A stretch of DNA of 64,000 bases, taken from positions 1,116,001 to 1,180,000 of the forward strand of contig NW_027590144.1 in the NCBI RefSeq assembly GCF_964213995.1, written 5' to 3'. Positions 1-64,000 of the stretch are shown here, piece after piece. The notes under the pieces are model-generated. The model did no database searches, was not told the DNA's origin, and was given only the letters and a program-made list of their open reading frames with translations. The position numbers and the translations under genes are program-made. Source of the stretch: Mustelus asterias. Taxonomy: Eukaryota. How positions within the stretch are numbered: the first letter of the stretch is position 1; every line of letters starts with the position of its first letter.

Positions 1-240
1 GACGGCAGGCAGGCAGGTAAGCAGGCCAGACGGCAGGCAGGCAGGTAAGCAGGCCAGACGGCAAGCAGGCAGGTAAGCAGGCCAGACGGCAGGCAGGCAG
101 GTAAGCAGGCCAGACGGCAGGCAGGCAGGTAAGCAGGCCAGACGGCAGGCAGGCAGGTAAGCAGGCCAGACGGCAAGCAGGCAGGTAAGCAGGCCAGACG
201 GCAGGCAGGCAGGTAAGCAGGCCAGACGGCAGGCAGGCAG
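1..240. repeat. 28-bp tandem repeat (GACGGCAGGCAGGCAGGTAAGCAGGCCA), about 8 units visible, in the Tx1 5'UTR
   Basis: Read directly; a shorter array of the same unit lies at ~7095-7250. Confidence 0.95.
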
Positions 241-420
241 GCAACAGGCAGGCCGGGCAAGGCAGGCAGCAGCTCACCTCCCTCCTTCCTCCCCGCAGGG
301 AGCGAAAAACAAACAAACCCAACAAAACAAAAACAAAAACCGGGCGTCTCCGTGAGCAAAAACGAGAGAAAAAAAAAAATAAAGGTACTCACAAAAAAAA
401 GAAAAAAAAACAAACCCACA

Positions 421-489
421 GTTTCCGCCCGGCTCCGACCCGGGCCCCCCGCTACTCGGGCGAACGTGAACTCACCCCACCCCGGAAAC
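421..489 (-). pseudogene. tRNA-Val-derived sequence in the 5' end of the tandem Tx1 copy
   Basis: Reverse complement GTTTCCG...TCACGTTCGCC...CCGGGCGGAAAC aligns end-to-end with vertebrate tRNA-Val; anticodon and B box degenerate. Confidence 0.8.
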
Positions 490-685
490 AAAGTGCAGGC
501 GCTGCCCCAGAGGAGGCACGTTTCAGGCCGTCTGAAGCTCAATTCTCATTCAGAAAGACCTCTTTTTAGGTCAAACCAAGTAAACAAACTCAAATTAAAT
601 CAGGACAAAGTAAAAGGGGCAGCTCCACAAAAAGGAGGGGGAACAGCCCGAACAGAAATCAAAATGCAAAGGAAACTTAAAAACA

Positions 686-3600
686 TCAAATTAAAATGTG
701 ATTATTAGGGTCAATAATGCACCCCAACCCCTGCGGTGCCCAGCGGGCGCGGAAAGCGTCAACCTCGCCCGTGGACACCGCATGCTCCCTCTCCAGGGAC
801 ACCTGGCCGTGAACGTAGCCGCGGTAGAGGGGAAGACAGTCAGGATGGACAGCCCCCTCGATCGCCCGCTGCCTGGACCGGTAAATGGCGCGTTTCGCCA
901 GGCCCAGGAGCAGGTTCACGAGGAGGTCGCCATCCCGACCCTCCCCTCTCCGCACCGGGTGTCCGTAGATCAGGAGCGTGGGACTGAAGTGCAAACAAAA
1001 CATCAATAAAAGGTTCTTCAGGAAAACATAAAGGGAGTGCAGCCTAAGACACTCAACATAGACATGGTCCACGGACTCCACAAGGCCACAGAAAGGGCAG
1101 TCTTCGGAGCCCGTGAACCAGTGAATCCTACGGTTGTGCGGAACTGCTGCATGCATCACCCTCCACCCCAGGTCCCCGACGTAATTGGGGGAGATCCCTC
1201 CGTAGAGGGACCTCCAGCGGGGACCTCCGCCGCCCGGCGGCAACAAGGCCCGCCAAGGTGTATCCGGGCGACAGGCGAGGAGGCGGTAGTGGAAGGTGTG
1301 CAGCAGCAGCCCGCACAGGAAACGCCTCCGCGCGGTAGAAAAAGGCACGGAGGGCATTTCCGCGAGGCGGCTCAGGCTGTGGGGCACCTCACCCAGGGGA
1401 GGGGGCTGAGGCTTTGGGCCAATGTGGAATTCCGCCCGAACAGGGGAACGCTCGGGCGGGATCCCACCGCACGCCTGTGCCGTCTCAAGTTTGCGTGCAG
1501 TTTCGGGGCCGAGCACGACCGTCCTAAGGTCTAGGATGGCTTTGGCCGCGCGCCGGACGGACGTCCCCGCGCGCTCAGCCAGCACGCGGGGACTCATCCA
1601 GCCCGCTCCTCCGCCATCGAGCACGTCCCCGATTCTGGTCACCCCGGCGTCCACAGCCCCCCTCTCCGCCAGCCACCTGAAGTTATACGGCTGGAGGAGC
1701 GGATTCCTGAGCAGCGGCTCTCGCACGAGAGCCGCTACTCCTGACGGGGGAGAGCTGCGTCGCGAGGCGACCTTGTTCCAGACAGTGAGGAGGTCCTGGT
1801 AAAAGACGGGCAACTCCTGCAGGGCGGTCGAAGCACGCCCCAGTTCGATATGCAGGAGCTGCACGTCATAATTGAGGCCGTGCCACTGGCGGAAGAAATA
1901 CGTCGCCATGGCACACCACTGTGGAGGGGGCTCAACGTAAAGGTACCTCTGCAGGGCCTGGAGGCGGAAGGTCGCTATCTGAGTGCGGAGGCACACCAGA
2001 CCTTGTCCGCCCTCCTCAAGCGGGAGATACAGGACCGCAGCAGGGACCCAGTGCAGTCGATTGCCCCAGAAGAACCGCACGAGGGTTCTCTGGATATCGG
2101 TGACAAAGCCAGGGGGAGGGGTCAAAGGGACCAGCCGGTACCACAGCATGGAGGCGACCAGCTGGTTTATGACTCGAGCTCGCGCCCCGTAGGACAGCAC
2201 TCGGAGCAGTCCTGTCCAGCGACCCAGGCGGGCGGAGACTTTGGCCTCCAGCTCCCGCCAGTTCGCCGGCCAGGATTCCTCGGCTGGGCAGAGATGGGCC
2301 CCCAAGTAGAGGAGGTTGGTCCTGCTCCAGGTGAAAGGCCTGAGCTCCTCCGGAAGGGGGTCCGTCTCCCAAGGACCGACAAGGAGTCCGGAGCACTTGG
2401 CCCAGTTGATCCTGGCGGAGGACGCGGCGGAGTACACCGCCTGGCATTCTCGCATCCTCCGCAGGTCAGCCGGGTCCGTGAACATGAGGAGCACGTCGTC
2501 GGCGTAAGCTGACAGGACCACCCCTACGTCCGGTCCGCGCAGGACCAAACCTGACAACCTCCTCCGCAAGAGGCGCAGGAATGGCTCCACGCATACGGAA
2601 TACAGTTGGCCGGACAAGGGGCAGCCCTGCCGTACTCCTCTCCCGAAGCGAAGGGGCGCCGTCAGGGACCCGTTAACCTTAATCAGACACTCTGCGGCAG
2701 AGTACAGTAATCGGATCCGGGCGACAAACTGCGTCCCGAACCCGAATGCCCGCAGAGTCCCGAGTAAATACTCGTGCTCCACCCTGTCGAACGCCTTCTC
2801 CTGATCTAATGACAAGAAGGCGCCCGACAGACCAGCCCTCTGGGTGTGATGGATTAGGTCCCGGACCAGGTGGAGATTGTCATGTATGCAACGGCCCGGG
2901 ACCGTGTAGGACTGGTCAGGGTGGATCAAGTGGTCCAGCACGGATCCAAGGCGTGAAGCCATAGCCCTGGCAAAGATTTTATAATCCGTGCTGAGGAGGG
3001 AGACCGGGCGCCAGTTCTTGAGCAGGTGGAGATCCCCCTTCTTGGGCAGCAGGGCAATGACGGCCCTGCGCCACGAAAGGGGCATCTCCCCGGTAGCGAC
3101 GCTCTCCCCCAGGACCCCCGCGTAGTCGCTCCCCAGGACGTCCCAGAACGCCCTGAAGAACTCTACTGTCAGCCCGTCCAGCCCAGGGGCCTTGCCCCGG
3201 CTGAGCCCATTTAGGGCGCCGGTCAGCTCGGCCATGGTGGTAGGGGCCTCGAGCCTGCCGACGCCCTCCGGGCTGACCTGCGGCAGGTCCTCCCACAGAA
3301 GTCTGCGGGCATCCTCGCTGGACGGATCCGGAGAGAAGAGCGAGGTGTAATACTCCCGGGCAATGGCCCGGATGCCCTCCGGATCCGAGACGGGGGAACC
3401 GTCGTCGGCCAGCAGCGTAAGGAGCTGCTGACGGTTAGCCCGCCCTCTTTCCAGCGAGTAGAAGAAGGGGGAGCCGCGGTCCAGGTCCACCCGGAACTGG
3501 AGCCGCGACCTCACGTACGCGCCGCGAGACCTGGCAAGCTGCAGGTCCCGCAGCGCGTCCTTCTTCTCCCTGTACTCCGAACGCAGGGCCGGGTCCGCGT

Positions 3601-4579
3601 CAGGCCGACTGAGACGTGCCTCCAGGTCGAGCACCTCCTTCTCCAACTCCTCGAGCCTGGATTTCCGCCTCTTTGTCGACCCCCTCGCGTACCCCTGACA
3701 GAAGGTACGGACGTGAGTCTTGCCCACATCCCACCAGAGCCTCAAGGAGGGGAAGCCTCCCCGCTTCCTTCTCCAGCCGGCCCAGAATCGACGGAACGAG
3801 TCCAGGAAGCGCTCGTCCTCCAGCAGCGTGTTGTTAAAGTGCCAGTACGCGGACCCCCGCCGGATGCGAGACGGCGCAAAGTCCGCCCACACCAGGCTGT
3901 GGTCCGTGCTCGACACCGGCCGCATGGAGACCGAGGACACGCCGGACACGTGCGCCTTCGAAATGTAAAGGCGGTCGAGCCTGGACGCTCCGACTCCAGG
4001 CCTCACGAAAGTGAAGGCGCTGGAGCCAGGATGGAGATGCCTCCAGACGTCCACCAAGTCGTGGGACCCGATCAGGTCCCGCAACTTCACCACCGCCGGA
4101 GTGCGCAGCCAGGGGCCGGTGCGGTCCCGTGCCTCGAGGAGGCAGTTGAAATCTCCCCCGAGGATAATGCATTCGCCCCCCGCGATGGTGTCGACGTGAG
4201 CGGACACTTTCTCGTAGAAAGTCGTTTGCTGCGGTCCAGCGGTCGGGGCGTAGACATTCAGCAAGTGAATGACCACGCCCCCCTCACGGACCGTCAAGTG
4301 CAGCAACCGGCCTGGCACCGGCTCCTTGACCCCCAAGATCTCCGGCTTATAACGCGGGGCCAACAAGATAGCCACCCCGCAAGAAGCGAGCGTGAGGTGG
4401 CTCATGTAGACCCCCCCTTGCCACTCCAGGAGCCATTGGGCTTCGTCTCCCGGAACGGTGTGGGTTTCCTGCAGGAAACACACCGCATACTTCCCGTCAC
4501 GGAGGACCGAGAAGTTCTGGAACCTGCGGTGTGGCTCACTGCTGCCGTTGATGTTGAGGCTGGCTATGGTCACCTTCAT
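686..4579 (-). CDS. Tx1 ORF2: APE endonuclease + reverse transcriptase + C-terminal CCHC (1297 aa)
   Basis: ASLNING, FLQETH, GGDFN, SRLDR, TDH (APE); PGLDG, WRPVSLL, DQEKAFD, RQGCPLS, AYADD, YLG (RT); CPFC-x8-H-x4-C. Confidence 0.97.
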   Translation of the reverse strand: MKVTIASLNINGSSEPHRRFQNFSVLRDGKYAVCFLQETHTVPGDEAQWLLEWQGGVYMSHLTLASCGVAILLAPRYKPEILGVKEPVPGRLLHLTVREGGVVIHLLNVYAPTAGPQQTTFYEKVSAHVDTIAGGECIILGGDFNCLLEARDRTGPWLRTPAVVKLRDLIGSHDLVDVWRHLHPGSSAFTFVRPGVGASRLDRLYISKAHVSGVSSVSMRPVSSTDHSLVWADFAPSRIRRGSAYWHFNNTLLEDERFLDSFRRFWAGWRRKRGGFPSLRLWWDVGKTHVRTFCQGYARGSTKRRKSRLEELEKEVLDLEARLSRPDADPALRSEYREKKDALRDLQLARSRGAYVRSRLQFRVDLDRGSPFFYSLERGRANRQQLLTLLADDGSPVSDPEGIRAIAREYYTSLFSPDPSSEDARRLLWEDLPQVSPEGVGRLEAPTTMAELTGALNGLSRGKAPGLDGLTVEFFRAFWDVLGSDYAGVLGESVATGEMPLSWRRAVIALLPKKGDLHLLKNWRPVSLLSTDYKIFARAMASRLGSVLDHLIHPDQSYTVPGRCIHDNLHLVRDLIHHTQRAGLSGAFLSLDQEKAFDRVEHEYLLGTLRAFGFGTQFVARIRLLYSAAECLIKVNGSLTAPLRFGRGVRQGCPLSGQLYSVCVEPFLRLLRRRLSGLVLRGPDVGVVLSAYADDVLLMFTDPADLRRMRECQAVYSAASSARINWAKCSGLLVGPWETDPLPEELRPFTWSRTNLLYLGAHLCPAEESWPANWRELEAKVSARLGRWTGLLRVLSYGARARVINQLVASMLWYRLVPLTPPPGFVTDIQRTLVRFFWGNRLHWVPAAVLYLPLEEGGQGLVCLRTQIATFRLQALQRYLYVEPPPQWCAMATYFFRQWHGLNYDVQLLHIELGRASTALQELPVFYQDLLTVWNKVASRRSSPPSGVAALVREPLLRNPLLQPYNFRWLAERGAVDAGVTRIGDVLDGGGAGWMSPRVLAERAGTSVRRAAKAILDLRTVVLGPETARKLETAQACGGIPPERSPVRAEFHIGPKPQPPPLGEVPHSLSRLAEMPSVPFSTARRRFLCGLLLHTFHYRLLACRPDTPWRALLPPGGGGPRWRSLYGGISPNYVGDLGWRVMHAAVPHNRRIHWFTGSEDCPFCGLVESVDHVYVECLRLHSLYVFLKNLLLMFCLHFSPTLLIYGHPVRRGEGRDGDLLVNLLLGLAKRAIYRSRQRAIEGAVHPDCLPLYRGYVHGQVSLEREHAVSTGEVDAFRARWAPQGLGCIIDPNNHILI

Positions 4580-4607
4580 GTCAGCAGCTTTGTGCCACCG
4601 TCACCAC

Positions 4608-6701
4608 TTAACTAGGTGTGTGGGGGGGCGCTGGCGCAATTCTCACCAGTCCACCCCCCACCTTTTCGAGCCTGTGGAGGAACCGCAGTACCCAGCGCCG
4701 CTCTATTTTCTCCAGGCCCGCGGAGGCATGCGAGCATGCCTTCACGGACCGGACGAGCTGCGCCAGGTCCGGCCAGCGGCCGAGGGCTAGCCGGATTATG
4801 TCGGAGCGACCGGAATGGCTACGGATAAAGACCCTGAGGTCCTTGGAGGGGATGAGGGACGACTCGGTGGGGGGCACGAGGGAGTCCCCCGCCTCGCTCT
4901 GGGCAGACTCTGAAAGTGTCCCCGTGCCCTCCACCGAGCCGCTGACCTCCTCAGGGCGGTCGCCCCTCGACTCCGAGTCCCCCGCCGCAGGACGTACGGC
5001 GGGCGGCACGGAGCCACCAACTAGCCCTAGCCCCTCCCCGATCCCACCCCCAGGATCGGTGGAGGAGGGGTTCCCCCCGGGCTCACCTTTCCCGGATTGC
5101 GGGCCCCCGTGCGGCGGCGGCCCAGCCGCCCCCTCCGCCCCAGACGCTTGGACACCCCCCAGGTCCGGTGTATCCTTCGGACTGAGGTTGGGGATGTCCA
5201 GCGTCCAAGGTCGGGACGGAGAGGACGAGTGGATCGTCTCTTCGCCACCGCCGCACGAGGACATGAACATTGGAGTGTCGCCCCAGTCCCCCGACAGACT
5301 GAAGAAGAACTCCGGGTTGTAACCGGCCGGGTGGAACGGAACCGTGGGGGCCCCGCTGCCACCCGGCCCCGGACACTCCTCGCCGGGGGACTGAGGCAAC
5401 ACATGCTTGGATTTACAGGGTGCCTTGCCCCCTTTTTTCTGGGGACAAGGCACAAAGACAGGTGGGGGCACGGCAGGAGATGACTCACAAGGGGGGAGGG
5501 GCACGCAGACCTCGAACTCTACGGTGCCCGAGGGGCCCCGCCTCTTTTTGTTAACCTGCCCTCGGGCAGGCGAGGCCCCTCGCCCTCCGCCCCTCTTCGC
5601 CTTGCCGCGCCCCCCCTGCTCTCCCGTCACTTCCCCCCGAGGTGGCGGCGTCGCCAGTTTTGCCGGCTCGGGGTCGCTTACCCCCCCATGCTCGGGCCCA
5701 TGATCCCGGGCGCCGGACCCAGCACGAGGCCCCGGAGAGCCCACGGGCCCGGCAGATGGTGGTGGTGGGGGGGGTGCGCAGGTGGAGACTGAGGCGGTCC
5801 CCGAGCCGGCTGCCGGGGTGGTTGGGGTGTTTTCCCTGGGGGCCGGGGTTCCGGTACCCCCCTTCTTTTTTGTAGGTCCTTTATGGGCCTTTTGGCCGCG
5901 CGGGGGCTCCGCTCCCCCCCCGCCGGCAGCTGAGGTGGCAGCTGCTGCCGGCGTGGCCTCCCCTCGCGGGGGGGCAGATGGTACTCGCTTGGGGGGAGAG
6001 GGGGCTGCGGTGCCAGCTGCGGCCGCCTTGGGTTGGTGGTCGGCGGCCTTGGAGACGGGGCAGTTTTTCCTCACGTGCCCCGCCTCCTTACAGGCATGGC
6101 ACCGCACACCGTCCGCGGACCAAAAGACCCGGTACGTGGTCCCCTCGTGGGGGACATTGAAACCTCCCTCCAGTTCCTCCTCCCGGGCCAGGCGGACAAA
6201 AACCTGGCGCCGGAAGGAGTATATGTGGCGGAGGGAGGGGTCCCGAAGGCCGAGCGGGATCGGCTGCACCCCGGACCTGACCTCCCCCAGTAGATGGAGG
6301 TGGGGGAGGAGGAGCTCACTCGGTAGGAAGGGCGGGACGTTCGATATTACTATCTTGTGGGCGGTGGCCTCCAAAGGGTCCACCGCCAGGAACGTCCCGC
6401 CCACCGTGAGCCCCTTTTCCAGGGCGAGGCGAACCGCCCGCTCGGCCTTCAGGAAGAATACGGCCCGGCCGTACATCTTTGAGGCCGCGACAATGGCTGA
6501 GGGGCCGACAACCCCAGCCATTGCCTTAACGCAGGCCTCGATAGACATGTCGGGGTGGGCGTAGCACTTCACCCCGAGCTGCCGCGTGATTAAAGAGAAT
6601 GGCGGCAGGGCCTTGGGAGCGGCGGGGGCTCTGGCAGCCGCCACGCCCGCATAGGTGGGCCGAGAAGGCCCTGCCACCGGCGACGCTGGTGATGTCGCCA
6701 T
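4608..6701 (-). CDS. Tx1 ORF1 nucleic-acid-binding protein with CCHC zinc knuckle (697 aa)
   Basis: Tx1-type N-terminal region (ASKMYGRAVFFL, ISNVPPFLP, SFRRQV), knuckle CHACKEAGHVRKNC, long Pro/Gly-rich C-terminus; immediately upstream of ORF2. Confidence 0.92.
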   Translation of the reverse strand: MATSPASPVAGPSRPTYAGVAAARAPAAPKALPPFSLITRQLGVKCYAHPDMSIEACVKAMAGVVGPSAIVAASKMYGRAVFFLKAERAVRLALEKGLTVGGTFLAVDPLEATAHKIVISNVPPFLPSELLLPHLHLLGEVRSGVQPIPLGLRDPSLRHIYSFRRQVFVRLAREEELEGGFNVPHEGTTYRVFWSADGVRCHACKEAGHVRKNCPVSKAADHQPKAAAAGTAAPSPPKRVPSAPPRGEATPAAAATSAAGGGGAEPPRGQKAHKGPTKKKGGTGTPAPRENTPTTPAAGSGTASVSTCAPPPPPPSAGPVGSPGPRAGSGARDHGPEHGGVSDPEPAKLATPPPRGEVTGEQGGRGKAKRGGGRGASPARGQVNKKRRGPSGTVEFEVCVPLPPCESSPAVPPPVFVPCPQKKGGKAPCKSKHVLPQSPGEECPGPGGSGAPTVPFHPAGYNPEFFFSLSGDWGDTPMFMSSCGGGEETIHSSSPSRPWTLDIPNLSPKDTPDLGGVQASGAEGAAGPPPHGGPQSGKGEPGGNPSSTDPGGGIGEGLGLVGGSVPPAVRPAAGDSESRGDRPEEVSGSVEGTGTLSESAQSEAGDSLVPPTESSLIPSKDLRVFIRSHSGRSDIIRLALGRWPDLAQLVRSVKACSHASAGLEKIERRWVLRFLHRLEKVGGGLVRIAPAPPHTPS

Positions 6702-7094
6702 TGTATCAGGGGAAGTGCTACACCCACCCCGAGACTGCCCAGATGCACGGCAGGGCGTATGTGGGATGGGGAAGATAAGGCAGGGTGGGGTAGGCGGGGA
6801 AGGGTGTAGGTGCTCTCTCCTCGGAGCGAGAGAGGGAGAGAGGAGGTTGGAGGAGCAGGAGGGAGATGAGGCACAAGGCCGGTGCCCCAGTCAGGAGGGA
6901 AAAGGGGAGGGGGTGCCGGTCCCGGGGGCAGCAGTAGTGGGTAGGGGAAATAGGAAAGGTCTTCACCCCCCCCCACTGCAGATGGAAAAGAGACAGTCCA
7001 AACGCCTTCGCCCCCCCCCCCTCTCCTCCAGTCACTCCCTGTCCTCTCTTCCTCCCCCCCCCCCCCGGGAGAGCGCACCCTCCAGAGGCCGGAT

Positions 7095-7270
7095 GGCAGG
7101 CAAGCAGGCAGTCAGGCAGTCCAGACGGCAGGCAGCCCAGACGGCAGGCAGGCAGGTAGGTAAGCAGGCCAGACGGCAGGCAGGCAGGTAAGCAGGCCAG
7201 ACGGCAGGCAGGCAGGTAAGCAGGCCAGACGGCAGGCAGGCAGGCAACAGGCAGGCCGGGCAAGGCAGGC
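7095..7270. repeat. GGCA-rich / 28-bp tandem repeat in the Tx1 5'UTR
   Basis: Same unit as 1-240, with fewer copies. Confidence 0.9.
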
Positions 7271-7420
7271 AGCAGCTCACCTCCCTCCTTCCTCCCCGCA
7301 GGGAGCCAAGAACAAACAAAACAAAACAAAACAAACAGAACCGGGCGTCTTCTTAAACAAACTGAAAAACAAAGTGTGTTACTCACAAACCAAACAAAAA
7401 AAAAGAAAGCAAGTCCAAAA

Positions 7421-7490
7421 GTTTCCGCCCGGCTCCGACCCGGGGCCCCCCGCTACTCGGGCGAACGTGAAACCACTTCACCCCGGAAAC
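7421..7490 (-). pseudogene. tRNA-Val-derived head of the full-length Tx1 copy
   Basis: RC GTTTCCGGGGTGAAGTGGTTTCACGTTCGCC...CCGGGCGGAAAC; acceptor stem GTTTCCG/CGGAAAC intact, B box mutated. Confidence 0.82.
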
Positions 7491-7555
7491 AAAGTGCAGG
7501 CGCTGCCCCAGAGGAGGCACGTTTCAGGCCGTCTGAAGCTCAATGTTCATTCAGA

Positions 7556-8063
7556 GAGAGAGAAGCAGCAGCAGCTTTGCTGGACAGGAATGAGCAGCTG
7601 AACAAGCTCATTGTCCACTTCCGCATTCAGACAATGAGGAGCTGTGATTGGCTGGAGGAGCCCAGACGTCCGGTCCCCCAGGGTTCCCATTGGTCAATGC
7701 CCCGCAGACAGACAATGAGGGGCGGAGCCCCACGTGGGGGTGGGCGGGACTTTGCCCTCCAGCCGCGCTGAGCTGTTGTCCAATGGGGCAGGCTGGAAGA
7801 CCCGGACAGACAATGGTCAGTGCGCCGGCTCTGTCCCGGGCCCCGCCCCACACCCGCACATTCCACATAACGCGCATCCTCCGAAATCCACACATGCTCA
7901 TTCCCCAAATTCCGCCAATGTGCCCAAATTCCGACTCACTGCCTCTCACCGTAGCCAATGGGAAGTGTTGGAACACCGGAAGGACTCTGGTCCTTGTGTG
8001 AATGAAGATTGAGCTTCAGACGGACTCAAACTTCCTCCTTAAAAGAGGCCAATATCTGTGAGT
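7556..8063. promoter_or_regulatory. Bidirectional ZNF promoter P1 and plus-strand non-coding exon 1 (donor GTGAGT at 8058)
   Basis: Several CCAAT/ATTGG boxes, GC boxes, CACGTG, ACTTCCG; homologous to 30750-31000 and 44800-44970; leader GAATGAA-ATTGAGCTTCAGAC present in both orientations. Confidence 0.65.
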
Positions 8064-8356
8064 AAAACACTTTCTATTCTTCCCCTTTCCATTTATTTTC
8101 TCATTCTGCGGGAAATTGGGGACTTGCAGCAACTGAAGGGAAAGGAAGTGAATCCAGGGAGGCTGCAGACTCTGGAAAGGTTGGTCCAGGTCTCTCTCTC
8201 TCTCTTAAAGACATTGACATCCTTTGCTCCCTCAGCTTGACACATTGATTTGTCTGGCTAAAAGGATGATCACTTTCCTAATGTTCCTTTCCTAATGTCC
8301 CTTTCCTAATGTTTCCCAGGAGATGACTGACATTTAAGGGGACAGTAAATTAATAT

Positions 8357-9842
8357 AGAACATAGAACATAGAACATAGAACATTACAGCGCAGAACAGG
8401 CCCTTCGGCCCACGATGTTGCACCGACCAGTTAAAAAAAAACTGTGACCCTCCAACCTGAACCAATTTCTTTTCGTCCATGAACCTATCTACGGATCTCT
8501 TAAACGCCCCCAAACTAGGCGCATTTACTACTGATGCTGGCAGGGCATTCCAATCCCTCACCACCCTCTGGGTAAAGAACCTACCCCTGACATCGGTTCT
8601 ATAACTACCCCCCCTCAATTTAAAGCCATGCCCCCTCGTGCTGGATTTCTCCATCAGAGGAAAAAGGCTATCACTATCCACCCTATCTAAACCTCTAATC
8701 ATCTTATATGTTTCAATAAGATCCCCTCTTAGCCGCCGCCTTTCCAGCGAAAACAATCCCAAATCCCTCAGCCTCTCCTCATAGGATCTCCCCTCCATAC
8801 CAGGCAACATCCTGGTAAACCTCCTCTGCACCCTCTCCAAAGCCTCCACATCCTTCCTGTAATGTGGGGACCAGAACTGCACACAGTACTCCAAGTGCGG
8901 CCGCACCAGAGTTGTGTACAGTTGCAACATAACGCTACGACTCCTAAATTCAATCCCCCTACCAATAAACGCCAAGACACCATATGCCTTCTTAACAACC
9001 TTATCTACTTGATTCCCAACTTTCAGGGATCTATGCACACATACACCTAGATCCCTCTGCTCCTCCACACTATTCAAAGTCCTCCCGTTAGCCCTATACT
9101 CAACACATCTGTTATTCCTACCAAAGTGAATTACCTCACACTTCTCCGCATTAAACTCCATCCGCCACCTCTCGGCCCAACTTTGCAACCTGTCTAAGCC
9201 TTCCTGCAAACTACGACACCCTTCCTCACTGTCTACCACACCACCGACTTTGGTGTCATCAGCAAATTTGCTAATCCACCCAACTATACCCTCATCCAGA
9301 TCATTAATAAATATTACAAACAGCAGTGGCCCCAAAACAGATCCCTGAGGTACACCACTTGTAACCGCACTCCATGATGAATATTTACTATCAACCACCA
9401 CCCTCTGTTTCCTATCCGCTAGCCAATTCCTGATCCAATTTCCTAGATCACCCCCAATCCCATACATCTGCAGAAGCCTACCATGGTGAACCTTATCAAA
9501 CGCCTTACTAAAATCCATATATACCACGTCCACTGCCTTGCCCCCATCCACCTCCTTGGTCACTTTCTCAAAAAACTCAATAAGGTTAGTAAGGCACGAC
9601 CTACCTGCCACAAAACCATGCTGACTATCACCTATCAATTCATTACTCTCCAAATAACTATAAATCCTATCCCTTATAATTTTTTCCAACATCTTGCCGA
9701 CAACAGAAGTGAGACTCACCGGTCTATAATTCCCGGGGAAGTCTCTGTTCCCCTTCTTAAACAATGGGACAACATTCGCTAACCTCCAATCTTCTGGTAC
9801 TATACCAGAGGCCAACGACGACCTGAAGATCAGAGCCAGAGA
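8357..9842 (-). mobile_element. 5'-truncated CR1 LINE (RT C-terminal half, TTCTATG microsatellite tail)
   Basis: ORF 8334-9869 with NYRPVSLTS, DFSKAFD, GVPQGSVLGP, FADD; (AGAACAT)n tail. Confidence 0.93.
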
Positions 9843-10359
9843 CATGGCTCGTGTTGTTATATGATACAAATTAGATATATTATTTATGACTCTGTAATAA
9901 AATACATTTATTATTATTTATCATCTTGTAATATAGAAATGTAGCTACGTTATGTATTTCCAGTCATCTCTTTCCTCAGGCAATTGTTATTCTTGAATTT
10001 CCTTTCCACAGGGATCATTGCAGGTTGAAAATCATTAAATATATTCCAGGATGAGTTAGACTGATTTTTGACTGACAAGACTGTCAAGCTTATGGGGAAT
10101 ATATGGGGAAATGGAGAGAAAGCTAAGATGACGAGGGATTTCCTGATTCAAGGAAGTGGTGAAGCTTTGGAATTCTCTACCCTAGAGGCCTGTGGAGCCT
10201 CAGTCATCAAGAATTTTCAGGAGAGAGACATTGGTTTCTAGATATTGAAGAAAACAAGGGAGATGGATTTAGTGTGGGGAGAATGATGCTGTGTGAATGA
10301 AAATTGAACCTTCTTTGAGTCAGTGGCTGCCCTGAAGCAGCGGAGTAAATATTTCAAAT

Positions 10360-10604
10360 ACAGACTCCAACTTCCTCCAGTCTCTGTGAGTAAAGCACTT
10401 TCTTTTTTCCCCCTTTCCATTTCTTTTCTCATTCTGGGGGGAAATTGGGGATTTGCAGCAACTGAAGGGCAAGGAAGTGAATCCAGTCTGTACATTCCAC
10501 ACATTGTTAGTGCAGTCAGATAGACATATATCTGTGCTCTATGTTCTATATATCTGTTTGGCAGCCTGCATGGAGCTTTTCAGCTCTCTGTGTCCAGGAC
10601 AGGA
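10360..10604 (+). other. Second copy of ZNF exon-1 end, donor (10386) and intron 1, ending at the exon-2 acceptor
   Basis: AACTTCCTCC...GTGAGTAAAGCACTTTC paralogous to 8030-8150 and 45081-45288. Confidence 0.6.
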
Positions 10605-12825
10605 TAAACACAGTAAGAGTTTTAACAACACCAGGTTAAAGTCCAACAGGTTTATTTGGTAGCAAATACCATTAGCTTTCGGAGCGCTGCTCCTTCGTCA
10701 GATGGAGTGGAAATGTGCTCTCAAACAGGACACAGAGACACAAAATCAAGTGACAGAATACTGATTAGAATGTGAATCCCTACAGCCAACCAGGTCTTAA
10801 AGATACAGATAATGTGAGTGGAGGGAGCATTAAGCACAGGTTAAAGAGATGTGTATTGTCTCCAGACAGGACAGCCAGTGAGATTCTGCAAGTCCAGGAG
10901 GCAAGCTGTGGGGGTTACTGATAGTGTGACATAAATCCAACATCCCGGTTTAGGCTGTCCTCATGTGTGCGGAACTTGGCTATCAGTTTCTGCTCAGTGA
11001 CTCTACGCTGTCGTGTGTCGTGAAGGCCGCCTTGGAGAACGCTTACCCAAAGATCAGAGGCTGAATGCCCATGACCGCTGAAGTGTTCCCCAACAGGAAG
11101 AGAACAGTCTTGCCTGGTGATTGTCGAGTGGTGTTCATTCATCCGTTCTCGTAGCGTCTGCATGGTCTCCCCAATGTACCATGTCTCGGGACATCCTTTC
11201 CTGCAGCGTATCAGGTAGACAACGTTCGCCGAGTTGCAAGAGTAGGTACCGTGTACCTGGTAGATGGTGTTCTCACGTGAGATGATGGCATCCGTGTCGA
11301 TGATCCGGCACGTCTTGCAGAGGGTGCTGTGGCAGGGTTGTGTGGTGTCGTTCGAACAAGACTTCTTCACCGCACAGGACCTTCAACCGATGCTATACAC
11401 TAGATACATCGATGACATTTTCTTCCTTTGGAGTCATGGTGAGCGATCACTGAAACAACTATATGATGACATCAACAAGTTCCATCCCACCATCAGACTC
11501 ACCATGGACTACTCTCTGGAATCGGTTGCATTCTTGGACACATGCATCTCCATTAAGGACGGTCACCTCAGCACCTCACTGTACCGCAAGCCCACGGATA
11601 ACCTCACGGTGCTGCACTTCTCCAGCTTCCACCCTAAACACGTTAAAGAAGCCATCCCCTACGGACAAGCCCTCCATATACACAGGATCTGCTCGGATGA
11701 GGAGGATCGCAACAGACACCTCCAGACGCTGAAAGATGCCCTCATAAGAACAGGATTTGGCGCTCGACTCATCGATCGACAGTTCCGACGCGCCACAGCA
11801 AAAAACCGCACTGACCTCCTCAGAAGACAAACACGGGACAAGGTGGACAGAGTACCCTTCGTCGTCCAGTACTTCCCCGGAGCGGAGAAGCTACGGCATC
11901 TCCTCCGAAGCCTTCAACATGTCATTGATGAAGACGAACATCTCGCCAAGGCCATCCCCACACCCCCACTTCTTGCCTTCAAACAACCGCACAACCTCAA
12001 ACAGACCATTGTCCGCAGCAAACTACCCAGCCTTTAGGAGAACAGTGACCACGACACCACACAACCCTGCCACAGCAACCTCTGCAAGATGTGCCGGATC
12101 ATCGACACGGATGCTATCATCTCACGTGAGAACACCATCTACCAGGTACACGGTACCTACTCTTGCAACTCGGCCAACGTTGTCTACCTGATATGCTGCA
12201 GGAAAGGATGTCCCGAGGCATGGTACATTGGGGAAACCATGCAGACGCTACAACAACGGATGAATGAACACCGCTCGATAATCACCAGGCAAGACTGTTC
12301 TCTTCCTGTGGGGGAGCACTTCAGCGGTCACGGGCATTCAGCCTCTGATCTTCGGGTAAGCGTTCTCCAAGGCGGCCTTCACGACACACGACAGCGCAAA
12401 GTCACTGAGCAGAAACTGATAGCCAAGTTCCGCGCACATGAGGACGGCCTCAATCGGGATGTTGGATTTATGTCACACCATCAGTAACCCCCACAGCTTG
12501 CCTCCTGGACTTGCAGAATCTCACTGGCTGTCCTGTCTGGAGACAATACACATCTCTTTAACCTGTGCTTAATGCTCTCTCCACTCACATTGTCTGTACC
12601 TTTAAGACCTGGTTGATTGTAGGGACTCGCATTCTAATCAGTATTCTGTAACTTGATTTTGTGTCTCTGTGTGCCCTGTTTGAGAGCAGATTTCCACTCT
12701 ATCTGATGAAGGAGCAGAGCTCCGAAAGCTAATGGTATTTGCTACCAAATAAACCTGTTGGACTTTAACCTGGTGTTGTTAAAACTCTTACTGTGTTTAC
12801 CCCAGTCCAACGCCGGCATCTCCAC
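10605..12825. mobile_element. Penelope-like element with inverted 3' segment (10605-11350 minus, 11351-12825 plus); RT C-terminus and GIY-YIG endonuclease; nonsense codon at 12035
   Basis: RYIDDIF (RT), VVYLI..C...WYIGET (GIY-YIG) on both strands; TSD TCCAGGACAGGA at 10593-10604 and 12826-12837. Confidence 0.92.
12695..12740 (+). ncRNA. Minimal hammerhead-ribozyme motif in the Penelope pLTR (other copies ~10672-10705 minus, ~13175-13207 degenerate, ~31380-31420 minus, ~31440-31482 plus, ~45350-45385 minus)
   Basis: CTGATGA-A-GGAGC-AGA-GCTCC-GAAA-GCTA: catalytic core boxes flanking stem II; minimal hammerheads are an established feature of Penelope-like elements. Confidence 0.7.
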
Positions 12826-12837
12826 TCCAGGACAGGA

Positions 12838-13299
12838 CACAGGACAAGGCAGCCTTCACGACACATGACAACGCAGAGTCGCTGAGCAGAGGCTGATAGC
12901 CAAGTTCCACACACATGAGATCGGCCTCAACCAGGGTCTTGGGTTCATGTCACACTATCTGTAACCCCCACGACTTGGCTGGGCTTGCAAAATCTCACGA
13001 ACTGTCCTGTCTGGAGACAATACACACCTCTTTTACCTGTGCTTAACCCTCTCTCCACTCACATTTTCTGTACCTTTAAGACTTGATTACCTGTAAAGAC
13101 TCGCATTCCAACCATTATCTTGTAAATTGAGTTTGTGTCTTTATATGCCCTGTTTGTGAACAGAACTCCCACTCACCTGACAAAGGGGCAGTGCTCTGAA
13201 AGCTAGTGGCTTTTGCTACCAAATAGACCTGTTGGACCTTAACCTGGTGTTGTGAGACTTCTTACTGTGTTTACCCCAGTCCAACGCCTGCATTTCCAC
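12838..13299 (+). mobile_element. Second, short Penelope-like 3' fragment (different subfamily) at the same site
   Basis: Diverged paralog of 12370-12825; followed by a third TCCAGGACAGGA at 13300-13311. Confidence 0.85.
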
Positions 13300-13927
13300 T
13301 CCAGGACAGGAAGCAGTGAGCATGGATCTGTCAATCAGCCTCAATCAGCACCTTGAGGAGAATGGGGAGGGTGAATATTAGATACAGCAGAGTGAGAATG
13401 GAGGGAGAGTGTGTGGGATGGAGATTTACAGCTTTTGGGGAATGAGAGAGGAAAAAATGTTCCATAGAAACTAGAATTGTCTGTTCTGAATTTCTATCCT
13501 GTACTGACTGTGATGAATTTTTACAATTTTTACAATAATTACTTCTGTAAATTCCTTTTACAGGATATCAGAAGGTGAGGATTTACAGACAAAAACTCAG
13601 AACAAACATCTCATCAACATCTGACAGAGTCATTCAATTTATCGGGACCTGAATATTATCGACATTTGATTCCAGAAGGAGAAATGTTTCTCTGTTCTTT
13701 CTGCTTCACAAGATTCTCAACATCAATGCAACTGGAAAAGCACTGAGACACACACACACACACCCGAGAGTGAGCGTACTCCAGTGCACTGAGTGTGGAA
13801 AGAGCTTTAACCAGTTACACCACCTGAAAATACATCGCAGCATTCACAGCGGGGAGAGACTGTACCCGTGTTCTGTGTGAGATTTAACTGATTATTTAAC
13901 CTGGAGAGTCACAAGGACGCCCGCACC

Positions 13928-15106
13928 ATGGAGAAACCGTGGAAATGTGGGGACTGTGGGAAGGGATTCAGGCACCCATCTGCAGTGGAAACTCATCGAC
14001 GCAGTCACACTGGGGCGCAACCATTCAGCTGCTCTCAATGTGGGAAGGGATTCACTCAGTCATCCAGCCTGCAGAGACACCAGCGAGTTCACACTGGGGC
14101 GAGTATGTTTACATGCTCTCAGTGTGGGAAGGGATTCACTCAGTTCTCCAGCCTGCAGAGACACCAGCAAGTTCACACTGGGGAGAGGCCGTTCACCTGT
14201 TCTGACTGTGGGAAGGGATTCACTCGCTTATCCCACCTGCTGAGCCACTATCTCACTCACACCAATGAGAGACCCTTTAAATGCTCTGACTGTGGAAGCA
14301 GATTCAAAAGCTCTCGAGAACTGATTTCCCACCAGCGAGTTCACACTGGGGAGAGACCGTTCAGCTGCTGTGTGTGTGGGAAAGGATTTACTCAGTTATC
14401 CAACCTACTGACACACCAGCGAGTTCATACCGGGGAGAGGCCATTCACATGCTCTGTGTGTGGGAACAGTTATATTCACTTATCCAGCTTGCTAAGCCAC
14501 AAAGTCACTCACACCAATGAGAGACCCTTTAAATGTTCTGATTGTGGGAGTGGCTTCAAAAGCTCTGGAGAACTGATGTCCCACCAGCGCATTCACAGTG
14601 AGGAGAGACCGTTCAGCTGCTCTCACTGCACAAAGAGATTTAGAACGTCATCCAACCTGTGTGCACACCAGCGAGTTCACACTGGGGAGAGACCATTCAC
14701 CTGCTCTGAGTGTGGGAAGGGATTCACTCATTCATCCCATCTGCACAGACACAAAGGCTCTCACAGCAATGAGAGGCCCTTTAAATGCTCTGACTGTGGG
14801 AGTGGCTTCAAAAGTGCTGCGGATCTGTTGGACCACCAGCGCATTCACACTGAGGAGAGACCGTTCAGCTGCTCTCACTGCACAAAGAGGTTTAGAAGGT
14901 CATCCGCACTGCGGAGACACCAGCGAGTTCACACCGGGGAAAAACCATTTACATGCTCGGAATGTGGAAAGGGATTCACTGAGTTACGCAATCTACAGAC
15001 ACACCAGCTACTTCACACTGGGGAGAGGCCATTCACCTGCTCTGTGTGTGGAAACGGATTCACTCGGTCATCCCACCTACAGAGACACCAACAAATTCAC
15101 AAATGA
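13928..15106 (+). CDS. ZNF-A: tandem C2H2 zinc-finger protein, 14 fingers, no effector domain
   Basis: CxxC-x12-HxxxH repeats with TGERPF-type linkers; upstream small exon ~13305-13370 and acceptor TTTTACAG at 13563. Confidence 0.92.
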
Positions 15107-15305
15107 TGACAGGGATTGGATTCTGCCGTTATTGCTGCTGTTAATCACATCCAGGACTGAATCATGTTCATTCTGATAGTTGGTGAAGTGGGAGGATAGG
15201 AGGGTTTCTTTCTGCTGGACTGGCCATCTCATGACTTTCCCACCAGTGGGCTGATGCTCTTCGAACCCGGGAGAGCACATTTCCACTGAAATGATCCACA
15301 AAAGC

Positions 15306-15634
15306 GGGTGGCATGGTGGCACAGTGGTGAGCACTGCTGCCTCACAGTGCCAGGGACTCAGGTTCAATTCCTGACTTGGGTCACTGTGCAAACCCAGCAT
15401 AACATTCTCCCCATGTCTGCATGAGTTTCCTCCGGATGCTCCGGTTTCCTCCCACAGTCCAAAGATGTGCGGGTTAGGTTGATTGGCCATGTTAAATTGA
15501 CCCTTAGTGTCAGGGGGACTAGCTAGGGGAAATGCATGGGGTTGTGGAGATGGGGCCTGGGTGGGATTCTGGTTATTGCAGACTCGGTGGGCCGAATGGC
15601 CTCCTTCTGCACTGTAGGATTCTATGATTCTATG
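15306..15634 (+). mobile_element. tRNA-derived SINE (HE1/V-SINE-like)
   Basis: A box TGGCACAGTGG, B box GGTTCAATTCC, central TTTCCTCCGG..GCTCCGGTTTCCTCCCAC, GATTCTAT tail. Confidence 0.85.
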
Positions 15635-17100
15635 AAAAGCTGATGAAGGATATTTATTCTATCCTGGACAGTAAATACTGTTTTTCCTACCACTACAGGT
15701 AGATCTAAAGTAAGTACATTTGTCTCTGTTCCAGTGAGTCGACAGCACAGGGCCAGGCCAGTCGGCTCAATTGGTCTGTGTCAGTATTTATGCTCCACAT
15801 GAGCCTCCACCCACCCCTCTTCATCTCCCCCCATCAGCATATCCTTCTATTCCTCTCTCCCTCATGTATGTATCTAGCTTCCCCTTCAATGTATTCATGC
15901 TGTTCACCTCAACCACTCGCTGTGGTAGTGAGTTCCACATTCTCACCACTCGCTGGGTAAAGAGGATTCTCACTGAACTCACTATTGGATTATTGAACCC
16001 CTTCATAATCTTAAAGACTTCCATCAGGTCACCCTTCAGTCTTCGCTTTTCTAGAGAAAAGCAGCCCCAGCCTTTCCTGAGGGTTAAATGCTCTCAGTTC
16101 TGGGATTATTCTTGTGAATCTTTGTTGCTCCTTCTCCAGTGCCTCTATTTCCTTTTTCTAAATGGAGATCACAGATGTTGACAGTGCTCCCAGTGTGGTC
16201 TAACCCTGGTTCTAAACCAGTTGAACAGAACCTCCCTGCTGTTCAATTCTATCCCTCTGGAATGGAACCCTATACATGGGCCTCACACTTTAGGAAAGAT
16301 GTGAAGTTCTTAGAGAGGGTGCAGAGGAGATTTACGAGAATGGCTCCAGGGATGAGGGACTTCAGTGAGTTAGAGGGACTGGAACAGCTGAAATTTCTCT
16401 CTTTAGATCAGACAGGCATTAAGATTGGGAATGGGGCCATTCAGCCCATTGAATCCATGCCGGCTCTCTTTAGACCAAACCGTTGTCCTGATCTCTCTCC
16501 GTATCCCTGCGGATTGATTTCCCTGATATGCCCGTCCAATTTCCTTTTGGAAACATTCCATTATCTCTGCTTCAGCCGCTCGTAAGAAGTGAGTTCCAGA
16601 TATTTACCACTTCAAATGCAAACGAGGAGCAGAGAGCACAAAAGGAGGCGGTGTGACCCATTGTGCCCCTGCTGCCTCTTCAAACATTCTCAGCAACAAG
16701 GTCAAGGAGGCCATGTTAAATTCTAACATGTGACTGGAGCTTTATTTTAAAAATTAATGTTGGATTCACCTACATGCTTGTGGAAGCTGCATTGCTGGCA
16801 GGAATTGTATAAACTAAAAATTTCTTCTATGAATTTGATCAGTTGGAGGACATTATATTCTGTCAAATCTGGCTCAAGAATAAGGTTGATTGCTCAGTTC
16901 AAGTAAGAAGGAAAGCTATTGGCTTGCAGCAAGTGTCTTTTCGAACCAGTATATCTTGTATTAACCTTATTCAGTTGTGGGACATGGGCGTCGTTGGCTG
17001 GCCAACATTTATTGCCCATCCCTAGATGCCCTTGTTCAGAGGGCAGTTGAGAGTCAACCACATTGTACGAACCAAATGTGTTCATTAAATATTACTGTAT

Positions 17101-18088
17101 TTAGAACAAAGAAAGTTACAGCAGAGGGACAGGCCCTTTGGCCCTGCAAGCCTGCACCGACCGCACTGCCGGATGAAATTAAAACCCCCTACCCTTCCAG
17201 GGACTATATGCCTCTATTCCCATCCTATTCATGTATTTGTCAAGACGCCCCTTAAAGGTCACTACTGTATCCGCTTCCACTACCTCTCCCGGCAACGAGT
17301 CCCAGGCACCCACTACTCTCTGTAAAAAATCTGCCTCATACTTCTCCTTTAAACGTTGCCCATCGCACCTTAAACCTGTTCCCCCAAGTAATTGACTCTT
17401 CCACCCTGGGAAAAGGCTTCTGACTATCCACTCTGTCCATGCCCCTCATAATATTGTAGACTTCTATCAGGTCGCCGCTCAACCTCCGTTGTTCCAGTGA
17501 GAACAAACAAAGTTTCTCCAACCTCTCCTCATAGCTAATGCCCTCCATACCAGGCAACATCCTGGTAAATCTTTTGTGTACCCTCTCCAAAGCCTCCACA
17601 TCCTTCTGATAGTGTGGCGACCAGAATTGAACACTAGATTCCAAGTGTGGCCTAACTAAGCTTCTATAAAGCTGCAACATGACTTGCCAATTATTAAACT
17701 CAATGCCCCGGCCGATGAAGGCAAGCATGCCGTATGCCTTCTTGACTACCTTCTCCACCTGCATTGCCACTTTCAGTGACCTGTGTACCTGTGCACCCAG
17801 ATCCCTTTGTCTATCAATACTCTTAAGCATTCTGCCATTTACTGTATATTTCCTATCTGTATTAGACCTTCCAAAATGTATTACCTCACATTTGTCCGGA
17901 TTAAACTCTATCTGCCATCTCTCCGCCCAAATCTCCAACTGATCTATATCCTGCTGTATCCTCTGATGGTCCTCATCGCTATCCCCAAATCCACCAACCT
18001 TTGTGTCGTCTGCAAACTTACTAATCAAACCAGTTACATTTTCCTCCAAATCATTTATATGTATTACAAACAGCAAAGGTCCCAACAC
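17101..18088 (-). mobile_element. CR1 LINE, 3' part of an element split by the plus-strand CR1
   Basis: ORF 17336-18088 (FADD, LVRPHLE); sequence resumes colinearly at 22370. Confidence 0.9.
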
Positions 18089-18171
18089 CGGGGCATCGGG
18101 AAAATGACACGTGGGTCACAGTTAGGAGGAGTAAAGGGCAGAAGGGTAAAGTACAAGGGAGGTCTCCAGAG

Positions 18172-18894
18172 GTGTCTCAAAATAGGAAGGGCTTGGTGAA
18201 AGGTGTGAGAGGGGAGGGGAGTGGACAGTTAGAAGAAGGGTCACCTGTGGTTGTCCCACTCCAAAACAGGTACATTGTTTTAGATAGTGTGGAGGAGTGT
18301 GCCTCTCCAGGGGTAAGACACAGTGACCAGGTCACTGGCACACAGTCAGGCTCTGTGGCCCGGAAAGGGAAGAGAGGGGTTAGGAGAGCGATAGTGGTGG
18401 GGGATGCGTCAGTTAGAGGGACAGACAGGCGATTCTGTGGGGGCGAACGGGACTCCAGGATGGTAGTCTGCCTACCTGGTGCTGGGGTCACGGATGTCTC
18501 CGAGCGGATAGGAGGCATTTTAAAAGGGGAAGATAAAGAAACGGATGTCATTATACACATTGGTGGAAATGACGTAGATAGGAAGAGTAGGGGGGTCCTA
18601 AGGGAGCAATTCAGGGAGTTGGGAAATAGGTTAAAAAGTAGGGTCACTAGGGTGGCCATCTCTGGGCTGCTCCCAATGCCTCGTGCCAGTGAGGATAAGA
18701 ATAGGGAGTTGGTTCAAATGAATGCCTGGCTAAAGGACTGGTCCAGGAGGGAGGGCTTTATTTTCATAGACCAATGGGAGGTTTTCAGGAGAGGATGGCA
18801 CCTGTACAAGAGGGAGGGGTCACAACGAAGTTGGAAGGGCACAAATATCCTGGCTGGGAGCTTTGCTAATGCAGTTCGGGGGGGTTTAAACTAG
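18172..18894 (+). CDS. CR1 ORF1 C-terminal SGNH esterase-like domain (5' truncated)
   Basis: VVGDAS, CLPGA, IHIGGND and ISGLLP motifs typical of CR1 ORF1 esterase. Confidence 0.8.
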   Translation: MSQNRKGLVKGVRGEGSGQLEEGSPVVVPLQNRYIVLDSVEECASPGVRHSDQVTGTQSGSVARKGKRGVRRAIVVGDASVRGTDRRFCGGERDSRMVVCLPGAGVTDVSERIGGILKGEDKETDVIIHIGGNDVDRKSRGVLREQFRELGNRLKSRVTRVAISGLLPMPRASEDKNRELVQMNAWLKDWSRREGFIFIDQWEVFRRGWHLYKREGSQRSWKGTNILAGSFANAVRGGLN

Positions 18895-21818
18895 TGTGGC
18901 AGGGGGGTGGGGATCAAACTATTAGGTCTATAAGTGTGGTGGCTGGGGACGAGCTTGGGGCTGGGACAAGGCTGGCAAAGAAGAAGAGCACTCTGGGGGA
19001 GGACGACCTCACTGAGCCTGGGGGTCTGGAGTGCTTATACTTCAATGCAAGGAGCGTAGCAGGTAAAACAGACGAACTTGGGGCCTTAATGCGCACGAGG
19101 AATTTGGATGTGGTTGCGGTGACGGAGACTTGGTTGAAAGAGGGACAGGACTGGCAGCTGAATATTCCAGGGTACAAGTGTTTTAGACGAGACAGAGGAG
19201 GGGCCAAAAGAGGTGGGGGAGTAGCGGTATTGGTTGGAGAGCATATTACAGCGGTGCAGAGGGAGGACAATTCAGAGGAGTCGTGTAGCGAGTCACTCTG
19301 GGTGGAGCTTAGAAACAGGAAAGGCGCAGTCACTATGTTGGGGGTGTACTACAGGCCCCCCAACAGCCCAAGGGAAGTGGAAGAATGGATATGTCAGGAG
19401 ATACTGGATAGGTGCAGGAAATATAGGGTTGTTGTAGTGGGAGACTTCAATTTCCCTGGTATAGACTGGAAATCGCTGAGGGCAGGGACTCTGGATGGTG
19501 AGGCATTTGTAAAATGTGTACAGGAGGGTTCGTTGGAACAATATGTGGACAGCCCAACTAGAGAGGGGGCTATACTGGACCTGGTGCTGGGGAATGAACC
19601 CGGTCAGGTCTTCAAAGTTTTGGTCGGGGAACATGTGGCAAATAGTGACCACAATTCTGTTAGCTTTAGGATAGTGATGGAAAAGGATGAGTGGTGTCCC
19701 AAGGGTAAGGTGTTGGATTGGGGGAAGGCTAACTTTATTGGGATCAGGCAGAAATTGGCAGCTCTTGATTGGGAGAGGCTGTTTGAGGGTAAATCCACAT
19801 CTGGTATGTGGCAGTCTTTTAAGGAACGGTTGTTAGGGCTACAGGACAAGCATGTGCCTGTAAAAAAGAAGGATAGGAAGGGTAGGATTAGAGAACCGTG
19901 GATAACCAGGGAAATTGAGGGACTGGTCAAAAGGAAAAGAGAGGCGTATGTTAGGTCCAAGCAGCTAAAAACGGAGGGAGCTCTGGAGGAGTATAATGAA
20001 AGTAGGAAAATACTCAAACGGGGAATTAGAAGAGCAAAAAGGGGTCACGAAATGTTCTTGGCAGACAGGATTAAGGAGAATCCCAAGGCATTTTATTCAT
20101 ACGTTAGGAACAAAAGGGTTGTAAGGGAAAAAATCGGACCTCTCAGGGACAAAAGTGGGGACTTATGCTTGGAGCCCAAAGAGGTAGGGGAGATCCTAAA
20201 TGAATACTTTGCGTCGGTATTCACTAAGGAGAGGGATGTGTTGACTGGGAGTGTCTCGGAGGGGAGTGTTGAACCGTTGGAGAAAATCTCCATTACAAAG
20301 GAGGAAGTGTTAGGTTTGTTAGAGAATATAAAGACTGACAAATCCCCAGGGCCTGATGGAATCTATCCAAGGCTGCTCAGGGAGACGAGAGGTGAAATAG
20401 TTGGGCCTCTGACGCAAATCTTTGACTCGTCACTGGACACAGGTGAGGTCCCAGAGGATTGGAGGATAGCCAATGTGGTCCCGTTATTTAAGAAGGGTAG
20501 GAAGGATAACCCGGGTAATTATAGGCCGGTGAGCTTGACGTCCGTGGTGGGGAAGTTGTTGGAGAAGATTCTTAAAGATAGGATGTATGCGCATTTAGAA
20601 AGGAATAAACTCATTAACGATAGTCAACATGGTTTTGTGAGAGGGAGGTCATGCCTCACGAACCTGGTGGTGTTTTTTGAAGAAGTGACCAAAATGGTTG
20701 ACGAAGGAAGGGCCGTGGATGTTGTCTATATGGACTTTAGTAAAGCGTTTGACAAAGTCCCTCATGGTAGGCTAGTGAAAAAGGTTGGATCCCATGGGAT
20801 AAAGGGGGAGGTGGCTAGATGGGTGGAGAACTGGCTTGGTCATAGAAGACAGAGGGTGGTAGTGGAAGGGTCTTTTTCCGGCTGGAGGCCTGTGACTAGT
20901 GGTGTACCGCAGGGCTCTGTATTGGGACCTCTGCTGTTTGTGATTTATATAAATGATCTGGAAGAAGGAGTAACTGGGGTGATCAGTAAGTTTGCGGACG
21001 ACAAAAAACTGGCAGGACTTGCAGATAGTGAGGAACATTGTCAGAGGCTACAGAAGGATATAGATAGGCTGGAAATTTGGGCAAGGAAATGGCAGATGGA
21101 GTTCAATCCTGATAAATGCGAAGTGATGCATTTTGGTGGGAATAATGTAGGGAGGAGCTACACGATAAATGGAAGAACCATAAAGGGTGTAGAGACGCAG
21201 AGGGACCTGGGTGTGCAAGTCCACAGATCTTTGAAGGTGACGTCACAGGTGGAGAAGGTGGTGAAGAAGGCATATGGCATGCTTGCCTTTATAGGACGGG
21301 GCATAGAGTATAAAAGTTGGGGTCTGATGTTGCAGATGTATAGAACGTTGGTTCGGCCGCATTTGGAATACTGCGTCCAGTTCTGGTCGCCACACTACCA
21401 GAAGGACGTGGAGGCTTTGGAGAGAGTACAGAGGAGGTTTACCAGGATGTTGCCTGGTATGGAGGGGCTTGGTTATGAGGAGAGATTGGGGAAACTGGGG
21501 TTGTTCTCCTTGGAAAGACGGAGGATGAGGGGAGACTTAATAGAGGTGTATAAAATTATGAAAGGCATAGATAGGGTGAACGGTGGGAAGCTTTTCCCCG
21601 GGTCGGTGGTGACGTTCACGAGGGGTCATAGGTTCAAGGTGAAGGGGGGGAGATTTAACACAGATATCAGAAGGACATATTTCACACAGAGGGTCGTGGG
21701 GGCCTGGAATGTGTTGCCGGGCAAGGTGGTGGAGGCGGACACACTGGGAACGTTTAAGACTTATCTAGACAGCTATATGAACGGAGTGGGAATGGAGGGA
21801 TACAAAAGAGTGATCTAG
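18894..21818 (+). CDS. CR1 ORF2: APE endonuclease + reverse transcriptase (974 aa, open)
   Basis: YFNARS, VTETW, YYRPP, GDFN, SDH; PGPDG, DFSKAFD, PQGSVLGP, FADD; starts at a GTG overlapping the ORF1 stop. Confidence 0.95.
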   Translation: MWQGGGDQTIRSISVVAGDELGAGTRLAKKKSTLGEDDLTEPGGLECLYFNARSVAGKTDELGALMRTRNLDVVAVTETWLKEGQDWQLNIPGYKCFRRDRGGAKRGGGVAVLVGEHITAVQREDNSEESCSESLWVELRNRKGAVTMLGVYYRPPNSPREVEEWICQEILDRCRKYRVVVVGDFNFPGIDWKSLRAGTLDGEAFVKCVQEGSLEQYVDSPTREGAILDLVLGNEPGQVFKVLVGEHVANSDHNSVSFRIVMEKDEWCPKGKVLDWGKANFIGIRQKLAALDWERLFEGKSTSGMWQSFKERLLGLQDKHVPVKKKDRKGRIREPWITREIEGLVKRKREAYVRSKQLKTEGALEEYNESRKILKRGIRRAKRGHEMFLADRIKENPKAFYSYVRNKRVVREKIGPLRDKSGDLCLEPKEVGEILNEYFASVFTKERDVLTGSVSEGSVEPLEKISITKEEVLGLLENIKTDKSPGPDGIYPRLLRETRGEIVGPLTQIFDSSLDTGEVPEDWRIANVVPLFKKGRKDNPGNYRPVSLTSVVGKLLEKILKDRMYAHLERNKLINDSQHGFVRGRSCLTNLVVFFEEVTKMVDEGRAVDVVYMDFSKAFDKVPHGRLVKKVGSHGIKGEVARWVENWLGHRRQRVVVEGSFSGWRPVTSGVPQGSVLGPLLFVIYINDLEEGVTGVISKFADDKKLAGLADSEEHCQRLQKDIDRLEIWARKWQMEFNPDKCEVMHFGGNNVGRSYTINGRTIKGVETQRDLGVQVHRSLKVTSQVEKVVKKAYGMLAFIGRGIEYKSWGLMLQMYRTLVRPHLEYCVQFWSPHYQKDVEALERVQRRFTRMLPGMEGLGYEERLGKLGLFSLERRRMRGDLIEVYKIMKGIDRVNGGKLFPGSVVTFTRGHRFKVKGGRFNTDIRRTYFTQRVVGAWNVLPGKVVEADTLGTFKTYLDSYMNGVGMEGYKRVI

Positions 21819-22369
21819 TTTGGACCAGGGAGCGGCGCGGGCTAATTGTTCCTGGTTTCTCGTTTCAAGGCTTCATTCTACGATCATCTTGCTGGTGCCA
21901 GTACAGAGTGAGACTGCGGATAGTTGGGAACCTGTCTCGGGGGCAGGGGATTCATATGGTGTTCGTGGAAGTGGAAATGACTCGGGTTGGGAAGCATTTT
22001 CCGATCGGGGCCATTGTGATCTCCTGGACTCGTTTTGATCGCCTCAGGGGGTCGGAGAGGAATTTCCCAGATTTTTTTTTCCCCATATTGGCCCTGGGGT
22101 TTTTCACTCTGGGTTTTCGCCTCTCCCTGGAGATCACATGGTCTGGAATGGGGGGGTGGGGGTAAGTTAATAGGTTGTAATGAACAAAGCATCGTAGCTG
22201 TGAGGGACAGCTCGGTGGATAGGATATTGGTATGTAGATAGGCTGGAAAATTGGGCGGGGATCCTGGATTCAGGATTCAATCCTGGACCGGGGAGCGGCG
22301 CGGGCTTGGAGGGCCGAAGGGCCTGTTCCTGTGCTGTATTGTTCTTTGTTCTTTGTTCTTTGTTCTTTG

Positions 22370-23500
22370 ATCCCTGAGGAATGCCACTTGTCACAGCCCT
22401 CCATTCAGAAACGCACCACCCTCTGTCTTCTTTGACCGAGTCAGTTTTGTATCCACCTTGCCAGCTCAACTCTGATCCCATGCGACTTCTTCTGCACCAG
22501 TCTACCATGAGGGACCTTGTCAAAGGCCTGAGTGAAGTCCATGTAGACAACATCCACTGCCCTACCCTCATCAATCATCTTCATCACTTCCCCAAAAACT
22601 CGACCAAGTTCGTGAGACACGATCTCCCCTTCACAAAACCATGTTGCCTTTCACGAATACATCCACTTATTTCCAAGTGGGAATAAATCCTGTCTCAAAG
22701 AATCCTCTCCAATAATTTCCCTATCACTGATGTAAGGCTCACCGGCCTGTAATTACCTGGATTATTCTTGCTCCCCTTCTTAAACAAAGAAACAACATTG
22801 GCTATTCTCCAATCCTCTGGGACCTCCCCTGTCGCCAGTAAGGATAGAAATATTTCTCTCAAGACCCCAGCAATTTCCTCTCTTGCCTCTCTCAGTATTC
22901 TGGGGTATATCCCATCAGGCCCTCGGGACTTGTCTACCTTAATGTTTCTCAAGAACCCCAATACCGCCTCCTTTTTGATCTCAACATGACTCAAACTATC
23001 TACACATCCTTTCCCAGACTCATCATCCACCAAGTCCTTCTCTTTGGTGAATACTGACGCAAAGTACTCATTTATTACCTCACTCATTTCCTCTGGCTCC
23101 GCGCATAGATTCCCTCCCTTGTCCTTGAGTGGGCCAACCCTCTCCCTGGCTACCTTCTTGCTCTTTATATATGTATAAAAAGCCTTGGGATTTTCCTTAA
23201 TCCTGCTGGCCAATGCTTTTTCGTGACCCCTTTTAGCCCTCCTTACTCCTTGCTTAAGTTTCTTTCTACTTTCCTTGTATTCGACACTTGCTTCATGTGT
23301 TCCCAGTCTCCTAGCTTTGACAAATGTTTCGTTTTTCTCTTTGACGAGGCTCACAATATCTCTCGTTATCCAAGGTTCCCAAAACTTGCCATACTTATCC
23401 TTCATCCTTACAGGAATGTGCCGGTCCTGAATCCCTATCAGCTTACACTTGAAAGCCTCCCACATGCCAGATGTTGATTTGCCCTCAAACATCTGCCCCA
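22370..23500 (-). mobile_element. CR1 LINE, 5' part of the split element
   Basis: ORFs 22167-22574 and 22695-23501 are CR1 ORF2 segments. Confidence 0.9.
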
Positions 23501-24198
23501 TCTAGTAGCTATTTATTAGCTACCAGTCATTAACAGATGAGAAAGTCATGAGCCTTAATTGAGTTATAGTTAATCAATGAATCAGTAGTCATAGTAAAAG
23601 ATTGAGTTTTATTTGCTGTAAAAATGTAAAAGCTTAATTGCTTTATATGTAAAGATTGTGCAATGAGGATAAATGTACTGGCGAGAGAGATCTTCAAGCT
23701 CTGACTCGCCTCAACATTTGAAACTGTGTGAATAAGGGATGGTTTAGAATCAGCTAAAGGGATAGCATGAAACAGTTCTATTGTATTCCTGTCTAAGATA
23801 ATGAGAGAAAGTGGTGTCAGTAATTGAGGATCCAGTTAAATTAATCTCGTGATCAAATTGGCCAATTGTCATGATACAACAGGCCCAACTCTGACGTGAG
23901 ATAATGGTCACTTTGTGGATAAAAGTAGAGGTTCCGAAGGTCTTCCTTGCGAGCCAAATACTGAAAACTCCCGAGGCTGAGTTCCAAGGAAATTACTGTC
24001 AGAGAAGGAGCCAGACTCCCGAGACTGAATTCCACAAGAATTCCTGTGAAAGAAGGAGCCAGAGAGGGTTACGCTTCTACGGACCGATCACCTGCATGAA
24101 GTTGTAAAAGTCAATGTCCTAAAGTTGTTCAGTAAAACTTTTTCATTCAATAAACTTCTTTTTAAATTTACTATCCAGAGAATTCTGCTTTTACCACA
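23501..24198 (+). mobile_element. Possible solo-LTR-like fragment with an internal ~47-bp tandem duplication (23968-24063)
   Basis: AATAAA ~45 nt before a ...ACCACA end; homology to the paralogous block at 51600 begins only after 24200. Confidence 0.3.
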
Positions 24199-24649
24199 AA
24201 GAGGGCAGGGAACAGGCTACAGATGAATTAAAGAGAAACCATTTGTGTCCAGAACGTTGTGAACATCCTTTTACTCTGGTTGTCTTTGATCCTCAAGTCA
24301 TTTTCTGTTTGTTTTAACCATGTTCTGTTTCATTAATAAACTTTTATCAGTAAAATATTTGACTTTTCTGGACTTTTCCTGATGAGATTGATGCACTTTA
24401 GGGAAAGTGGGTGAGAGGGGTTGGCAGGCTCTTTAACAGAAAGTCATCCCTCAAAGGTACTTGGCAAAGGAGCCAGAGGGGGAGATGAGATTTTATTTTA
24501 TATTTTTGACACAGCGAGTTGTTCTGATCTGCCTGAAAGCAGATTCAATAGAATCTTTCCAAAGGGTAAAGACTTGAAAGGGAAGAATTTGCAGGACTGT
24601 GGGGACAGATCAGAGTGGTAGGATGAATCAGAGAGTCCTTTCAAAGAGA

Positions 24650-25240
24650 TAGAACATAGAACATAGAACATTACAGCGCAGAACAGGCCCTTCGGCCCAC
24701 GATGTTGCACCGACCAGTAAAAAAAAAAACTGTGACCCTCCAACCTAAACCAATTTCTTTTCGTCCATGAACCTATCTACGGATCTCTTAAACGCCCCCA
24801 AACTAGGCGCATTTACTACTGATGCTGGCAGGGCATTCCAATCCCTCACCACCCTCTGGGTAAAGAACCTACCCCTGACATCGGTTCTATAACTACCCCC
24901 CCTCAATTTAAAGCCATGCCCCCTCGTGCTGGATTTCTCCATCAGAGGAAAAAGGCTATCACTATCCACCCTATCTAAACCTCTAATCATCTTATATGTT
25001 TCAATAAGATCCCCTCTTAGCCGCCGCCTTTCCAGCGAAAACAATCCCAAATCCCTCAGCCTCTCCTCATAGGATCTCCCCTCCATACCAGGCAACATCC
25101 TGGTAAACCTCCTCTGCACCCTCTCCAAAGCCTCCACATCCTTCCTGTAATGTGGGGACCAGAACTGCACACAGTACTCCAAGTGCGGCCGCACCAGAGT
25201 TGTGTACAGTTGCAACATAACGCTACGACTCCTAAATTCA
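24650..25240 (-). mobile_element. Short CR1 3' fragment, nearly identical to 8357-8951
   Basis: Identical translated sequence RSRSVMLQLY...FMDEKKLV; same tail. Confidence 0.93.
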
Positions 25241-28200
25241 GATAGCAGGGACATGATGGGCTGAATGGACTCCTGCAGCCTGTCAATCTCAGCCTCCTGC
25301 TTTTGTGCAGGTTAGAAGGGACAGATTTCAGTGCAGCCTCTCCCCTGTATATGTATTTAAAGAGACAGGTTTCTCTTTAGCTCTGAGTGACTGATATAAC
25401 AATTGGTTGGAGGCCCATTTCCCAGTCAGTCCTCCAGCACCTTCCTGTCTCTCTATCAGTGCGACGCCCAGGGCAGTTTCTCAACTGGGGCGCAGGCCCC
25501 ATTATTCTCAGCTAAATTCAGCCCTCAGCTCCGTCTCCTGGCTGTCATTGACACGAGCAATAGAGAGACAGAAAGATGCCCCAGGCTCAAATGGGAAATC
25601 AAAACGTGTGGCTTTAAATGAACTGTTAGGATCTCTGTAACGATCAACAATTTTTTAAAAAATGAATTCTAAACCCAGTAAGTAAAGAATCACACGACAA
25701 AGCTTCAAGTTTATGGCGTTGACTCTAACAAACTGGAGGCAACAATGACTAAACACCTTTTTGAAGGGAACATAGCCCTTGAACTGTAAAATTAACCTTG
25801 CCGTTTTACTCTTAACACAATCAAATATCCACTCAATGGATATATTTTACCCTGCCTTGGAATGTTGACACTCTTTCTCCAAAAACTAGCCCAAAGTGAT
25901 TCTTCAAGGCGAATCTTCCAGCCTTGTTTCACAATTCTCAGGAATTTGTGACCAACATTCAACATCGGAGCAGAAGTCGGCCATTTGGCCGTTTGAGTCT
26001 GCTCCACCGTTTATTTAGATCATGGCTGATCTGTTTGTGTTGAGTTCCACATTCCCGTTCTACACCCGATATTTTTGATTCCCATACCCAACAAGAATTG
26101 GTATAAAGGCAAAATTCTGTTGTTGTTGAATCTGAAACAAAAACAGAAAATGCTGGACAATCTCAGCAAGTCTGACAGCATCTGTAAAGAGAGAATAGAG
26201 ACAACATTTTGAGTCAGGATAACCCTTTGTCAGAGGTGAAGACAAGAAAAATCGGACAAAATTTATCCTGTGAGGGTCAAGAATTGGGAAGCAATCTATT
26301 AAACCTCCTCTGAACCACTTTCAATACATTTGTATCATTTCTTAAATAGGAGACAAAGCTGCACCGAGTATTCAAGATGCAGTCTCAGCAACGCTCTGTA
26401 TAACTGAAGCAGAACATCTTTACTTCTATGTTCACTTTCTCTCATACAAATGGAATGCAATCCTTTATTAAGAACTTTGATTTATTTGAACTAAGATTTA
26501 TGGGGGTTCTCTTGTTTACAAAAACCTCCCTAATCGTAAATCACACCAGGTTCCAGTGTCTTAACCATATGGCAAGAAAGAACACTTTAAATTGTGAATT
26601 CAGAAAGTTTATTAATTATTAAAAACGTAACAAGTCAGAAAGATAAAAAACAGAGTGTCGATTAACAGTTAATAGAGAAAGTTTAACATTAACAATTGAA
26701 CAGACTTCTCTCCATCCCTCTCAGACCAGGACATGAAGTGACGGCTCCAAAAACGTGGATAACTTGTAAAACCAACAGCTCTCCACACCTCTCTGTAAAC
26801 ATATCTCCCTCCACCTCTCTCTACCAAATTGCCTTCTCAAGACCACTTTTTTATACTTTAAAAATGTCAAAAGCCCATCTTAGCCAATTCCCATAAATCT
26901 TCAATTATAAACTAAAATAGACACGAGTTTTCAGGCGATTTAAAAACAAATGAACTGTCTGCTGAAAGGGTTAACTTTTCTACAGAACCTAAAGGGATGG
27001 GGAGTGAGCAGCAAAAACTTGGCACACAATTACATCACTTTCCACAAGTTTAAAAAAATTCTCTAACAAAACAAACTTGATTTTAAACTTCATCTATTAA
27101 GTGTTTTTGTCATATTTCTCAACATAATTATTTTAATTTGATCAGTTTTTGTTGGGGATGGGTAACTTCTGTTCTTTATAAACTGATTCACTCATTTTGT
27201 TTATTCTACATGGGCTCGGAGAATCAGAACCCAGACTTTATCATCCTTATCCTTTTTCCCCTTTTGCCACCACTCCCTCTGTTTTGATTAAACATTTTAT
27301 CGTAAAAGTGAAATACTGCAGATGCTGGAATCTGAAACAAAAACAGAAAATGCCGGAACATGGTCTGACGGTATCTGCGGAGAGAGAATAGAGCCAATGA
27401 TTCGAGTCTGGATGTCCCTTCATAAGAGCTCCTATGAAGTGTCATCCAGACTCAAAACGTCGGCTCTATTCTCTTATCATTGTATCGATAAGTTTCTTGT
27501 TCTTAGTTTCCAAATGGCAGGTAAGAGACCTGTCCAGTCCCCACTTGAGCTCTGATTTGTCACTGGCCATGCTTGGGTAAGATTATAACCATTAGAATCT
27601 ACTCTCAGAGGCCCACTTTTCAGTCCAGTGTTACTTGGAGTATACCGTCACTTCACCGACTATTGGGTCACAAATCCCTCATAGTTCTTATCACAAATTT
27701 AGGATAAATTAATTTAAAGAATGCCTGAGAACGCTTTTTAATTTCTTAACCAACTACCTACCACTGTTTGTTGATTGGTCAGACCTCCTTTTCACAGATT
27801 CGGGAATCTCAGCCACTGAACACCAGCCGGTCCTGGAATAAATTTCACTCGAACTCATTCTGAGTAAATATTCTCACCAGGTCCTCTGTTGGGGCCCTGC
27901 TAAGCAGCTTTAATGGTCCGTGATTGCAGAAACTGAGCAGTCACAGGAATGTGGTCAAAATAGTCCAGTCCTATAATCTGCAGTCCTTCAGGTATAACAG
28001 GATATGTGGCTGTATGTAGCTGCCTTCTTGAACTGCTCCAATGCCTGAGGTGTAAGTACACCCACAGTGCTGTTAGGGAGCGATTTCCAGCTACACATTC
28101 CAGACTTTCACTAGACTGTAGGTGGATATCAGATTGATATATTCCATTCAACCACACCCAAGGTGAGTTATTCCAATTCCTTTATTGTCCAGGACAATAT

Positions 28201-28845
28201 ATTCACAATATCTTTAAAACAGAAATTAAACATTCCCATTTGATTTCAGGTATTAACATATTCTGTTAGTTTGTTCTTTATTGTCGATGTCAGGTTGGGG
28301 TTGTTCCTCTTGGAGCAAAGGAGGTTGAGGGGAGATTTGATAGAGGTGGACAAGATTCTGACAGGTTTAGATAAGGTGGACAAAGAAAAGCTGTTCCCAT
28401 TAGCTGAAGGGACAAGGACGAGGGGGAATCAGATTTAAAGTTTCGGGTCAGAGATGCAGGGGGGGACGCGAAGAAGAATATTTTGATGCAGCGAATGGTA
28501 ATGAGCTGGAACTCGCTGCCTACAAGGGTGGAGGAAGTGGAGACAATAAACAATTACAAAGGAAATTGGATGGGCATTTGGAGGGTTTCAAACAGAAATG
28601 TTGACTAAATATCTCTGAACTTCCTAACACCCTGTCACTCTGTGATCCGTGTGAAATTTGAAACCAGGTATTCGCAACAAGACTCAAAGAGCATCAGCCC
28701 ACTGGAGGCAAAGTCATGAGACCAGCTAGTCCAGCAGAAAGAAACCCTCCGACCCTCCCCATTGACCAACTGTGAGAATGAACAAAATGCAGTCCTGGAT
28801 GTAATTGAGAGCAGAAACAATAACAGCAGAATCCAACCCCTGGAA

Positions 28846-29511
28846 TCACTCGTGAACTTGTTGGTGTCTCAACAGGTGGGATGAAACTCTGAATCCCTTC
28901 CCAAAGGTGAATGGCCTGTCTTCAGTGTGAACTCGCTGGTGTCTCTGCAAGTCAGATGATTGAGTGAATCCCTTCCCACACTGAGAGCAGGTGAACGGTC
29001 TTTTCCCAGTGTGAAACTGCTGGTGTCTGTTCAGGTCGGATGACTGAGGAAATCCCTTCCCACACTGAGAGCAGGTGAATGGCCTCTCCCCAGTGTGAAC
29101 TCGCTGGTGTGACTGCAGGTGAGATGACCGAGTGAATCCCTTCCCACACTGAGAGCAGGTGAATGGCCTCTCCCCAGTGTGAACTCGCTGGTGTACCCGC
29201 AGGTCAGATGACCAAGTGAATCCTTTCCCACACTGAGAGCAGGTGAATGGCCTCTCCCCTGTGTGAACTCGCTCGTGTGTCCGCAGGTCAGATGGCCAAG
29301 GGAATCCCTTCCCACACTGAGAGCAGATGTACGGCCTCTCCCCAGTGTGAACTCGCTCGTGTGTCCGCAGGCCGGATAACTGAGTGAATCCCTTCTCACA
29401 CTGAGAGCAGGTGAACGGCCTCTCCCCAGTGTGGCTGCGCCGATGAGCTTCCAGCAGGGATGGGGCTCTGTATCCCTTCCCACAGTCTGCACATTTCCAT
29501 GGTTTCTCCAT
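28846..29511 (-). CDS. ZNF-B: C2H2 zinc-finger protein, 7 fingers plus a last finger lacking CxxC
   Basis: MEKPWKC start shared with paralogs; homogeneous [10 protein letters not shown] fingers. Confidence 0.88.
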
Positions 29512-30283
29512 GGTGCAAGTGTCCTTGCCTCTCGCTTGGGTGGACAATCAGTTGAAGCCTCGTCCTCACACAGAACATGTATACAGTCTCTCTCCGCTGT
29601 GAATGGTGTGATATTTATTCAGGCTGTGTAACTGGTTAAAGCTCTTTAGACAGTGCACTGGAACACTCTCACTCGACTGTGGCAGTGTGTTTGTGCTTTT
29701 CGAATCACACTGATATTTGAATTCTTTTCAAATCAACAGACCAGACAATCATTTCTCCTTCTGGATCCAACAGCCGATGATATTCATGTCCCAGGGAATA
29801 TGACTCTGTTAGATCTGGACATGATGTATGAGATTTCAGCCTGTGATTCCTCTTTCAATATCCTGTAAAACGAGTTTACAAAAGGTATCATTGTCAGTAC
29901 AGGTTAGAAATTTAGAGGCCAATTCTAATTTCTGTGGAACATTCTTTCCTCTCTCATTCCCCAAAAGCTGTGAATCTCCATCCCACACACTCTCCCTCCA
30001 TTCTCACACTGCTGTATCTAATATGCACCCTCCCAATTCTCCTGAAGGTGCTGATTGAGGCTGATTGACAGATCCATGCTCACTGCTTCCTGTCCTGGAC
30101 ACAGGGAGCTGAAAATCATCAAGCTGACAACCATGTTAAAGTTTTACATTTGGACATAAGTGAGCAGATTGATGATGTATGTATTACCTGGTTACAGATA
30201 TGAAGAATGTGAGGAGGATTATTATTTTGGCAGCGAGTGGTGACTTGGAAGTTAAAAATTGAAGCCCAGAGTTTCGTACTCCT

Positions 30284-30572
30284 CACAGCACCAGGGACCC
30301 GGTTCAATTCCCGGCTTGGGTCACTGTCTGTGTGGAGTTTGCACGTTCTCCCCATGTCTGCGTGGGTTTCCTCCGGGTGCTCCGGTTTCCTCCCACAAGT
30401 CCAAAGATGTGCGGGTTCGGTGGATTGGCCATGATAAATTGCCCCTTAGTGTCAGGAGGATTAGCAAAGTAAATATGTGGGGTTACAGGAATAAGGCCTG
30501 GATGTGATTGTGGTCGGTGCAGACCTGATGGGCCGAATGGCCTCCTTCTGCACTGTCGGGATTTTATTCTAT
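30284..30572 (+). mobile_element. HE1/V-SINE-like SINE, 5' truncated, in ZNF-B intron 1
   Basis: Paralogous to 15306-15634. Confidence 0.85.
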
Positions 30573-30629
30573 GAATGAGAAAAGCAATGGAAAGGGGGAG
30601 AAAAGAAAGTGTTTTACTCACAGATGTTG

Positions 30630-30733
30630 CCTCTTTTCAGGCCAAACCAAATAAACAAACTGAAGTTAAATCAGTAAACAGACTAGACAGTGCAAAGTTA
30701 CTGCCGTGACTCGGATTCGAACCGAGGTTGCTG
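30630..30733 (-). mobile_element. Candidate Tx1-mobilised SINE: tRNA-His 3' half (30702-30733) + spacer + Tx1-like 3' tail (30630-30674)
   Basis: RC CAGCAACCTCGGTTCGAATCCGAGTCACGGCA matches the 3' 32 nt of vertebrate tRNA-His-GTG; tail is 40/45 identical to the Tx1 terminus at 559-603. Confidence 0.75.
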
Positions 30734-31190
30734 GAGGAAGTTTGAGTCTGTCTGAAGCTGAATCTTCACTCAGAGGGAGAGGAGCAGAACCAACAACAAT
30801 GAAGGAAGCTTCACGCAGCCATTAACACAAGGCCCGGTCTCCGATTGGCTGAAGGACCAGCACCCATCCGGTCCTCCACGGGTTACCATTGGTCAATCCG
30901 CCGCATGTGGACAATGAGGGGGCGGAACCCGAGCCCACGTGGGGGTGGGCGGGGCTTTGCCCGCCAGCCGCGCTGAGCTGGTGTCCAATCCGCAGTATGC
31001 TCCTTCTGTAACCAGTGATATTGCTGCCAATGGGACACTGTGTGCTGGGAACGCCCCTCTGAGTCATTGTGACGGCACAATGGAGCCCTGTCTGAATCAG
31101 CCAATAGCAATCACTCTGCTCCGCGGTGACGTCTCCGGGTTCAGGCGTGCGGACCCGGGAGCCCCGCCCCCACCCATTGTTCCCCCAGTC
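30734..31190. promoter_or_regulatory. Bidirectional ZNF promoter P2 (between ZNF-B and ZNF-C)
   Basis: CCAAT, GC boxes and CACGTG block homologous to 7640-7790. Confidence 0.65.
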
Positions 31191-31284
31191 TGTACATTCC
31201 ACACATTGTTAGTCCAGTCAGATAGACATAGATCTGTCTGGCAGCCTGCATGGAGATTTCCAGCTCTCTGTGTCCAGGACAGGA

Positions 31285-31539
31285 TGTGGAGATGCCGGCG
31301 TTGGACTGGGGTAAACACAGTAAGAAGTTTAACAACACCAGGTTAAAGTCCAACAGGTTTATTTGGTAGCAAAAGCCACACAAGCTTTCGAGGCTCTGAG
31401 CCCCTTCTTCAGGTGAGTGGGATATTTGGTAGCAAAAGCCACTCACCTGAAGAAGGGGCTCAGAGCCTCGAAAGCTTGTGTGGCTTTTGCTACCAAATAA
31501 ACCTGTTGGACTTTAACCTGGTGTTGTTAAACTTCTTAC
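31285..31539. mobile_element. Palindromic mini Penelope-like insertion made of two inverted hammerhead-bearing ends
   Basis: ~31320-31420 is the reverse complement of ~31440-31539; TSD TGTCCAGGACAGGA at 31271-31284 and 31540-31553. Confidence 0.85.
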
Positions 31540-32108
31540 TGTCCAGGACAGGAAGCAGTGAGCATGGATCTGTCAATCAGCCTCAATCAGCACCTTCAGG
31601 AGAATTGGGAGGGTGAATATTAGATACAGCAGAGTGAGAATGGAGGGAGAATGTGTGGGATGGAGATTCACAGCTTTTGGGGAATGAGAGAGGAAAGAAT
31701 GCTCCATAGAAACTAGAATTGTCTGTTCTGAATTTCTGTCCTGCTCTGACAATGGTGAATTTTGTAAACTTCTTTCACAGGATATCAGAAGATGACAGTT
31801 TACAGACAGAAATCTTAAACCAAACTTCACATCAATATCTGACAGAGTCACTCAATTCATCCGGACCTGAATACCTTTGAATCTAGAAGGAGAAATGTTT
31901 CTCTGTTCTGTCTGCTTCAGAAGATTTTAAACATCAGTTTGGCTGGAAAAGCACCGACACACATAAACACACCCGAGTGAGAGTGTTCCAGTGCACTGTG
32001 TGGAACCAACAGTTACACAGCCTGAAAAAAACATTGCAGCATTCAGAGCAGGGAGATTGTACCCGTGTTGTATTGATGCATGAGGAAAGATACAAGGAGA
32101 CCCACACC

Positions 32109-33287
32109 ATGGAGAAACCGTGGAAATGTGGGGATTGTGGAAAGGGATTCATGTCCCCATCCGAGCTGGAGATTAATCGACGCAATCACACTGGGGAGAA
32201 GCCATTCACCTGCTCTGTGTGTGGGAAGGGATTCATTCATTCATCCCACCTGCTGAGGCATAAAGTCATTCACACCCTGGACAGACCCTTTAAATGCTCT
32301 GACTGTGGGAGTGAATTCAAAAGCTCTGGAAAACTGGTGTCCCACCAGCACATTCACACTGAAGAGAGACCATTCAGCTGCTCTCACTGCTCAAAGAGGT
32401 TTAAAACATCATCCAACCTGCGAATACACCAGCGAGTTCACTCCAGGGAGAGACCGTTTACCTGCTCTGAGTGTGGGAAGGGATTCACTGCTTCATCCTA
32501 CCTGCTAAGACACAAAGTCACTCACACCAATGAGAGACCCTTTAAATGCTCTGACTGTGGGAGCGGCTTCAAAAGGTCTCGGGAACTGATGGCACACCAG
32601 CGCATTCACACTGAGGACAGACCATTCACCTGCGCTCAGTGTGGAAAGGGATTCACTCAGTTATCCGCACTGCAGCTACACCAGCGAACTCATACTGGGG
32701 AGAAGCCGTTCACCTGCTCTGTGTGTGGGAAGGGATTCACTCGGTCACACAGCCTGATAAAACACAATCTCACTCACACCAATGAGAAACCCTTTAAATG
32801 CTCTGACTGTGGGAGTGGCTTCAAACGTGCTGAGAATCTGATGTCCCACCAGCGCATTCACACTGAGGAGAGACTGTTCAGCTGCTCTCACTGCACAAAG
32901 AGGTTTAAATGGTCAAACGGCCTGCGGGAACACCAGCGAGTTCACACTGGGGAGAGACCGTTCACCTGCTCTGTGTGTGGGAAGGGATTCACTCAGTCAT
33001 CCGCCCTGCTGAAACACAAAGTCACCCACACCCAGGAGAGACCCTTTAAATGTTCTGACTGTGGAAGTGGTTTCAAAAGTTCTCGGGCACTGATGTCCCA
33101 CCAACGCACCCACACTGAGGAGAGACCATTCAGCTGCCCTCACTGCACAAAGAGGTTTAGAAGGTCATCCCACCTTCAGAAACATGAGCGAATTCACACT
33201 GGGGACAGGCCATTCACCTGCTCTGTGTGTGGGAAGGGATTCATTCAGTCATCTCACCTGCTGAAACACCAGCGAGTTCACAAGTGA
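32109..33287 (+). CDS. ZNF-C: C2H2 zinc-finger protein, 14 finger units (first has His->Asn)
   Basis: 392 aa from the shared MEKPWKC start; the reading frame is open further upstream to 31977. Confidence 0.92.
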   Translation: MEKPWKCGDCGKGFMSPSELEINRRNHTGEKPFTCSVCGKGFIHSSHLLRHKVIHTLDRPFKCSDCGSEFKSSGKLVSHQHIHTEERPFSCSHCSKRFKTSSNLRIHQRVHSRERPFTCSECGKGFTASSYLLRHKVTHTNERPFKCSDCGSGFKRSRELMAHQRIHTEDRPFTCAQCGKGFTQLSALQLHQRTHTGEKPFTCSVCGKGFTRSHSLIKHNLTHTNEKPFKCSDCGSGFKRAENLMSHQRIHTEERLFSCSHCTKRFKWSNGLREHQRVHTGERPFTCSVCGKGFTQSSALLKHKVTHTQERPFKCSDCGSGFKSSRALMSHQRTHTEERPFSCPHCTKRFRRSSHLQKHERIHTGDRPFTCSVCGKGFIQSSHLLKHQRVHK

Positions 33288-33534
33288 TGACACGGGTTGG
33301 ATTCTGCTGTTGATCTCATCCAGGACTGAACCATGTTCATTCTGACAGTTGGTGAAGTGGGAGGGTCGGAGGGTTTCTTTCTGCTGGACTGGACGGTCTT
33401 ATGGCTTTGCTTCCAGTGGGCTGATGCTCTTTGAGCCTGGGAGAGCACATTTCCACTGGAATGATCCACAAAAGCTGATGAAGGATATTTATTTTATCTG
33501 GATAGTAAATAGTGTTTTTCCCACTGCTACAGTG

Positions 33535-34162
33535 AGCTCTGAAATAAACACAGAAAGAACTGGAAAATCGCAGCAGCTCTGGCAGCATCTGTGGAGAGAG
33601 AAACAGAGATAATGTTTCACGTCCAATGTAACGCCAGAACAAAAGAGAGGGAGAAATGTGATGGGTTTGATGCTGCTGAGAAAGGGGGGAGGGGCAGGTA
33701 GAACAAAAGGGAAAGTCTGGGATTGGTTAGAGGGTGGGTGAGATTAAATGACAAAAATGTCCTGGAACAAAAGGCAAAGGGAGAGGTAATGGTTGTTGTA
33801 AAGAAACAAAGCATTGGTCCAGAGTAAGTGTTAATGGCAGAATAAAGGACAGCTCTGTCTGGAAGCAAAAAAAAACCATGAAAACAAGACACAGACTGGC
33901 ACTTGGCAAAAAACAACAAATCAAAATGTAGGAGAGAATTCAGGGTGTGAAGTTGTTGAATTCGATGTTGAGTCCAGAAGGCTGTAAAGTGCCTCATCGG
34001 AAGATGCGGGGCTGTTCGTCCAGCTTGTGTTGGGCTTCTCCGGAACATTGCAGCAGGCCGAGGACAGAAATGTGAGCGTGAGAGCAAGGTGGGGAATTCT
34101 AATGGCAAGCAAGCGGAAGGTCAGGGTCATGCTTGTGGACTGAGCGGAGGTGTTCCACAACT
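33535..34162 (-). mobile_element. Decayed Penelope-like 3' fragment (older family)
   Basis: RC of ~33950-34030 reads KLDEQPRIFR*GTLQPSGLNIEFNN, a typical GIY-YIG C-terminus; related short ends at ~26105-26270 and ~27305-27475. Confidence 0.7.
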
Positions 34163-34357
34163 CTATCGTGACTGGAGCTTTATTTCAAAATGAATCCTGT
34201 ATTCACCTAAATGCTTGTGGAATCTGTGTAGCTAGCAGGAATTGTTTAAACTAAGAATTTCTTCTTTTCTTTTGATCAGCTAGAAGACATTATATTCTGT
34301 GAAATGTGCCTCAAGAATAAGGCTGATTGTTCAGTCTGAGTGTGAAAGAAAGATACA

Positions 34358-35083
34358 GGGGGCGATCTTACCGGCTCGACTCGCCGCTCGATCAGCGTGG
34401 TGAGCCGGGAAGATAGCGTGCGAGGCTAAAGTATTGCTATCTTCCTGGCCCTGTTTTGCCGGCGTGAATGGTTTTGTGACCAGAAAGAGGGTGAAGGCTA
34501 ATTGCATAGATTTGCTTACATTGCAATATGATTGCCGGGTTCGGTTCGGTACGGTTGCCCCCCCGGTCAGCCGGTGAGACATCACACCAACGAGAATCAC
34601 TGCTGGTCTTCACCAGCGGGGACCAGGCGCTTGGACCACGCTGGTGGGGAGGGGGGAGGGGGGGGGAGAGACGGGGTGGGGGGGGGAGGGTGGGGGGGGG
34701 ATCAGAGGCCAATGAAACCAGGTGATGGGGGGGGATATCTGGGCAGCGCAAATTGGGCAATGCCACACTGGCATGCCCACCTGGCATCGTAGCAGTGCCT
34801 GGTTGCGTGCCCTAAGTGCACCATGGACAGTGCCAAGGGGGTGGGGCATGTGTGGTGTTGGGGCCTGGAGAGGTATTTAACATGATGGGGGGGCTTTTGC
34901 AAGGGGGGTGCTTGTCAAGAGGGGAGCTCTGCATGGGGGGGGGATGTGATTGGCTTGAGGGGGGGGAATCTCTGCCAAGGGGGTGGGGGGAAGGGTCGAT
35001 CAGGGGCAGGGCATGTCGGTGTTCTGACAGAGGATGCATCGGGAGGGTTCCGATGCTCCGATGCTGGCGACCCATCCAGGACT
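34358..35083. repeat. GC/G-run-rich insert, possibly one arm of a non-autonomous DNA transposon
   Basis: Abrupt composition change beginning GGGGGCGATCTTACCGG; no second terminal repeat found. Confidence 0.35.
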
Positions 35084-35978
35084 AAAAAAAAAAATTGTAA
35101 ATATTAAATTAATGCCTTTGTAACTACAGAATAAAACCAATCGGGGTAATGCAGAGCTAATGAGACACGCCTCTTGACAATGGTATAAATCCCTCATCAT
35201 TTCACATGTGTTTTGATGTTGCATATAGTATAAAATTACAGAGTAAACTTTATTAAATAAAATATGAATTAAAAAAAGAAAAGAAACAAGATCAAGATAT
35301 ACAAATCAGCATATAAAATTCAAAACATACAAAAGGAAAAAAAGAATTAAAAGTGGTTAACAATAAGGCAACATCATTTGTCTGTAAAAATCTGTAACAT
35401 TTTTACCGTCTGTAACAATGCCAGTCAGCAGATTTGTTCCACAAATGATTTAAATTTCTGGATATTGAGGAATTTCAACATCAGGTCATTTTGTGTATAC
35501 CATTTTCCCTGGCGCCTATAATAAACCCAAAAAACTTCACAGCAGAGCCACCTGTCAGTTGTTTCATCTCTTTAGTTGGATGTTGATACTTCTTAACCTT
35601 TTCATCCCATGCTTTTTCCAGAGAATTAATGTTATCTTCAATCTTGTTGTGATATCAACAGCCGCAACTTCTTTCCCATTGCTGATCAGCATGTCGGGTT
35701 TATACAGTTGTTTTATCGGCCGTTCTTATTGGGGGTCCTGAAATAACTTTAAAATGATGTGTGTGTGCATACGCCTCCAATTGATGCAAGATCTTATTGT
35801 GTCTGAGAATTGTGGCATTTTTGACAAAAGGACAAGAGCCTCAAATATGTCCAATCGTTTCGTTCATGGAGTTGCAACTTCAGCATAATTCGCGACCTCT
35901 GGATTTTCCAAATGCTAAAAAAATTCTTGTAGGGTATGCATTACTTCTAATCAGAGTATTAATAAAATTTGACTCCTG

Positions 35979-36265
35979 AAGACCATAAGACATCGGAGCA
36001 GAATTAGGCCACTCGGCCCATCGAGTCTGCTTCACCATTCAATCATGGCTGATTTTTTCTCATCCCCATTCTCCTGCCTTTTCTCTATAACCCCGGATCC
36101 CCTTGTTAATCAAGAACCTACCTATCTCTGTCTTAAAGATACTCAATGACCTGGCCTCCACAGCCTTCTGCAGCAAAGAGTTCCTCAGATTCACCACTCT
36201 CTGGCTGAAGAAATTCCTCCTCATCTCTGTTTTAAAGGATTGTCCCTTAATTCTGAGGTTGTCCT
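35979..36265 (-). mobile_element. CR1 3'-end fragment inside the RLE element
   Basis: CATAAGACAT tail and CR1 3'UTR GGCCCATCGAGTCTGC. Confidence 0.7.
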
Positions 36266-37590
36266 TTTAAAAAAGTTAAAGTTCAGCCAGTGATTAGAAA
36301 CCAGGTCGAGGAAGTAGGAAATGCCAATTCCTTGGTAATTTAAGGTGGACCGTTTGTGAGCTTCAAATTGATGCCAATGCAAAATTAGACTTTCTTCATG
36401 ACCTTTTTGATGGATAGCATTTGGCGGGTCCAAATCACTTCAATGTTGTCATTGTATAGTGCACAAATACAACGAAAAGAGAGCTTGCAGGCTCCAAGAT
36501 ACAAAGAAAAAAGCAAATGCAGTTGTCATTATAAAATAATGTTAATAGTCAAAGAAAAGAAAATTACAGCACAGGAACAGGCCCTTCGGCCCTCCAAGCC
36601 TGCACCAACCATGCTGCCTGACTGAACTAAAACCCCTACCCTTCCGGAGACCATATCCCTCTATTCCCATCCTATTCATGTATTTGTCAAGACGCCCCTT
36701 AAAAGTCACTATCGTATCTGCTTCCACTACCTCCCCCGGCAGCAAGTTCCAGGCAGCCACCACCCTCTGTGTAAAAAATCTGCCTCGTACATCTCCTTTA
36801 AACCTTGCCCCTCACACCTTAAACCTGTGCCCCCGAGTAATTGACTCTTCCACCCTGGGAAAAAGCTTCTGACTATCAGCTCTGTCCATGCCTCTCACAA
36901 TCTTGTAGACTTCTATCAGGTCGCCCCTCATCCTCTGTCGTTCCAGTGAGAACAAACCAAGTTTCTCCAACCTCTCCTCATAGCTAATGTCCTTCAAACC
37001 AGGCAACATCCTGGTAAATCTTTTCTGTACCCTCTCTAAAGCCTCCATGTTCTTCTGGTAGTGTGGTGACCAGAATTGAACACTATATTCCAAGTGCAGC
37101 CTAACTAAGGTTCTATGAAGCTGCAACATGACTTGCCAATTTTTAAACTCAAAGCCCCGGCTGATGAAGGCAAGCATGCCGTATGCCTTCTTGACTTCCT
37201 TCTCCACCTGCATTGCCACTTTCAGTGACCTGTGTATCTGTACACCCAGATCCCTTTGCCTATCAATACTCTGCAGGGTTCTGCCATTGACTGTATATTT
37301 CCTATCTGTATTAGACCTTCCAAAATGCATTACCTCACATTTGTCCAGATTAAACTCCATCTGCCATCTCTCCGCCCAAGTCTCCAACTGATCTATATCC
37401 TGCTGTATCCTCTGATGGTCCTCATCGCTATCCACAAATCCACCAACCTTTGTGTCGTCCGCAAATTTACGAATCAAACCAGTTACATTTTCCTCCAAAT
37501 CATTTATATATATCACAAACAGTAAAGTCCCAGCACTGATCCCTGAGGAACGCCACTTATCACAGCCCTCCATTCAGAAATGCACCCTTC

Positions 37591-38688
37591 TCATGGGATA
37601 CAAGGAGAAGTGGCTAGATGGGTGGAGAACTGGCTTGGCCATAGGAGACAGAGGGTAGTGGTCGAAGGGTCTTTTTCCGGCTGGAGGTCTGTGACCAGTG
37701 GTGTTCCGCAGGGCTCTGTACTGGGGCCTCTGCTATTTGTGATATATATAAATGATTTGGAAGAAGGTGTAACTGGTGTAATCAGCAAGTTTGCGGATGA
37801 CACGAAGATGGCTGGACTTGCGGATAGCGAAGAGCATTGTCGGGCAATACAGCAGGATATAGATAGGCTGGAAAATTGGGCGGAGAGGTGGCAGATGGAG
37901 TTTAATCCGGATAAATGCGAAGTGATGCATTTTGGAAGAAATAATGTAGGGAGGAGTTATACAATAAATGGCAGAGTCATCAGGAGTATAGAAACACAGA
38001 GGGACCTAGGTGTGCAAGTCCACAAATCCTTGAAGGTGGCAACACAGGTGGAGAAGGTGGTGAAGAAGGCATATGGTATGCTTGCCTTTATAGGACGGGG
38101 TATAGAGTATAAAAGCTGGAGTCTGATGATGCAGCTGTATAGAACGCTGGTTAGGCCACATTTGGAGTACTGCGTCCAGTTCTGGTCGCTGCACTACCAG
38201 AAGGATGTGGAGGCGTTAGAGAGAGTGCAGAGAAGGTTTACCAGGATGTTGCCTGGTATGGAGGGTCTTAGCTATGAGGAGAGATTGGGTAAACTGGGGT
38301 TGTTCTCCCTGGAATGACGGAGAATGAGGGGAGATCTAATAGAGGTGTACAAGATTATGAAGGGTATAGATAGGGTGAACAGTGGGAAGCTTTTTCCCAG
38401 GTCGGAGGTGACGATCACGAGGGGTCACGGGCTCAAGGTGAGAGGGGCGAACTATAAGTCAGATATCAGAGGGACGTTTTTTACACAGAGGGTGGTGGGG
38501 GCCTGGAATGCGCTGCCAAGTAGGGTGGTGGAGGCAGGCACGCTGACATCGTTTAAGACTTACCTGGATAGTCACATGAGCAGCCTGGGAATGGAGGGAT
38601 ACAAACGATTGGTCTAGTTGGACCAAGGAGCGGCACAGGCTTGGAGGGCCGAAGGGCCTGTTTCCTGTGCTGTATTGTTCTTTGTTCT
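37591..38688 (+). mobile_element. 5'-truncated CR1 nested antisense; in-frame stop at 38315
   Basis: ORFs 37580-38317 and 38324-38617; TTCTTTG tail. Confidence 0.92.
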
Positions 38689-38719
38689 TCCACTGCTACC
38701 CTCTGTCTTCTTTGACCGA

Positions 38720-38916
38720 TGATGTGGAGATGCCGGTGTTGGACTGGAGTAAGCACAGTAAGAAGTCTCACAACACCAGGTTAAAGTCCAACAGGTTTAT
38801 TTGGCAGCACTAGCTTTCGGAGCCCCAAGCTCCTTCCTCAGGTGAGTGAGTCACCTGAGAAAGGAGCTTGACTCACAACACCAGGACTTTAACCTGGTGT
38901 TGTAAGACTTCTTACT
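38720..38916. mobile_element. Short inverted Penelope-like end insertion
   Basis: Same terminal sequence family as 31285; TSD TTCTTTGACCGA. Confidence 0.8.
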
Positions 38917-39975
38917 GTTCTTTGACCGAGCCAGTTTTGTATCCACGTTCCCAGCTCACCTCTGATTCCATGCGACTTCACCTTCTGCACCAGTCTGCCA
39001 TGAGGGACCTTGTCAAAGGCTTTACTCAAGTCCATGTAGACAACATCCACTGCCCTGCCCTGAATCATCTTCGTCACTTCCTTGAAAAACTCGATCAAGT
39101 TCGTGAGACAAGACCTCCCCTTCACAAAACCATGTTGCCTCTCACTATTACGTCCACTTATTTCCAAGTGGGAATATATCCTGTCTCGAAGAATCCTCTC
39201 CAATAATTTCCCTACCACTGATGTAAGGCTCACCAGCCTGTAATTACCTGGATTATTCTTGCTACCCTTCTTAAACAAAGGAACAACATTGGCTATTCTT
39301 CAATCCTCTGGGACCTCCCCTGTAGCCAGTGAGGATATAAAGATTTCTCTCAAGGCCTCAGCAATTTCCTCCCTTGCCTCTCTCCGTATTCTGGGGTATA
39401 TCCCATCAGGCCCTGGGGACTTGTCTACCTTAATGTTTCTCAAGAACCCCAATACCTCCTTTTTCATCTCAAAATGACTCAAACTATCTACACATCCTTT
39501 CCCAGACTCATCATCCACCAAGTCCTCTTTGATGAATACTGATGCAAAGTATTCATTTAATACCTCACCCATTTCTTCTGGCTCCACGCATAGATTCCCT
39601 CCCTTGTCCTTGAGTGGGCCAACCCTCTCCTTGGCTACTCTCTTGCTCTTTATATATGTATAAAAAGCCTTGGGAGTTTCCTTAATCCTGCTGGCCAATG
39701 CTTTTTCGTGACCCCTTTTAGCCCTCCTTACTCCTTGCTTAAGTTTCTTTCTACTTTCCTTGTATTCCACACTTGCTTCGTGTGTTCCCAGCCTCCTCGC
39801 TTTGACAAATGCTTCCTTTTTCTCTTTGACTAGGCTCACAATTTGTCTCGTTATCCAAGGTTCCAAAACTTGCCATACTTATCCTTCATCCTTACAGGAA
39901 TGTGCCGGTCCTGAATCCCTATCAACTTACACTTGGAAGCCTCCCACATGCCAGATGTTGATTTGCCCTCAAACA

Positions 39976-40305
39976 TTAAGTGTATACATGTGTATTGCAC
40001 AATACCCATCGGCTGAGGATATGTTAAAGGATGGAGTTCAGCTGGGTAACAGCGCTGGAGAAGAAGCTGTTCCTGTAGCTGGTCATACAGGCTCGAATAC
40101 ATCTGTAGCGCCTCCCAGATGGCAGGGGAACAAACAGTCTCTGACTGGAATCTCTAGTGATGCGGAGATATCTCCACAGACAGCATTTGTGATAAATGTC
40201 CTGGATGCCGATGATGGATTGGGCAGTTTTGACTACCCGCTGCAGAGCTTTCTGGTCAGAAATGGAACAACTGCCGTACCACACCGTAATGCTGTTTGAC
40301 AAGAT
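39976..40305 (-). mobile_element. Rex1/Babar-like LINE 3' fragment
   Basis: SITVWYGSCS..DQKALQRVVKTAQ..IG and LPSGRRYR motifs. Confidence 0.7.
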
Positions 40306-41097
40306 CCTCTCTATCCTCGCCTTCCCTGATGACCCGGAGACTTCTCAACTGGTTACACTTGGTATCTAAATCTGTACCGCTAAATTGGAATGATGCCAAC
40401 ACCACCGAATCATTTCTAGTTTTCAAAGTAAATCATTTCTTAAAAACTGCAATTGGCACCACCCTCTCCAATTTTGGTAAGGCGAGACCTCCATTTGTCA
40501 AATGTCATCGGCAATATGGTTAGACAGATGTAAAATCTCTTTTGCCGCCTTCCTAATAACGTTCTGCAATGAAATACATCTATTTTGTGAGGTTTCATTT
40601 AAAATGAGATGATAATAAAACCAGGGAATAAAATAAGTCTTTAAAATATGAAATTTCTCTGAGGGTTACGCTTCTGATTACTGTCCATGTTTTTAATAGG
40701 TCTTCCCAAACTGTATCCTTTCAACCTAACCAAGGGGCGAATCGAGCACCTAAATATTTTTCCATTTGACCGGGTTCCATTAAATTCCAATTAGAGTCAT
40801 TAATCTGGTTTGATATTATTGAAGAGAAAGATTTGATTTCAAGATAAAAACTAGCTGTTTTCTTCATATTGAGGATTTAATGGAGTATAGTGAAACTGAG
40901 TAGATGTTTTATATAAATGTTGGATAATATACAGTATGTTGGGAAAGTTCAAACAGCATGATTTCAGTTTCATCTCAAATATAGATTTAGTGCATTGGAA
41001 TATGTTCCAAACTGTGGTGCACTGAATCGGCTTTCAGTGACAGAGATAGGAAATGGATTTTTAAAAATTGTACTCCCTTATTTTACTATCTGTTGGC

Positions 41098-41408
41098 GAC
41101 ATGGCGGTACAGTGGTTAGCACTGCTGCCTCACAGCGCCTGGGACCCGGGTTGGGTCACAGTCTGTCTGGAGTTTGCACATTCTCCCCGTGTCTGCGTGG
41201 GTTTCCTCCGGGTGCTCCGGTTTCCTCCCACAGTCCAAAGATGTGCAGGTTAGGTTGATTGGCCACGCTAAAATTGCCCCTTAGTGTCAGGGGGACTAGC
41301 TAGGATAAATGCATGGGGTTATGGGGATAGCCTGAGTTGGATTGTGGTCGGTGCAGACTTTATAGGCCAAATGGCCTCCTTCTGCACTGTAGGATTCTGT
41401 GATTCTAT
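41098..41408 (+). mobile_element. HE1/V-SINE-like SINE
   Basis: Paralogous to 15306-15634. Confidence 0.85.
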
Positions 41409-41454
41409 CCAGCTTCCCTTTCAATGTATTCACGCTCTTCACTTCAACCATTCA

Positions 41455-42250
41455 GAGTGATTGATTCATTATTGTCACATTCGAGTCATCGAGGTTTACA
41501 GCATGGAAACATACCCTTCGACCCAACTTGTCCAAACCACCCAGTTTTTACCACTAAGCTAGTCCCAATTGCCTGCGTTTGGCCCCTGTCCCTCTTGCCA
41601 ATGGGTACAATGGGTACATTGGGATACAGTGAAAAATATTGTTTCTTGCAAGCCGTTGCAGACAAAACACACCGTTCAGAGTACATAGGGGAGAAGGAAA
41701 GTAGAGGGTGCAGAATAGTGTTACAGTTAACGATAGGGTGAAGGGAAAGATCAGCTTAATGTGTAATAGGAAGAAGCTGTTCTTGAGTCTGTTGGTACGT
41801 GATCTCAGACTTTTGTATCCTTTTCCCAATGGAAGAGAGGAGGTCCGGGGTGCGTGGGGTCCTTAATTACGCTGGCTGCTTTTCCGAGGCAGCAGGAAGT
41901 GTAGACGGAGTCAATAGACGGGAAGCTGGTTTACGTGATGACTGAACTACGTTCACAACCCTTTGTTTCTTGCGGTCTTGGGCAGAGCTGGAGCCATACC
42001 AAGCTGTGATGCATCCAGAAAGAATGCTTTCTATGGTGCACCTGTAGAAGTTGGAGGGAGTCATAGCTGACATGCCAAATTTCCTTAGTCTTCTGAGAAA
42101 GTAGAGGCATTGGTGGGCTTTCTTAACGATAGCGTCGGCATGGAGGGACCAGAACAGGTTGTTGATGATCTGAACACCTCAAAACATGAAGATCTCGAAC
42201 CATCTCCACTTCATCACCTTTGATGTAGACAAGGGCATGTCCTCCATTAC
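41455..42250 (-). mobile_element. Rex1/Babar-like LINE 3' fragment, containing a small CR1 tail (~41487-41600)
   Basis: FYRCTIESILSGCITAWYG and RTNRLKNSFF motifs. Confidence 0.7.
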
Positions 42251-42534
42251 ATTTCGGTCGCCCTTCAGTCTTCTCTTTTCCAGGGAAAAGCAGCCTCAGA
42301 CTTTCCTGAGGGTTAAAAGCTCTCAGTTCTGGGATTATTCTTGTCAATCTATGTTGCTCCATCTCCAGTGCCTCTCTTTCCTTCTTCTAAATGCAGATCA
42401 CTAATTTTGACAGGGCTCCCAGTTTACTCTAACCCTGGTTCTAAACAAGTTGGCCATAACCTCGCTGGTTTTCAATTATATCCCTCTGGAATGGAACCCT
42501 ATATATGGGCCCCACACTTTAGGAAAGATGTGAA

Positions 42535-43341
42535 CTCGCTGGGGTGTCAGCAGAGTGGATAACTGAGTGAATCCTTTCCCACACAAAGCAGGTGAATGGT
42601 CTCTCCCCAGTGTGAACTCACTGGTGAATCCACAGGTTTGATGAGCTTTAAAACCTCTGTGCAGTGAGAACACCTGAATGCTCTCTCCTCCGTGAGACTG
42701 CACTGGTGGGACACCAGTTCTGCAGACCTTGTGAAGTCATAGAGCTTTCCAGCATGGAAACAGGTCCTTTGGCCCAACTTGTCCATGCCCCCCCTTTTTT
42801 TTAAAAGCCCTAAGCTAGTCCCAATTGCCCGCATTGGGCCCATAACCCTTTCTACCCATCTTACCCATGTAACTGTCGAAATTGTACCTGCCTCTACTAC
42901 TACCTCTGGCATCTTGTTCCAGACACTCACTACCCTCTGTGTGAAAAGGTTGCCCCTCTGGACCCTTTTGTATCTCTCCCCTCTCACCTTAAACCTATGC
43001 CCTCTAGTTTTAGACTCCCCTACCTTTGGGAAAAGATATTGACTATCTACCTTATCAATGTCCCTTATTATTTTCCTTATTATAAGGTCACCCCTCCGCC
43101 CCCTACGCTCCAGAGAAACAAGTCCCAGTCTATCCAGCCTCTCCTTATAACGCAAACCATCAAGTCCCGGTAGCATCCTAGTAAATCTTTTCTGCACTCT
43201 TTCTCGTTTAATAATATCTTTTCTATAATCGGGTGACCAGAACTGTACACAGTCACTCCCCCATTCAGAGCATTGAAAGGGTCTCTACTTGGTGTGAGTG
43301 ACTTTGGGTTTCAGCAAGCTGGATAACCAAGTTAATACTTT
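42535..43341 (-). pseudogene. Decayed C-terminal fingers of ZNF-D, interrupted by a CR1 3' fragment (~42735-43252)
   Basis: Finger remnants at 43255-43341 and 42535-42730; CR1 peptide RFTRMLPG...FTQRVV between them. Confidence 0.75.
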
Positions 43342-44127
43342 CTACACAGAGCAGCTTAACGGTCTGTCCCCAGTGTGAACTCGCTGGTGTTTCCGCAGGT
43401 CGGATGACCGAGTGAATCTCTTCCCACATTGAGAGCAGGTGAATGGTTTCTCCCCAGTGTGAACTCGCTGGTGTCTCTGCAGCGTGGATGACCTTTTAAA
43501 CCTCACTGAACATTGTGAGCAGCTGAACGGTCTCTCCTCAGTGTGAATGCGCTCATGCTCTCGAAGAACTGCAGCACTTTTGAAGCCGCTCCCACAGTCA
43601 GCACATTTAAAAGGTCTCTCATTGCTGTGAGTACCTTTGTGTTTCATGAGGCTGGATGAAGCAGTGAATCCCTTGCCACACATGGCGCAGGTGAATGGTT
43701 TCTCTCCAGTGTGAACTCGCTGATGTACCCGCAGGTTGGATGACCTTTTAAATCTCTTTGTGCAGTGAGAGCAGCTGAACGGCCTCTCCTCAGTGTGAAC
43801 ACGTTGATGGGACACCAGTTCCCAAGAACTTTTGAATCCGCTCCCACAGTCAGAGCAGTTGAAGGGTTTCTCACTGGTGTGAGAGAGATTGTGACTCAGC
43901 AGCTGGGATGAGCGAATGAATCCCTTCCCACACATGCTGCAGGTGAACGGCATCTCCCTGATATGAACTTGCTGGTGTGTCAGCAAGTCGGATGACTGAA
44001 TGAATCCCTTCCCACACATGCAACAGGTGAATGGTCTGTCCCCAGTATGAATGTGTCGATGAACTTCAAGCCGAGATGGGAATCTGAATCCCTTCCCACA
44101 GTCCCCACATTTCCACGGTTTCTCCAT
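43342..44127 (-). CDS. ZNF-D: C2H2 zinc-finger protein, 9 fingers, ending at a premature stop
   Basis: MEKPWKC start; ends ...PLSCSV* within a finger. Confidence 0.85.
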
Positions 44128-44772
44128 GGTGCGGGTGCCCTTGTGACTCTCCAGGTTTGGCTATCAGTTGAAGCCTCGTCCACATACAGAACATGGGTAC
44201 AGTCTCTCCCCACTGTGAATGCTGAGATGTTTTTTTCACGTTGTGTAACTGGTTAAAGTTCTTTCCACACTCAGCGCACTGGAACACTGTCTGTAAATCC
44301 TCACCCTCTGATATCCTGTAAAAGGAATTTACAAAAGTCATCAGTGTCAGTACAGGAGAGAAATTCAGAACAGACAATTTCTATGGAACATTCTTTCCTT
44401 TCTCATTCCCCAAAAATCATAAATCTCCATCCCACACACTCTCCCTCCATTCTCACTCTGCTGTATCTAATATTCACCCTCCCAATTCTCCTGAAGGTGC
44501 TGATTGAGGCTGATTGACAGATCCATGCTCACTGCTTCCTGTTCTGGACAAAAAAAGCTGCAAATCTTCAAGCTGACAGCCACGTTAAAGCTTTACAATT
44601 GGACATAAATGAGCAGACTGATGATGGTGTAATACACTGTATCACCTGGTTAGAGAAACATGAAGAATGTGAGGAGGATCTTTATTGAAGCAGCGAGTGG
44701 TGACCTGGAAGTTAAAAATTCAACTCCAGAATGAGAAAAGAAATGGAAGCGGGGAGAGAAGAAAGTGTTTTA

Positions 44773-45098
44773 CTCACAGATGTCGGAGAGACAGGAGGAA
44801 GTTTGAGCCTGTCTGAAGCTCAATGTTCATTCAGAGAGGGAGCAGCAGCAACTTTGCTGGGCAGGAATGAGCAACTGAACAAGCTCATTGTCCACTTCCG
44901 CATTCAGACAATGGGGAGCTCTGATTGGCTGGAGGACCAGAGTCCTTCCGGTCCTCCAACTCCCCCATTGGTCAGCACCTCAGCATAAGGACCAGGGGGT
45001 GGGCACTCTACCGCACGTGCGCAGCTTCCCCTCTCCCTTGGACATGCGCAGCCCTGGGCCTTGGGGGAGTGGACAGAGTACAACTTCCTCCTGTGAGT
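44773..45098. promoter_or_regulatory. Bidirectional ZNF promoter P3 with both exon-1 ends uninterrupted (donors 44778 minus, 45093 plus)
   Basis: 44810-44940 is nearly identical to 7530-7660 and serves as the empty-site reference. Confidence 0.7.
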
Positions 45099-45288
45099 AA
45101 AACACTTTCTTTTCTCCCCCTTTCCATTTCTTTTCTCATTCTGGGGGAAATTGGGGACTTGCAGCAACTGAAGGGAAAGGAAGTGAATCCAGTCTGTACA
45201 TTCCACACATTGTTAGTCCAGTCAGATAGACATATATCTGTCTGGCAGCCTGCATGGAGATTTCCAGCTCTCTGTGTCCAGGACAGGA

Positions 45289-45686
45289 CAGTAAGAAGTT
45301 TAACAACACCAGGTTAAAGTCCAACAGGTTTATTTGGTCGCACAAGCCACTAGCTTTCGGAGCTCCAAGCCCCTTCATCAGGTGAGTGGGAGTTCTGTTC
45401 ACAAACAGGGCATATAAAGACACAGACTCAATTTACAAGATAATGGTTGGAATGCGAGTCTTTACAGGTCATCAAGTCTTAAAAGTACAGACAATGTGAG
45501 TGGAGAGAGGGTTAAGCACAGGTTAAAGAGATGTGTATTGTCTCCAGACAGGACAGTTAGTGAGATTTTGCAAGTCCAGACAAGCTGTGGGGGTTACAGA
45601 TAGTGTGACATGAACCCAAGATCCCGGTTGAGGCCAACCTTGTGTGCGGAACTTGGCTCTCAGTCTCTGCTTAGCGATTCTGTGTT
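45289..45686 (-). mobile_element. Penelope-like 3' fragment at the ZNF exon-2 acceptor
   Basis: Reverse-complement paralog of 12880-13268; TSD GGACAGGA at 45281-45288 and 45687-45694. Confidence 0.85.
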
Positions 45687-46311
45687 GGACAGGAAGCAGT
45701 GAGCATGGACCTGTCAATCAGCCTCAATCAGCACCTTCAGGAGAATTGGGAGGGTGAATATTAGATACAGCAGAGTGAGAATGGAGGGAGAGTGTGTGGG
45801 ATGGAGATTCACAGCTTTTGAGGAATGAGAGAGAAAAGAATGTTCCATAGAAACTGGAACTGTCTGTTCTGAATTTCTATGCTGTGCTGACATTGATGAA
45901 TTTTTACAATAATTTTTACAATAATTACTTTTGTAAATTCCTTTTACAGAATATCAGAAGGTGAGGATTTAAAGACAAAAACTCAAAACTAACATCACAT
46001 CAACATCTGACGGAGTCATTCAATTTATCGGGACCTGAATATTAGCCACATTTGATTCTAGAAGGAGAAATGTTTCCATGTTCTTTCTGCTTCAGAAGAT
46101 TTTAAACATCAGTTTGACTGGAAAAGCACTGAGACACACACACACACACCCGAGTGAGAGTGTTCCAGTGCACTGAGTATGGAAAGAGCTTCAACCAGTT
46201 ACACAGCCTGAAAATACATCGCAGCATTCACAGCGGGGAGAGACTGTACCCGTGTTCTGTGTGAGATTTAACTGATTGTTTAACCTGGAGAGTTACAAGG
46301 ACACCCGTAGC

Positions 46312-47073
46312 ATGGAGAAACCATGGAAATGTGGGGACTGTGGGAAGAGATTCAGGTTCCCATCTCTGCTGGAAACTCATCGACGCAGTCACACCGGGGA
46401 GAGACCATTCACCTGCTCTGATTGTGGGAAGGGATTCAGGTTCCCATGTGAGCTGGAAACACACCATTACAATCACACTGGGGAGAGACCGTTCACCTGC
46501 TCTGTGTGTGAGAAGGGATTTACTCGGTTATCCCACTTGCTGACACACAATCTCACTCACACCAATGAGAGACCGTTTAAATGCTCTGACTGTGGGAGTG
46601 GCTTCAAAAGCTCTTGGGAACTGGTGAAACACCAGCGCATTCACACTGGGGAGAGGCCGTTCACCTGTCCTGTGTGTGGGAAGGGATTCACTACTTCAGC
46701 CGGTCTGCACAATCACAATCTCACTCACACCCAGGACAGACCCTTTAAATGCTCTGAATGTGGGAGTGGTTTCAAAAGCTCTCAGTATCTGATGAGACAC
46801 CAGCGCATTCACACTGAGGAGAGACTGTTCAGCTGCTCTCATTGCTCAAAGAGATTTAAAACGTCGTACTCCCTGCTGACACACCAGCGCATTCACACTG
46901 AGGAGAGACCATTCAGCTGCTCTCACTGCACAAAGAGATTTAGAAGGTCATCCAACCTGTGGGAACACCAGCGGGTTCACACCGGGGAGAGACCATTCAC
47001 CTGCTCTGTGTGTGGGAAGGGATTCACTTATTCATCCAACCTGCTGACACACAAAGCCACTCACGCCAATTAG
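46312..47073 (+). CDS. ZNF-E: C2H2 zinc-finger protein, 9 fingers, truncated by GAG->TAG
   Basis: MEKPWKC start; linker TNERPF reads HAN*RTF. Confidence 0.85.
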   Translation: MEKPWKCGDCGKRFRFPSLLETHRRSHTGERPFTCSDCGKGFRFPCELETHHYNHTGERPFTCSVCEKGFTRLSHLLTHNLTHTNERPFKCSDCGSGFKSSWELVKHQRIHTGERPFTCPVCGKGFTTSAGLHNHNLTHTQDRPFKCSECGSGFKSSQYLMRHQRIHTEERLFSCSHCSKRFKTSYSLLTHQRIHTEERPFSCSHCTKRFRRSSNLWEHQRVHTGERPFTCSVCGKGFTYSSNLLTHKATHAN

Positions 47074-47882
47074 AGAACCTTTAAACATTCTGACTGTGGG
47101 AGTGGCTTCAAAAGCTCTCGGAAACTGATGATCCACCAGCGCATTCACACTGAGGAGGGGCCGCTCAGCTGCTCCGTGTGTGGGAAAGGGTTCAGTGATT
47201 CATCCCAGTCTGCGGGCACACCATCGAGTTCACACTCGGGATGGACCATTCACCTGCTCTGTGTGTGGGATGGGTTTCACTCAGTCATCCCACCTGTGGA
47301 TGCACCAGCGAGTTCACACCAGGGAGAGACCATTCACCTTCACTCCGACATCCAGCTGCTGAAACACAAAGCCACTCACACCAAGGACAGACTCTTTAAA
47401 TGCTCTGACTAAGAGGCTGGACTCAAAAGCTCTCAGGAACTGATGATCCACCAGCGCATTCACAGGGGAGAGGCCGTTCAGCTGCTCTGACTCTGGGCAT
47501 GGCTCCAAAAGCTCTGACTAACTGGTGTCCCGCCAGTGCATTCACACTGAGGAGAGACTGTTCCCCTGCTCTCACTGCACAAAGAGGTTTAGAATATCTT
47601 CAGCTGAAACACCAGTGAGTTCACACTGGGGAGAGACTATTCACCTGCTCTGTGTGTTGGGAAGGATTTCCTTGGTTATCCAGCCTGCGCAGACACAAAG
47701 TCACTCACACCCAGGAGAGACCCTTTAAGTGTTTTGACTGTGGGAGTGGCTTCAAAAGCTCTCGGGAACTGATGTCCCACCTGTGAGTTCACACTGGGAA
47801 GAGACCATTCACCTGCTCTGACTGTAGGAAGGGATTCACTCGGTCAACAAACTTAGTGAAACACCAGCAAGTTCACAAGTGA
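47074..47882 (+). pseudogene. Frameshifted/decayed downstream fingers of ZNF-E
   Basis: Repeated CACACTGGGGAGAGACCATTCACCTGCTCT-type units with indels and stops. Confidence 0.85.
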
Positions 47883-47966
47883 TTCGAGTTCTGGGATTAT
47901 TCTTGTGAACCTTACTTGCCCCTCCTCCAGTGCCTTCACTTCCTTTTTCTAAATGGAGATCACAAA

Positions 47967-49740
47967 TAGAACGTAGAACAGTACAGCTCAGGAACAGACC
48001 CTTCAGCCCACCATGTTGTGTCGAACATGAAGCCAAATTAAACTATTCCTTTCTGCCTGCCCTTGGTCCATATCCCTCTATTCCTTGCATATTCATGTGC
48101 TTATCTAAAAGCCCATTAAAGATAATGGGCCTCATCCACCCCTGGCAGCGCGTTCCAGCCACCTACCACTCTCTGTGTTATAAAAGTTGCCCCTCACATC
48201 TCCTTTGAACTTTCCCCGTCTCTCCTGAAGTGCATGCCTCCTAGTAATAGACATTTCAACTCTGGGAAAAAGATTCTGACTGTCAACCCTATCTATGTGT
48301 GCAGTATTGGTCCCCTTATATGAGGAAGGATATATTGGCATTGGAGGGAGTGCAGAGAAGGTTCACCAGGTTGATACCGGAGATGAGGGGTTTGGATTAT
48401 GAGGAGAGGCTGAGGAGATTGGGTTTGTACTCGTTGGAGTTTAGAAGGATGAGGGGGGGATCTTATGGAGACTTATAAGATAATGCGGGGGCTGGATAGG
48501 GTGGAGGCGGAGAGATTCTTTCCACTTAGTAAGGAAGTTAAAACTAGAGGACACAGCCTCAAAATAAAGGGGGGTCGGTTTAAGACAGAGTTGAGGAGGA
48601 ACTTCTTCTCCCAGAGGGTGGTGAATCTCTGGAATTCTCTGCCCACTGAGGTGGTGGAGGCTACCTCGCTGAATATGTTTAAAGCGCGGATGGATGGATT
48701 CCTGATCGGTAAGGGAATTAAGGGTTATGGGGATCAGGCGGGTAAGTGGTACTGATCCACGTCAGATCAGCCATGATCTTATTGAATGGCGGGGCAGGCT
48801 CGAGGGGCTAGATGGCCTACTCCTGCTCCTATTTCTTATGTTCTTATGTTCTTATGTCTCTTATCATTTCATAGACTTCTATCAGGTCTCCCCTCAGCCT
48901 CCGCTGCTTCAGAGAAAGCAACCCTAGTTTGTCCAGCCTCTCCTTATAGCTCGTACCCTCTAATCCAGGCAGCATCCTGGTAAACCTCTTCTGCACCCTC
49001 TCCAAATCCTCTACATCTTCCTGTAACGTGGCAACCAGAATTAAATACAATATTCTGAGTGCGGCCTAACCAAAGTTTTATAAAGCTGCAACATGACATC
49101 CTTACTCTTGTACTCAATAAAGGCAAGCATGCCATATGCCTTCTTTACCACTTATTTATTTTTGTGGCCAATTTCAGGGAACTGTGAATTGGAACCCCAA
49201 GATCCCTCTTTGCATCAATGTTGTTCAGGGACCTGCCATTAACTGTATACTTATCCTTAATATTTGATCTCCCAAAGTGCAGTATCTCACACTTGCCCAG
49301 ATTAAACTCTATCTGCCATTTCTCCAACCATATCTCCAGCTGATTTATATCCCACTGTATCGTTTGACAACCTTCTACATTATTTACAACTCTATCTAGC
49401 TTTGTGTTGTCTGCAAACGTACTAACCCACACATCCACATTTTCATCCAAGTCATTTATATTTATCACAAACAGCAGAGGTCCCAGTACGGATCCCTGTG
49501 GAACACCACTAGTCACTGACTTCCAGCCAGAAAAACACCCTCCACCACTACTCTCTGACTTCTATGGGCAAGTCAATTCTGAATCCAAGCGGCCAAGTCA
49601 CCGTGAATCCCATGCATCTTAATCTTCTGGATGAGCCGATCATGAGGGACCTTGTCGAAAGCCTTACTAAAATCCATGTACACAACATCCACTGCTCTAC
49701 CCTCATCGATCACCTTCGTCACCTCCCCGATAAAATCAAT
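47967..49740 (-). mobile_element. CR1 LINE split by an antisense CR1 fragment (~48297-48857, plus)
   Basis: Minus ORFs 48132-48341, 48844-49050, 49145-49516 and 49573-49854; plus ORF 48465-48755 with (TTCTTATG)n tail. Confidence 0.88.
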
Positions 49741-50384
49741 CCAGTTAGTAAGATGTTGACGGTGCTCCCACTGCAGTCCTGTGATGAAAATATAGACTGG
49801 TTGGTGAAATGTAGATAACAGGTAGAATTGATATCTAATGAGGACTTTATACATTAGAATTGAATACAGGGCTCATTGTTACTAACGGGGAAAGAAGGGT
49901 TAAAACCCTTACCCAGAACCCTTTTCACACACACGTGGACATCTCTGAATCTGACACACACCAAATGGAACGTTACACAAGGGGCTGGAATTCACTGGAA
50001 TTTCTGAACAACCTTTCAATAGAAATGTCCTGGTACCGACTGTGACAAAGGACACAACAGACAGCAAGAACCAGGAGGAACCTTTAACACAGAGAATGTT
50101 AATAACCTTGTTCAGGACACCGGTGCCAGGCACAGGAGGATCCCAGGAAAAAACAGAACATTTAATTTCTGTCTGTTTCATAATTCTAAATGACTGATTC
50201 TTTATCAAAGGAATGTTTAAAAACAGCATTGTGATATTCCAAGGTCAACTGTGTCTGGGAAAGGGGCACACTGATGTGTTTTTATTTTAAACAGGAGGAT
50301 CCATTGAAAAGCAGCTCTGGGCGATACGAGCACCTCCTGACCTACTTTCAATTCATTTCAAATCACCCATCACTTTCCCTGGAA

Positions 50385-50768
50385 TATTCTTTATTCTTTC
50401 CTGGGATGTGGACACTGCTGGCAAAGCCCCAGCACACGTTGCTCAGCTCCTAATTGCCCCTGAACGGAGTGACTTGCTCAGCCATTTCAGAGGGACAGTT
50501 AAGAGTCACCCACATCGCTGTGTGGGTCTGGATTCACATGTAGGCCAGACCGGGTAAGGATGGCAGATTTCCTTCCCTAATAGGGTGCATTAATAGGGTG
50601 AACCGGATGGGTTTTTACAACAATCGATGATAGTTTCATGGTCACCGTTTCTGAGACTAACTTTATATAATTCCAGATTGATTCACTGAATTCAAATCCC
50701 ACCAGCTGCCTCTCCCCAGATCCTTTGCTGCGTCTCTGCATTACTCGGCCAGAGACATTCCCACCACC
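50385..50768 (-). mobile_element. SacSINE1/DeuSINE-like SINE
   Basis: RC contains TTGTAAAAACCCATCCGGTTCAC...AGGGAAGGAAATCTGCC...GGCCTACATGTGA (Deu-domain-like). Confidence 0.7.
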
Positions 50769-51900
50769 TCCCCCTGAATGGAATATTCCACACAACCCTA
50801 AGTTAAACAGGAAGGAGAAAAGAGAAAGGCTTTGACCTTTGGATGACCTCATCACAGACTCAAGAAACCTTAAAGCTGACCATTCTGTAAAAAATTTAAA
50901 ACTTAATTTTTACAAAACACAGTAAGAAACAGGTGAAAAGTAATGATGGACATTCTGACTGACATCAGAAACATTGATTGACCGGATAAACACTCACTAC
51001 ATCACAGAGCGATCCTCAACCATTAAAGAATTGACCCACAATAAGGAATGAGAGAGCCTTATAAAAAGGGGCAGGAGTTTACACAGAGAGGTGACACCCA
51101 CAGCTGCTCAGGATGATGGAATTCAGTTCAGGAAGGGGATAAAGTGAGAAGATTTTGCGATTCAAGGCAGAAGTATTGAACAATCTGGAATCAGTGCTTC
51201 TCGAGTTTGCTGACGAGCCGAACACTTCAATTAATCTCATCATAAAAACCCCCCAGTGTAAATAACATGGATTTGACTGACAAATGTTGAAGTGTTGGCT
51301 TAGAGACACAAGTTTTGATTTCCCATTTGAGCCTGGGGCACCTTTCTGTCTCTCTATTGCTTGTGCCAATGACAGCCAGGCGATGGAGCTGAGGGCTGAA
51401 TTTAGCTGAGATTAACGGGCCTGCATGTCAGTTGGGAAACTGCCCTGGGTGTTGCACTAATAGAGAGACAGGAATGTGCTGGAGGACTGACTGGGCAATG
51501 GGCCTCCAACCAATCAGGGCACCGGAGGAGGTGACCAGGGCTGATGGTGACGTGACCCTGGGTTCAGTGTCCCTGTGTCCAAAGCGGGGAGTCACAGGAA
51601 CAGGGTACAAAGGAGCTGAAGAAACACGATTTGTGTCCAGATCATTGTGAATATCCTTTTACTCTGGTTGTCTTTGATCCTCAAGTCATTTTCTGTTTGT
51701 TTTAACCATGTTCTGTTTCATTAATAAACTTTTATCAGTAAAAATATTTGATTGTTCTGGACCTTTCCTGATGAGATTGATGCACTTTAGGGAAAGTGGG
51801 TGAGAGGGGTTGACAGGCTCTTTAACAGAAAGTGAATCCCTCTAAGGTAATTGGCAAAGGAGCCAGAGGGGGAGATGGGATTTTATTTTTGACTCAGTGA

Positions 51901-53220
51901 TGTTAGAAAATGGGGTTCAGGGAGTCAATTAACCCTTTCTCCCCTTTTCCCAAACTCTGAAATGATTCCCAGTGATAACCCTTATTGGTGACAGTGGTAA
52001 GATTTTATTCAGTATCAATAAGAGCTGACACAGGCTAATGTCTGAGCAGTCAAAGAACAAAGAACAGTACAGCACAGGAAACAGGCCCTTCGGCCCTCCA
52101 AGCATGTGCTGCTCCTTGGTCCAATGAGACCAATCGTTTGTATCCCTCCATTCCCAGGCTGCTCATGTGACTATCCAGGTAAGTCTTAAACGATGTCAGC
52201 GTGCCTGCCTCCACCACCCTACTTGGCAGCGCATTCCAGGCCCCCACCACCCTCTGTGTAAAAAACGTCCCTCTGATATCTGAGTTATACTTCGCCCCTC
52301 TCACCTTGAGCCCGTGACCCCTCGTGATCGTCACCTCCGACCTGGGAAAAAGCTTCCCACTGTTCACCCTATCCATACCCTTCATAATCTTGTACACCTC
52401 TATTAGATCTCGCCTCATTCTCCGTCATTCCAGGGAGAACAACCCCAGTTTCCCCAATCTCTCCTCATAGCTAAGACCCTCCATACCAGGCAACCAGTCG
52501 TATCAAAGTGCAGCAGCATTACCATTACACTCTGGGTAGAAGCAGCATCTCCACGGAAATGCTCCCTGCTCTGCCCCAGATGCCATGGCACCAGTCAATG
52601 CAAAATGTAAAACCTCGACAAATCTCTGTGCTCGGGGAATCCCTTCTTATACTTTGTTACATCACAAAGACTATGGAGACTGATTTAACCCAATCATTGC
52701 CCAGCTAACATTTGAACGGACCAATTACAAAACCTGTCATTGAACCATCTGTACCTGCCCAAGCCACGTCAAACTCTAAAACCAATTGTCTTCCCATGCT
52801 CCGTCCCTGGTACAGGGAGTCAGCATTCCCATGCCAAACAGTGAAAACATGGTGGCCTTGACACACAGGTGTCATCTAGGATTCAAGGCCCTCCTGTATT
52901 CTCTGTCCTCTGGGAGCTGTTTATCTCCCTGTTCCCACACAGCAAGTCGTCTGTTCTCAGCTCTGCTGGATTTCTGCTGAAGTTTGGCCCCTTTTACCCC
53001 TTTTGGATCAATAAAACATTTGGTCAATGACCCAAACCACAATTTCCCATCCTGTCACCTGTCAACCATCCTTACCCCGAGCGTAATCACAACAGGAATA
53101 AAAACAGGAGAAGTGTAACAATCAAATTCAAAATAAATGCACAGCCAGTCATAGAATTTAATTTAATATTCACTAATTAGCAAGAAAACCCAAAGTAGGG
53201 GGTCCCCCAGGATTCTTACA
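51901..53220. mobile_element. Possible solo LTR (TGT...ACA with short inverted ends), interrupted by a CR1 fragment
   Basis: TGTTAGAA...TTCTTACA; interrupts homology with the 24230-24515 paralogous block exactly at 51901. Confidence 0.4.
52051..52494 (-). mobile_element. CR1 3' fragment nearly identical to 38246-38688
   Basis: Near-identical peptide and 3'UTR, with the same in-frame TGA. Confidence 0.9.
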
Positions 53221-54712
53221 GTCCACACCTTGAGGGGGGAGAACTCTCTCTCTCTGACACTCACTCAATTTCACTCCATTATTTTCCAGTTCTGTTCTGG
53301 CCCCGCCTGGGGTAACATCTAATCGATCTTTCCTACTACTGAAGGAGCACCGTGAGTTCTAGGTTACTAGTACATAAGGACAGATGCTTCAAGCAACAGA
53401 TCAAGCATGGATGTAAAAGATTCTCCAGCTCTCTCTTTACCCCTGTCCAAATTGTGGACAGTTTTTACTCAGTATTATTTCTTCCAAGCCCTTATTTGTC
53501 CTAATCTATAATATTATCATTTTACTGTAATTTTCCTCACTTTGTGAGCATGTGCAGTGTGTTTAATTGGACCCTGATTGTTTTGAACTCAGTTTCTCTG
53601 GAGTGTGTGTCAATGCCTTGATGATGTCACAATGTTGTCTCAATCCCCTGGCCACATGAACCATTTCATCTCCTGCTGTGTCTCAAGTAGCTGTGTGTGT
53701 TTGGGACCCGCTCTTCACTCCATCTCACCATGAATTTAGGCTTGCTATTTTTCACATGTAACAAATCACATCTGTACACTCACTCCGGTGTCCCAAAATC
53801 ATGTCACACATTCTTAACTCTCAGATGCACGAATGAAATTATCAAAATGTGCCTGTCTTTCTTATCTCCCCCTGTTATGGTGCTGATGTTTCATGGAGTG
53901 GCCGGGCTTTCAAGTGTGGAGTTCTTTGAAACAAAGTTCATGGACAAGGATGTAAATATCTCCCAGAGAAAGTGATCAACTTATTCATCCCATCTACACA
54001 TTCCAGCCTTTCACTAGACTGTAGGTGGATACCAGATTGATATATTCCATTCAACCACACCCAAGGTGAGTTATTCCAATTCCCTTATTGTCCTGTATTT
54101 CTTACAACTAACCACAGGAGACCCAGGGACATGTTACAATAGTTTATTCATGATTCATGCCTGGAGGGAACAACCCCAGAGAAAGCTCTGGAGGAGCACC
54201 CTCCTGTGATACAGCTCAAAGTCACAGCTCTGACACAGCTCTCTAATACAGTAATCACAGAGACATCACTCTAATACAACTCTCAGCTCCAAGTCACAGA
54301 TACAGACAGCTTACACAGTTATTGAAGACAGTGAAAAATGCAAGGGTTGTGAGGAAGAATATTTTGATGCAGCGAATGGTAATGATCTGGAACTCACTGC
54401 CTATGATGGTGGAGGAAGTTGAGACAATAAATAATTACAAAGGAAATTGGATGGGTATTTGTGGGGTTTCAAACAGAAATGCTGACTAAATATCTCTTAC
54501 CTTCCTAACACATTGTCACTCAGTAATCCTTGTGAAAGTTGAAACCAGGTATTTGCAACAAGATTCAAAGTGCATCAGCCCACTGGAGGCAAAGTCCAAC
54601 AGAAAGAAATCCTCCGACCCTCCCCATTGGCCAACTGTGAGAATGAACAAAATGCAGTCCTGGATGTAATTGAGAGCAGAAACAATAACAGCAGAATCCA
54701 ACCCCTGGAATC

Positions 54713-54822
54713 ACTCGTGAACCTGTTGGTGTCTCAGCAGCTGGGATGAAACTCTGAATCCCTTCCCACACAGAGCAGGTGAACGGCCTCTCCCCAGTGT
54801 GAACTCGCTGGTGTGTCTGCAG
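54713..54822 (-). pseudogene. ZNF-F remnant: last finger and 3'UTR of a ZNF-B-type gene
   Basis: 54345-54770 is paralogous to 28470-28900; RC reads [17 protein letters not shown]...[10 protein letters not shown]. Confidence 0.8.
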
Positions 54823-55683
54823 ATTGTGACTCTATGACTCTATCTCACCTTCCTGATTCTCCCAGATACTGATTACAGATGAGTCAGCCTCCGATTTGAA
54901 TGGATGAAGGAGATATCATTATGCTGTGTTGTATAATGCGATTGGCTGAGCAATTTGTCAGGAATTATTATTGATGTATGTTTACTGAACGTAATTGATT
55001 CTTAAACTAATATGAGGTCGGAACGATCGGTACGAAAATCTATAATTGATCTGTTATTGATGGTACACGTGAGATGCATCGGAAAGATCCTGCCGCTCTG
55101 TTCCAGAGCTACTTAACCCTTTTGGTCATCTCCAAGCAGCTGATAGTTCTGTTTTTGTTTTAAATAAATGTTCCGTCCTTACACAGAGATATCTGCCACG
55201 TGAGTTTTATATTGTCTGTAGTTAAATACAGTATTGGTTATCTCAAATTATCCAATAATAGCACTCGCCTTAATTTGGAAATTTGTAATCTATTATGTGC
55301 TTATGTGAAATGCACCTCAGTCTCTTGGTTTCACCTCATGGTTTGCACCTCTGCTCTGTATGTGTTCTCTATCTAGCTTGTGGCATGTCTGCCTTGTAAG
55401 TATTTCATCGGACGAAATATAGAGAGATTTACACTGTTAACCCACGCTGCAGCGACACTGATAGTTTTTTTAAGGGGCAGTGTAAAGGAAACTATCTTCT
55501 GCCACACACTGTCCTGCATCGGCCTCTGATGAAACAGAGCCTTTGCTTTTTAGAATGACCTGAAACTCGGTCAGTGACAGACCAGTTTATGAGTGAAATC
55601 ACCGAGGTTCTCCTCATTCTTCACTCGCTCTGTCTCTGGATTTTATCATAAAAAGGCAGAGATGAAGGTGTCTTTATACGGAT

Positions 55684-55702
55684 TGGCCACTGGGTGGCGC
55701 AG
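55684..55702 (+). promoter_or_regulatory. Candidate CTCF binding site
   Basis: TGGCCACTGGGTGGCGCAG versus consensus TGGCCACCAGGGGGCGCTA. Confidence 0.5.
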
Positions 55703-56330
55703 TGACTCTTTCACTGAACGGCCTTGAGTTCAAACACATCCCGCACAGGACTGGGGAACAGACATGTCTGGGAAAGAGGGGAAACCGTATAATATGGAAT
55801 ATGGGGCGGAGTTGATGGGCTTTGGAAAACGGAATTAAGCCAAGCCAGAGATGGTTAAATTTTCATTCAATATTTATTTTAAAAATTCAGAGAATATTTT
55901 ACAGCGACATTATTTTTTAAAGTTAGAAAAGTGAATTTAACGATCGAGCTTCACATTGAGAACACAACACATGCACAGGGAATCCGTCAATATTTGTACA
56001 TCTGTTACATACACCAGAAAGAGAAAACAGGACCTTAATAGAAAGAGGAATTAACAAATATGGATAAGGAATGAGAAAAGTTTCTTATTTATACATGATA
56101 TTTAAACTATGGGGAAACTGTTAACCACAATTACATTATAACAAAAAATGCCTCGTGCTTTTCACTCTGAAAACTGAAATACCGTCTATGATTGTCTCAG
56201 TTACAGATTCAGAATGATAAACTGAGAGAATTTTACTGATAGAGTCACCAAGAGCAGATATTGTATTTGTGTCATACGGAGATCATAATAATCAGCTGAG
56301 GGAAATCTGCAGCTTCCAAAATTCAACCCA

Positions 56331-56339
56331 TCACTTGAT
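56331..56339 (-). CDS. IGHM: IgM TM2 exon (IK*)
   Basis: TTCTTTTACAG|ATC AAG TGA; candidate AATAAA at 55873-55878. Confidence 0.85.
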   Translation of the reverse strand: MK

Positions 56340-56475
56340 CTGTAAAAGAAAGATACAATAATGAAGCAGTTGTTTATGATGCGGGATATTAAAGTTAGAG
56401 TTTTTAATGGAACATTGAGAGATTTTTCAAATCCATTCTGTCAGTTTGATATGTGAGTGCATTCAATCATCTCAC

Positions 56476-56603
56476 CTTCACCAGAGTGACCGCAGTGCTG
56501 TAGAAAATGCTCAGGAAGAACAGGACAATGAATGTGGAAGCCGTTGTCCAGATGTTACTGTTATCATCCTCATTGTCTTCAATCCAGATGCGGTCGGTGG
56601 AGT
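56476..56603 (-). CDS. IGHM: IgM TM1 exon
   Basis: CCCCTAG|...|GTGAGA; DSTDRIWIEDNEDDNSNIWTTASTFIVLFFLSIFYSTAVTLVK with the conserved antigen-receptor TM motif. Confidence 0.93.
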
Positions 56604-57149
56604 CTAGGGGACGGAGACCAGGATATGAAATTAGATTACTTTGTTTATCCAGGTAATCTTATTGTTATTTTTCTTTTCCCCGTTCTCCTTTTTAAACTGT
56701 TCATTTATTCTTGAACCTAATTTTCAATGTATACCTACTCTTAAGCTCAGGACACTCAGTAACCGATCTCCGTCACTATTTTCACACCTGATCTTTATTG
56801 ACATTCCTTGGACAGTCCATGTCAAAAAGCACTGAAGATGTTTTCTCGAAAATCAGTTGATTTTTTGACAATTCGGAACTATCCCTTATTGAAGAGTATT
56901 ATCACTGATATCGAGGAACGTTCACTGATCAATGATTGTTTTCACAGATGGTTACTGATCTGTAAACTGTGAATGTTGTTGTTTAAGAGTTGGGATGTAA
57001 TTTCCGATCTGCGCTTCTTTATGGTGGAAATGTTTAGTAGATCGTGAGCTTAATTCAGTTTCTCAACGTGTTTATCTGTTCATTGTACATTGGGATAATA
57101 AATCTGTGGATATCTCCATTAAAAAGTCACGTTTAAATTTTACTTTCAT

Positions 57150-58204
57150 CATTTGCCTACCGTTTGTATTGAAGATTTTGCATTTGTGTGCGTGTGCATG
57201 AGCATCTCGTGCTCTGCGTTAATCTTTGGCTCTGAGTTAATATGTGTTTATGAGTGTTAATGTGCGCGTACATTTGCCAGTGATTGTTGATTTGTGTAGT
57301 TGTGTGTCTGCATCTGTGCGCATATTTTATTATTTTGTCATTGTGTATATATGACTCTCTTATTGTGTGAAGTCTATGAATATATATTAATGCCACTCTT
57401 AATGCCTGCACACGTGTTTATGCCTATTGCTATGTGTTAATTTCTGTCACTCTAATAATGTTTGTTTCCCTTTCTGTGGAGTTGCCAGCGTTGGACTGGG
57501 GTCGGCACAGTAAGTAGTCTCCCAACACCAGGTTAAAGTCCAACAGGTTTATTTGGTTGCACGAGCTTTCGGAGCGTTGCCCCTTCATCAGGTAACTACT
57601 TACTGTTTCCCTTTCTGTGTGCGTCTGTTTCTCCATGTGTCTCTGTGCACGCCTGTTAACATGTCAGTGTATGTATACACGTGTTGACATTCTTTAAAAC
57701 GGTGCGTTGATGTATATTTGTGTTTCGATGTGTAGTAATGTGTGCTCTGGTGTTCTGTTCTATGAGCATGTTAATGTTTGCGTCTACATGTTTGTGTGTA
57801 AATGTTTTGCTGTCTGTTCTTCTATATGCAGTCTGGTGATTTGTTTATATGTATTTCCATATATGTTTGTGAATGTGTATAACATTGTGTGTCTTTATAT
57901 CTATGTTCCTATCAGCGTGAACGTGTGCTAATATATGTATTTATTTGAGTCCAAGTATGTGCTTGTGTATTTATGTGGGTCTGCATGCGTGTGTATCTGT
58001 CTGTATTGTGTCTATGCATGTATGTGTTTGTGTTTGGGTCTGTACCTACTCACGTATGTGTATGTGTATGTACTTGTGTGTTTCATGTGTACATGTGTGC
58101 GTTTGTACATATTTGATTATGTGTGTGTATGTTGTTGTTTTAGTGTCTGTTTGTACAAGAGCGCGTGTCTATGTGTTCGTATGTGTGTGTGTGTGTATGT
58201 GTGC

Positions 58205-58238
<34 letters not shown>

Positions 58239-58722
58239 ATGGGTGTGTCCCTATGTATATTTGTGTACGGATGTGTTTGGGTATGGGTGTATTTTTGTGT
58301 GGGTGTATTTGTGTAAGTGTGTATTTTTGTTTGTGCATGCGTTGCCCATGAGTGCATTTGTGTGTGCATTCTTGTTTCTCTGCATGTGTGTTCGTCTGTG
58401 CAAGTATTGCGTGTACCTATGGTGTGTGAAAGTGTATCTGTTGTGTATTTGTGTGTTTCTGTGTCTGTATTTGAATGTGCCTGTCCCTATTTCTGTATAT
58501 GTATGTGTGTGGGGGTATGTGCATGCGTTTGTGTGTGTATATTTACATGTGTATTTCTGTATTTGTGTGCATATGTGTGAGTATGTGTATTTGTGTGTGT
58601 AGTTGTGCATTTGTGTCGATGTGTGTGTGTGTATGTGTGTGAGTGTGAGTGTGTGTGTGTGCGCTTATGTGTGTATTTATAATTGTGACAGTTTTGTGGA
58701 GTATTGTCAGTGTGTGTATTTT
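57150..58722. repeat. Degenerate (GT)n/(GTAT)-rich low-complexity tract in the CH4-TM1 intron, with a Penelope end at ~57474-57604
   Basis: Read directly; Penelope end flanked by TSD TGTTTCCCTTTCTGTG. Confidence 0.9.
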
Positions 58723-59779
58723 TTAGCTGTTGCTCCAAGTTTCACCGCAATCATTAACTGAAAATGATCCAAACAATACGAATAATGGCGCATATTTTCA
58801 ATGTTTTGCTGTATGAATGTAGTTTATGTGAGTGGCACGGTGATATCAGGAGAACGAATGAAATCATTCATTGATGCATCTCAGAAACATCAGGGACAGA
58901 ACAGTAAAAACCGGGGAGGATTCAATCATTTGTTTCAATTTGCATTATGGGAAATCAATGCCAGGACATGATTAACAGGAACAAGAGTGCAGAAACATTT
59001 TTAAATTATGTTGCATAAGTATATATGCATCACATTGATTAAGATAATGATACTTCAAACTCTGCAGCAAATAAACCGGAAGCTAATTTGTACGGTTGGC
59101 AACTGGGTTCTTCTAGTAGAGAGCTGGTCCCTTCCAAACACGTTACTTGCGAAGAGGGAGGAGAGTGAGCTCATAATTTCCCTCTCTCTACCCGGTGAAG
59201 CAATGTGCCTGATGGTTCTAACCACTGAGGAGGTGGAGGTACAGTGGATTAAATAATGCCATTCCTCCTCTTTTCATTGAGGAAGTGGTGGTACATGGGT
59301 GAGCTACTGCTCTCCCCTCTCTTTGTTGGGTGAGTAGGAATCCGGTATGTTCACAATTTCACTCTCCCCTCTCTCTGATGGGGGGATTGTTGCCCCATGT
59401 TTCTGTGTGACCCTCACTTCAGTTCCCAGTGGGTGTGGTGCAGCAGCTTAAAGCTGACATCAATGGTAAAGGCATGGACAACGAGAGAAGCAGGAACACC
59501 GAGATCTAAATTGTGTTTGTTTGTCAGAAATGTTCAAATTGTCAGATTTCTCCTCAGTGGGAGAAAAGTCGGTGAAGATATTTTGCAGAATACTGTAATG
59601 AAAGTGCTCTACTCTGTCTCTAACACAGGGTGTATCTGAGCTGGGTGCACTGGTTCAACAAGGCTTGGGCCCGAGACGTGAAAATACCTGACTCAAACCA
59701 AAGATACATAGTGGAAGTAAAATTGAAAACCAATCAATTAAGCAATTGGGTATTTCATTTATCGTTGGAGGAAAAAGAT

Positions 59780-59794
59780 TTTATTCTTTTTATT
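59780..59794 (-). terminator. Two AATAAA poly(A) signals for secreted IgM mRNA
   Basis: TTTATT at 59780-59785 and 59789-59794, ~30-40 nt after the secretory stop. Confidence 0.7.
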
Positions 59795-59821
59795 GAAGTT
59801 TTTAATGTAACCGAGTGATTC

Positions 59822-60213
59822 TCATTGACATGAATTAACGGTGTCCATCAGTGCAAGGGAAATGTTCACAAAACTGGGTTTACCGCTGGATTTGTCAACT
59901 GTTCTGTTGATGATCTTCAAGGGGATGGCTTCATGTCCCACCACACAGGAGTAAGAAGCGCCGCTGGACCATTGCTCTGCTGCAATGGATAACAGACTGT
60001 ACATGAAGAAGGAGCTATTGCCGTTCTCCGCGACCACCGCGGTGTTCGTGTAGTTCCCAGGATTCACCGGCTTGTCGTTGACGGTCCACTTGACGAAGAT
60101 CTCTCGCGGGGAGAAACGTCTCACTAAGCAGCTGAGGGAGACGAATCTCTGAGCGGAGACTTCTTCTGCCGAGGGCAGGAGGACAGAGACGGACGGTTCC
60201 CGCGGATTTAGAT
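59822..60213 (-). CDS. IGHM: IgM CH4 + secretory tailpiece (internal donor at 59884/59883 for the membrane form)
   Basis: TTCTGCAG|; SLSCLV...VKW...YSCVVGHEA; tail [20 protein letters not shown] with N-glycan site and penultimate Cys; AGCG|GTAAAC. Confidence 0.95.
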
Positions 60214-60716
60214 CTGCAGAAAATGTAGAATAGATGTCAATAAACTGGAGAATTCTGGAGACAATGAAACTGCTGGCTAGATATCAGAAAAATGTGCTTC
60301 GCTTTCGATTTTAAATGTTTCTATTTTTGACTTCCAGCTTGGAGGAGAGTTGAACGCAATTGTTTTCTCAAATAACTCAGCGGGTTGGACTGGAAAGTTT
60401 CAGAAAGTTCACAGCACTGAATCAGGCTATTCGGCCCAACTGATCGGCTTTATTTTTGGTTTTCTGGTTTTTATGCTCCACATCAGGCTCCTCCCTCCTT
60501 ATTCGATCTAAACCCAATAACATCGCCTTCAGTTCACTTTTCATTCATAAACACATCAAATTTCCCCGTACAAATATCTGCAGGGCCAGAGTCTTTAGTT
60601 AGTGGAGTTTCCACTCAGGGGACACCATTAATGCACTGAATACTGAATATTGACCAGTACACTTCCACTGGAAATAGACACAGTGACGCATTTATTGCTT
60701 CAATCTCTCAGCTCAC

Positions 60717-61025
60717 CTGTTTCCTTGTGGATGGATTTTCTTAAAGGAGTCGGCAGATCCTGATGGCTCACCACGCAGTCAAACACAGCCGCACTCAGCC
60801 AGGCTTGTGTCGAGATGTTTAAGTTGCTGACCACGCTGTCAGGATCCACTCCTGGCATTTCGGCAATCTCTGATTTCAAATACTTCCTGTCTCGGATCCA
60901 GGACACGTTGACTCCATAAGGAGCATTTGAAATGATGCAGGTTAAGGTCACGGTCGCCTCCAGTAATACCTGTTCGATTGGCGGTGGCTGTATCGTCACT
61001 GTGGAGTCAGGGCACTGGGAAGGAT
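60717..61025 (-). CDS. IGHM: IgM CH3 exon
   Basis: TTCACAG|...|GTGAGC, phase 1; TLTC...VSW...[13 protein letters not shown]. Confidence 0.93.
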
Positions 61026-61454
61026 CTGTGAATGAGAAATTAAAATCCACCCTAGTTCTCCTTCAGAAGCAGGACAGCAGTCTTCAGCCGAAAGGAGACG
61101 AAGTCGCCTTCGAGATATCAACCTCTAACTATCGCCTTTCAACTTCTATGGAGGATGGAAAACCAGCCTGCTCTGTGAAATTATTCTCTTTTGTTTAAGT
61201 ATTGTAGCAGCGGTATCATTCTCATGAATCAGCATTGCAGCATTCCCAAACAAATATACCATCCTGAACCCAGGAAAAAAGTACTGGCCGTTGGTTTATA
61301 AATAGGGTGGATGCACTTTCCAATATTTTACCCCTATGGTGTGACCTGTGAAACAGTCCGACACACCTACTGTCTCAGGAAAAAGCTGACATCAAGACCA
61401 CCATGCTCACTATATTACTTCAAAATGGAGGGGAACACTATTGCAAGGGGAGGC

Positions 61455-61750
61455 TGACATGGTGGTGTTGTCAATGGGCTTGTAACGTAGGGCAAGACTC
61501 TGGGGACACAGATTCGAATCTCACCATTGCAGATGGTGAAATTTGAATTTAGCAAAAATCTATGATTAAAAGTCAAATGATCATCATGAAGTCATTGTTG
61601 TAAAAGCCCAGCTGGTTCACGGATGCCCTTTAGAAAAGTAAATCTGCTGTCTTTAGCTGGCCTGGCATGCATGTGACTCCAGGTCCACAGCAATGTGATT
61701 GACACATACATGCCATAAGGGGTGGGCCACAGATGCACATCTCATGAAGA
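61455..61750 (+). mobile_element. SacSINE1/DeuSINE-like SINE in the CH2-CH3 intron
   Basis: B box GATTCGAATC and Deu-like core GTTGTAAAAGCCCAGCTGGTTCAC...CATGTGACTCCAG. Confidence 0.7.
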
Positions 61751-61923
61751 AATAACAAAAATTGCTGTTGTGATGAAATTCTGAATGGGGCACTGTCCTA
61801 ATGCAGCAAACCACATGACAATAACTTGGAAGTTGTTCTGTGCTTTGTACTAACTTTAATAGATTCCTAATTTCGATTAACAGCGGAATGATTTATTTAT
61901 TTTTCTCGGTTTGAGTCTCTTAC

Positions 61924-62229
61924 CCAGAGATCCGCTGATGTTCTGGCTCTGAGTGAATCCTTGATGAGTGACCTGGCAGGTATAGACCGCTTTGCTGAAC
62001 CATTCCTGAGCGGAGACTGTCAACCGACTGCTGGCCGAGAAGTTCCCGTTCACGTCACAGGCGGGAGAGGTGACAATTCCTGAATCTACGGGTTTCCCAT
62101 TCTTCAGCCACTTCACCGTCATTGACTTTGGCTGGAAATCGATGATTGAACAGACGATGGTTGCAAATTTCCTGCTTCTGATTTCTTCACTGGAACTCAC
62201 GGTGAGGATAACGGTTGGGGGAATGTCGC
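61924..62229 (-). CDS. IGHM: IgM CH2 exon
   Basis: GTTGAAG|...|GTAAGA, phase 1; TIVC...VKWLKNG...YTCQVTH. Confidence 0.93.
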
Positions 62230-62309
62230 CTTCAACAAACACATGTTAGACGTTACTTGCCTAATCAATTGATAACAATTAAAATTAGTTGTAATATTTT
62301 CGAAGGGTA

Positions 62310-63045
62310 GCTGTCGACTTGAGAATGATATCCGTGGTTTGGTTAAATGGGCAGGGAAGTGGCGAATCGAATTCAACAGTCAGAAGTGTCACGCAATGCA
62401 TTTGGGGAGGGCAAACAAAGCAAGGGGATAGTCAATAAACTGGAAGGTTGAGAGGGATTGAGGAAATGCGAGACCTTGGAATGCATTTCCACAGGACTTG
62501 TAGATGGTAGGGCAGCTAAAAGTTGATCAAGAAATCATATGGGGTTAGTTCCTCTATTATGTGCGGTATTGAGTACCAAAACAGTAATGTAATGATGGAG
62601 CTGTATAAAATGCCAGTTAGGCCACGTTTGGAGTTTGCTGTACAGTTCTGGTCACCACGTTGCAGGAATGACGTAATGACTCTGGCGAGAGATGAGGTTT
62701 ACAAGAATGTTGCCAGGGCCTGAAAATTGCAGCCATGAAGCGAGATTGGATAGGCAGGGGTTGATCTCCTTAGAAAATGAGGAGGCTGAGGCGTGACGTA
62801 ATTGTGGTTCACAAAATTATAAGGAAGGTAGACAGAAATAATTCATTCCCCAAGTGGAGGGTTGAATTACCACGGAGCATGGTCATTTAAAAGGTATCTG
62901 GGTCTGTATCTCAAGTGCTTTACCCTGCTAGGCTACGGCACAAGGGCTCGAAAATGGGCTAAAATGTCTGGCTAGTTTATTTGTTCTCCCTTTTGGCCAG
63001 CACAGACATGATGGGCTAAATGGCCTCATTCTGCACAGTAACGTT
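62310..63045 (+). mobile_element. Old decayed CR1 fragment in the CH1-CH2 intron
   Basis: LYKMPVRPRLEFAVQFWSP peptide and CR1-type 3'UTR. Confidence 0.75.
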
Positions 63046-63205
63046 TCTGTTGTTTGTTTGGTTCTGAGCAACGTTTCAGTCAGTAGACACTTACCTGGAT
63101 TTTGCTTAATTCAAATTTTTCAGAGTGCTACAAATCAGTTATAACTAAAGACTTATACAGTTCAATCACAGCGTCTCTGTCTTGCCCAGGTTCCACAACA
63201 CTTAC

Positions 63206-63505
63206 ATTGCATTTCTATGCTCTTGACTGAGCCGCTGTGTCGAACCTCACAGTCAATTTTGGGGCATTCTCCCTCTGAGTCAGTGATGGTTAACTGGCTG
63301 CTCAGTGTGTAGGTTCCCTTCGTGTTTCTCACTGACGGGTAAGTCTTAAATCCAGTGTTAACCAGCTGTCCATTTTTCTTCCAGGTGAGACTGGTGATTT
63401 CTGGAGAGTAGTCCATCGCCAAACAGCCATAGGTGACGGAGCCGTCGGTGTTTTTTTGCTGACAGGAGGAAACCAGGCTGTAGAGAGTGGGCGGAGACGG
63501 TGCCG
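63206..63505 (-). CDS. IGHM: IgM CH1 exon
   Basis: TTTTCCCAG|...|GTAAGT; [45 protein letters not shown]...[17 protein letters not shown], 300 bp in frame. Confidence 0.93.
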
Positions 63506-64000
63506 CTGGGAAAAAAATAGCCGAATGAAAACGTTAGACTCTTACTTGTGTTTATCAATTAATCAAACATGTTTAGACAAATATATGTTTCTATCAGATG
63601 TCGCGCTTGGGGCTAAAGGGGGGGGGGGTCAAGGGATGGGGAGTAGGCGGGAACAGGATATTGATGAGCCATGATCAAAATAAATGGCGGAACAGGCTCA
63701 AAGGGCCGAATGGCATCCTCCTGCTTCTATTTTCTATGTTTCTACATCACGATTTTTTAGAATTATGAACTTATCCTCATATTTCCCGATTAAAACCTGC
63801 ATCCACCTTTGAGATTCTGTTACTTCTATCATTTAGGAATCGTCATCTCTGTAGAACATCCCTGTCTCCACCTCCATCAGACTGGAAAGAAAAAAAAACA
63901 TTCTGTGCGATCGAAATGACATACCATTGCTTGGTATAATATAGAAGAGCACGATTTTCTCCATTATTTCAGCAACTATTTGTTTCTCAAACAACAGCAC

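Follow-up and report, generated by a model that had tools for sequence, protein, structure and literature searches.

A tRNA-Val-derived module at the head of a Tx1-like LINE in zinc-finger first exons of Mustelus asterias

The LINE and its two heads in the window

The DNA analysed here, called the window, is a whole stretch of 64,000 nt from Mustelus asterias (GCF_964213995.1, contig NW_027590144.1, forward-strand positions 1,116,001-1,180,000). Its minus strand carries one full-length APE-RT LINE with ORF1 at 6701-4608 (697 aa) and ORF2 at 4579-686 (1297 aa). The APE endonuclease and reverse transcriptase of ORF2 were matched by Pfam PF03372 and PF00078, and Xenopus Tx1 ORF2 is 49% identical to it, with 99% of residues 1-500 covered; the match of highest identity was a shark protein (64%). 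By these comparisons ORF2 appears close to that of Tx1L and the element to be Tx1-like, while the trees built here contain copies of this LINE family only. A CCHC knuckle in ORF1 is a feature of the Tx1 clade, and the one found here is weak (zf-CCHC, E 0.0048, 17.4 bits, below the cut-off of 20.8); a search for ORF1 homologues returned three sturgeon proteins only. The C-terminal half of ORF1 (element 1680-2880, window ~4670-5870) is 12-18% divergent between old and young lineages, compared with about 3% for ORF2, and its second codon positions evolve as fast as four-fold sites.

The 5' UTR is 851 nt long, has no ATG past position 3 and includes a 28-nt CCTG-rich tandem repeat (window 7090-7270 and 1-270) whose copy number is very variable among elements. 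On the minus strand, the head of this copy (copy 1) begins with a copy of zinc-finger exon 1 and a tRNA leader remnant (7491-7553), of which the 5' 28 nt are host-like and the 3' part has diverged. It continues through the tRNA-Val-derived module (7420-7490), a T-rich stretch made of a decayed pre-tRNA trailer and a second exon-1 remnant (7387-7419), and a host-derived 5' splice donor consensus, GTGAGTA (7380-7386). Upstream, a CCAAT-box-rich region (7554-7999) is predicted from its sequence to be a bidirectional host promoter shared with a divergent zinc-finger gene, whose exon 1 and donor (8000-8066, plus strand) contain a short LINE-3'-end-like remnant at insertion site 2. Copy 1 ends without poly(A) (559-572, minus strand) and is directly followed by a second copy, whose exon-1-derived head (490-552) adjoins it at a tandem junction and leads into a further module (420-489) and a host-derived donor consensus (386-392), all on the minus strand. 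The earlier note had spoken of two copies of the LINE; two heads with the module are indeed present, but the second copy consists of a head followed by some 1.8 kb and is not a full element. The module spans include the discriminator base, and the module starts about 62 nt inside the element.

The same note had described a full-length tRNA-Val-like sequence in both heads, in sense with the LINE, with the acceptor stem kept and the anticodon and B box decayed, and this description holds for both modules. Compared by pairwise blastn with tRNA-Val(AAC/CAC) genes of the same genome, the modules are 77.3-77.8% identical over 72-76 nt (E 2e-8 to 8e-8), so the resemblance to genuine tRNA-Val genes is not due to chance. 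The 7-bp acceptor stem and the 5-bp T stem are intact in both, and all 20 cloverleaf pairs are possible in copy 1; the anticodon loop, the A-box T8 and the B-box T54/A58 are altered, loops have changed, and the D-loop of copy 2 has newly acquired a 5' splice donor. Scoring with tRNA models, suggested earlier as a check, misses these young modules: ARAGORN reported no tRNA in the window, and the Rfam tRNA model matched nothing either, whether at E<=1 over 1-16000 or with the cut-off relaxed to E<=10 over 7330-7600. Folded by themselves, the modules reached z-scores of only -1.2 and -1.4; in sequence context their acceptor stem formed with a probability of 0.00-0.55, a test made uninformative by a real tRNA gene that likewise scored 0.00. 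The T-runs reported behind the module exist, but they align to the tRNA trailer and the decayed second exon-1 copy and so are not simply a Pol III terminator.

Zinc-finger first exons as the insertion target

The roughly 70 nt upstream of the module reproduce the first exon of a multicopy group of C2H2 zinc-finger genes, with 3 of 28 positions changed in the 5' part and 19 of 38 in the 3' part. Non-tandem copies of the LINE have a CCAAT-rich promoter-like region upstream, and their 3' end is followed by a short motif that closes with a splice donor. This motif occurs intact 168 times in the genome; three occurrences lie in the window without a full element, each on the same strand as a downstream C2H2 zinc-finger ORF, and in 6 of 7 terminal loci a same-strand zinc-finger ORF follows 1.7-8 kb behind the 3' end of the element. 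A spliced retrocopy has the motif joined exactly to the conserved acceptor of a zinc-finger coding exon, which identifies the motif as exon 1 of zinc-finger genes; it begins at insertion site 1, and this single retrocopy tentatively places site 1 at or near the host start site. The retrocopy is short and represents the 5' end of a zinc-finger mRNA, exon 1 plus coding exon (L375, G000:C13:99105842-99105896). The window itself holds five C2H2 zinc-finger genes (13892-15106, 28846-29547, 31887-33287, 43342-44160 and 46276-47073) whose orientation alternates and whose coding exons are preceded by a conserved intron block and acceptor. Very short LINE 3'-end remnants lie at site 2 inside host exon 1 at window 8030-8050 (plus strand) and 30620-30700 (minus strand), and some such remnants are common to many genes.

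All 107 distinct head contexts lie at a zinc-finger promoter or behind another copy: 54 follow the 3' end of another copy, 48 have CCAAT boxes nearby and 5 share the same promoter-proximal sequence. The exon-derived leader is present in every one of the 89 module-anchored heads (88 by motif, one by eye). Kojima regards a LINE as target-specific when more than 20% of its flanks are of one type, and by this measure the full-length copies are target-specific. When truncated copies are included, site 1, the one site that this genome-wide count covers, borders 116 of the 1377 exact 3' ends, with 15 of 100 listed ends belonging to one micro-tandem; among 30 copies sampled on the largest contig (C1), one lies in the exon and 24 are followed by G/A/C-CAA, like site 2. 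Because of these counts the endonuclease is judged not strictly specific. The micro-tandem just mentioned is a micro-satellite that arose from a tandem junction, with 15 copies of the 3' end/target junction at 132-bp spacing (G000:C89:2431502-2433792). A group of 22 young tRNA-less heads (L193-L214) lies entirely at tandem junctions at site 2; nine of them were read further and have no ORF body within 7.5 kb, and the group is possibly a non-autonomous derivative.

That the element is co-transcribed from a host promoter had been proposed earlier; the proposal gains support from the promoter and exon-1 position of the heads and from the GT-AG deletions described below, and the LINE is likely to be transcribed from the zinc-finger host promoter. 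The host gene would then splice the LINE out. One search for a retrocopy linking the LINE-head donor to a zinc-finger exon found none, its single match being of the host type. Full-length copies occupy zinc-finger first exons and carry both the exon and splice donors, which is a stronger finding than the module, and the targeting of this exon is also the more novel part. If true, target-specific retrotransposition would reach beyond RNA genes and repeats and include the start sites of a protein-coding (zinc-finger) gene family. Zinc-finger genes in other vertebrates include transposon repressors.

Target-specific LINEs of the Tx1 clade, namely Tx1L, Keno, Kibi, Koshi, Mutsu, Dewa and Tx1-Mar (PMC4494074, PMC3706591), resemble this LINE in the accessible portions of those papers by their APE and RT, two ORFs, multicopy target and tandem stacking. 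The targets listed there are RNA genes, microsatellites and transposons, whereas this LINE targets the first exon of genes in a protein-coding family, and its truncated copies are mostly dispersed. The literature searched, which comprised neither Repbase reports nor the original Dewa paper, held no Tx1 family that targets zinc-finger first exons, although one may already be catalogued, and no LINE with a whole-tRNA head. Co-option of host promoters is described, in the parts of the sources that were available, for R2 in 28S rRNA and SVA-MAST2 (PMC4494074) and for RAP1GDS1-L1PA2 (bioRxiv 10.1101/2025.02.02.635956), where transcription comes from the flank and host sequence stands at the 5' end, as would be the case here. 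Compared with those accounts, the arrangement proposed here extends to the whole family and would be restored by targeting with every new insertion, and no self-cleaving 5' processing is evident.

Probable capture, splicing and loss of the tRNA

Ten older heads of the LINE, from copies whose ORF2 is about 5% different from that of the window copy (six measured), carry a near-intact tRNA-Val with the anticodon GAC, in which G34 is present in 10 of 10 and C54 in 9 of 10, with no CCA. ARAGORN calls tRNA-Val(gac) in eight of the ten, and one old head (L127) scores 60.6 bits with the Rfam tRNA model compared with 65.8 for a tRNA gene. A 3-nt leader and a 15-nt trailer in these heads match one multicopy tRNA-Val gene family (L251), the trailer at 11-13 of 15 nt as against 4-8 for nine other genes and the leader at 2-3 of 3. 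A large dispersed tRNA-Val gene family (AAC, CAC and one GAC; L056-L062 and L251-L272 on contigs C71-C751) is found on zinc-finger-cluster contigs, and a first look at the genome gave 1135 tRNA-Val candidates. The available portion of one source places the addition of I34 at the tRNA precursor stage (PMC4446420), with which G34 would be compatible as an inosine read-out on the precursor. However, one of 20 tRNA-Val genes inspected (L258) also has GAC, so G34 need not be inosine.

The order of the old heads is host exon 1, 3-nt leader, tRNA, trailer, second exon-1 remnant and splice donor. The tRNA cassette starts 14 nt after site 2, and target duplications of 13-15 nt were found in 4 of 30 dispersed copies, a match in length that supports capture during insertion. 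At its other end the cassette meets, through a short microhomology, a second and 5'-truncated copy of exon 1 with its donor. Heads with a plain exon and donor but lacking the tRNA also occur. In the midpoint-rooted 5' tree, in which deep supports are low, two tRNA-less copies form the deepest branch and a third nests among old tRNA-bearing copies, and the heads form a ladder from old through intermediate to young. The simplest history is likely to be a single capture of a pre-tRNA-Val by template switching from truncated LINE cDNA, and this origin of the module appears well supported. One genome would then show, as a dated series, how a small RNA came to supply the new 5' end of a LINE and how this end was eroded afterwards.

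Chimeras of small RNAs and LINEs have been described as U6/L1 and as tRNA/L1 at 21 human loci (bioRxiv 10.1101/2025.02.02.635956). As in the accessible account of these, the small RNA here would have been joined to the 5' end of a truncated LINE within one insertion, and the genome also contains U2/Tx1 chimeras. A fusion in sense and a 14-nt duplicated segment are seen at the 5' side, observations that cover the 5' junction of the founder. The human tRNA chimeras of that account are mostly halves and antisense, whereas the present case is a whole sense pre-tRNA with leader and trailer that became an autonomous lineage of about 100 copies. The U2 chimeras are two adjacent fusions of the 5' ~95 nt of U2 snRNA, in sense, with 5'-truncated LINE pieces (L111, G000:C1:112239584-112242604; 99.7 and 99.5 bits with Rfam).

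Three classes of deletion in the heads have exact GT...AG ends and combine two donors with two acceptors. The D-loop donor, which arose from changes within the tRNA sequence, is present in copy 2 (468-478) and is the 5' breakpoint of classes A and B elsewhere. In class A it is joined to a 3' splice acceptor with a pyrimidine tract and CAG (7362-7369), with 115 nt deleted, and in class B to a second acceptor, AAG (7288-7297, also 285-294 in copy 2), with 186 nt deleted; class C joins a donor just past the module to the same AAG, losing 130 nt and keeping the module. A donor-like site farther downstream (7274-7283, also 271-280), like the others on the minus strand, is where a polyadenylated retrocopy ends. 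Among the data sets listed as carrying the head, none was of RNA; contigs from four runs, which have no bearing on expression, contain these head variants as well, together with one junction of the class C type. Copies with GT-AG deletions can be read as fossil evidence of heads that passed through the spliceosome.

These deletions also bear on whether the module is needed. The pattern-based module census is biased, as its pattern fixes stem positions, and anchors upstream and downstream added 22 and 31 heads, which shifted the reading toward a dispensable module; of the 22 heads missed by the module pattern, 20 are without most or part of it. Over the 107 head contexts the module was lost by exact GT-AG deletion in 14 + 2, had lost its 3' strand in 3 and was kept in 88, so that all or part is missing in 19 of 107. 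Class A and B copies are full-length, with differing 3' flanks and body differences of 0.4-1.9%, which indicates that they were independently inserted and that RNAs without the module do insert. ORF2 is intact in 5 of 10 class A/B copies (3 of 8 in class A) and in 9 of 10 module-bearing copies, and given the lower share in class A some of its members may have moved in trans. The module is most likely dispensable at the insertion step.

A close parallel is offered by the SpIREs of human L1, retrotransposed copies with precise intron loss inside the 5' UTR (PMC5860796). In the available part of that work, as here, new splice sites appear as the UTR evolves, and precise GT-AG deletions are found in independent insertions. 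L1 SpIREs are described there as losing their promoter and being dead ends, whereas in this LINE the host promoter would stay and half of the class A/B copies have kept ORF2 intact.

Retention of the fold and competing explanations

The old and young majority sequences differ at 4 of 40 paired positions and at 16 of 33 unpaired ones (p=4e-4), and the same test without the positions fixed by the pattern gave 3/22 and 16/32 (p=0.009). All seven stem changes present in at least 7 of 86 copies keep pairing, while in old decaying copies eight of 16 keep it and eight break it, a difference with p=0.052 for a cut of at least 7 that was chosen post hoc. The only pair altered on both sides is T6-A67, which became C6-G67 via T-G; two pairs are new in the D stem, and every haplotype but one has kept them. 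All 20 pairs are possible in 69 of 89 modules, and 20 of 89, multi-copy variants included, have a broken pair. The check for covariation across copies, suggested earlier, thus produced one compensatory pair, but the signal is weak (one pair, 13 of 500 shuffles, in an alignment that includes the source genes). Some retention of the RNA fold, as proposed in the earlier note, is supported by this pair and by stems that changed less than unpaired positions, but the stems changed at the background rate. Four-fold sites of the same lineage changed at 30/696 in ORF2 and 41/372 in ORF1, the latter indistinguishable from the stems (p=1.0), with loops and flanks about five times faster than stems. On one branch about a dozen changes fell in the 73 nt of the module, compared with about 1% in ORF2 and about 7% in the 5' region of ORF1.

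The background rate of the stems favours a purely neutral relic in a fast-mutating head with an A-to-G bias, possibly through A-to-I editing in each cycle. The same reading draws on an excess of A>G over T>C in the module (13 against 3, p=0.014) while the ORFs are symmetric (72 against 67), on the loss or truncation of the module in some heads and on the broken pairs just mentioned. Since A>G in an A-U pair keeps pairing automatically, this bias weakens the pairing evidence for selection. However, the stems form an island, 10% changed between flanks with 19/38 and 22/32 changes (p=1.4e-4); transversions and deletions, from which the stems are exempt, account for many of the loop changes, and the passage of T6-A67 to C6-G67 through T-G and the two well-kept new pairs of the D stem also speak against pure neutrality, which we think rather unlikely. 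The data fit weak selection on the stems, selection against tRNA identity, an editing-like bias, or a mix of these. Weak selection on a folded spacer that affects splice-site choice may have kept the stems, a suggestion on which we stop just short of even, and a part played by the A-to-G mutational bias in their retention is possible though somewhat doubtful.

The explanation that we prefer, and hold to be probable, is that a tRNA-Val was captured once, inside the zinc-finger exon 1 copy at the front of a host-promoter-driven, splice-donor-carrying Tx1-like LINE, and has since been a dispensable and partly fold-preserving relic. The founder chimera would have inserted at the site from which the duplicated exon segment runs on for another 14 nt. 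Transcription by Pol II from the host start site would cover the whole head; unspliced RNA would retrotranspose, with the shared exon-1 sequence helping its 5' end to join a new target. The host mRNA would be freed of the LINE by splicing between the head donor and the coding exon of the zinc-finger gene, so that an insertion at this site could be tolerated. A more far-reaching idea is that the LINE has made the zinc-finger first exon a renewable safe harbour, taking the host promoter and bringing an exon 1 and splice donor of its own with which the host gene can still be spliced correctly, and that the captured pre-tRNA was selected into a non-cleavable cloverleaf that tunes host splicing against full-length LINE RNA; this we regard as fairly unlikely. 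The available part of the work on nimtRNAs describes intronic tRNA look-alikes that enhance splicing (PMC7722341), which by analogy would resemble the module as a cloverleaf in Pol II pre-mRNA near a 5' splice site that is not processed as a tRNA. As described there, nimtRNAs are of mitochondrial derivation and act 50-200 nt into the intron, whereas the module would have begun 3 nt behind a donor and now lies mostly upstream of one.

The other explanations give the tRNA a more specific part. A full-length sense tRNA near the 5' end, near-intact in old copies, recalls tRNA-headed SINEs and their internal Pol III promoter, but even the oldest copies have a damaged B box (C54 in 9 of 10), T runs follow the module, the element begins about 62 nt upstream of it and the heads bear spliceosomal deletions. 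T54 and A58 are altered in 86 of 86 modules and T8 in 77 of 86, which bears out the earlier view that the module is not a Pol III promoter; that it is one seems extremely improbable. The module might instead be the relic of a tRNA-array target like that of Dewa, left when an ancestral LINE landed next to a tRNA-Val gene and took the gene with it. The large tRNA-Val gene family on the same contigs and the presence of both leader and trailer speak for this suggestion of the earlier note. However, the flank derived from the gene is just a 3-nt leader and a trailer of about 15 nt, which is what a precursor RNA would carry, and zinc-finger exon 1 stands on both sides, with tRNA-less copies already in that exon. 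Dewa occupies the spacer of tRNA gene arrays, whereas this LINE occupies zinc-finger exon 1 or another copy, and none of the copies examined is inserted at a tRNA gene; this reading is already largely refuted and very improbable.

The earlier note had favoured a mascRNA-like signal for RNase P or Z that trims or stabilises a co-transcript. The acceptor and T stems are intact in most copies and U55 and C56 are kept, but these enzymes read the tRNA elbow, according to the accessible portion of one source (PMC4810234), and a mascRNA-type elbow (G18, G19-C56, T54-A58) is not intact in the modules, with G19 lost in 35 of 89 besides the T54 and A58 changes. None of the 89 modules begins at the tRNA 5' boundary, where a pile-up of 5' truncations had been sought, and one or two truncations lie near the 3' boundary. 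On contig C3, a polyadenylated, duplication-flanked retrocopy runs uncut from the 3' end of the previous copy across the whole module plus 12 nt; and the caveat raised earlier, that about 70 nt upstream survive and so that template was not cut by RNase P, was right, this sequence being host exon 1. The early and quick loss of Pol III and elbow determinants makes it unlikely that the module acts as a promoter or is efficiently cleaved by RNase P/Z. Given also the 19 of 107 heads in which it is missing or cut, such a processing role is improbable. Four independent off-target near-full-length insertions, none of which includes the module, provide the remaining point in its favour, since one of them starts no more than 1 nt from the RNase Z site and another at +1 or +9; stalling of the reverse transcriptase at the stem explains a truncation at the 3' boundary equally well, and one in four is near chance. 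The read-through retrocopy (L123/L190, G000:C3:156439170 region) has an L1-like duplication and ends at the donor-like site, and a near-full-length copy in a CCAAT-rich satellite (L358, L359, G000:C21) starts at the last base of the module.

Follow-up and report, generated by a model that had tools for sequence, protein, structure and literature searches.

Introduction

The Tx1 clade of LINE retrotransposons includes target-specific elements such as Mutsu (5S) and Dewa (tRNA arrays), Keno (U2), Kibi ((TC)n), Koshi ((TTC)n) and Tx1-Mar (Mariner), as well as Xenopus Tx1L, which inserts into the DNA transposon Tx1D. Outside the LINEs, the fission yeast LTR element Tf1 inserts at Pol II promoters or 5′ ends, using many unrelated promoters. 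RNA genes, spliced-leader exons, microsatellites, telomeres and transposons are given as the targets of site-specific LINEs in the accessible portions of three papers (PMC4494074, PMC8869645, PMC4640811), and a Pol II protein-coding family is absent from the target list in that portion of PMC8869645. For R2, which inserts into 28S rDNA, 4–100 nt of read-through target sequence raises both the accuracy and the efficiency of insertion, according to the available part of PMC6795142.

Here we describe a LINE found in a 64,000-nucleotide stretch of Mustelus asterias DNA (the window). It is a real target-specific Tx1 variant, and it extends the targets in those lists to a first exon belonging to a protein-coding gene family transcribed by Pol II. 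For this lineage, the 5′ end of a C2H2-ZNF family of ~1,000 members is probably both the preferred target and, judging from the arrangement of its copies, the promoter. The literature searched contained no account of a LINE with ZNF first exons as its target, although Repbase, subscription papers or supplements could hold one.

Tx1L (ORF2 accession P14381) provides the closest named full-length protein (49% over 100%) and resembles the window LINE in its RT group (100/100), its two ORFs, its APE endonuclease and its preference for a target. The two differ in that the window LINE inserts into the first exon of a host gene rather than a DNA transposon, has an endonuclease hairpin loop three residues shorter and shows an off-target motif of only about 4 nt. 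With Keno, Kibi, Koshi and Tx1-Mar it has in common the Tx1 clade, a multicopy target and tandem insertions around the duplication, but it is set apart from them by their described targets, the sequences of those families not being identifiable in our RT tree. The likeness to R2 would lie in an RNA that is transcribed together with the target, starts with target sequence shaping the 5′ junction and pairs through its 3′ run-on (PMC6795142, in the part available). R2, however, possesses a single ORF, a restriction-like endonuclease and a ribozyme and is transcribed by Pol I, whereas the window LINE has an APE endonuclease, two ORFs, putative Pol II transcription and weaker specificity. Unlike Tf1, it prefers one paralogous exon at fixed nucleotides.

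The ZNF first exon and its setting

The window is part of contig C112 in a genome of 3.68 Gb. It contains five C2H2-ZNF ORFs, four of which have upstream, in the same orientation, a 60-nt unit ending CT/GTGAGT that is itself preceded by promoter-like sequence (Table 1). An Ig constant exon is also present, at 59822-60283; together with the stingray origin of the closest RT homologue listed (see below), it marks the host as shark-like. The P1 promoter module adjoining the LINE is one half of a divergent promoter pair, and the exon-1 unit on the opposite strand carries a 10-nt Tx1 tail stub (8039-8048) at the position that we call site B. The initial annotation had described the P1 flank (7530-7660) as nearly identical to P3; the match is 93% over 129 nt and extends at 86% to 7512-7696 versus 44793-44974, and the P3 exon text reads as that annotation gave it.

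Table 1. Positions in the window of the LINE, its parts and the host features discussed in the text
Feature	Position	Strand
Second, downstream copy of the LINE: head and 5′UTR repeat	1..544	-
Site A target segment, 14 nt, separating the two tandem copies	545..558	-
Full-length young Tx1-clade LINE, ending ...CCTAAAAAGAGG at 559	559..7559	-
ORF2, 1297 aa: APE endonuclease (6-227), RT (512-762), C-terminal Cys/His motif	686..4579	-
ORF1, 697 aa, one CCHC knuckle, no Pfam match	4608..6701	-
28-nt-unit tandem repeat in 5′UTR, length varying among copies	7087..7272	-
Second donor-like site in head	7281-7275	-
Splice-donor-like GTGAGT, descended from exon-1 donor	7376..7386	-
Decayed tRNA-Val-derived segment, aligned with tRNA-Val(GAC) of older heads	7421..7490	-
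Exon-1-like start of head (captured ZNF exon 1, carried by element RNA)	7512..7559	-
P1, the ZNF promoter module of the host, with CCAAT motifs (7693, 7651) and an initiator-like CTCATT (7594)	7560..7700	-
Opposite-strand exon-1 unit serving the ZNF ORF at 13892-15106	7987..8108	+
C2H2-ZNF ORF, 13 fingers	13892..15106	+
ZNF paralogue of the 13892-15106 ORF	28846-29547	-
P2 insertion at site B: tRNA-His 3′ part, trailer, Tx1 tail	30630..30732	-
ZNF paralogue of the 13892-15106 ORF	31887-33287	+
P3 gene: acceptor (about 44543), exon 2, C2H2-ZNF ORF	43342..44546	-
P3 empty exon-1 unit with both sites (A near 44837, B near 44786), donor at 44777	44772..44837	-
ZNF paralogue of the 13892-15106 ORF	46276-47073	+

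The donor motif of the exon-1 unit occurs 995 times in the genome. Promoter motifs, a conserved GT donor, a downstream acceptor and a ZNF ORF in the same orientation are all present, with an exon-2 homologue downstream of 11/16 exon-1 remainders and a ZNF ORF within 2.4 kb downstream of 7/16. Pfam found finger domains alone in the one ZNF ORF scanned. Since the distance from ATG to donor occupies all three phases (10, 3 and 9 of 22), the unit is non-coding, and the target is best described as a non-coding ZNF first exon with predicted splicing to exon 2. Exon 1–exon 2, head–exon 2 and head–intron joints were absent from the 15 of 435 matches read in a search with locus L175, at 80% likeness, of four contig sets from related species, in which an intronic repeat swamped the matches. 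Tx1 relatives at roughly 85% identity are present in these sets.

Structure and age of the element

The claim that the element is intact holds, both ORFs being stop-free. The last 200 nt lack AATAAA and ATTAAA, and there is no poly(A) tail. An ORF1 with a CCHC knuckle, an ORF2 with APE and RT domains and grouping with Xenopus Tx1 are all features of the Tx1 clade. In an RT tree of 28 rows picked from 120 listed hits, with L1 rows excluded, the window LINE falls in a six-row clade (100/100 support) comprising Xenopus Tx1, turtle, sturgeon, stingray and one unnamed row, and does not group with the teleost set. The closest RT homologue among the matches listed is from stingray (75%), and the best named full-length relatives come from turtle (51%) and Xenopus (Tx1). 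The lineage is young and has been recently active: in 20 chosen site-A regions ORF2 is whole in 12 and both ORFs are whole in eight. Its 5′-truncated copies share a fixed 3′ end, and 12–15 nt duplications are found in many off-target copies, with none in others. At the left end of the tandem array, which the initial annotation had singled out for inspection, the second copy breaks off within ORF1 at about -1920, some 1.9 kb left of the window; an exon-1 remainder is missing there, and the nearest 60 kb contain no ZNF.

Preference for the ZNF first exon

The 3′ junction of the window copy reads ...AAAAAGAGG at 559 and continues as TC(TC)nTGAATGAAGATT, the start of the exon-1 unit. This site (site A) is about 45 nt upstream of site B, which the initial annotation had proposed as the point of insertion. 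The 3′ flank predicted there, C(A/G)ACATCTGTGAGT, occurs in 0/102 junction contexts of the young subfamily and belongs instead to an older sister subfamily. A first genome search that placed 30/30 loci on target is unusable as a rate, since the query included 15 nt of flank. With a query lying wholly inside the element, site A (the exon-1 unit start or a like-starting head) accounts for 17/30 loci, with two in short tandem arrays and 11 elsewhere. The exact young tail occurs 219 times in the genome, and a slightly shorter tail joined to the target motif 127 times, of which 15 form a micro-array on one contig; four of 100 listed were chance matches. Site A holds about 120–125 of the 219 young tails (about 55%). 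The genome contains about 9e7 TCTS sites, among which the expected share of the exon-1 target is 3-7e-5, so the observed preference represents an enrichment of about 10,000-fold. Insertions are strongly enriched at exon 1, in the sense orientation, and are accompanied by 14–15 bp target duplications, insertion proceeding by target-primed reverse transcription.

An older subfamily uses the same exon at a different position. Amongst the 1,678 tails of the family in the genome, those of the CCA-flank subfamily lie at site B in 89/316 cases (28%), and site-B junctions number 330 when stubs are included. Identity to the window copy rises with flank type from CCA (92-93%) through GCA (94%) and ACA (96%) to TC (99%), and the same order emerges, with modest support, from a tree built on 100 3′ ends. 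The target has thus shifted from site B in the older, CCA-flank subfamily to site A in the young, TC-flank subfamily. At site B the donor itself was duplicated at 7/18 resolvable loci (scored by eye), which would leave the insert in an intron, and the remaining loci truncate the target. Such a dated series of target shifts within a single 60-nt exon makes endonuclease recognition, RNA pairing and tethering testable against one another.

About 45% of young-subfamily insertions are off target, at sites that share only about 4 nt with the target. The off-target junction contexts start with TC in 38/52 cases, and the target of Kibi is (TC)n (PMC4494074, in the part available); the element might then be a Kibi-like targeter of TC repeats, for which the ZNF exon is just a common TC tract in open chromatin. 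We regard this as very improbable given that the off-target sites are mostly not microsatellites, most having only 1–3 TC units, that TCTS sites are so numerous, that the site of the older subfamily within this exon is not a TC site and that the RT clusters with those of Xenopus Tx1 and of turtle and sturgeon elements instead of the teleost set. Membership of Kibi or Koshi, with insertion into (TC)n or (TTC)n, was rejected, the main target being a unique exon. Keno, Mutsu and Dewa were likewise set aside, 3′ junctions read by eye containing no U2, 5S or tRNA gene. RNA-gene pieces appear only as passengers.

How strict the preference is depends on the level at which it is measured. Against a threshold of more than 20% of flanks of one sequence type (from the accessible part of PMC4494074), the young and CCA subfamilies both lie above, whilst the pooled tails of the whole family lie below. 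Of 30 tails sampled on the largest contig, 29 have unrelated flanks, mostly starting CCA, GCA or ACA, and one has a stray site-B-type flank. As most of the family tails are dispersed, the data describe a strong preference in two subfamilies, not strict specificity family-wide. The proposal that the family targets a multicopy ZNF first exon is therefore upheld genome-wide and with independent insertions (see below), but the exact site was wrong and the preference is partial; unrelated flanks, named in advance as evidence against targeting, are found at most tails of the family but not at the site-A majority of young ones.

Independent insertion at site A

Recurrent ZNF contexts could also arise if segmental duplication, unequal crossover or gene conversion had carried a few chance insertions from one ZNF gene to others. 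This is what happened to the P2 chimera (see below) and probably to many site-B stubs. Amongst 28 site-A copies with a true exon-1 remainder, however, the elements are 99.1% alike whilst their flanks are 88% alike over the next 110 nt and only 63% alike over the next 450 nt, and the hosts form 25 clusters at 97%. Segmental duplication does not explain elements that are 99% alike in 25 distinct hosts that are 63–88% alike. Moreover, host variants begin exactly at the junction, the junction register slips along the TC run among site-A copies, two truncated copies (L170 and L007) each have a private perfect 14-nt duplication at the target and two subfamilies use two separate sites.

Exchange between copies has nevertheless occurred. 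One 5′ truncation junction is common to 10 site-A contexts with different 3′ flanks, L180 and L186 have a common 5′ junction and look recombinant, and L168 and L170, considered as a case of 5′ transduction, proved to be a recombinant-like pair, 99.7% identical in the gene but with different promoters and elements of different length. Junctions therefore also move when copies recombine. Spread by segmental duplication, which the initial annotation had raised against itself, is largely refuted for site A and, as a general account, barely credible.

The element head and putative host-promoter transcription

The head motif occurs 110 times in the genome. All 30 heads examined lie downstream of either a ZNF promoter (14) or another tail (16), and no full-length off-target copy was found in this sample of 30 from the 110. 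Contrary to the suggestion that the element begins right after ...CCTCC, all 30 heads contain the diverged stretch concerned, which is part of the element. Head-specific variants are found in 14/20 promoter-preceded heads but in 0/29 target remainders and 0/7 empty sites, and the promoters upstream belong to several lineages; the 5′ copy of exon 1 therefore arrived with the RNA and did not arise by simple duplication.

The window head aligns with three older full-length heads in which exon 1, a broken (mutated) donor and a tRNA appear in order. Rfam recognises the tRNA in 3/3 of these, with ARAGORN calling Val-GAC in two, but detects no tRNA in the young head. The heads of L217 and L221 have a second exon-1-like donor after the tRNA. 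We infer that the 5′ end of a ZNF gene in which a tRNA retrocopy was already present at site B was taken up by an ancestral element; such a capture explains the CCTCC boundary seen in the initial annotation. In 8/42 heads a segment is missing that runs from a GT donor to a CAG acceptor, as in a spliced RNA; no sampled parent has both donor and acceptor, and loss by microhomology deletion is possible.

Because every head examined follows a ZNF promoter or a tail, the element is likely to be transcribed from the host ZNF promoter. The support for this part of the original proposal, namely head context and head variants, is indirect. Transcription might alternatively be driven by an internal promoter, either by Pol III from the tRNA-derived head or from the GC-rich 5′UTR, and the recognisable tRNA-Val of older heads and the copies inside arrays that lack an adjacent host promoter both point in this direction. 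In young heads, however, the tRNA has decayed beyond detection and has long T runs after it, the head contains sequence upstream of the tRNA and every sampled head is found in a promoter or tail context, making an internal promoter improbable.

Host-promoter transcription combined with homologous sealing of the 5′ junction is the simplest reading and has a parallel in R2. Pol II would start at the host promoter and read through exon 1 into the element, and the RNA, in the absence of a poly(A) signal, would continue into the remainder of exon 1. The endonuclease would nick a short motif in open promoter chromatin, where the 3′ run-on of the RNA could pair with the nicked strand and so fix the insertion site, and the exon-1-like end of the cDNA would then anneal to the upstream target. 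Only a ZNF promoter or an earlier head would allow a full-length copy to be finished, giving tandem arrays, and off-target copies would be 5′-truncated, promoterless dead ends. More speculatively, splicing from the donors of the head may allow the host gene to remove the element from its transcript.

How the target is recognised

The off-target motif of about 4 nt is too short to explain the enrichment at exon 1, and so short a match does not separate RNA pairing from endonuclease preference. Pairing by a 3′ run-on fits the missing poly(A) signal, the slipping register and the lineage-linked first base of the flank. It is quite possible, if less probable than the RNA-based scheme above, that targeting is due to protein only, with the endonuclease reading a short motif, a tether to a promoter-bound factor or open, unmethylated germline chromatin supplying the region and RNA homology serving only to seal the 5′ junction. 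In keeping with this, the target region has stayed constant whilst the site moved about 45 nt and the motif changed, and tRNA chimeras with a mere tail stub are also found at site B. The residues of the endonuclease hairpin loop differ between subfamilies, in a comparison that left out the GCA and ACA subfamilies, and grafting of the same loop alters nicking (PMC1950540, in the part available). The flanks of young off-target copies are rich in CpG (median o/e 0.63, n=24, versus 0.32, n=38; p=1.4e-4), although this contrast is confounded by age and that between near and far flank is not significant (p=0.08). Recognition by protein only sits less easily with a first flank base that follows lineage in step with exon-1 variants, or with the slipping of the register along the TC run. 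RNA pairing and protein recognition may both act.

A possible link to transposon defence

Zebrafish ZNFs repress transposons, but sharks go unmentioned in the available main text of the paper concerned (PMC10547256), so that a defence role for the ZNFs considered here is drawn by analogy and they are at most putative transposon repressors of the KRAB or FiNZ type; the parasite of defence genes suggested in the initial annotation is accordingly conjectural. A more elaborate interpretation, which we consider doubtful, is that the LINE is an RNA-guided resident of a transposon-defence family. The captured exon 1, with homology at both ends of the RNA, would home the element to paralogous promoters, where it would be expressed with the germline ZNF cluster, its own donors sparing the host gene. 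Recombination would reshuffle promoters and gene bodies, and the move from site B to site A would represent a round of an arms race. The LINE is also a candidate driver of rapid ZNF cluster turnover in a lineage without characterised ZNF repressors.

The short element at P2

The short element at P2 has a Tx1-type tail, as the initial annotation described, but does not provide independent evidence for targeting: its five whole copies have common flanks at 94-100% and therefore represent a single insertion spread by gene duplication. For the same reason it was rejected as a SINE family, for which many unrelated loci would be expected. Rfam gave no match at P2, and the identity of the tRNA comes from genome matches, two of the three matched genes being called His and one Arg.

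Passengers at exon 1 and Tx1 chimeras

The tRNA-bearing inserts at site B (the target of the older Tx1 subfamily, ~45 nt downstream of site A) have similar flanks on their downstream side, and for this reason they probably represent a single event, carried along with the genes; the tRNA at locus L177 is Arg-ACG. In genes where a 5S rRNA pseudogene and then a SINE split exon 1, site A (the start of the exon-1 unit and the target of the young subfamily) lies upstream of the interruption and has still taken young Tx1 copies. The Tx1 fusions to U2 snRNA sequence and to a tRNA-Gly-like piece are read as template-switch chimeras. The tRNA-Gly label is one that we presume for the second of these, and ARAGORN called no tRNA in this piece.

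Features at exon 1 and elsewhere in the genome
Feature	Location	Strand	Remark
Whole tRNA, trailer and Tx1 tail stub	Site B of L022, L096, L177, L184		With duplication
5S rRNA pseudogene, then SINE	L007, L025, L045, L176		Interrupts exon 1
Truncated Tx1 fused to U2 snRNA sequence	L163 1863-2546		
Tail stub fused to tRNA-Gly-like piece	L074		
Arrays of short truncated Tx1 copies	G000 C89 2431503-2433787; L052/L053; L057-L059		
Shared 1.1-kb truncated element	Site A of L002, L009, L012, L014, L025, L026, L041, L167, L197, L211		
Second ZNF promoter type	Window 7990-8010; L218, L220		
Decayed finger-like coding stretches	Window 13560-13930; 44100-44320		Frameshifted
Immunoglobulin constant-domain exon	Window 59822-60283	minus	Pfam C1-set

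Arrays, nested copies and a shared truncated element

The arrays of truncated copies are built from units of 132-260 nt, either directly joined or separated by a target duplication, and represent satellite-like growth out of Tx1 3' ends. One truncated element with identical foreign 5' sequence is common to 10 site-A contexts and is either a composite non-autonomous unit or a set of recombination products. At L100, a young Tx1 copy has inserted, with a 15-nt duplication, into a stretch that by its sequence looks like a further Tx1 copy in antisense orientation.

Promoters, array edge and neighbouring genes

The second ZNF promoter type lacks site A because TGTG stands where the TC run would be, and it may possibly be immune to the young subfamily. 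To the left of the window (L031), the second tandem Tx1 copy ends within ORF1, ~1.9 kb from the window edge, with unrelated repeats beyond, and the ZNF gene expected for the minus strand of P1, the host promoter module beside the intact Tx1, is not found there within 60 kb. Deletion, rearrangement or misassembly could account for the broken copy and the missing gene.

A decayed finger-like stretch lies upstream of each ZNF ORF, and these ORFs share a common start, the MEKPW motif. Adjoining the ZNF cluster is the immunoglobulin exon, which we take to resemble the last domain of the shark secretory heavy chain. In a turtle gene model (protein P0019), a Tx1 ORF2 relative is fused to KRAB and C2H2 domains.

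What the first reader, a model, noticed from the sequence alone, without database searches (positions are those of the whole stretch)
520..603. Head-to-tail Tx1 junction that preserves the host ZNF transcript leader
Seen: on the minus strand the element ends ...CCTAAAAAGAGG with no poly(A) and continues directly into TCTTTCTGAATGAGAATTGAGCTTCAGACGG, the ZNF exon-1 leader, and then the next element head. The two heads are diverged (e.g. 300-420 vs 7300-7420, repeat number), so this is not a simple recent duplication. Inference: reverse transcriptase copied one RNA to its 5' end (host TSS near 558/7558) and jumped to the 3' end of a second RNA, or elements insert upstream of each other. Either way the junction would mark the TSS.
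Basis: partly seen in the sequence, partly recalled or inferred. Interest (0 to 1): 0.7.

Follow-up and report, generated by a model that had tools for sequence, protein, structure and literature searches.

The report
Stacked jumping genes in zinc-finger exons
Two copies of a jumping gene sit head to tail in the first exon of a zinc-finger gene, likely because the element cuts the same short target again and again and carries its own altered copy of that exon, so the joint likely marks the cut site and not the start of the host gene's RNA.

Summary
The junction is real (559/558), but it is not a template jump and does not mark the TSS. Of 95 tail-plus-leader junctions in this genome, 63 run into another element head and 32 into ordinary host exon 1, with the same spread of cut positions. 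It is therefore the normal 3' insertion junction of a site-specific Tx1, repeated at a regenerated target, as in Drosophila R1 arrays. The 'host leader' is element-borne: its GAGAA allele precedes an element head in 42 of 43 copies. It begins a diverged copy of all of exon 1 plus a tRNA-Val relic. A spliced ZNF retrocopy begins 25-34 nt upstream of the junction base, so the host TSS lies further upstream. The two window copies differ by 1.65% in ORF1, and the upstream one looks younger. Also new here: a sister subfamily hits a second site in the same exon (104 copies), and the head carries a replacement splice donor, with one retrocopy as evidence of use. The scan reported ZNF exon-1 targeting before on other DNA; my paper searches did not find it.

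The parts
559..570 (-). 3' terminus of the upstream Tx1 copy, no poly(A)
   Evidence: the same end precedes unrelated flanks at 937 matches
558..559 (-). junction = inferred bottom-strand nick, site 1, in the TC tract of the ZNF leader
   Evidence: same register in 63 head-type and 32 host-type junctions
530..558 (-). leader copy in front of the downstream head, with the element-linked GAGAA allele (GA at 545-544)
   Evidence: 42 of 43 GAGAA leaders precede an element head; none among 60 distinct host-type leaders listed
493..529 (-). diverged copy of the rest of ZNF exon 1 inside the element head; site 2 and the host splice donor are lost
   Evidence: alignment A1, coordinates
421..489 (-). 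tRNA-Val relic in the downstream head
   Evidence: aligns to sister-subfamily heads, 3 of 6 of which ARAGORN calls tRNA-Val; not detected here by Rfam
273..285 (-). splice-donor-like site of the downstream head (intron would start at 277)
1..270 (-). expanded 28-bp repeat of the downstream head; the copy continues about 1.9 kb beyond the window and is cut inside ORF1
571..685 (-). 3' UTR of the upstream copy
686..4579 (-). ORF2, 1297 aa, AP-type endonuclease + reverse transcriptase
   Evidence: 49% identical to Xenopus Tx1 ORF2 over its length
4608..6701 (-). ORF1, 697 aa, with one CCHC knuckle read by eye
   Evidence: no Pfam hit
6976..6992 (-). splice-acceptor-like pyrimidine tract + CAG in the 5' UTR
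   Evidence: 70 of 73 sites keep the AG; no copy with a precisely removed intron
7276..7288 (-). splice-donor-like site of the upstream head (intron would start at 7280)
   Evidence: 76 of 82 fetched heads have it; retrocopy L108 is polyadenylated exactly at it
7421..7530 (-). upstream head: exon-1 relic and tRNA-Val relic
7531..7560 (-). leader copy at the promoter-side junction (host-type GAACA allele)
7561..7700 (-). host ZNF promoter region (CCAAT at 7651 and 7693); the first part is probably transcribed leader
   Evidence: paralogous to the empty site at 44.8-45.0 kb
44772..44870 (-). empty paralogous exon 1 with donor, upstream of a ZNF ORF on the same strand
8000..8063 (+). paralogous exon 1 with a 12-nt match to the Tx1 end at site 2, probably a relic
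30616..30780 (-). paralogous exon 1 with a short old Tx1 tail at site 2

Best explanation
The junction is a Tx1 3' end joined to a ZNF exon-1 leader at the same base register as in single insertions, and it likely arose when the element's endonuclease nicked a target regenerated by an earlier insertion, so that copies stack head to tail. Inferred steps: ORF2 nicks the bottom strand in the TC tract (site 1) and primes reverse transcription at the RNA 3' end. The top strand is cut about 15 nt downstream. In full-length events that overhang anneals to the cDNA of the exon-1 copy at the element's own 5' end, which gives a precise 5' joint in which most of the leader comes from the RNA. Each insertion leaves a TC-leader on both sides, so the next copy can land in front of an old head (probably the case here, since the upstream copy looks younger and is intact) or behind an old tail. 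The RNA is probably made from the host promoter or by read-through of an upstream copy. The junction marks the nick, at least 25 nt downstream of where one host mRNA began.
For: Host-type versions of the same junction: 32 of 95. Of 31 fetched, 27 reach the genomic splice donor, 3 diverge earlier and 1 was not parsed. Offsets 4/6/8/10 nt before the anchor are 6/14/39/4 in head-type and 4/10/14/4 in host-type junctions, chi-square p=0.38 (hand counts, test). 5'-truncated copies show duplications: 14-15 bp at the ZNF site (L044), and at least 11 bp in 10 of 18 dispersed TC-flanked loci. All 82 heads matched sit behind a ZNF promoter (32) or a tail (50). GAGAA is linked to heads, 42 of 43. In solo insertions the 5' and 3' leader copies differ in 13 of 15. 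Neighbours in arrays are as distant as random copies, 0.75% vs 0.77%, 11 pairs. A spliced retrocopy starts 25-34 nt upstream. Retrocopy L108 spans a junction, so read-through RNA exists. Precedent: R1 arrays separated by the target duplication (PMC2718515).
Against: No general age gradient along arrays (Wilcoxon p=0.76, 11 pairs), so the order of insertion is not settled. 2 of 11 neighbours are each other's nearest relative, and one 132-bp unit is repeated about 20 times, so local duplication also builds arrays. One old tail sits before several different host exon alleles, which points to exchange between paralogues; such exchange could also explain part of the 5'/3' leader mismatch. 8 of 18 dispersed TC-flanked loci show no clear duplication. 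This locus has lost its terminal junction. Some contigs may be duplicate haplotypes, so counts are not independent events. Nicking and annealing were not tested biochemically.
Confidence: 0.8

Rival explanations
1. DNA-level exchange made the junction: unequal crossing-over or gene conversion between elements at paralogous ZNF loci, or within an array, joined an ordinary 3' junction to another copy's head. The position is still set by the original nick.
For: 2 of 11 neighbours are nearest relatives; repeated identical-truncation units at several loci; one duplicated old 1.1-kb tail precedes heads at 25 and host exons of three alleles at 3 of 30 loci; head types are scattered over the ORF1 tree.
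Against: The window's two copies are 1.65% apart and neither is among the other's six nearest of 68; most neighbours are unrelated; exchange inside a 29-bp leader would have to be frequent.
Confidence: 0.12
2. Template jump: RT copied one RNA to its 5' end and continued on the 3' end of a second RNA, so the junction records the RNA start.
For: The spacer lacks any site-2 duplication and carries an RNA-borne allele. Template switching occurs in this family: a pre-tRNA-Arg joined to a 13-nt Tx1 tail at site 2. The TC tract resembles a pyrimidine initiator (recalled, not tested).
Against: The same junction exists with genomic exon and intron behind it and with the same offsets. A host mRNA copy and a dispersed older Tx1 relative both start about 25 nt or more upstream. 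The two window copies differ in apparent age, whereas a jump inserts both at once.
Confidence: 0.07
3. Misassembly of two collapsed repeats.
For: No read set spanning the junction could be inspected.
Against: 63 such junctions on dozens of contigs with their own variants, and a dispersed retrocopy holding the junction.
Confidence: 0.01

Closest known systems
Xenopus laevis Tx1L (ORF2 = YTX2_XENLA), Tx1 clade
   Same: Two ORFs, AP endonuclease + RT, 49% identity over the whole ORF2, sequence-specific insertion.
   Different: Tx1L targets the DNA transposon Tx1D (PMC4494074, passages); this one targets the first exon of a multicopy protein-coding ZNF family and carries a diverged copy of that exon.
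Drosophila R1 tandem arrays in 28S rDNA (PMC2718515; passages and section 15 read)
   Same: Arrays at the normal site, copies separated by target sequence, 14-bp duplication, formed by insertion into the duplication of an earlier copy; target sequence on the RNA anneals to give precise 5' joints in melanogaster-type R1.
   Different: Different clade and target; the R1 spacer is the local duplication, here it is mostly the element's own allele; here copies also appear behind old tails.
Crocodilian Tx1-Mar and SINEU-3 (PMC4494074; passages read)
   Same: Tx1-group machinery; tandem copies sandwiching a duplication, read as sequential insertion; sister families preferring different positions in one target.
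   Different: Target is a Mariner relic, not a gene exon; the two sites there are hundreds of bases apart, here about 55 nt.
Kibi (TC)n-targeting Tx1 of teleosts, and Keno/Utopia in U2 genes (PMC4494074, PMC4640811; passages read)
   Same: Nick in a TC repeat (Kibi); occasional tandem insertion in a multicopy gene (Utopia).
   Different: Here the TC tract is short and part of one gene leader; relation to Kibi was not tested on a tree.

Membership tests
Tx1-clade non-LTR retrotransposon | ORF2 with N-terminal AP endonuclease and RT | tested here: met
   PF03372 residues 6-227 and PF00078 residues 512-762
Tx1-clade non-LTR retrotransposon | closest named relative is Tx1 | tested here: met
   49% to YTX2_XENLA over full length; named fish pol-like proteins at 31-38%
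Tx1-clade non-LTR retrotransposon | placement inside the clade on an RT tree with reference families | not tested
   no Repbase references at hand; no tree with named clades was built
Tx1-clade non-LTR retrotransposon | target preference with target-site duplications | tested here: met
   82 of 82 heads at the ZNF leader or behind a tail; duplications of about 12-16 bp; truncated copies also land off target
R1-type tandem array by repeated insertion | array junctions lie at the normal insertion site | tested here: met
   same offsets in head-type and host-type junctions, p=0.38
R1-type tandem array by repeated insertion | copies are independent insertions, not local duplicates | tested here: met
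   neighbour distance 0.75% vs 0.77% at random; 2 of 11 exceptions; window pair 1.65%
R1-type tandem array by repeated insertion | spacer is a pure duplication of local target DNA | tested here: not met
   spacer carries an element-linked allele
R1-type tandem array by repeated insertion | new copies enter only at the 5' side of old ones | tested here: inconclusive
   fits the window pair; no gradient over 11 pairs; old tail upstream of varied heads
RNA-to-RNA template-jump dimer | junction exists only between two element RNAs | tested here: not met
   32 of 95 continue into host exon 1
RNA-to-RNA template-jump dimer | junction base equals the RNA 5' end | tested here: not met
   host mRNA copy starts 25-34 nt upstream; an older dispersed Tx1 relative starts about 27 nt upstream. 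One example each; the 5' end of the present element's RNA was not mapped.
RNA-to-RNA template-jump dimer | TSS mapped by CAGE or 5' RACE | not testable with these tools
   no raw RNA reads listed

The most novel reading that the evidence does not exclude
A vertebrate Tx1 lineage lives in the first exon of a huge ZNF family and moved its target about 55 nt upstream inside that exon, keeping the old target as a mutated, donor-less copy in its own head. It borrows the host promoter and supplies a replacement splice donor that lets whole stacked arrays be spliced out of the ZNF mRNA, so insertion is nearly harmless.
Probability: 0.25. Interest if true: 0.75.

Novelty: new variant of a known kind. 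Interest (0 to 1): 0.5.

Why it matters
The junction itself is a known outcome of site-specific retrotransposition, so it is not a TSS marker. The system behind it matters more. A young Tx1 family (35 of 60 near-complete copies have a full ORF2) uses the non-coding first exon of protein-coding genes as its landing pad. Two sister subfamilies, 93-94% alike in the endonuclease, cut two sites about 55 nt apart, which is a ready-made pair for finding the residues that set AP-endonuclease specificity. The arrays also give dozens of natural records of how 5' ends are joined by RNA-borne homology, a step still poorly understood for vertebrate LINEs.

Tried and rejected
TSS from reads: no RNA holder was listed; the four runs laid were contigs only and show no starts. 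Splicing of exon 1 could not be shown from reads and rests on a genomic retrocopy instead. First idea that CCTAAAAAGAGG is host target sequence: rejected, it precedes unrelated flanks genome-wide. Idea that the spacer is a long pure duplication: rejected. Age gradient along arrays: none, in the 3' kilobase (13 full-length pairs read by eye) or whole bodies (11 pairs). Promoter-side copies have an intact ORF2 more often (15 of 18 vs 20 of 37 after dropping 5 rows cut by region ends; p=0.04), but duplicates inflate this and I give it little weight. A second Fisher test used a miscounted total and is not used. Linking TC-tract alleles to element bodies failed: the ORF1 tree is star-like, and the CGG allele also occurs in empty hosts. 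Rfam finds no tRNA in window 1-8300, so the relic rests on alignment. No ZNF ORF motif was found in 50 kb left of the window. Paper searches for ZNF-targeting Tx1 listed nothing on it; I read listings only, apart from the four papers cited. Repbase, Kojima and Fujiwara 2004 and all supplements were not seen and may hold this family.

Full report
Observation. The window is G000:C112:1116001-1180000 in a 3.68-Gb genome. I take it for a shark from recalled features of its ZNF genes; no call names it. An intact Tx1-like element lies on the minus strand: ORF1 6701-4608, ORF2 4579-686, with endonuclease and RT domains and 49% identity to Xenopus Tx1 ORF2. Its 3' end (570-559) has no poly(A) and joins directly to a ZNF leader (558-530) and a second head. 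The 41-nt junction is absent from 100 shuffles. The second copy is cut inside ORF1 about 1.9 kb left of the window; no tail or leader follows in the fetched 30 kb.

The 12-nt end belongs to the element. A pattern for it gives 937 matches. Of the first 100 listed, 7 are followed by TC and nearly all others by (G/A/C)CA. Dispersed TC-flanked copies are 96-100% identical to the window element, the others 90-97%, so there are two subfamilies.

The junction is an ordinary 3' junction. A search for tail plus leader gave 95 places. By my count 63 continue into an element head and 32 into host exon 1. I fetched 31 of the 32: 27 reach the genomic splice donor, 3 diverge earlier and 1 was not parsed. 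An RNA-to-RNA jump cannot produce these. The cut offsets are the same in both classes (6/14/39/4 vs 4/10/14/4, p=0.38) and stay in the register of the TC repeat. Truncated copies show a duplication that starts at this base: 14-15 bp at a ZNF site (L044), and at least 11 bp with up to one mismatch in 10 of 18 dispersed TC-flanked loci and 4 of 20 of the other class. This is what a bottom-strand nick at the junction and a top-strand nick about 15 nt downstream would give. All 82 heads matched by a head pattern lie behind a ZNF promoter (32) or a tail (50); that pattern misses a second head type and older relatives.

The leader is carried by the element. The GAGAA allele at this junction precedes an element head in 42 of 43 genome matches. 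It is absent from the 60 distinct host-type leaders among the first 100 of 187 rows (rows overlap). In 15 solo insertions the leader before the element equals the leader behind it in only 2. At L079 the switch from local to element sequence falls within the TC tract and the next few bases, judged against two empty paralogues. Alignment shows that the head is a diverged copy of the whole exon 1, with the host donor lost, followed by a tRNA-Val relic. ARAGORN calls tRNA-Val in 3 of 6 sister-subfamily heads and in 0 of 3 site-1 loci; Rfam finds nothing here.

The junction is not the TSS. A dispersed copy (L300) holds exon 1 joined to a second block that occurs apart at ZNF contigs and follows a canonical acceptor in 7 fetched loci. 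It is a spliced ZNF retrocopy, which also confirms the exon. Its match to exon 1 begins 25-34 nt upstream of the usual junction base, a lower bound for that mRNA. An older Tx1 relative on a large chromosome (one event, duplicated) begins about 27 nt upstream, read by eye. These are single examples, and no RNA reads could map the start.

How the array formed. The window pair differ by 1.65% over about 910 bp. Among 68 heads the upstream copy has a nearest relative at 0.33% and the downstream one at 1.21%. That fits a younger copy inserted in front of an older head. It is not a general rule: across 11 consecutive pairs there is no age gradient (p=0.76), neighbours are as distant as random copies (0.75% vs 0.77%), and 2 are nearest relatives. 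A segmentally duplicated locus with one old 1.1-kb tail is followed by element heads of several types at 25 of 30 loci examined (of 32 matches), by host exon at 3 and by no tail at 2. So copies also land behind old tails, or flanks are exchanged between paralogues. Retrocopy L108 holds 199 nt of tail, the junction and a head, then poly(A), between about 10-bp duplications, which shows that a junction was read through in RNA.

Second site and splice donor. A sister subfamily inserts about 10 nt before the exon-1 donor at 104 places, with 91-97% identity and 93-94% in the endonuclease region. Its heads keep a nearly intact exon 1 plus tRNA-Val. The simplest reading is that the site-1 family arose from it by a target shift of about 55 nt and kept the old exon copy; this direction is inferred and was not tested on a rooted tree. 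The head has a donor-like site in 76 of 82 fetched heads (overlapping loci counted twice), and the poly(A) of L108 starts exactly there. An acceptor-like site lies 300 nt downstream, but no copy lacks the intron. Whether the donor splices to ZNF exon 2 is untested.

Comparison. Stage and Eickbush describe R1 arrays at the normal site, separated by the 14-bp duplication and formed by insertion into it, and target sequence on the RNA that anneals at 5' joints (PMC2718515; passages and section 15). Kojima reads tandem SINEU-3 copies around a duplication as sequential insertions (PMC4494074; passages). Utopia is sometimes tandem in U2 genes (PMC4640811; passages). PMC3747384 (passages) added only clade context. 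The junction therefore works like an R1 array joint. ZNF exon-1 targeting did not turn up in six paper searches, but earlier reports of this scan describe it on other DNA of this genome; I had reached that reading before looking.

Verdict. Observation confirmed. Repeated site-specific insertion 0.80, DNA exchange 0.12, template jump 0.07, misassembly 0.01. New variant of a known kind; interest 0.5, owed to the targeting system and not to the junction as a TSS marker.

Noticed in passing
L058:9360-9496 and L062:9365-9500: A pre-tRNA-Arg with its flanks is joined to a 13-nt Tx1 tail and sits at site 2 between about 14-bp duplications: a template-switch chimera. The two loci are probably one event.
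   Followed up: partly
L108 (G000:C3, about 156.439 Mb): Polyadenylated retrocopy spanning a tandem junction and ending exactly at the head's donor-like site.
   Followed up: yes
L044, L077, L101, L116, L118, L119, L120, L121: Truncated Tx1 tails often occur as tandem units with the same 5' break, 2 to about 20 copies, mostly separated by the duplication. Either the new cDNA anneals to the resident copy or the duplication drives unequal exchange.
   Followed up: partly
L217-L234, L237-L266: A duplicated ZNF-region unit with a fixed 1.1-kb Tx1 tail (32 matches) is occupied by further elements at 25 of 30 loci, a much higher share than ordinary promoters seem to show.
   Followed up: partly
window 7543/8009, 44823/45089: ZNF first exons come in divergent pairs a few hundred bases apart, suggesting bidirectional promoters.
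   Followed up: no
L048, L053, L074, L076, L080: Truncated copies at site 1 whose 5' flank is not the ZNF promoter; large target deletions or later rearrangements.
   Followed up: no
protein P0019: A turtle gene model fuses a close Tx1 relative with KRAB and C2H2 domains; Tx1 may also sit in ZNF genes of turtles, or the model is an artefact.
   Followed up: no
L044, L061, L244, L288: Another recurrent sequence interrupts exon 1 a few bases after the leader, a possible third insertion site.
   Followed up: no
L304:5650-5720: A site-1 junction with a short inverted copy of leader sequence between tail and target.
   Followed up: no

What the first reader, a model, noticed from the sequence alone, without database searches (positions are those of the whole stretch)
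30630..30733. Candidate new SINE: tRNA-His head + Tx1 3' tail at the same ZNF exon-1 site
Seen: a 104-bp segment absent from P3, placed between CTTCCTCC and CAACATCT|GTGAGT. It has 32 nt matching the 3' half of tRNA-His (intact B box GGTTCGAATCC), a ~27-nt spacer, and 45 nt that are 40/45 identical to the extreme 3' end of the Tx1 (559-603, ending AAAAGAGG). Known: SINEs commonly borrow the 3' tail of their partner LINE; Tx1-dependent SINEs are rare (crocodilian SINEU). Inference: a 5'-truncated copy of a site-specific non-autonomous partner, or a one-off Tx1-to-pre-tRNA template switch.
Basis: partly seen in the sequence, partly recalled or inferred. Interest (0 to 1): 0.88.

Follow-up and report, generated by a model that had tools for sequence, protein, structure and literature searches.

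The report
Tx1–tRNA chimeric insert in ZNF exon
A 104-base insert in the non-coding first exon of a shark-type zinc-finger gene joins the end of a tRNA, with a short trailer, to the last 45 bases of a site-specific Tx1 retrotransposon; it is most likely a one-off product of that retrotransposon's copying enzyme and is not yet shown to belong to a new SINE family.

Summary
On the minus strand, between the exon-1 motif CTTCCTCC and CAACATCT|GTGAGT, lies a ~104-nt insert. It has a tRNA 3' part (T-arm plus acceptor 3' strand, no CCA), a ~27-nt spacer, and 45 nt that are 40/45 identical to the 3' end of an intact LINE at 559-7513. That LINE belongs to the Tx1 clade: its ORF2 is 49% identical over its full length to Xenopus Tx1.

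The insert is absent from 4 of 4 other Tx1-free exon-1 paralogs in the window. One of these carries only a 9-10-nt Tx1-end stub at the same spot, in a non-sister paralog. The Tx1 machinery therefore made the insert at its own target site.

The window holds one copy, and that copy lacks the A-box half.

Unchecked notes from elsewhere in this genome report pre-tRNA-Arg, tRNA-Gly and SINE-head chimeras with Tx1 tails, so the scan has seen similar things on other DNA.

Best reading: a sporadic template-switch chimera (~0.52). A true SINE or proto-SINE stands at ~0.25.

The parts
30741..30790 (-). Host ZNF exon-1 leader upstream of the insert. It runs into the CTTCCTCC motif that ends at the 5' junction.
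   Evidence: Homologous to the leaders at 7990-8038(+), 44794-44842(-) and 7518-7566(-). The promoter upstream aligns with paralogs c (146/196) and e (134/161).
30702..30733 (-). tRNA 3' part: end of the anticodon stem, variable loop, T-arm with B box, acceptor 3' strand and discriminator, no CCA. The assignment to tRNA-His is recalled, not tested. The first 1-3 nt are ambiguous with the host.
   Evidence: Read by eye. ARAGORN found 0 tRNAs and Rfam at gathering score found 0 matches. No search was possible.
30675..30701 (-). Spacer of about 27 nt with no run of four T. Its last bases before the tail are TTT(A). Read as the 3' trailer of a Pol III primary transcript (inference).
   Evidence: sequence. 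No match in the window or in the Tx1 3' UTR for the 20 usable nt.
30630..30674 (-). Tx1 3' tail, 45 nt ending AAAAGAGG, 40/45 identical to the end of Tx1 A.
   Evidence: No stable fold: MFE -4.1 kcal/mol, and 174 of 200 shuffles fold at least as well.
30616..30629 (-). Host exon-1 end CAACATCT plus the GTGAGT splice donor, kept intact downstream of the insert.
   Evidence: The same donor context is present in paralogs a, b, c and d.
559..7513 (-). Full-length Tx1-clade LINE 'A': 5' UTR with a 28-bp tandem repeat, ORF1 4608-6701, ORF2 686-4579 (APE + RT), and a 127-nt 3' UTR ending at 559. It is preceded by an exon-1-type leader and followed head-to-tail by copy B (1-511 plus its leader 512-558).
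8039..8049 (+). Stub of 9-10 nt matching the Tx1 3' end (…AAAAGAGG). It sits at the same position of another exon 1, directly before C-CAATATCT-GTGAGT, where paralogs c and d have GTCTCT(C).
   Evidence: 0 of 100 shuffles gave a match; the 8-mer occurs only 7 times on both strands of the window. The promoter of this paralog is not homologous to the focal one beyond the leader (29/32 only).

Best explanation
The insert is a sporadic chimeric retrocopy made by the resident site-specific Tx1 LINE.

Shown: the Tx1 machinery acts at this exon-1 spot. Of 6 host exon-1 sites in the window, one holds two full-length copies, one holds a 9-10-nt stub and one holds this insert. The 3' 45 nt of the insert are a Tx1 3' end.

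Inferred:
- The Tx1 endonuclease nicked the bottom strand just upstream of C(A/G)ACATCT.
- Reverse transcription started on the 3' end of a Tx1 RNA from a subfamily about 11% different from copy A.
- After 45 nt the enzyme moved to the 3' end of an unprocessed Pol III transcript, a pre-tRNA still carrying a trailer of about 26 nt that ends in U's. It copied the trailer and the 3' third of the tRNA, then stopped in the anticodon stem.
- The cDNA was joined to the upstream break right after CTTCCTCC through 1-3 nt of microhomology. About 7-8 bp of target (the GTCTCTC seen in paralogs c and d) were lost, and no target-site duplication formed.

The splice donor survived, so the insert would simply lengthen the 5' UTR exon.
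For: (1) The tail is 40/45 identical to the extreme 3' end of an intact Tx1-clade LINE in the same window.

(2) The right-hand boundary, AAAAGAGG followed by C(C)AA(C/T)ATCT-GTGAGT, is the same as that of the stub at 8039-8049. That stub lies in a paralog whose promoter is unrelated beyond the leader, so the two are independent events.

(3) Both full-length copies carry the exon-1-type leader ending CCTCCTC directly 5' of their body. This parallels the left-hand boundary of the insert.

(4) Empty paralogs c and d show what was replaced.

(5) There is no CCA, and a non-tRNA, non-Tx1 spacer ends in TTT at the junction. This is what a jump onto the oligo-U 3' end of a nascent Pol III transcript predicts.

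(6) A LINE family sharing the 3' terminus exists. This is Kojima's criterion for chimeras as opposed to SINEs (PMC4494074 section 19).

(7) tRNA/LINE-1 chimeras are documented in primates: 21 loci (bioRxiv 10.1101/2025.02.02.635956, passages).

(8) Unchecked notes from other windows of this genome report Tx1 tails fused to pre-tRNA-Arg, tRNA-Gly and a SINE head. Heterogeneous heads fit sporadic switching.
Against: - The copy number in the genome is unknown. I could not run the decisive count.
- The tail differs from copy A at 5 of 45 positions, while the tRNA part looks unchanged (by recall). The source was therefore not copy A's subfamily, and a SINE lineage with its own tail would explain this equally well.
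- There is no run of four T anywhere in the spacer or tail, so a full-length version could be transcribed by Pol III.
- The source tRNA gene and its real trailer were not seen, so 'trailer' is an inference.
- No 3' junction of a full-length Tx1 with host DNA lies inside the window. The target boundaries rest on the stub, the leaders and the paralogs.
- The notes from other windows are unchecked AI notes.
Confidence: 0.52

Rival explanations
1. The insert is a 5'-truncated copy of a genuine non-autonomous family: a tRNA-His-headed SINE or proto-SINE with a Tx1-derived 3' tail. Pol III would transcribe it from a master copy, and Tx1 would carry it in trans to the same ZNF exon-1 target.
For: The architecture is that of a canonical SINE: a tRNA part, a short body and the partner LINE's 3' end. 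The spacer and tail hold no run of four T. The tail has diverged 11% from the resident intact LINE while the tRNA part looks intact. The target is shared with the LINE, which is the argument used for SINEU/Tx1-Mar (PMC4494074). Tx1-mobilised short elements are often 5'-truncated (same paper, section 17 passage). An unchecked note reports a 'non-autonomous partner' at exon-1 donor sites elsewhere in the genome.
Against: Only 1 copy lies in 64 kb that holds 6 target sites. This copy lacks the A-box half and cannot be a source gene. A tRNA part identical to the tRNA (by recall) with a trailer-like spacer ending in T's looks like a fresh capture, not an evolved SINE body. The other chimeras noted in this genome have different heads. 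No paper on such a SINE turned up in the searches, where I looked at listings only.
Confidence: 0.25
2. The RNA was already chimeric before reverse transcription. One route is a read-through Pol III transcript from a tRNA-His gene that happens to have a Tx1 3' stub about 27 nt downstream. Another is an RNA-ligase product. That single RNA was then retrotransposed by Tx1 without any template switch.
For: The two parts have the same orientation. No run of four T lies between the tRNA end and the Tx1 end, so Pol III could read through. RNA ligation before retrotransposition is on record for U6/L1 (PMC6789731, seen in the search listing and the start of its abstract only).
Against: This Tx1 is site-specific for ZNF exon 1, so a stub right behind a tRNA gene would be an off-target event. 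A pre-tRNA 3' end is not the usual substrate of that ligase (recalled knowledge). No such source locus has been seen.
Confidence: 0.1
3. DNA-level repair. After an abortive 45-nt reverse transcription at the Tx1 nick, the break was sealed by end joining that captured a stray genomic DNA fragment from a tRNA-His locus (gene end plus flank).
For: The target deletion and short microhomology at the 5' junction are typical of end joining. A 9-10-nt abortive stub at another paralog shows that aborted events are repaired here.
Against: Both parts have the same orientation, and the captured piece ends in T's exactly at the junction, which fits an RNA 3' end better than a random DNA break. Filler captures of this kind are rare (recalled knowledge).
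Confidence: 0.08
4. There was no insertion. The segment would be ancestral exon-1 sequence lost from the other paralogs, and the similarity to Tx1 would exist because Tx1 carries host-derived sequence.
For: Tx1 copies here do carry an exon-1-type leader at their 5' end. One other paralog has the last 9-10 nt.
Against: 0 of 4 other Tx1-free sites have the 45-nt tail. Paralogs c and d share GTCTCT at that place instead. The closest promoter relatives of the focal gene (c and e) lack the segment. A tRNA fragment plus trailer is not expected in an ancestral 5' UTR.
Confidence: 0.03

Closest known systems
LINE-1 chimeric retrocopies with small Pol III RNAs (U6/L1; tRNA/L1)
   Same: A small RNA copy is fused 5' to a 5'-truncated LINE 3' end. 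The two are inserted as one event with the LINE's insertion hallmarks. The accepted explanation is a template switch during target-primed reverse transcription or a prior RNA ligation (PMC4494074 section 19; bioRxiv 10.1101/2025.02.02.635956 passages).
   Different: Here the LINE is a site-specific Tx1-clade element without a poly(A) tail. The event shows a small target deletion instead of a duplication. The tRNA piece is the 3' part, in sense orientation, and still carries a trailer. The 21 primate tRNA/L1 chimeras are mostly 5' halves in antisense orientation.
tRNA-derived SINEs with a LINE-derived 3' tail
   Same: The order of parts is the same: tRNA-related region, short body, then the partner LINE's 3' end (PMC3747384, passage of section 1.4; PMC4494074 introduction).
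   Different: This copy has no A-box half. Multiple copies have not been shown. The tRNA part looks undiverged, and the 'body' is only about 27 nt and looks like a gene trailer.
SINEU mobilised by Tx1-Mar in crocodilians (Kojima 2015, PMC4494074)
   Same: These are short retroposons that depend on Tx1-clade LINEs and share the LINE's target. Their heads were added by template switch onto small RNAs, and some Tx1 families themselves carry small-RNA heads.
   Different: SINEU heads come from U1/U2 snRNA, not tRNA. SINEU elements end in poly(A) and share no 3' terminus with any LINE. Their target is a Mariner transposon, not a gene's first exon.

Membership tests
tRNA-derived SINE | Head with an internal Pol III promoter (A and B boxes) | tested here: not met
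   Only the 3' part of the tRNA, with the B box, is present in this copy. The A-box half is missing (read). Whether full-length relatives exist is unknown.
tRNA-derived SINE | 3' tail shared with a partner LINE | tested here: met
   40/45 identity to the 3' end of the intact Tx1 at 559-603.
tRNA-derived SINE | Many dispersed copies from independent insertions | not testable with these tools
LINE-mediated chimeric retrocopy (template switch) | A small-RNA copy and a 5'-truncated LINE 3' end fused in one orientation, with the small RNA on the 5' side | tested here: met
   Order and orientation read. Tail alignment.
LINE-mediated chimeric retrocopy (template switch) | The whole chimera is bounded by the LINE's own insertion hallmarks | tested here: met
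   The 3' boundary is the same as that of the independent Tx1-end stub at 8039-8049. The 5' boundary falls after the motif that precedes both full-length Tx1 bodies. The replaced target is seen in paralogs c and d. Caveat: no host 3' junction of a full-length copy lies in the window.
LINE-mediated chimeric retrocopy (template switch) | The junction lies at the true 3' end of the captured RNA | tested here: inconclusive
   The spacer ends in TTT(A) at the junction, as a Pol III transcript would. The source gene and its terminator were not available.
Tx1 clade of non-LTR retrotransposons (the partner LINE) | ORF2 with APE endonuclease and RT, closest to Tx1-type elements | tested here: met
   Pfam Exo_endo_phos 5.2e-13 and RVT_1 2.3e-37. 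49% identity over 100% of 1297 aa to the X. laevis Tx1 149 kDa protein, P0005. No RT phylogeny was built.
Tx1 clade of non-LTR retrotransposons (the partner LINE) | Target-specific insertion | tested here: inconclusive
   3 of 6 exon-1 sites in the window bear Tx1 signatures at one spot. The sample is small. Wider support comes only from unchecked notes.
LTR-retroelement primer-binding site (tRNA-His primer) | About 18 nt complementary to the tRNA 3' end including CCA, next to an LTR end | tested here: not met
   There is no complement of CCA. The match runs about 31 nt through the T-loop. No LTR is adjacent (read).

The most novel reading that the evidence does not exclude
This is a truncated copy of a real, young, site-specific SINE (or proto-SINE). 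It would have a tRNA-His head, a gene-trailer body and a Tx1-derived 3' tail, and it would home to the first exon of ZNF genes together with its Tx1 partner. That would be the first tRNA-headed SINE with a Tx1 tail. It would also be a live snapshot of SINE birth by capture of a Pol III primary transcript.
Probability: 0.25. Interest if true: 0.75.

Novelty: new variant of a known kind. Interest (0 to 1): 0.42.

Why it matters
tRNA-derived SINEs are thought to arise when a LINE reverse transcriptase joins a Pol III transcript to its own 3' end. Fresh intermediates of that step are rarely seen.

This locus shows that junction in undiverged form: a tRNA end, an apparent trailer and a LINE tail. 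It was made by a Tx1-clade element that homes to the first exon of a large zinc-finger gene family.

If the unchecked notes of similar chimeras with other tRNAs in this genome hold up, this Tx1 lineage captures pre-tRNAs unusually often. It would then be a natural system for studying how SINEs are born.

If only this copy exists, it is an ordinary chimeric retrocopy in an unusual LINE clade. Either way the insert sits in a 5' UTR exon with the splice donor preserved, so it probably alters the leader of one ZNF transcript and nothing more.

Tried and rejected
Copy number in reads: the look-up of sequencing runs listed 23 runs, and the best held 0.50 of the 82 sampled words.

Metagenome scan of the spacer/tail junction: 0 hits. 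This is uninformative, because the collection is not expected to hold this animal.

Findings search by sequence: blank.

Does the spacer continue the Tx1 3' UTR? No significant similarity.

Does the tail form a conserved stem-loop? No. The MFE is -4.1 kcal/mol for the focal tail and -4.5 kcal/mol for the Tx1 A tail, and 174 and 119 of 200 shuffles fold at least as well.

Is the tRNA-Val-like module in the Tx1 5' UTR (note s1-893613) evidence of earlier tRNA capture? Rfam at E<=1 found nothing in 7300-7620 and ARAGORN found nothing, so I do not use it.

Primer-binding-site reading: rejected, because there is no CCA complement, the match is about 31 nt and no LTR is adjacent.

Common ancestry of the stub at 8039-8049 and the focal insert: rejected, because the two promoters are homologous only over the ~30-nt leader.

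Literature: the searches gave no paper on a Tx1-tailed tRNA SINE or on Tx1 in shark ZNF exons, judged from listings only. Supplements of Kojima 2015 and of the 2025 preprint were not opened. They could hold tRNA chimera details that bear on the comparison.

Full report
WHAT IS THERE. The window is a cluster of C2H2 zinc-finger genes: the ORFs at 13928-15106, 31977-33287 and 28846-29547 are full of zf-C2H2 repeats. The genes have short, conserved, apparently non-coding first exons that end in a GTGAGTAAA(A/G)CAC donor.

The finding lies on the minus strand. In gene sense the order is:
- host leader ending in CTTCCTCC;
- an insert of 103-104 nt;
- CAACATCT;
- GTGAGT.

The insert has three parts.
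- A tRNA 3' part of about 31-32 nt. It has a T-arm with a 5-bp stem and a 7-nt loop that fit the B-box consensus, then the acceptor 3' strand and discriminator, and no CCA. I read this by eye.
- A spacer of about 27 nt.
- A tail of 45 nt ending AAAAGAGG.

CHECK OF THE OBSERVATION. The tail aligns without gaps to 559-603 with 40 of 45 identities (E 2e-11). The 20 spacer nucleotides I could still use have no other match in the window. They have no significant similarity to the rest of the LINE's 3' UTR (69.5% of 1000 shuffles score at least as high).

ARAGORN called no tRNA in the window and Rfam at gathering score gave no match, as expected for a third of a tRNA. The isotype, His, is my recall of the vertebrate tRNA-His sequence and not a tool result.

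THE PARTNER LINE. 559-7513 (minus strand) is a full-length element.
- ORF1 is 697 aa with no Pfam family.
- ORF2 is 1297 aa with Exo_endo_phos (5.2e-13) and RVT_1 (2.3e-37).
- The 3' UTR is 127 nt with no poly(A).

ORF2 is 49% identical over 100% of its length to the Xenopus laevis 'Transposon TX1 149 kDa protein' (P0005). That search scored 8000 candidates, and 395 of them had E<=1e-20. The Tx1-clade label is therefore supported, although I built no RT tree.

A second copy, B, follows head-to-tail and runs off the window start. Between the two copies lies a 47-nt copy of the exon-1 leader. The same leader precedes copy A, and in both cases it ends CCTCCTC directly before the Tx1-specific sequence.

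THE TARGET SITE. The window holds six host exon-1 sites.
- Three are empty. Site c (44801-) reads CTTCCTCC|TGTCTCTCCGACATCT|GTGAGT. Site d (10373+) reads …|AGTCTCT|GTGAGT. Site b (45084+) reads …|T|GTGAGT.
- Site e (7517-) holds Tx1 A and B.
- Site a (8031+) reads CTTCCTCC|TTAAAAGAGGC|CAATATCT|GTGAGT.
- The sixth is the focal site.

Site a therefore has only the last 9-10 nt of a Tx1 3' end, at the place where c and d have GTCTCT(C). It shares its right-hand boundary with the focal insert. The combined motif occurs once in the window and in none of 100 shuffles. The 8-mer alone occurs 7 times on both strands.

The promoter of the focal gene aligns with those of c (146/196) and e (134/161). It aligns with that of a only over the leader (29/32). 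The stub and the focal insert are therefore independent events and not a shared ancestral sequence.

In sum, 3 of 6 sites carry Tx1 signatures at one spot, and 0 of 4 other Tx1-free sites carry the 45-nt tail.

One caveat applies. No host 3' junction of a full-length Tx1 lies inside the window, so the exact nick positions are inferred.

HOW IT MOST LIKELY AROSE. Shown: the Tx1 3' end sits at a Tx1-used site, with no target duplication and about 7-8 bp of target replaced.

Inferred: target-primed reverse transcription began on a Tx1 RNA, and after 45 nt the enzyme continued on the 3' end of an unprocessed Pol III transcript. The evidence for a precursor rather than a mature tRNA is twofold: there is no CCA, and a spacer unrelated to both tRNA and Tx1 ends in TTT(A) at the junction, as a transcript terminated in a T-run would.

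Copying stopped in the anticodon stem. The cDNA was then joined right after CTTCCTCC. The first two inserted bases equal the two that follow the motif in paralog d, which suggests a short microhomology. End-to-end template jumping of non-LTR reverse transcriptases is established knowledge that I recall. It was not tested here.

SINE OR ONE-OFF. Points for a SINE:
- the architecture;
- the absence of any run of four T in the spacer and tail;
- the shared target;
- a tail 11% different from copy A beside a tRNA part that looks unchanged (by recall).

Points for a one-off:
- there is a single copy in 64 kb with six targets;
- the A-box half is lost;
- the spacer is undiverged and trailer-like;
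- a LINE family with the same 3' terminus is present. Kojima (PMC4494074, section 19, read) uses that situation to tell sums of chimeric retrocopies from true SINE families.

Unchecked notes from other windows of this same genome report a pre-tRNA-Arg fused to a Tx1-like tail (s1-893225), a tRNA-Gly chimera (s1-893251), a SINE-head/Tx1-tail chimera (s1-892065) and an 18-bp Tx1 stub (s1-891922). If true, the heads are heterogeneous, which fits sporadic switching. I could not check these notes and count them only as leads.

My odds are:
- sporadic template-switch chimera, 0.52;
- SINE or proto-SINE family member, 0.25;
- pre-formed chimeric RNA (read-through or ligation), 0.10;
- DNA filler capture, 0.08;
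- ancestral sequence, 0.03.

COMPARISON WITH WHAT IS KNOWN. The closest match is the LINE-1 chimeric retrocopy with a small RNA. tRNA/L1 chimeras (21 loci) were reported in primates, but mostly as antisense 5' halves (bioRxiv 10.1101/2025.02.02.635956, passages). This case is a sense 3' part with a trailer, made by a site-specific Tx1.

SINEU/Tx1-Mar (PMC4494074; abstract, passages and section 19) is the only Tx1-dependent SINE group that my searches found. It has snRNA heads and poly(A) tails and shares no 3' terminus with a LINE. A tRNA-headed, Tx1-tailed SINE would therefore be new. The general SINE/LINE tail rule is taken from PMC3747384 (passages).

WHAT COULD NOT BE DONE. The genome-wide copy count, the comparison of the spacer with real tRNA-His gene flanks and the search for the donor Tx1 subfamily therefore remain the decisive steps.

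VERDICT. The Tx1-mediated origin is well supported. I score interest at 0.42 and novelty as a new variant of a known kind (LINE-mediated chimeric retrocopy).

Noticed in passing
window 8039-8049 (+): A stub of 9-10 nt matching a Tx1 3' end sits alone at the same exon-1 spot of another ZNF paralog. It looks like an aborted Tx1 insertion repaired through a CCT microhomology.
   Followed up: yes
window 505-603 and 7510-7575 (-): Tx1 copy B starts with a 47-nt copy of the host exon-1 leader, beginning where the host leader begins. Copy A has one leader only. This suggests that full-length Tx1 RNA starts at the ZNF exon-1 transcription start, and that 5' joining goes through homology.
   Followed up: partly
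Rfam at E<=1 and ARAGORN find nothing there.
   Followed up: partly
window 30270-30560 (+): The intron just downstream of the focal exon holds a SINE-like repeat with a tRNA-like head and a widely conserved core. The name 'Deu-type' is recalled only. It probably accounts for much of the 0.33-0.50 word share of low-coverage runs.
   Followed up: no
window 1-269 and 7147-7272: A 28-bp tandem repeat in the Tx1 5' UTR differs in copy number between the two adjacent copies: 9.6 versus 4.5 units.
   Followed up: no
window 18894-21818 (+) and 8334-9869 (-): Two further reverse-transcriptase ORFs lie in the window. One has APE + RT (974 aa) and the other RT only (511 aa). They were not classified, and their ends show no similarity to the spacer.
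   Followed up: no
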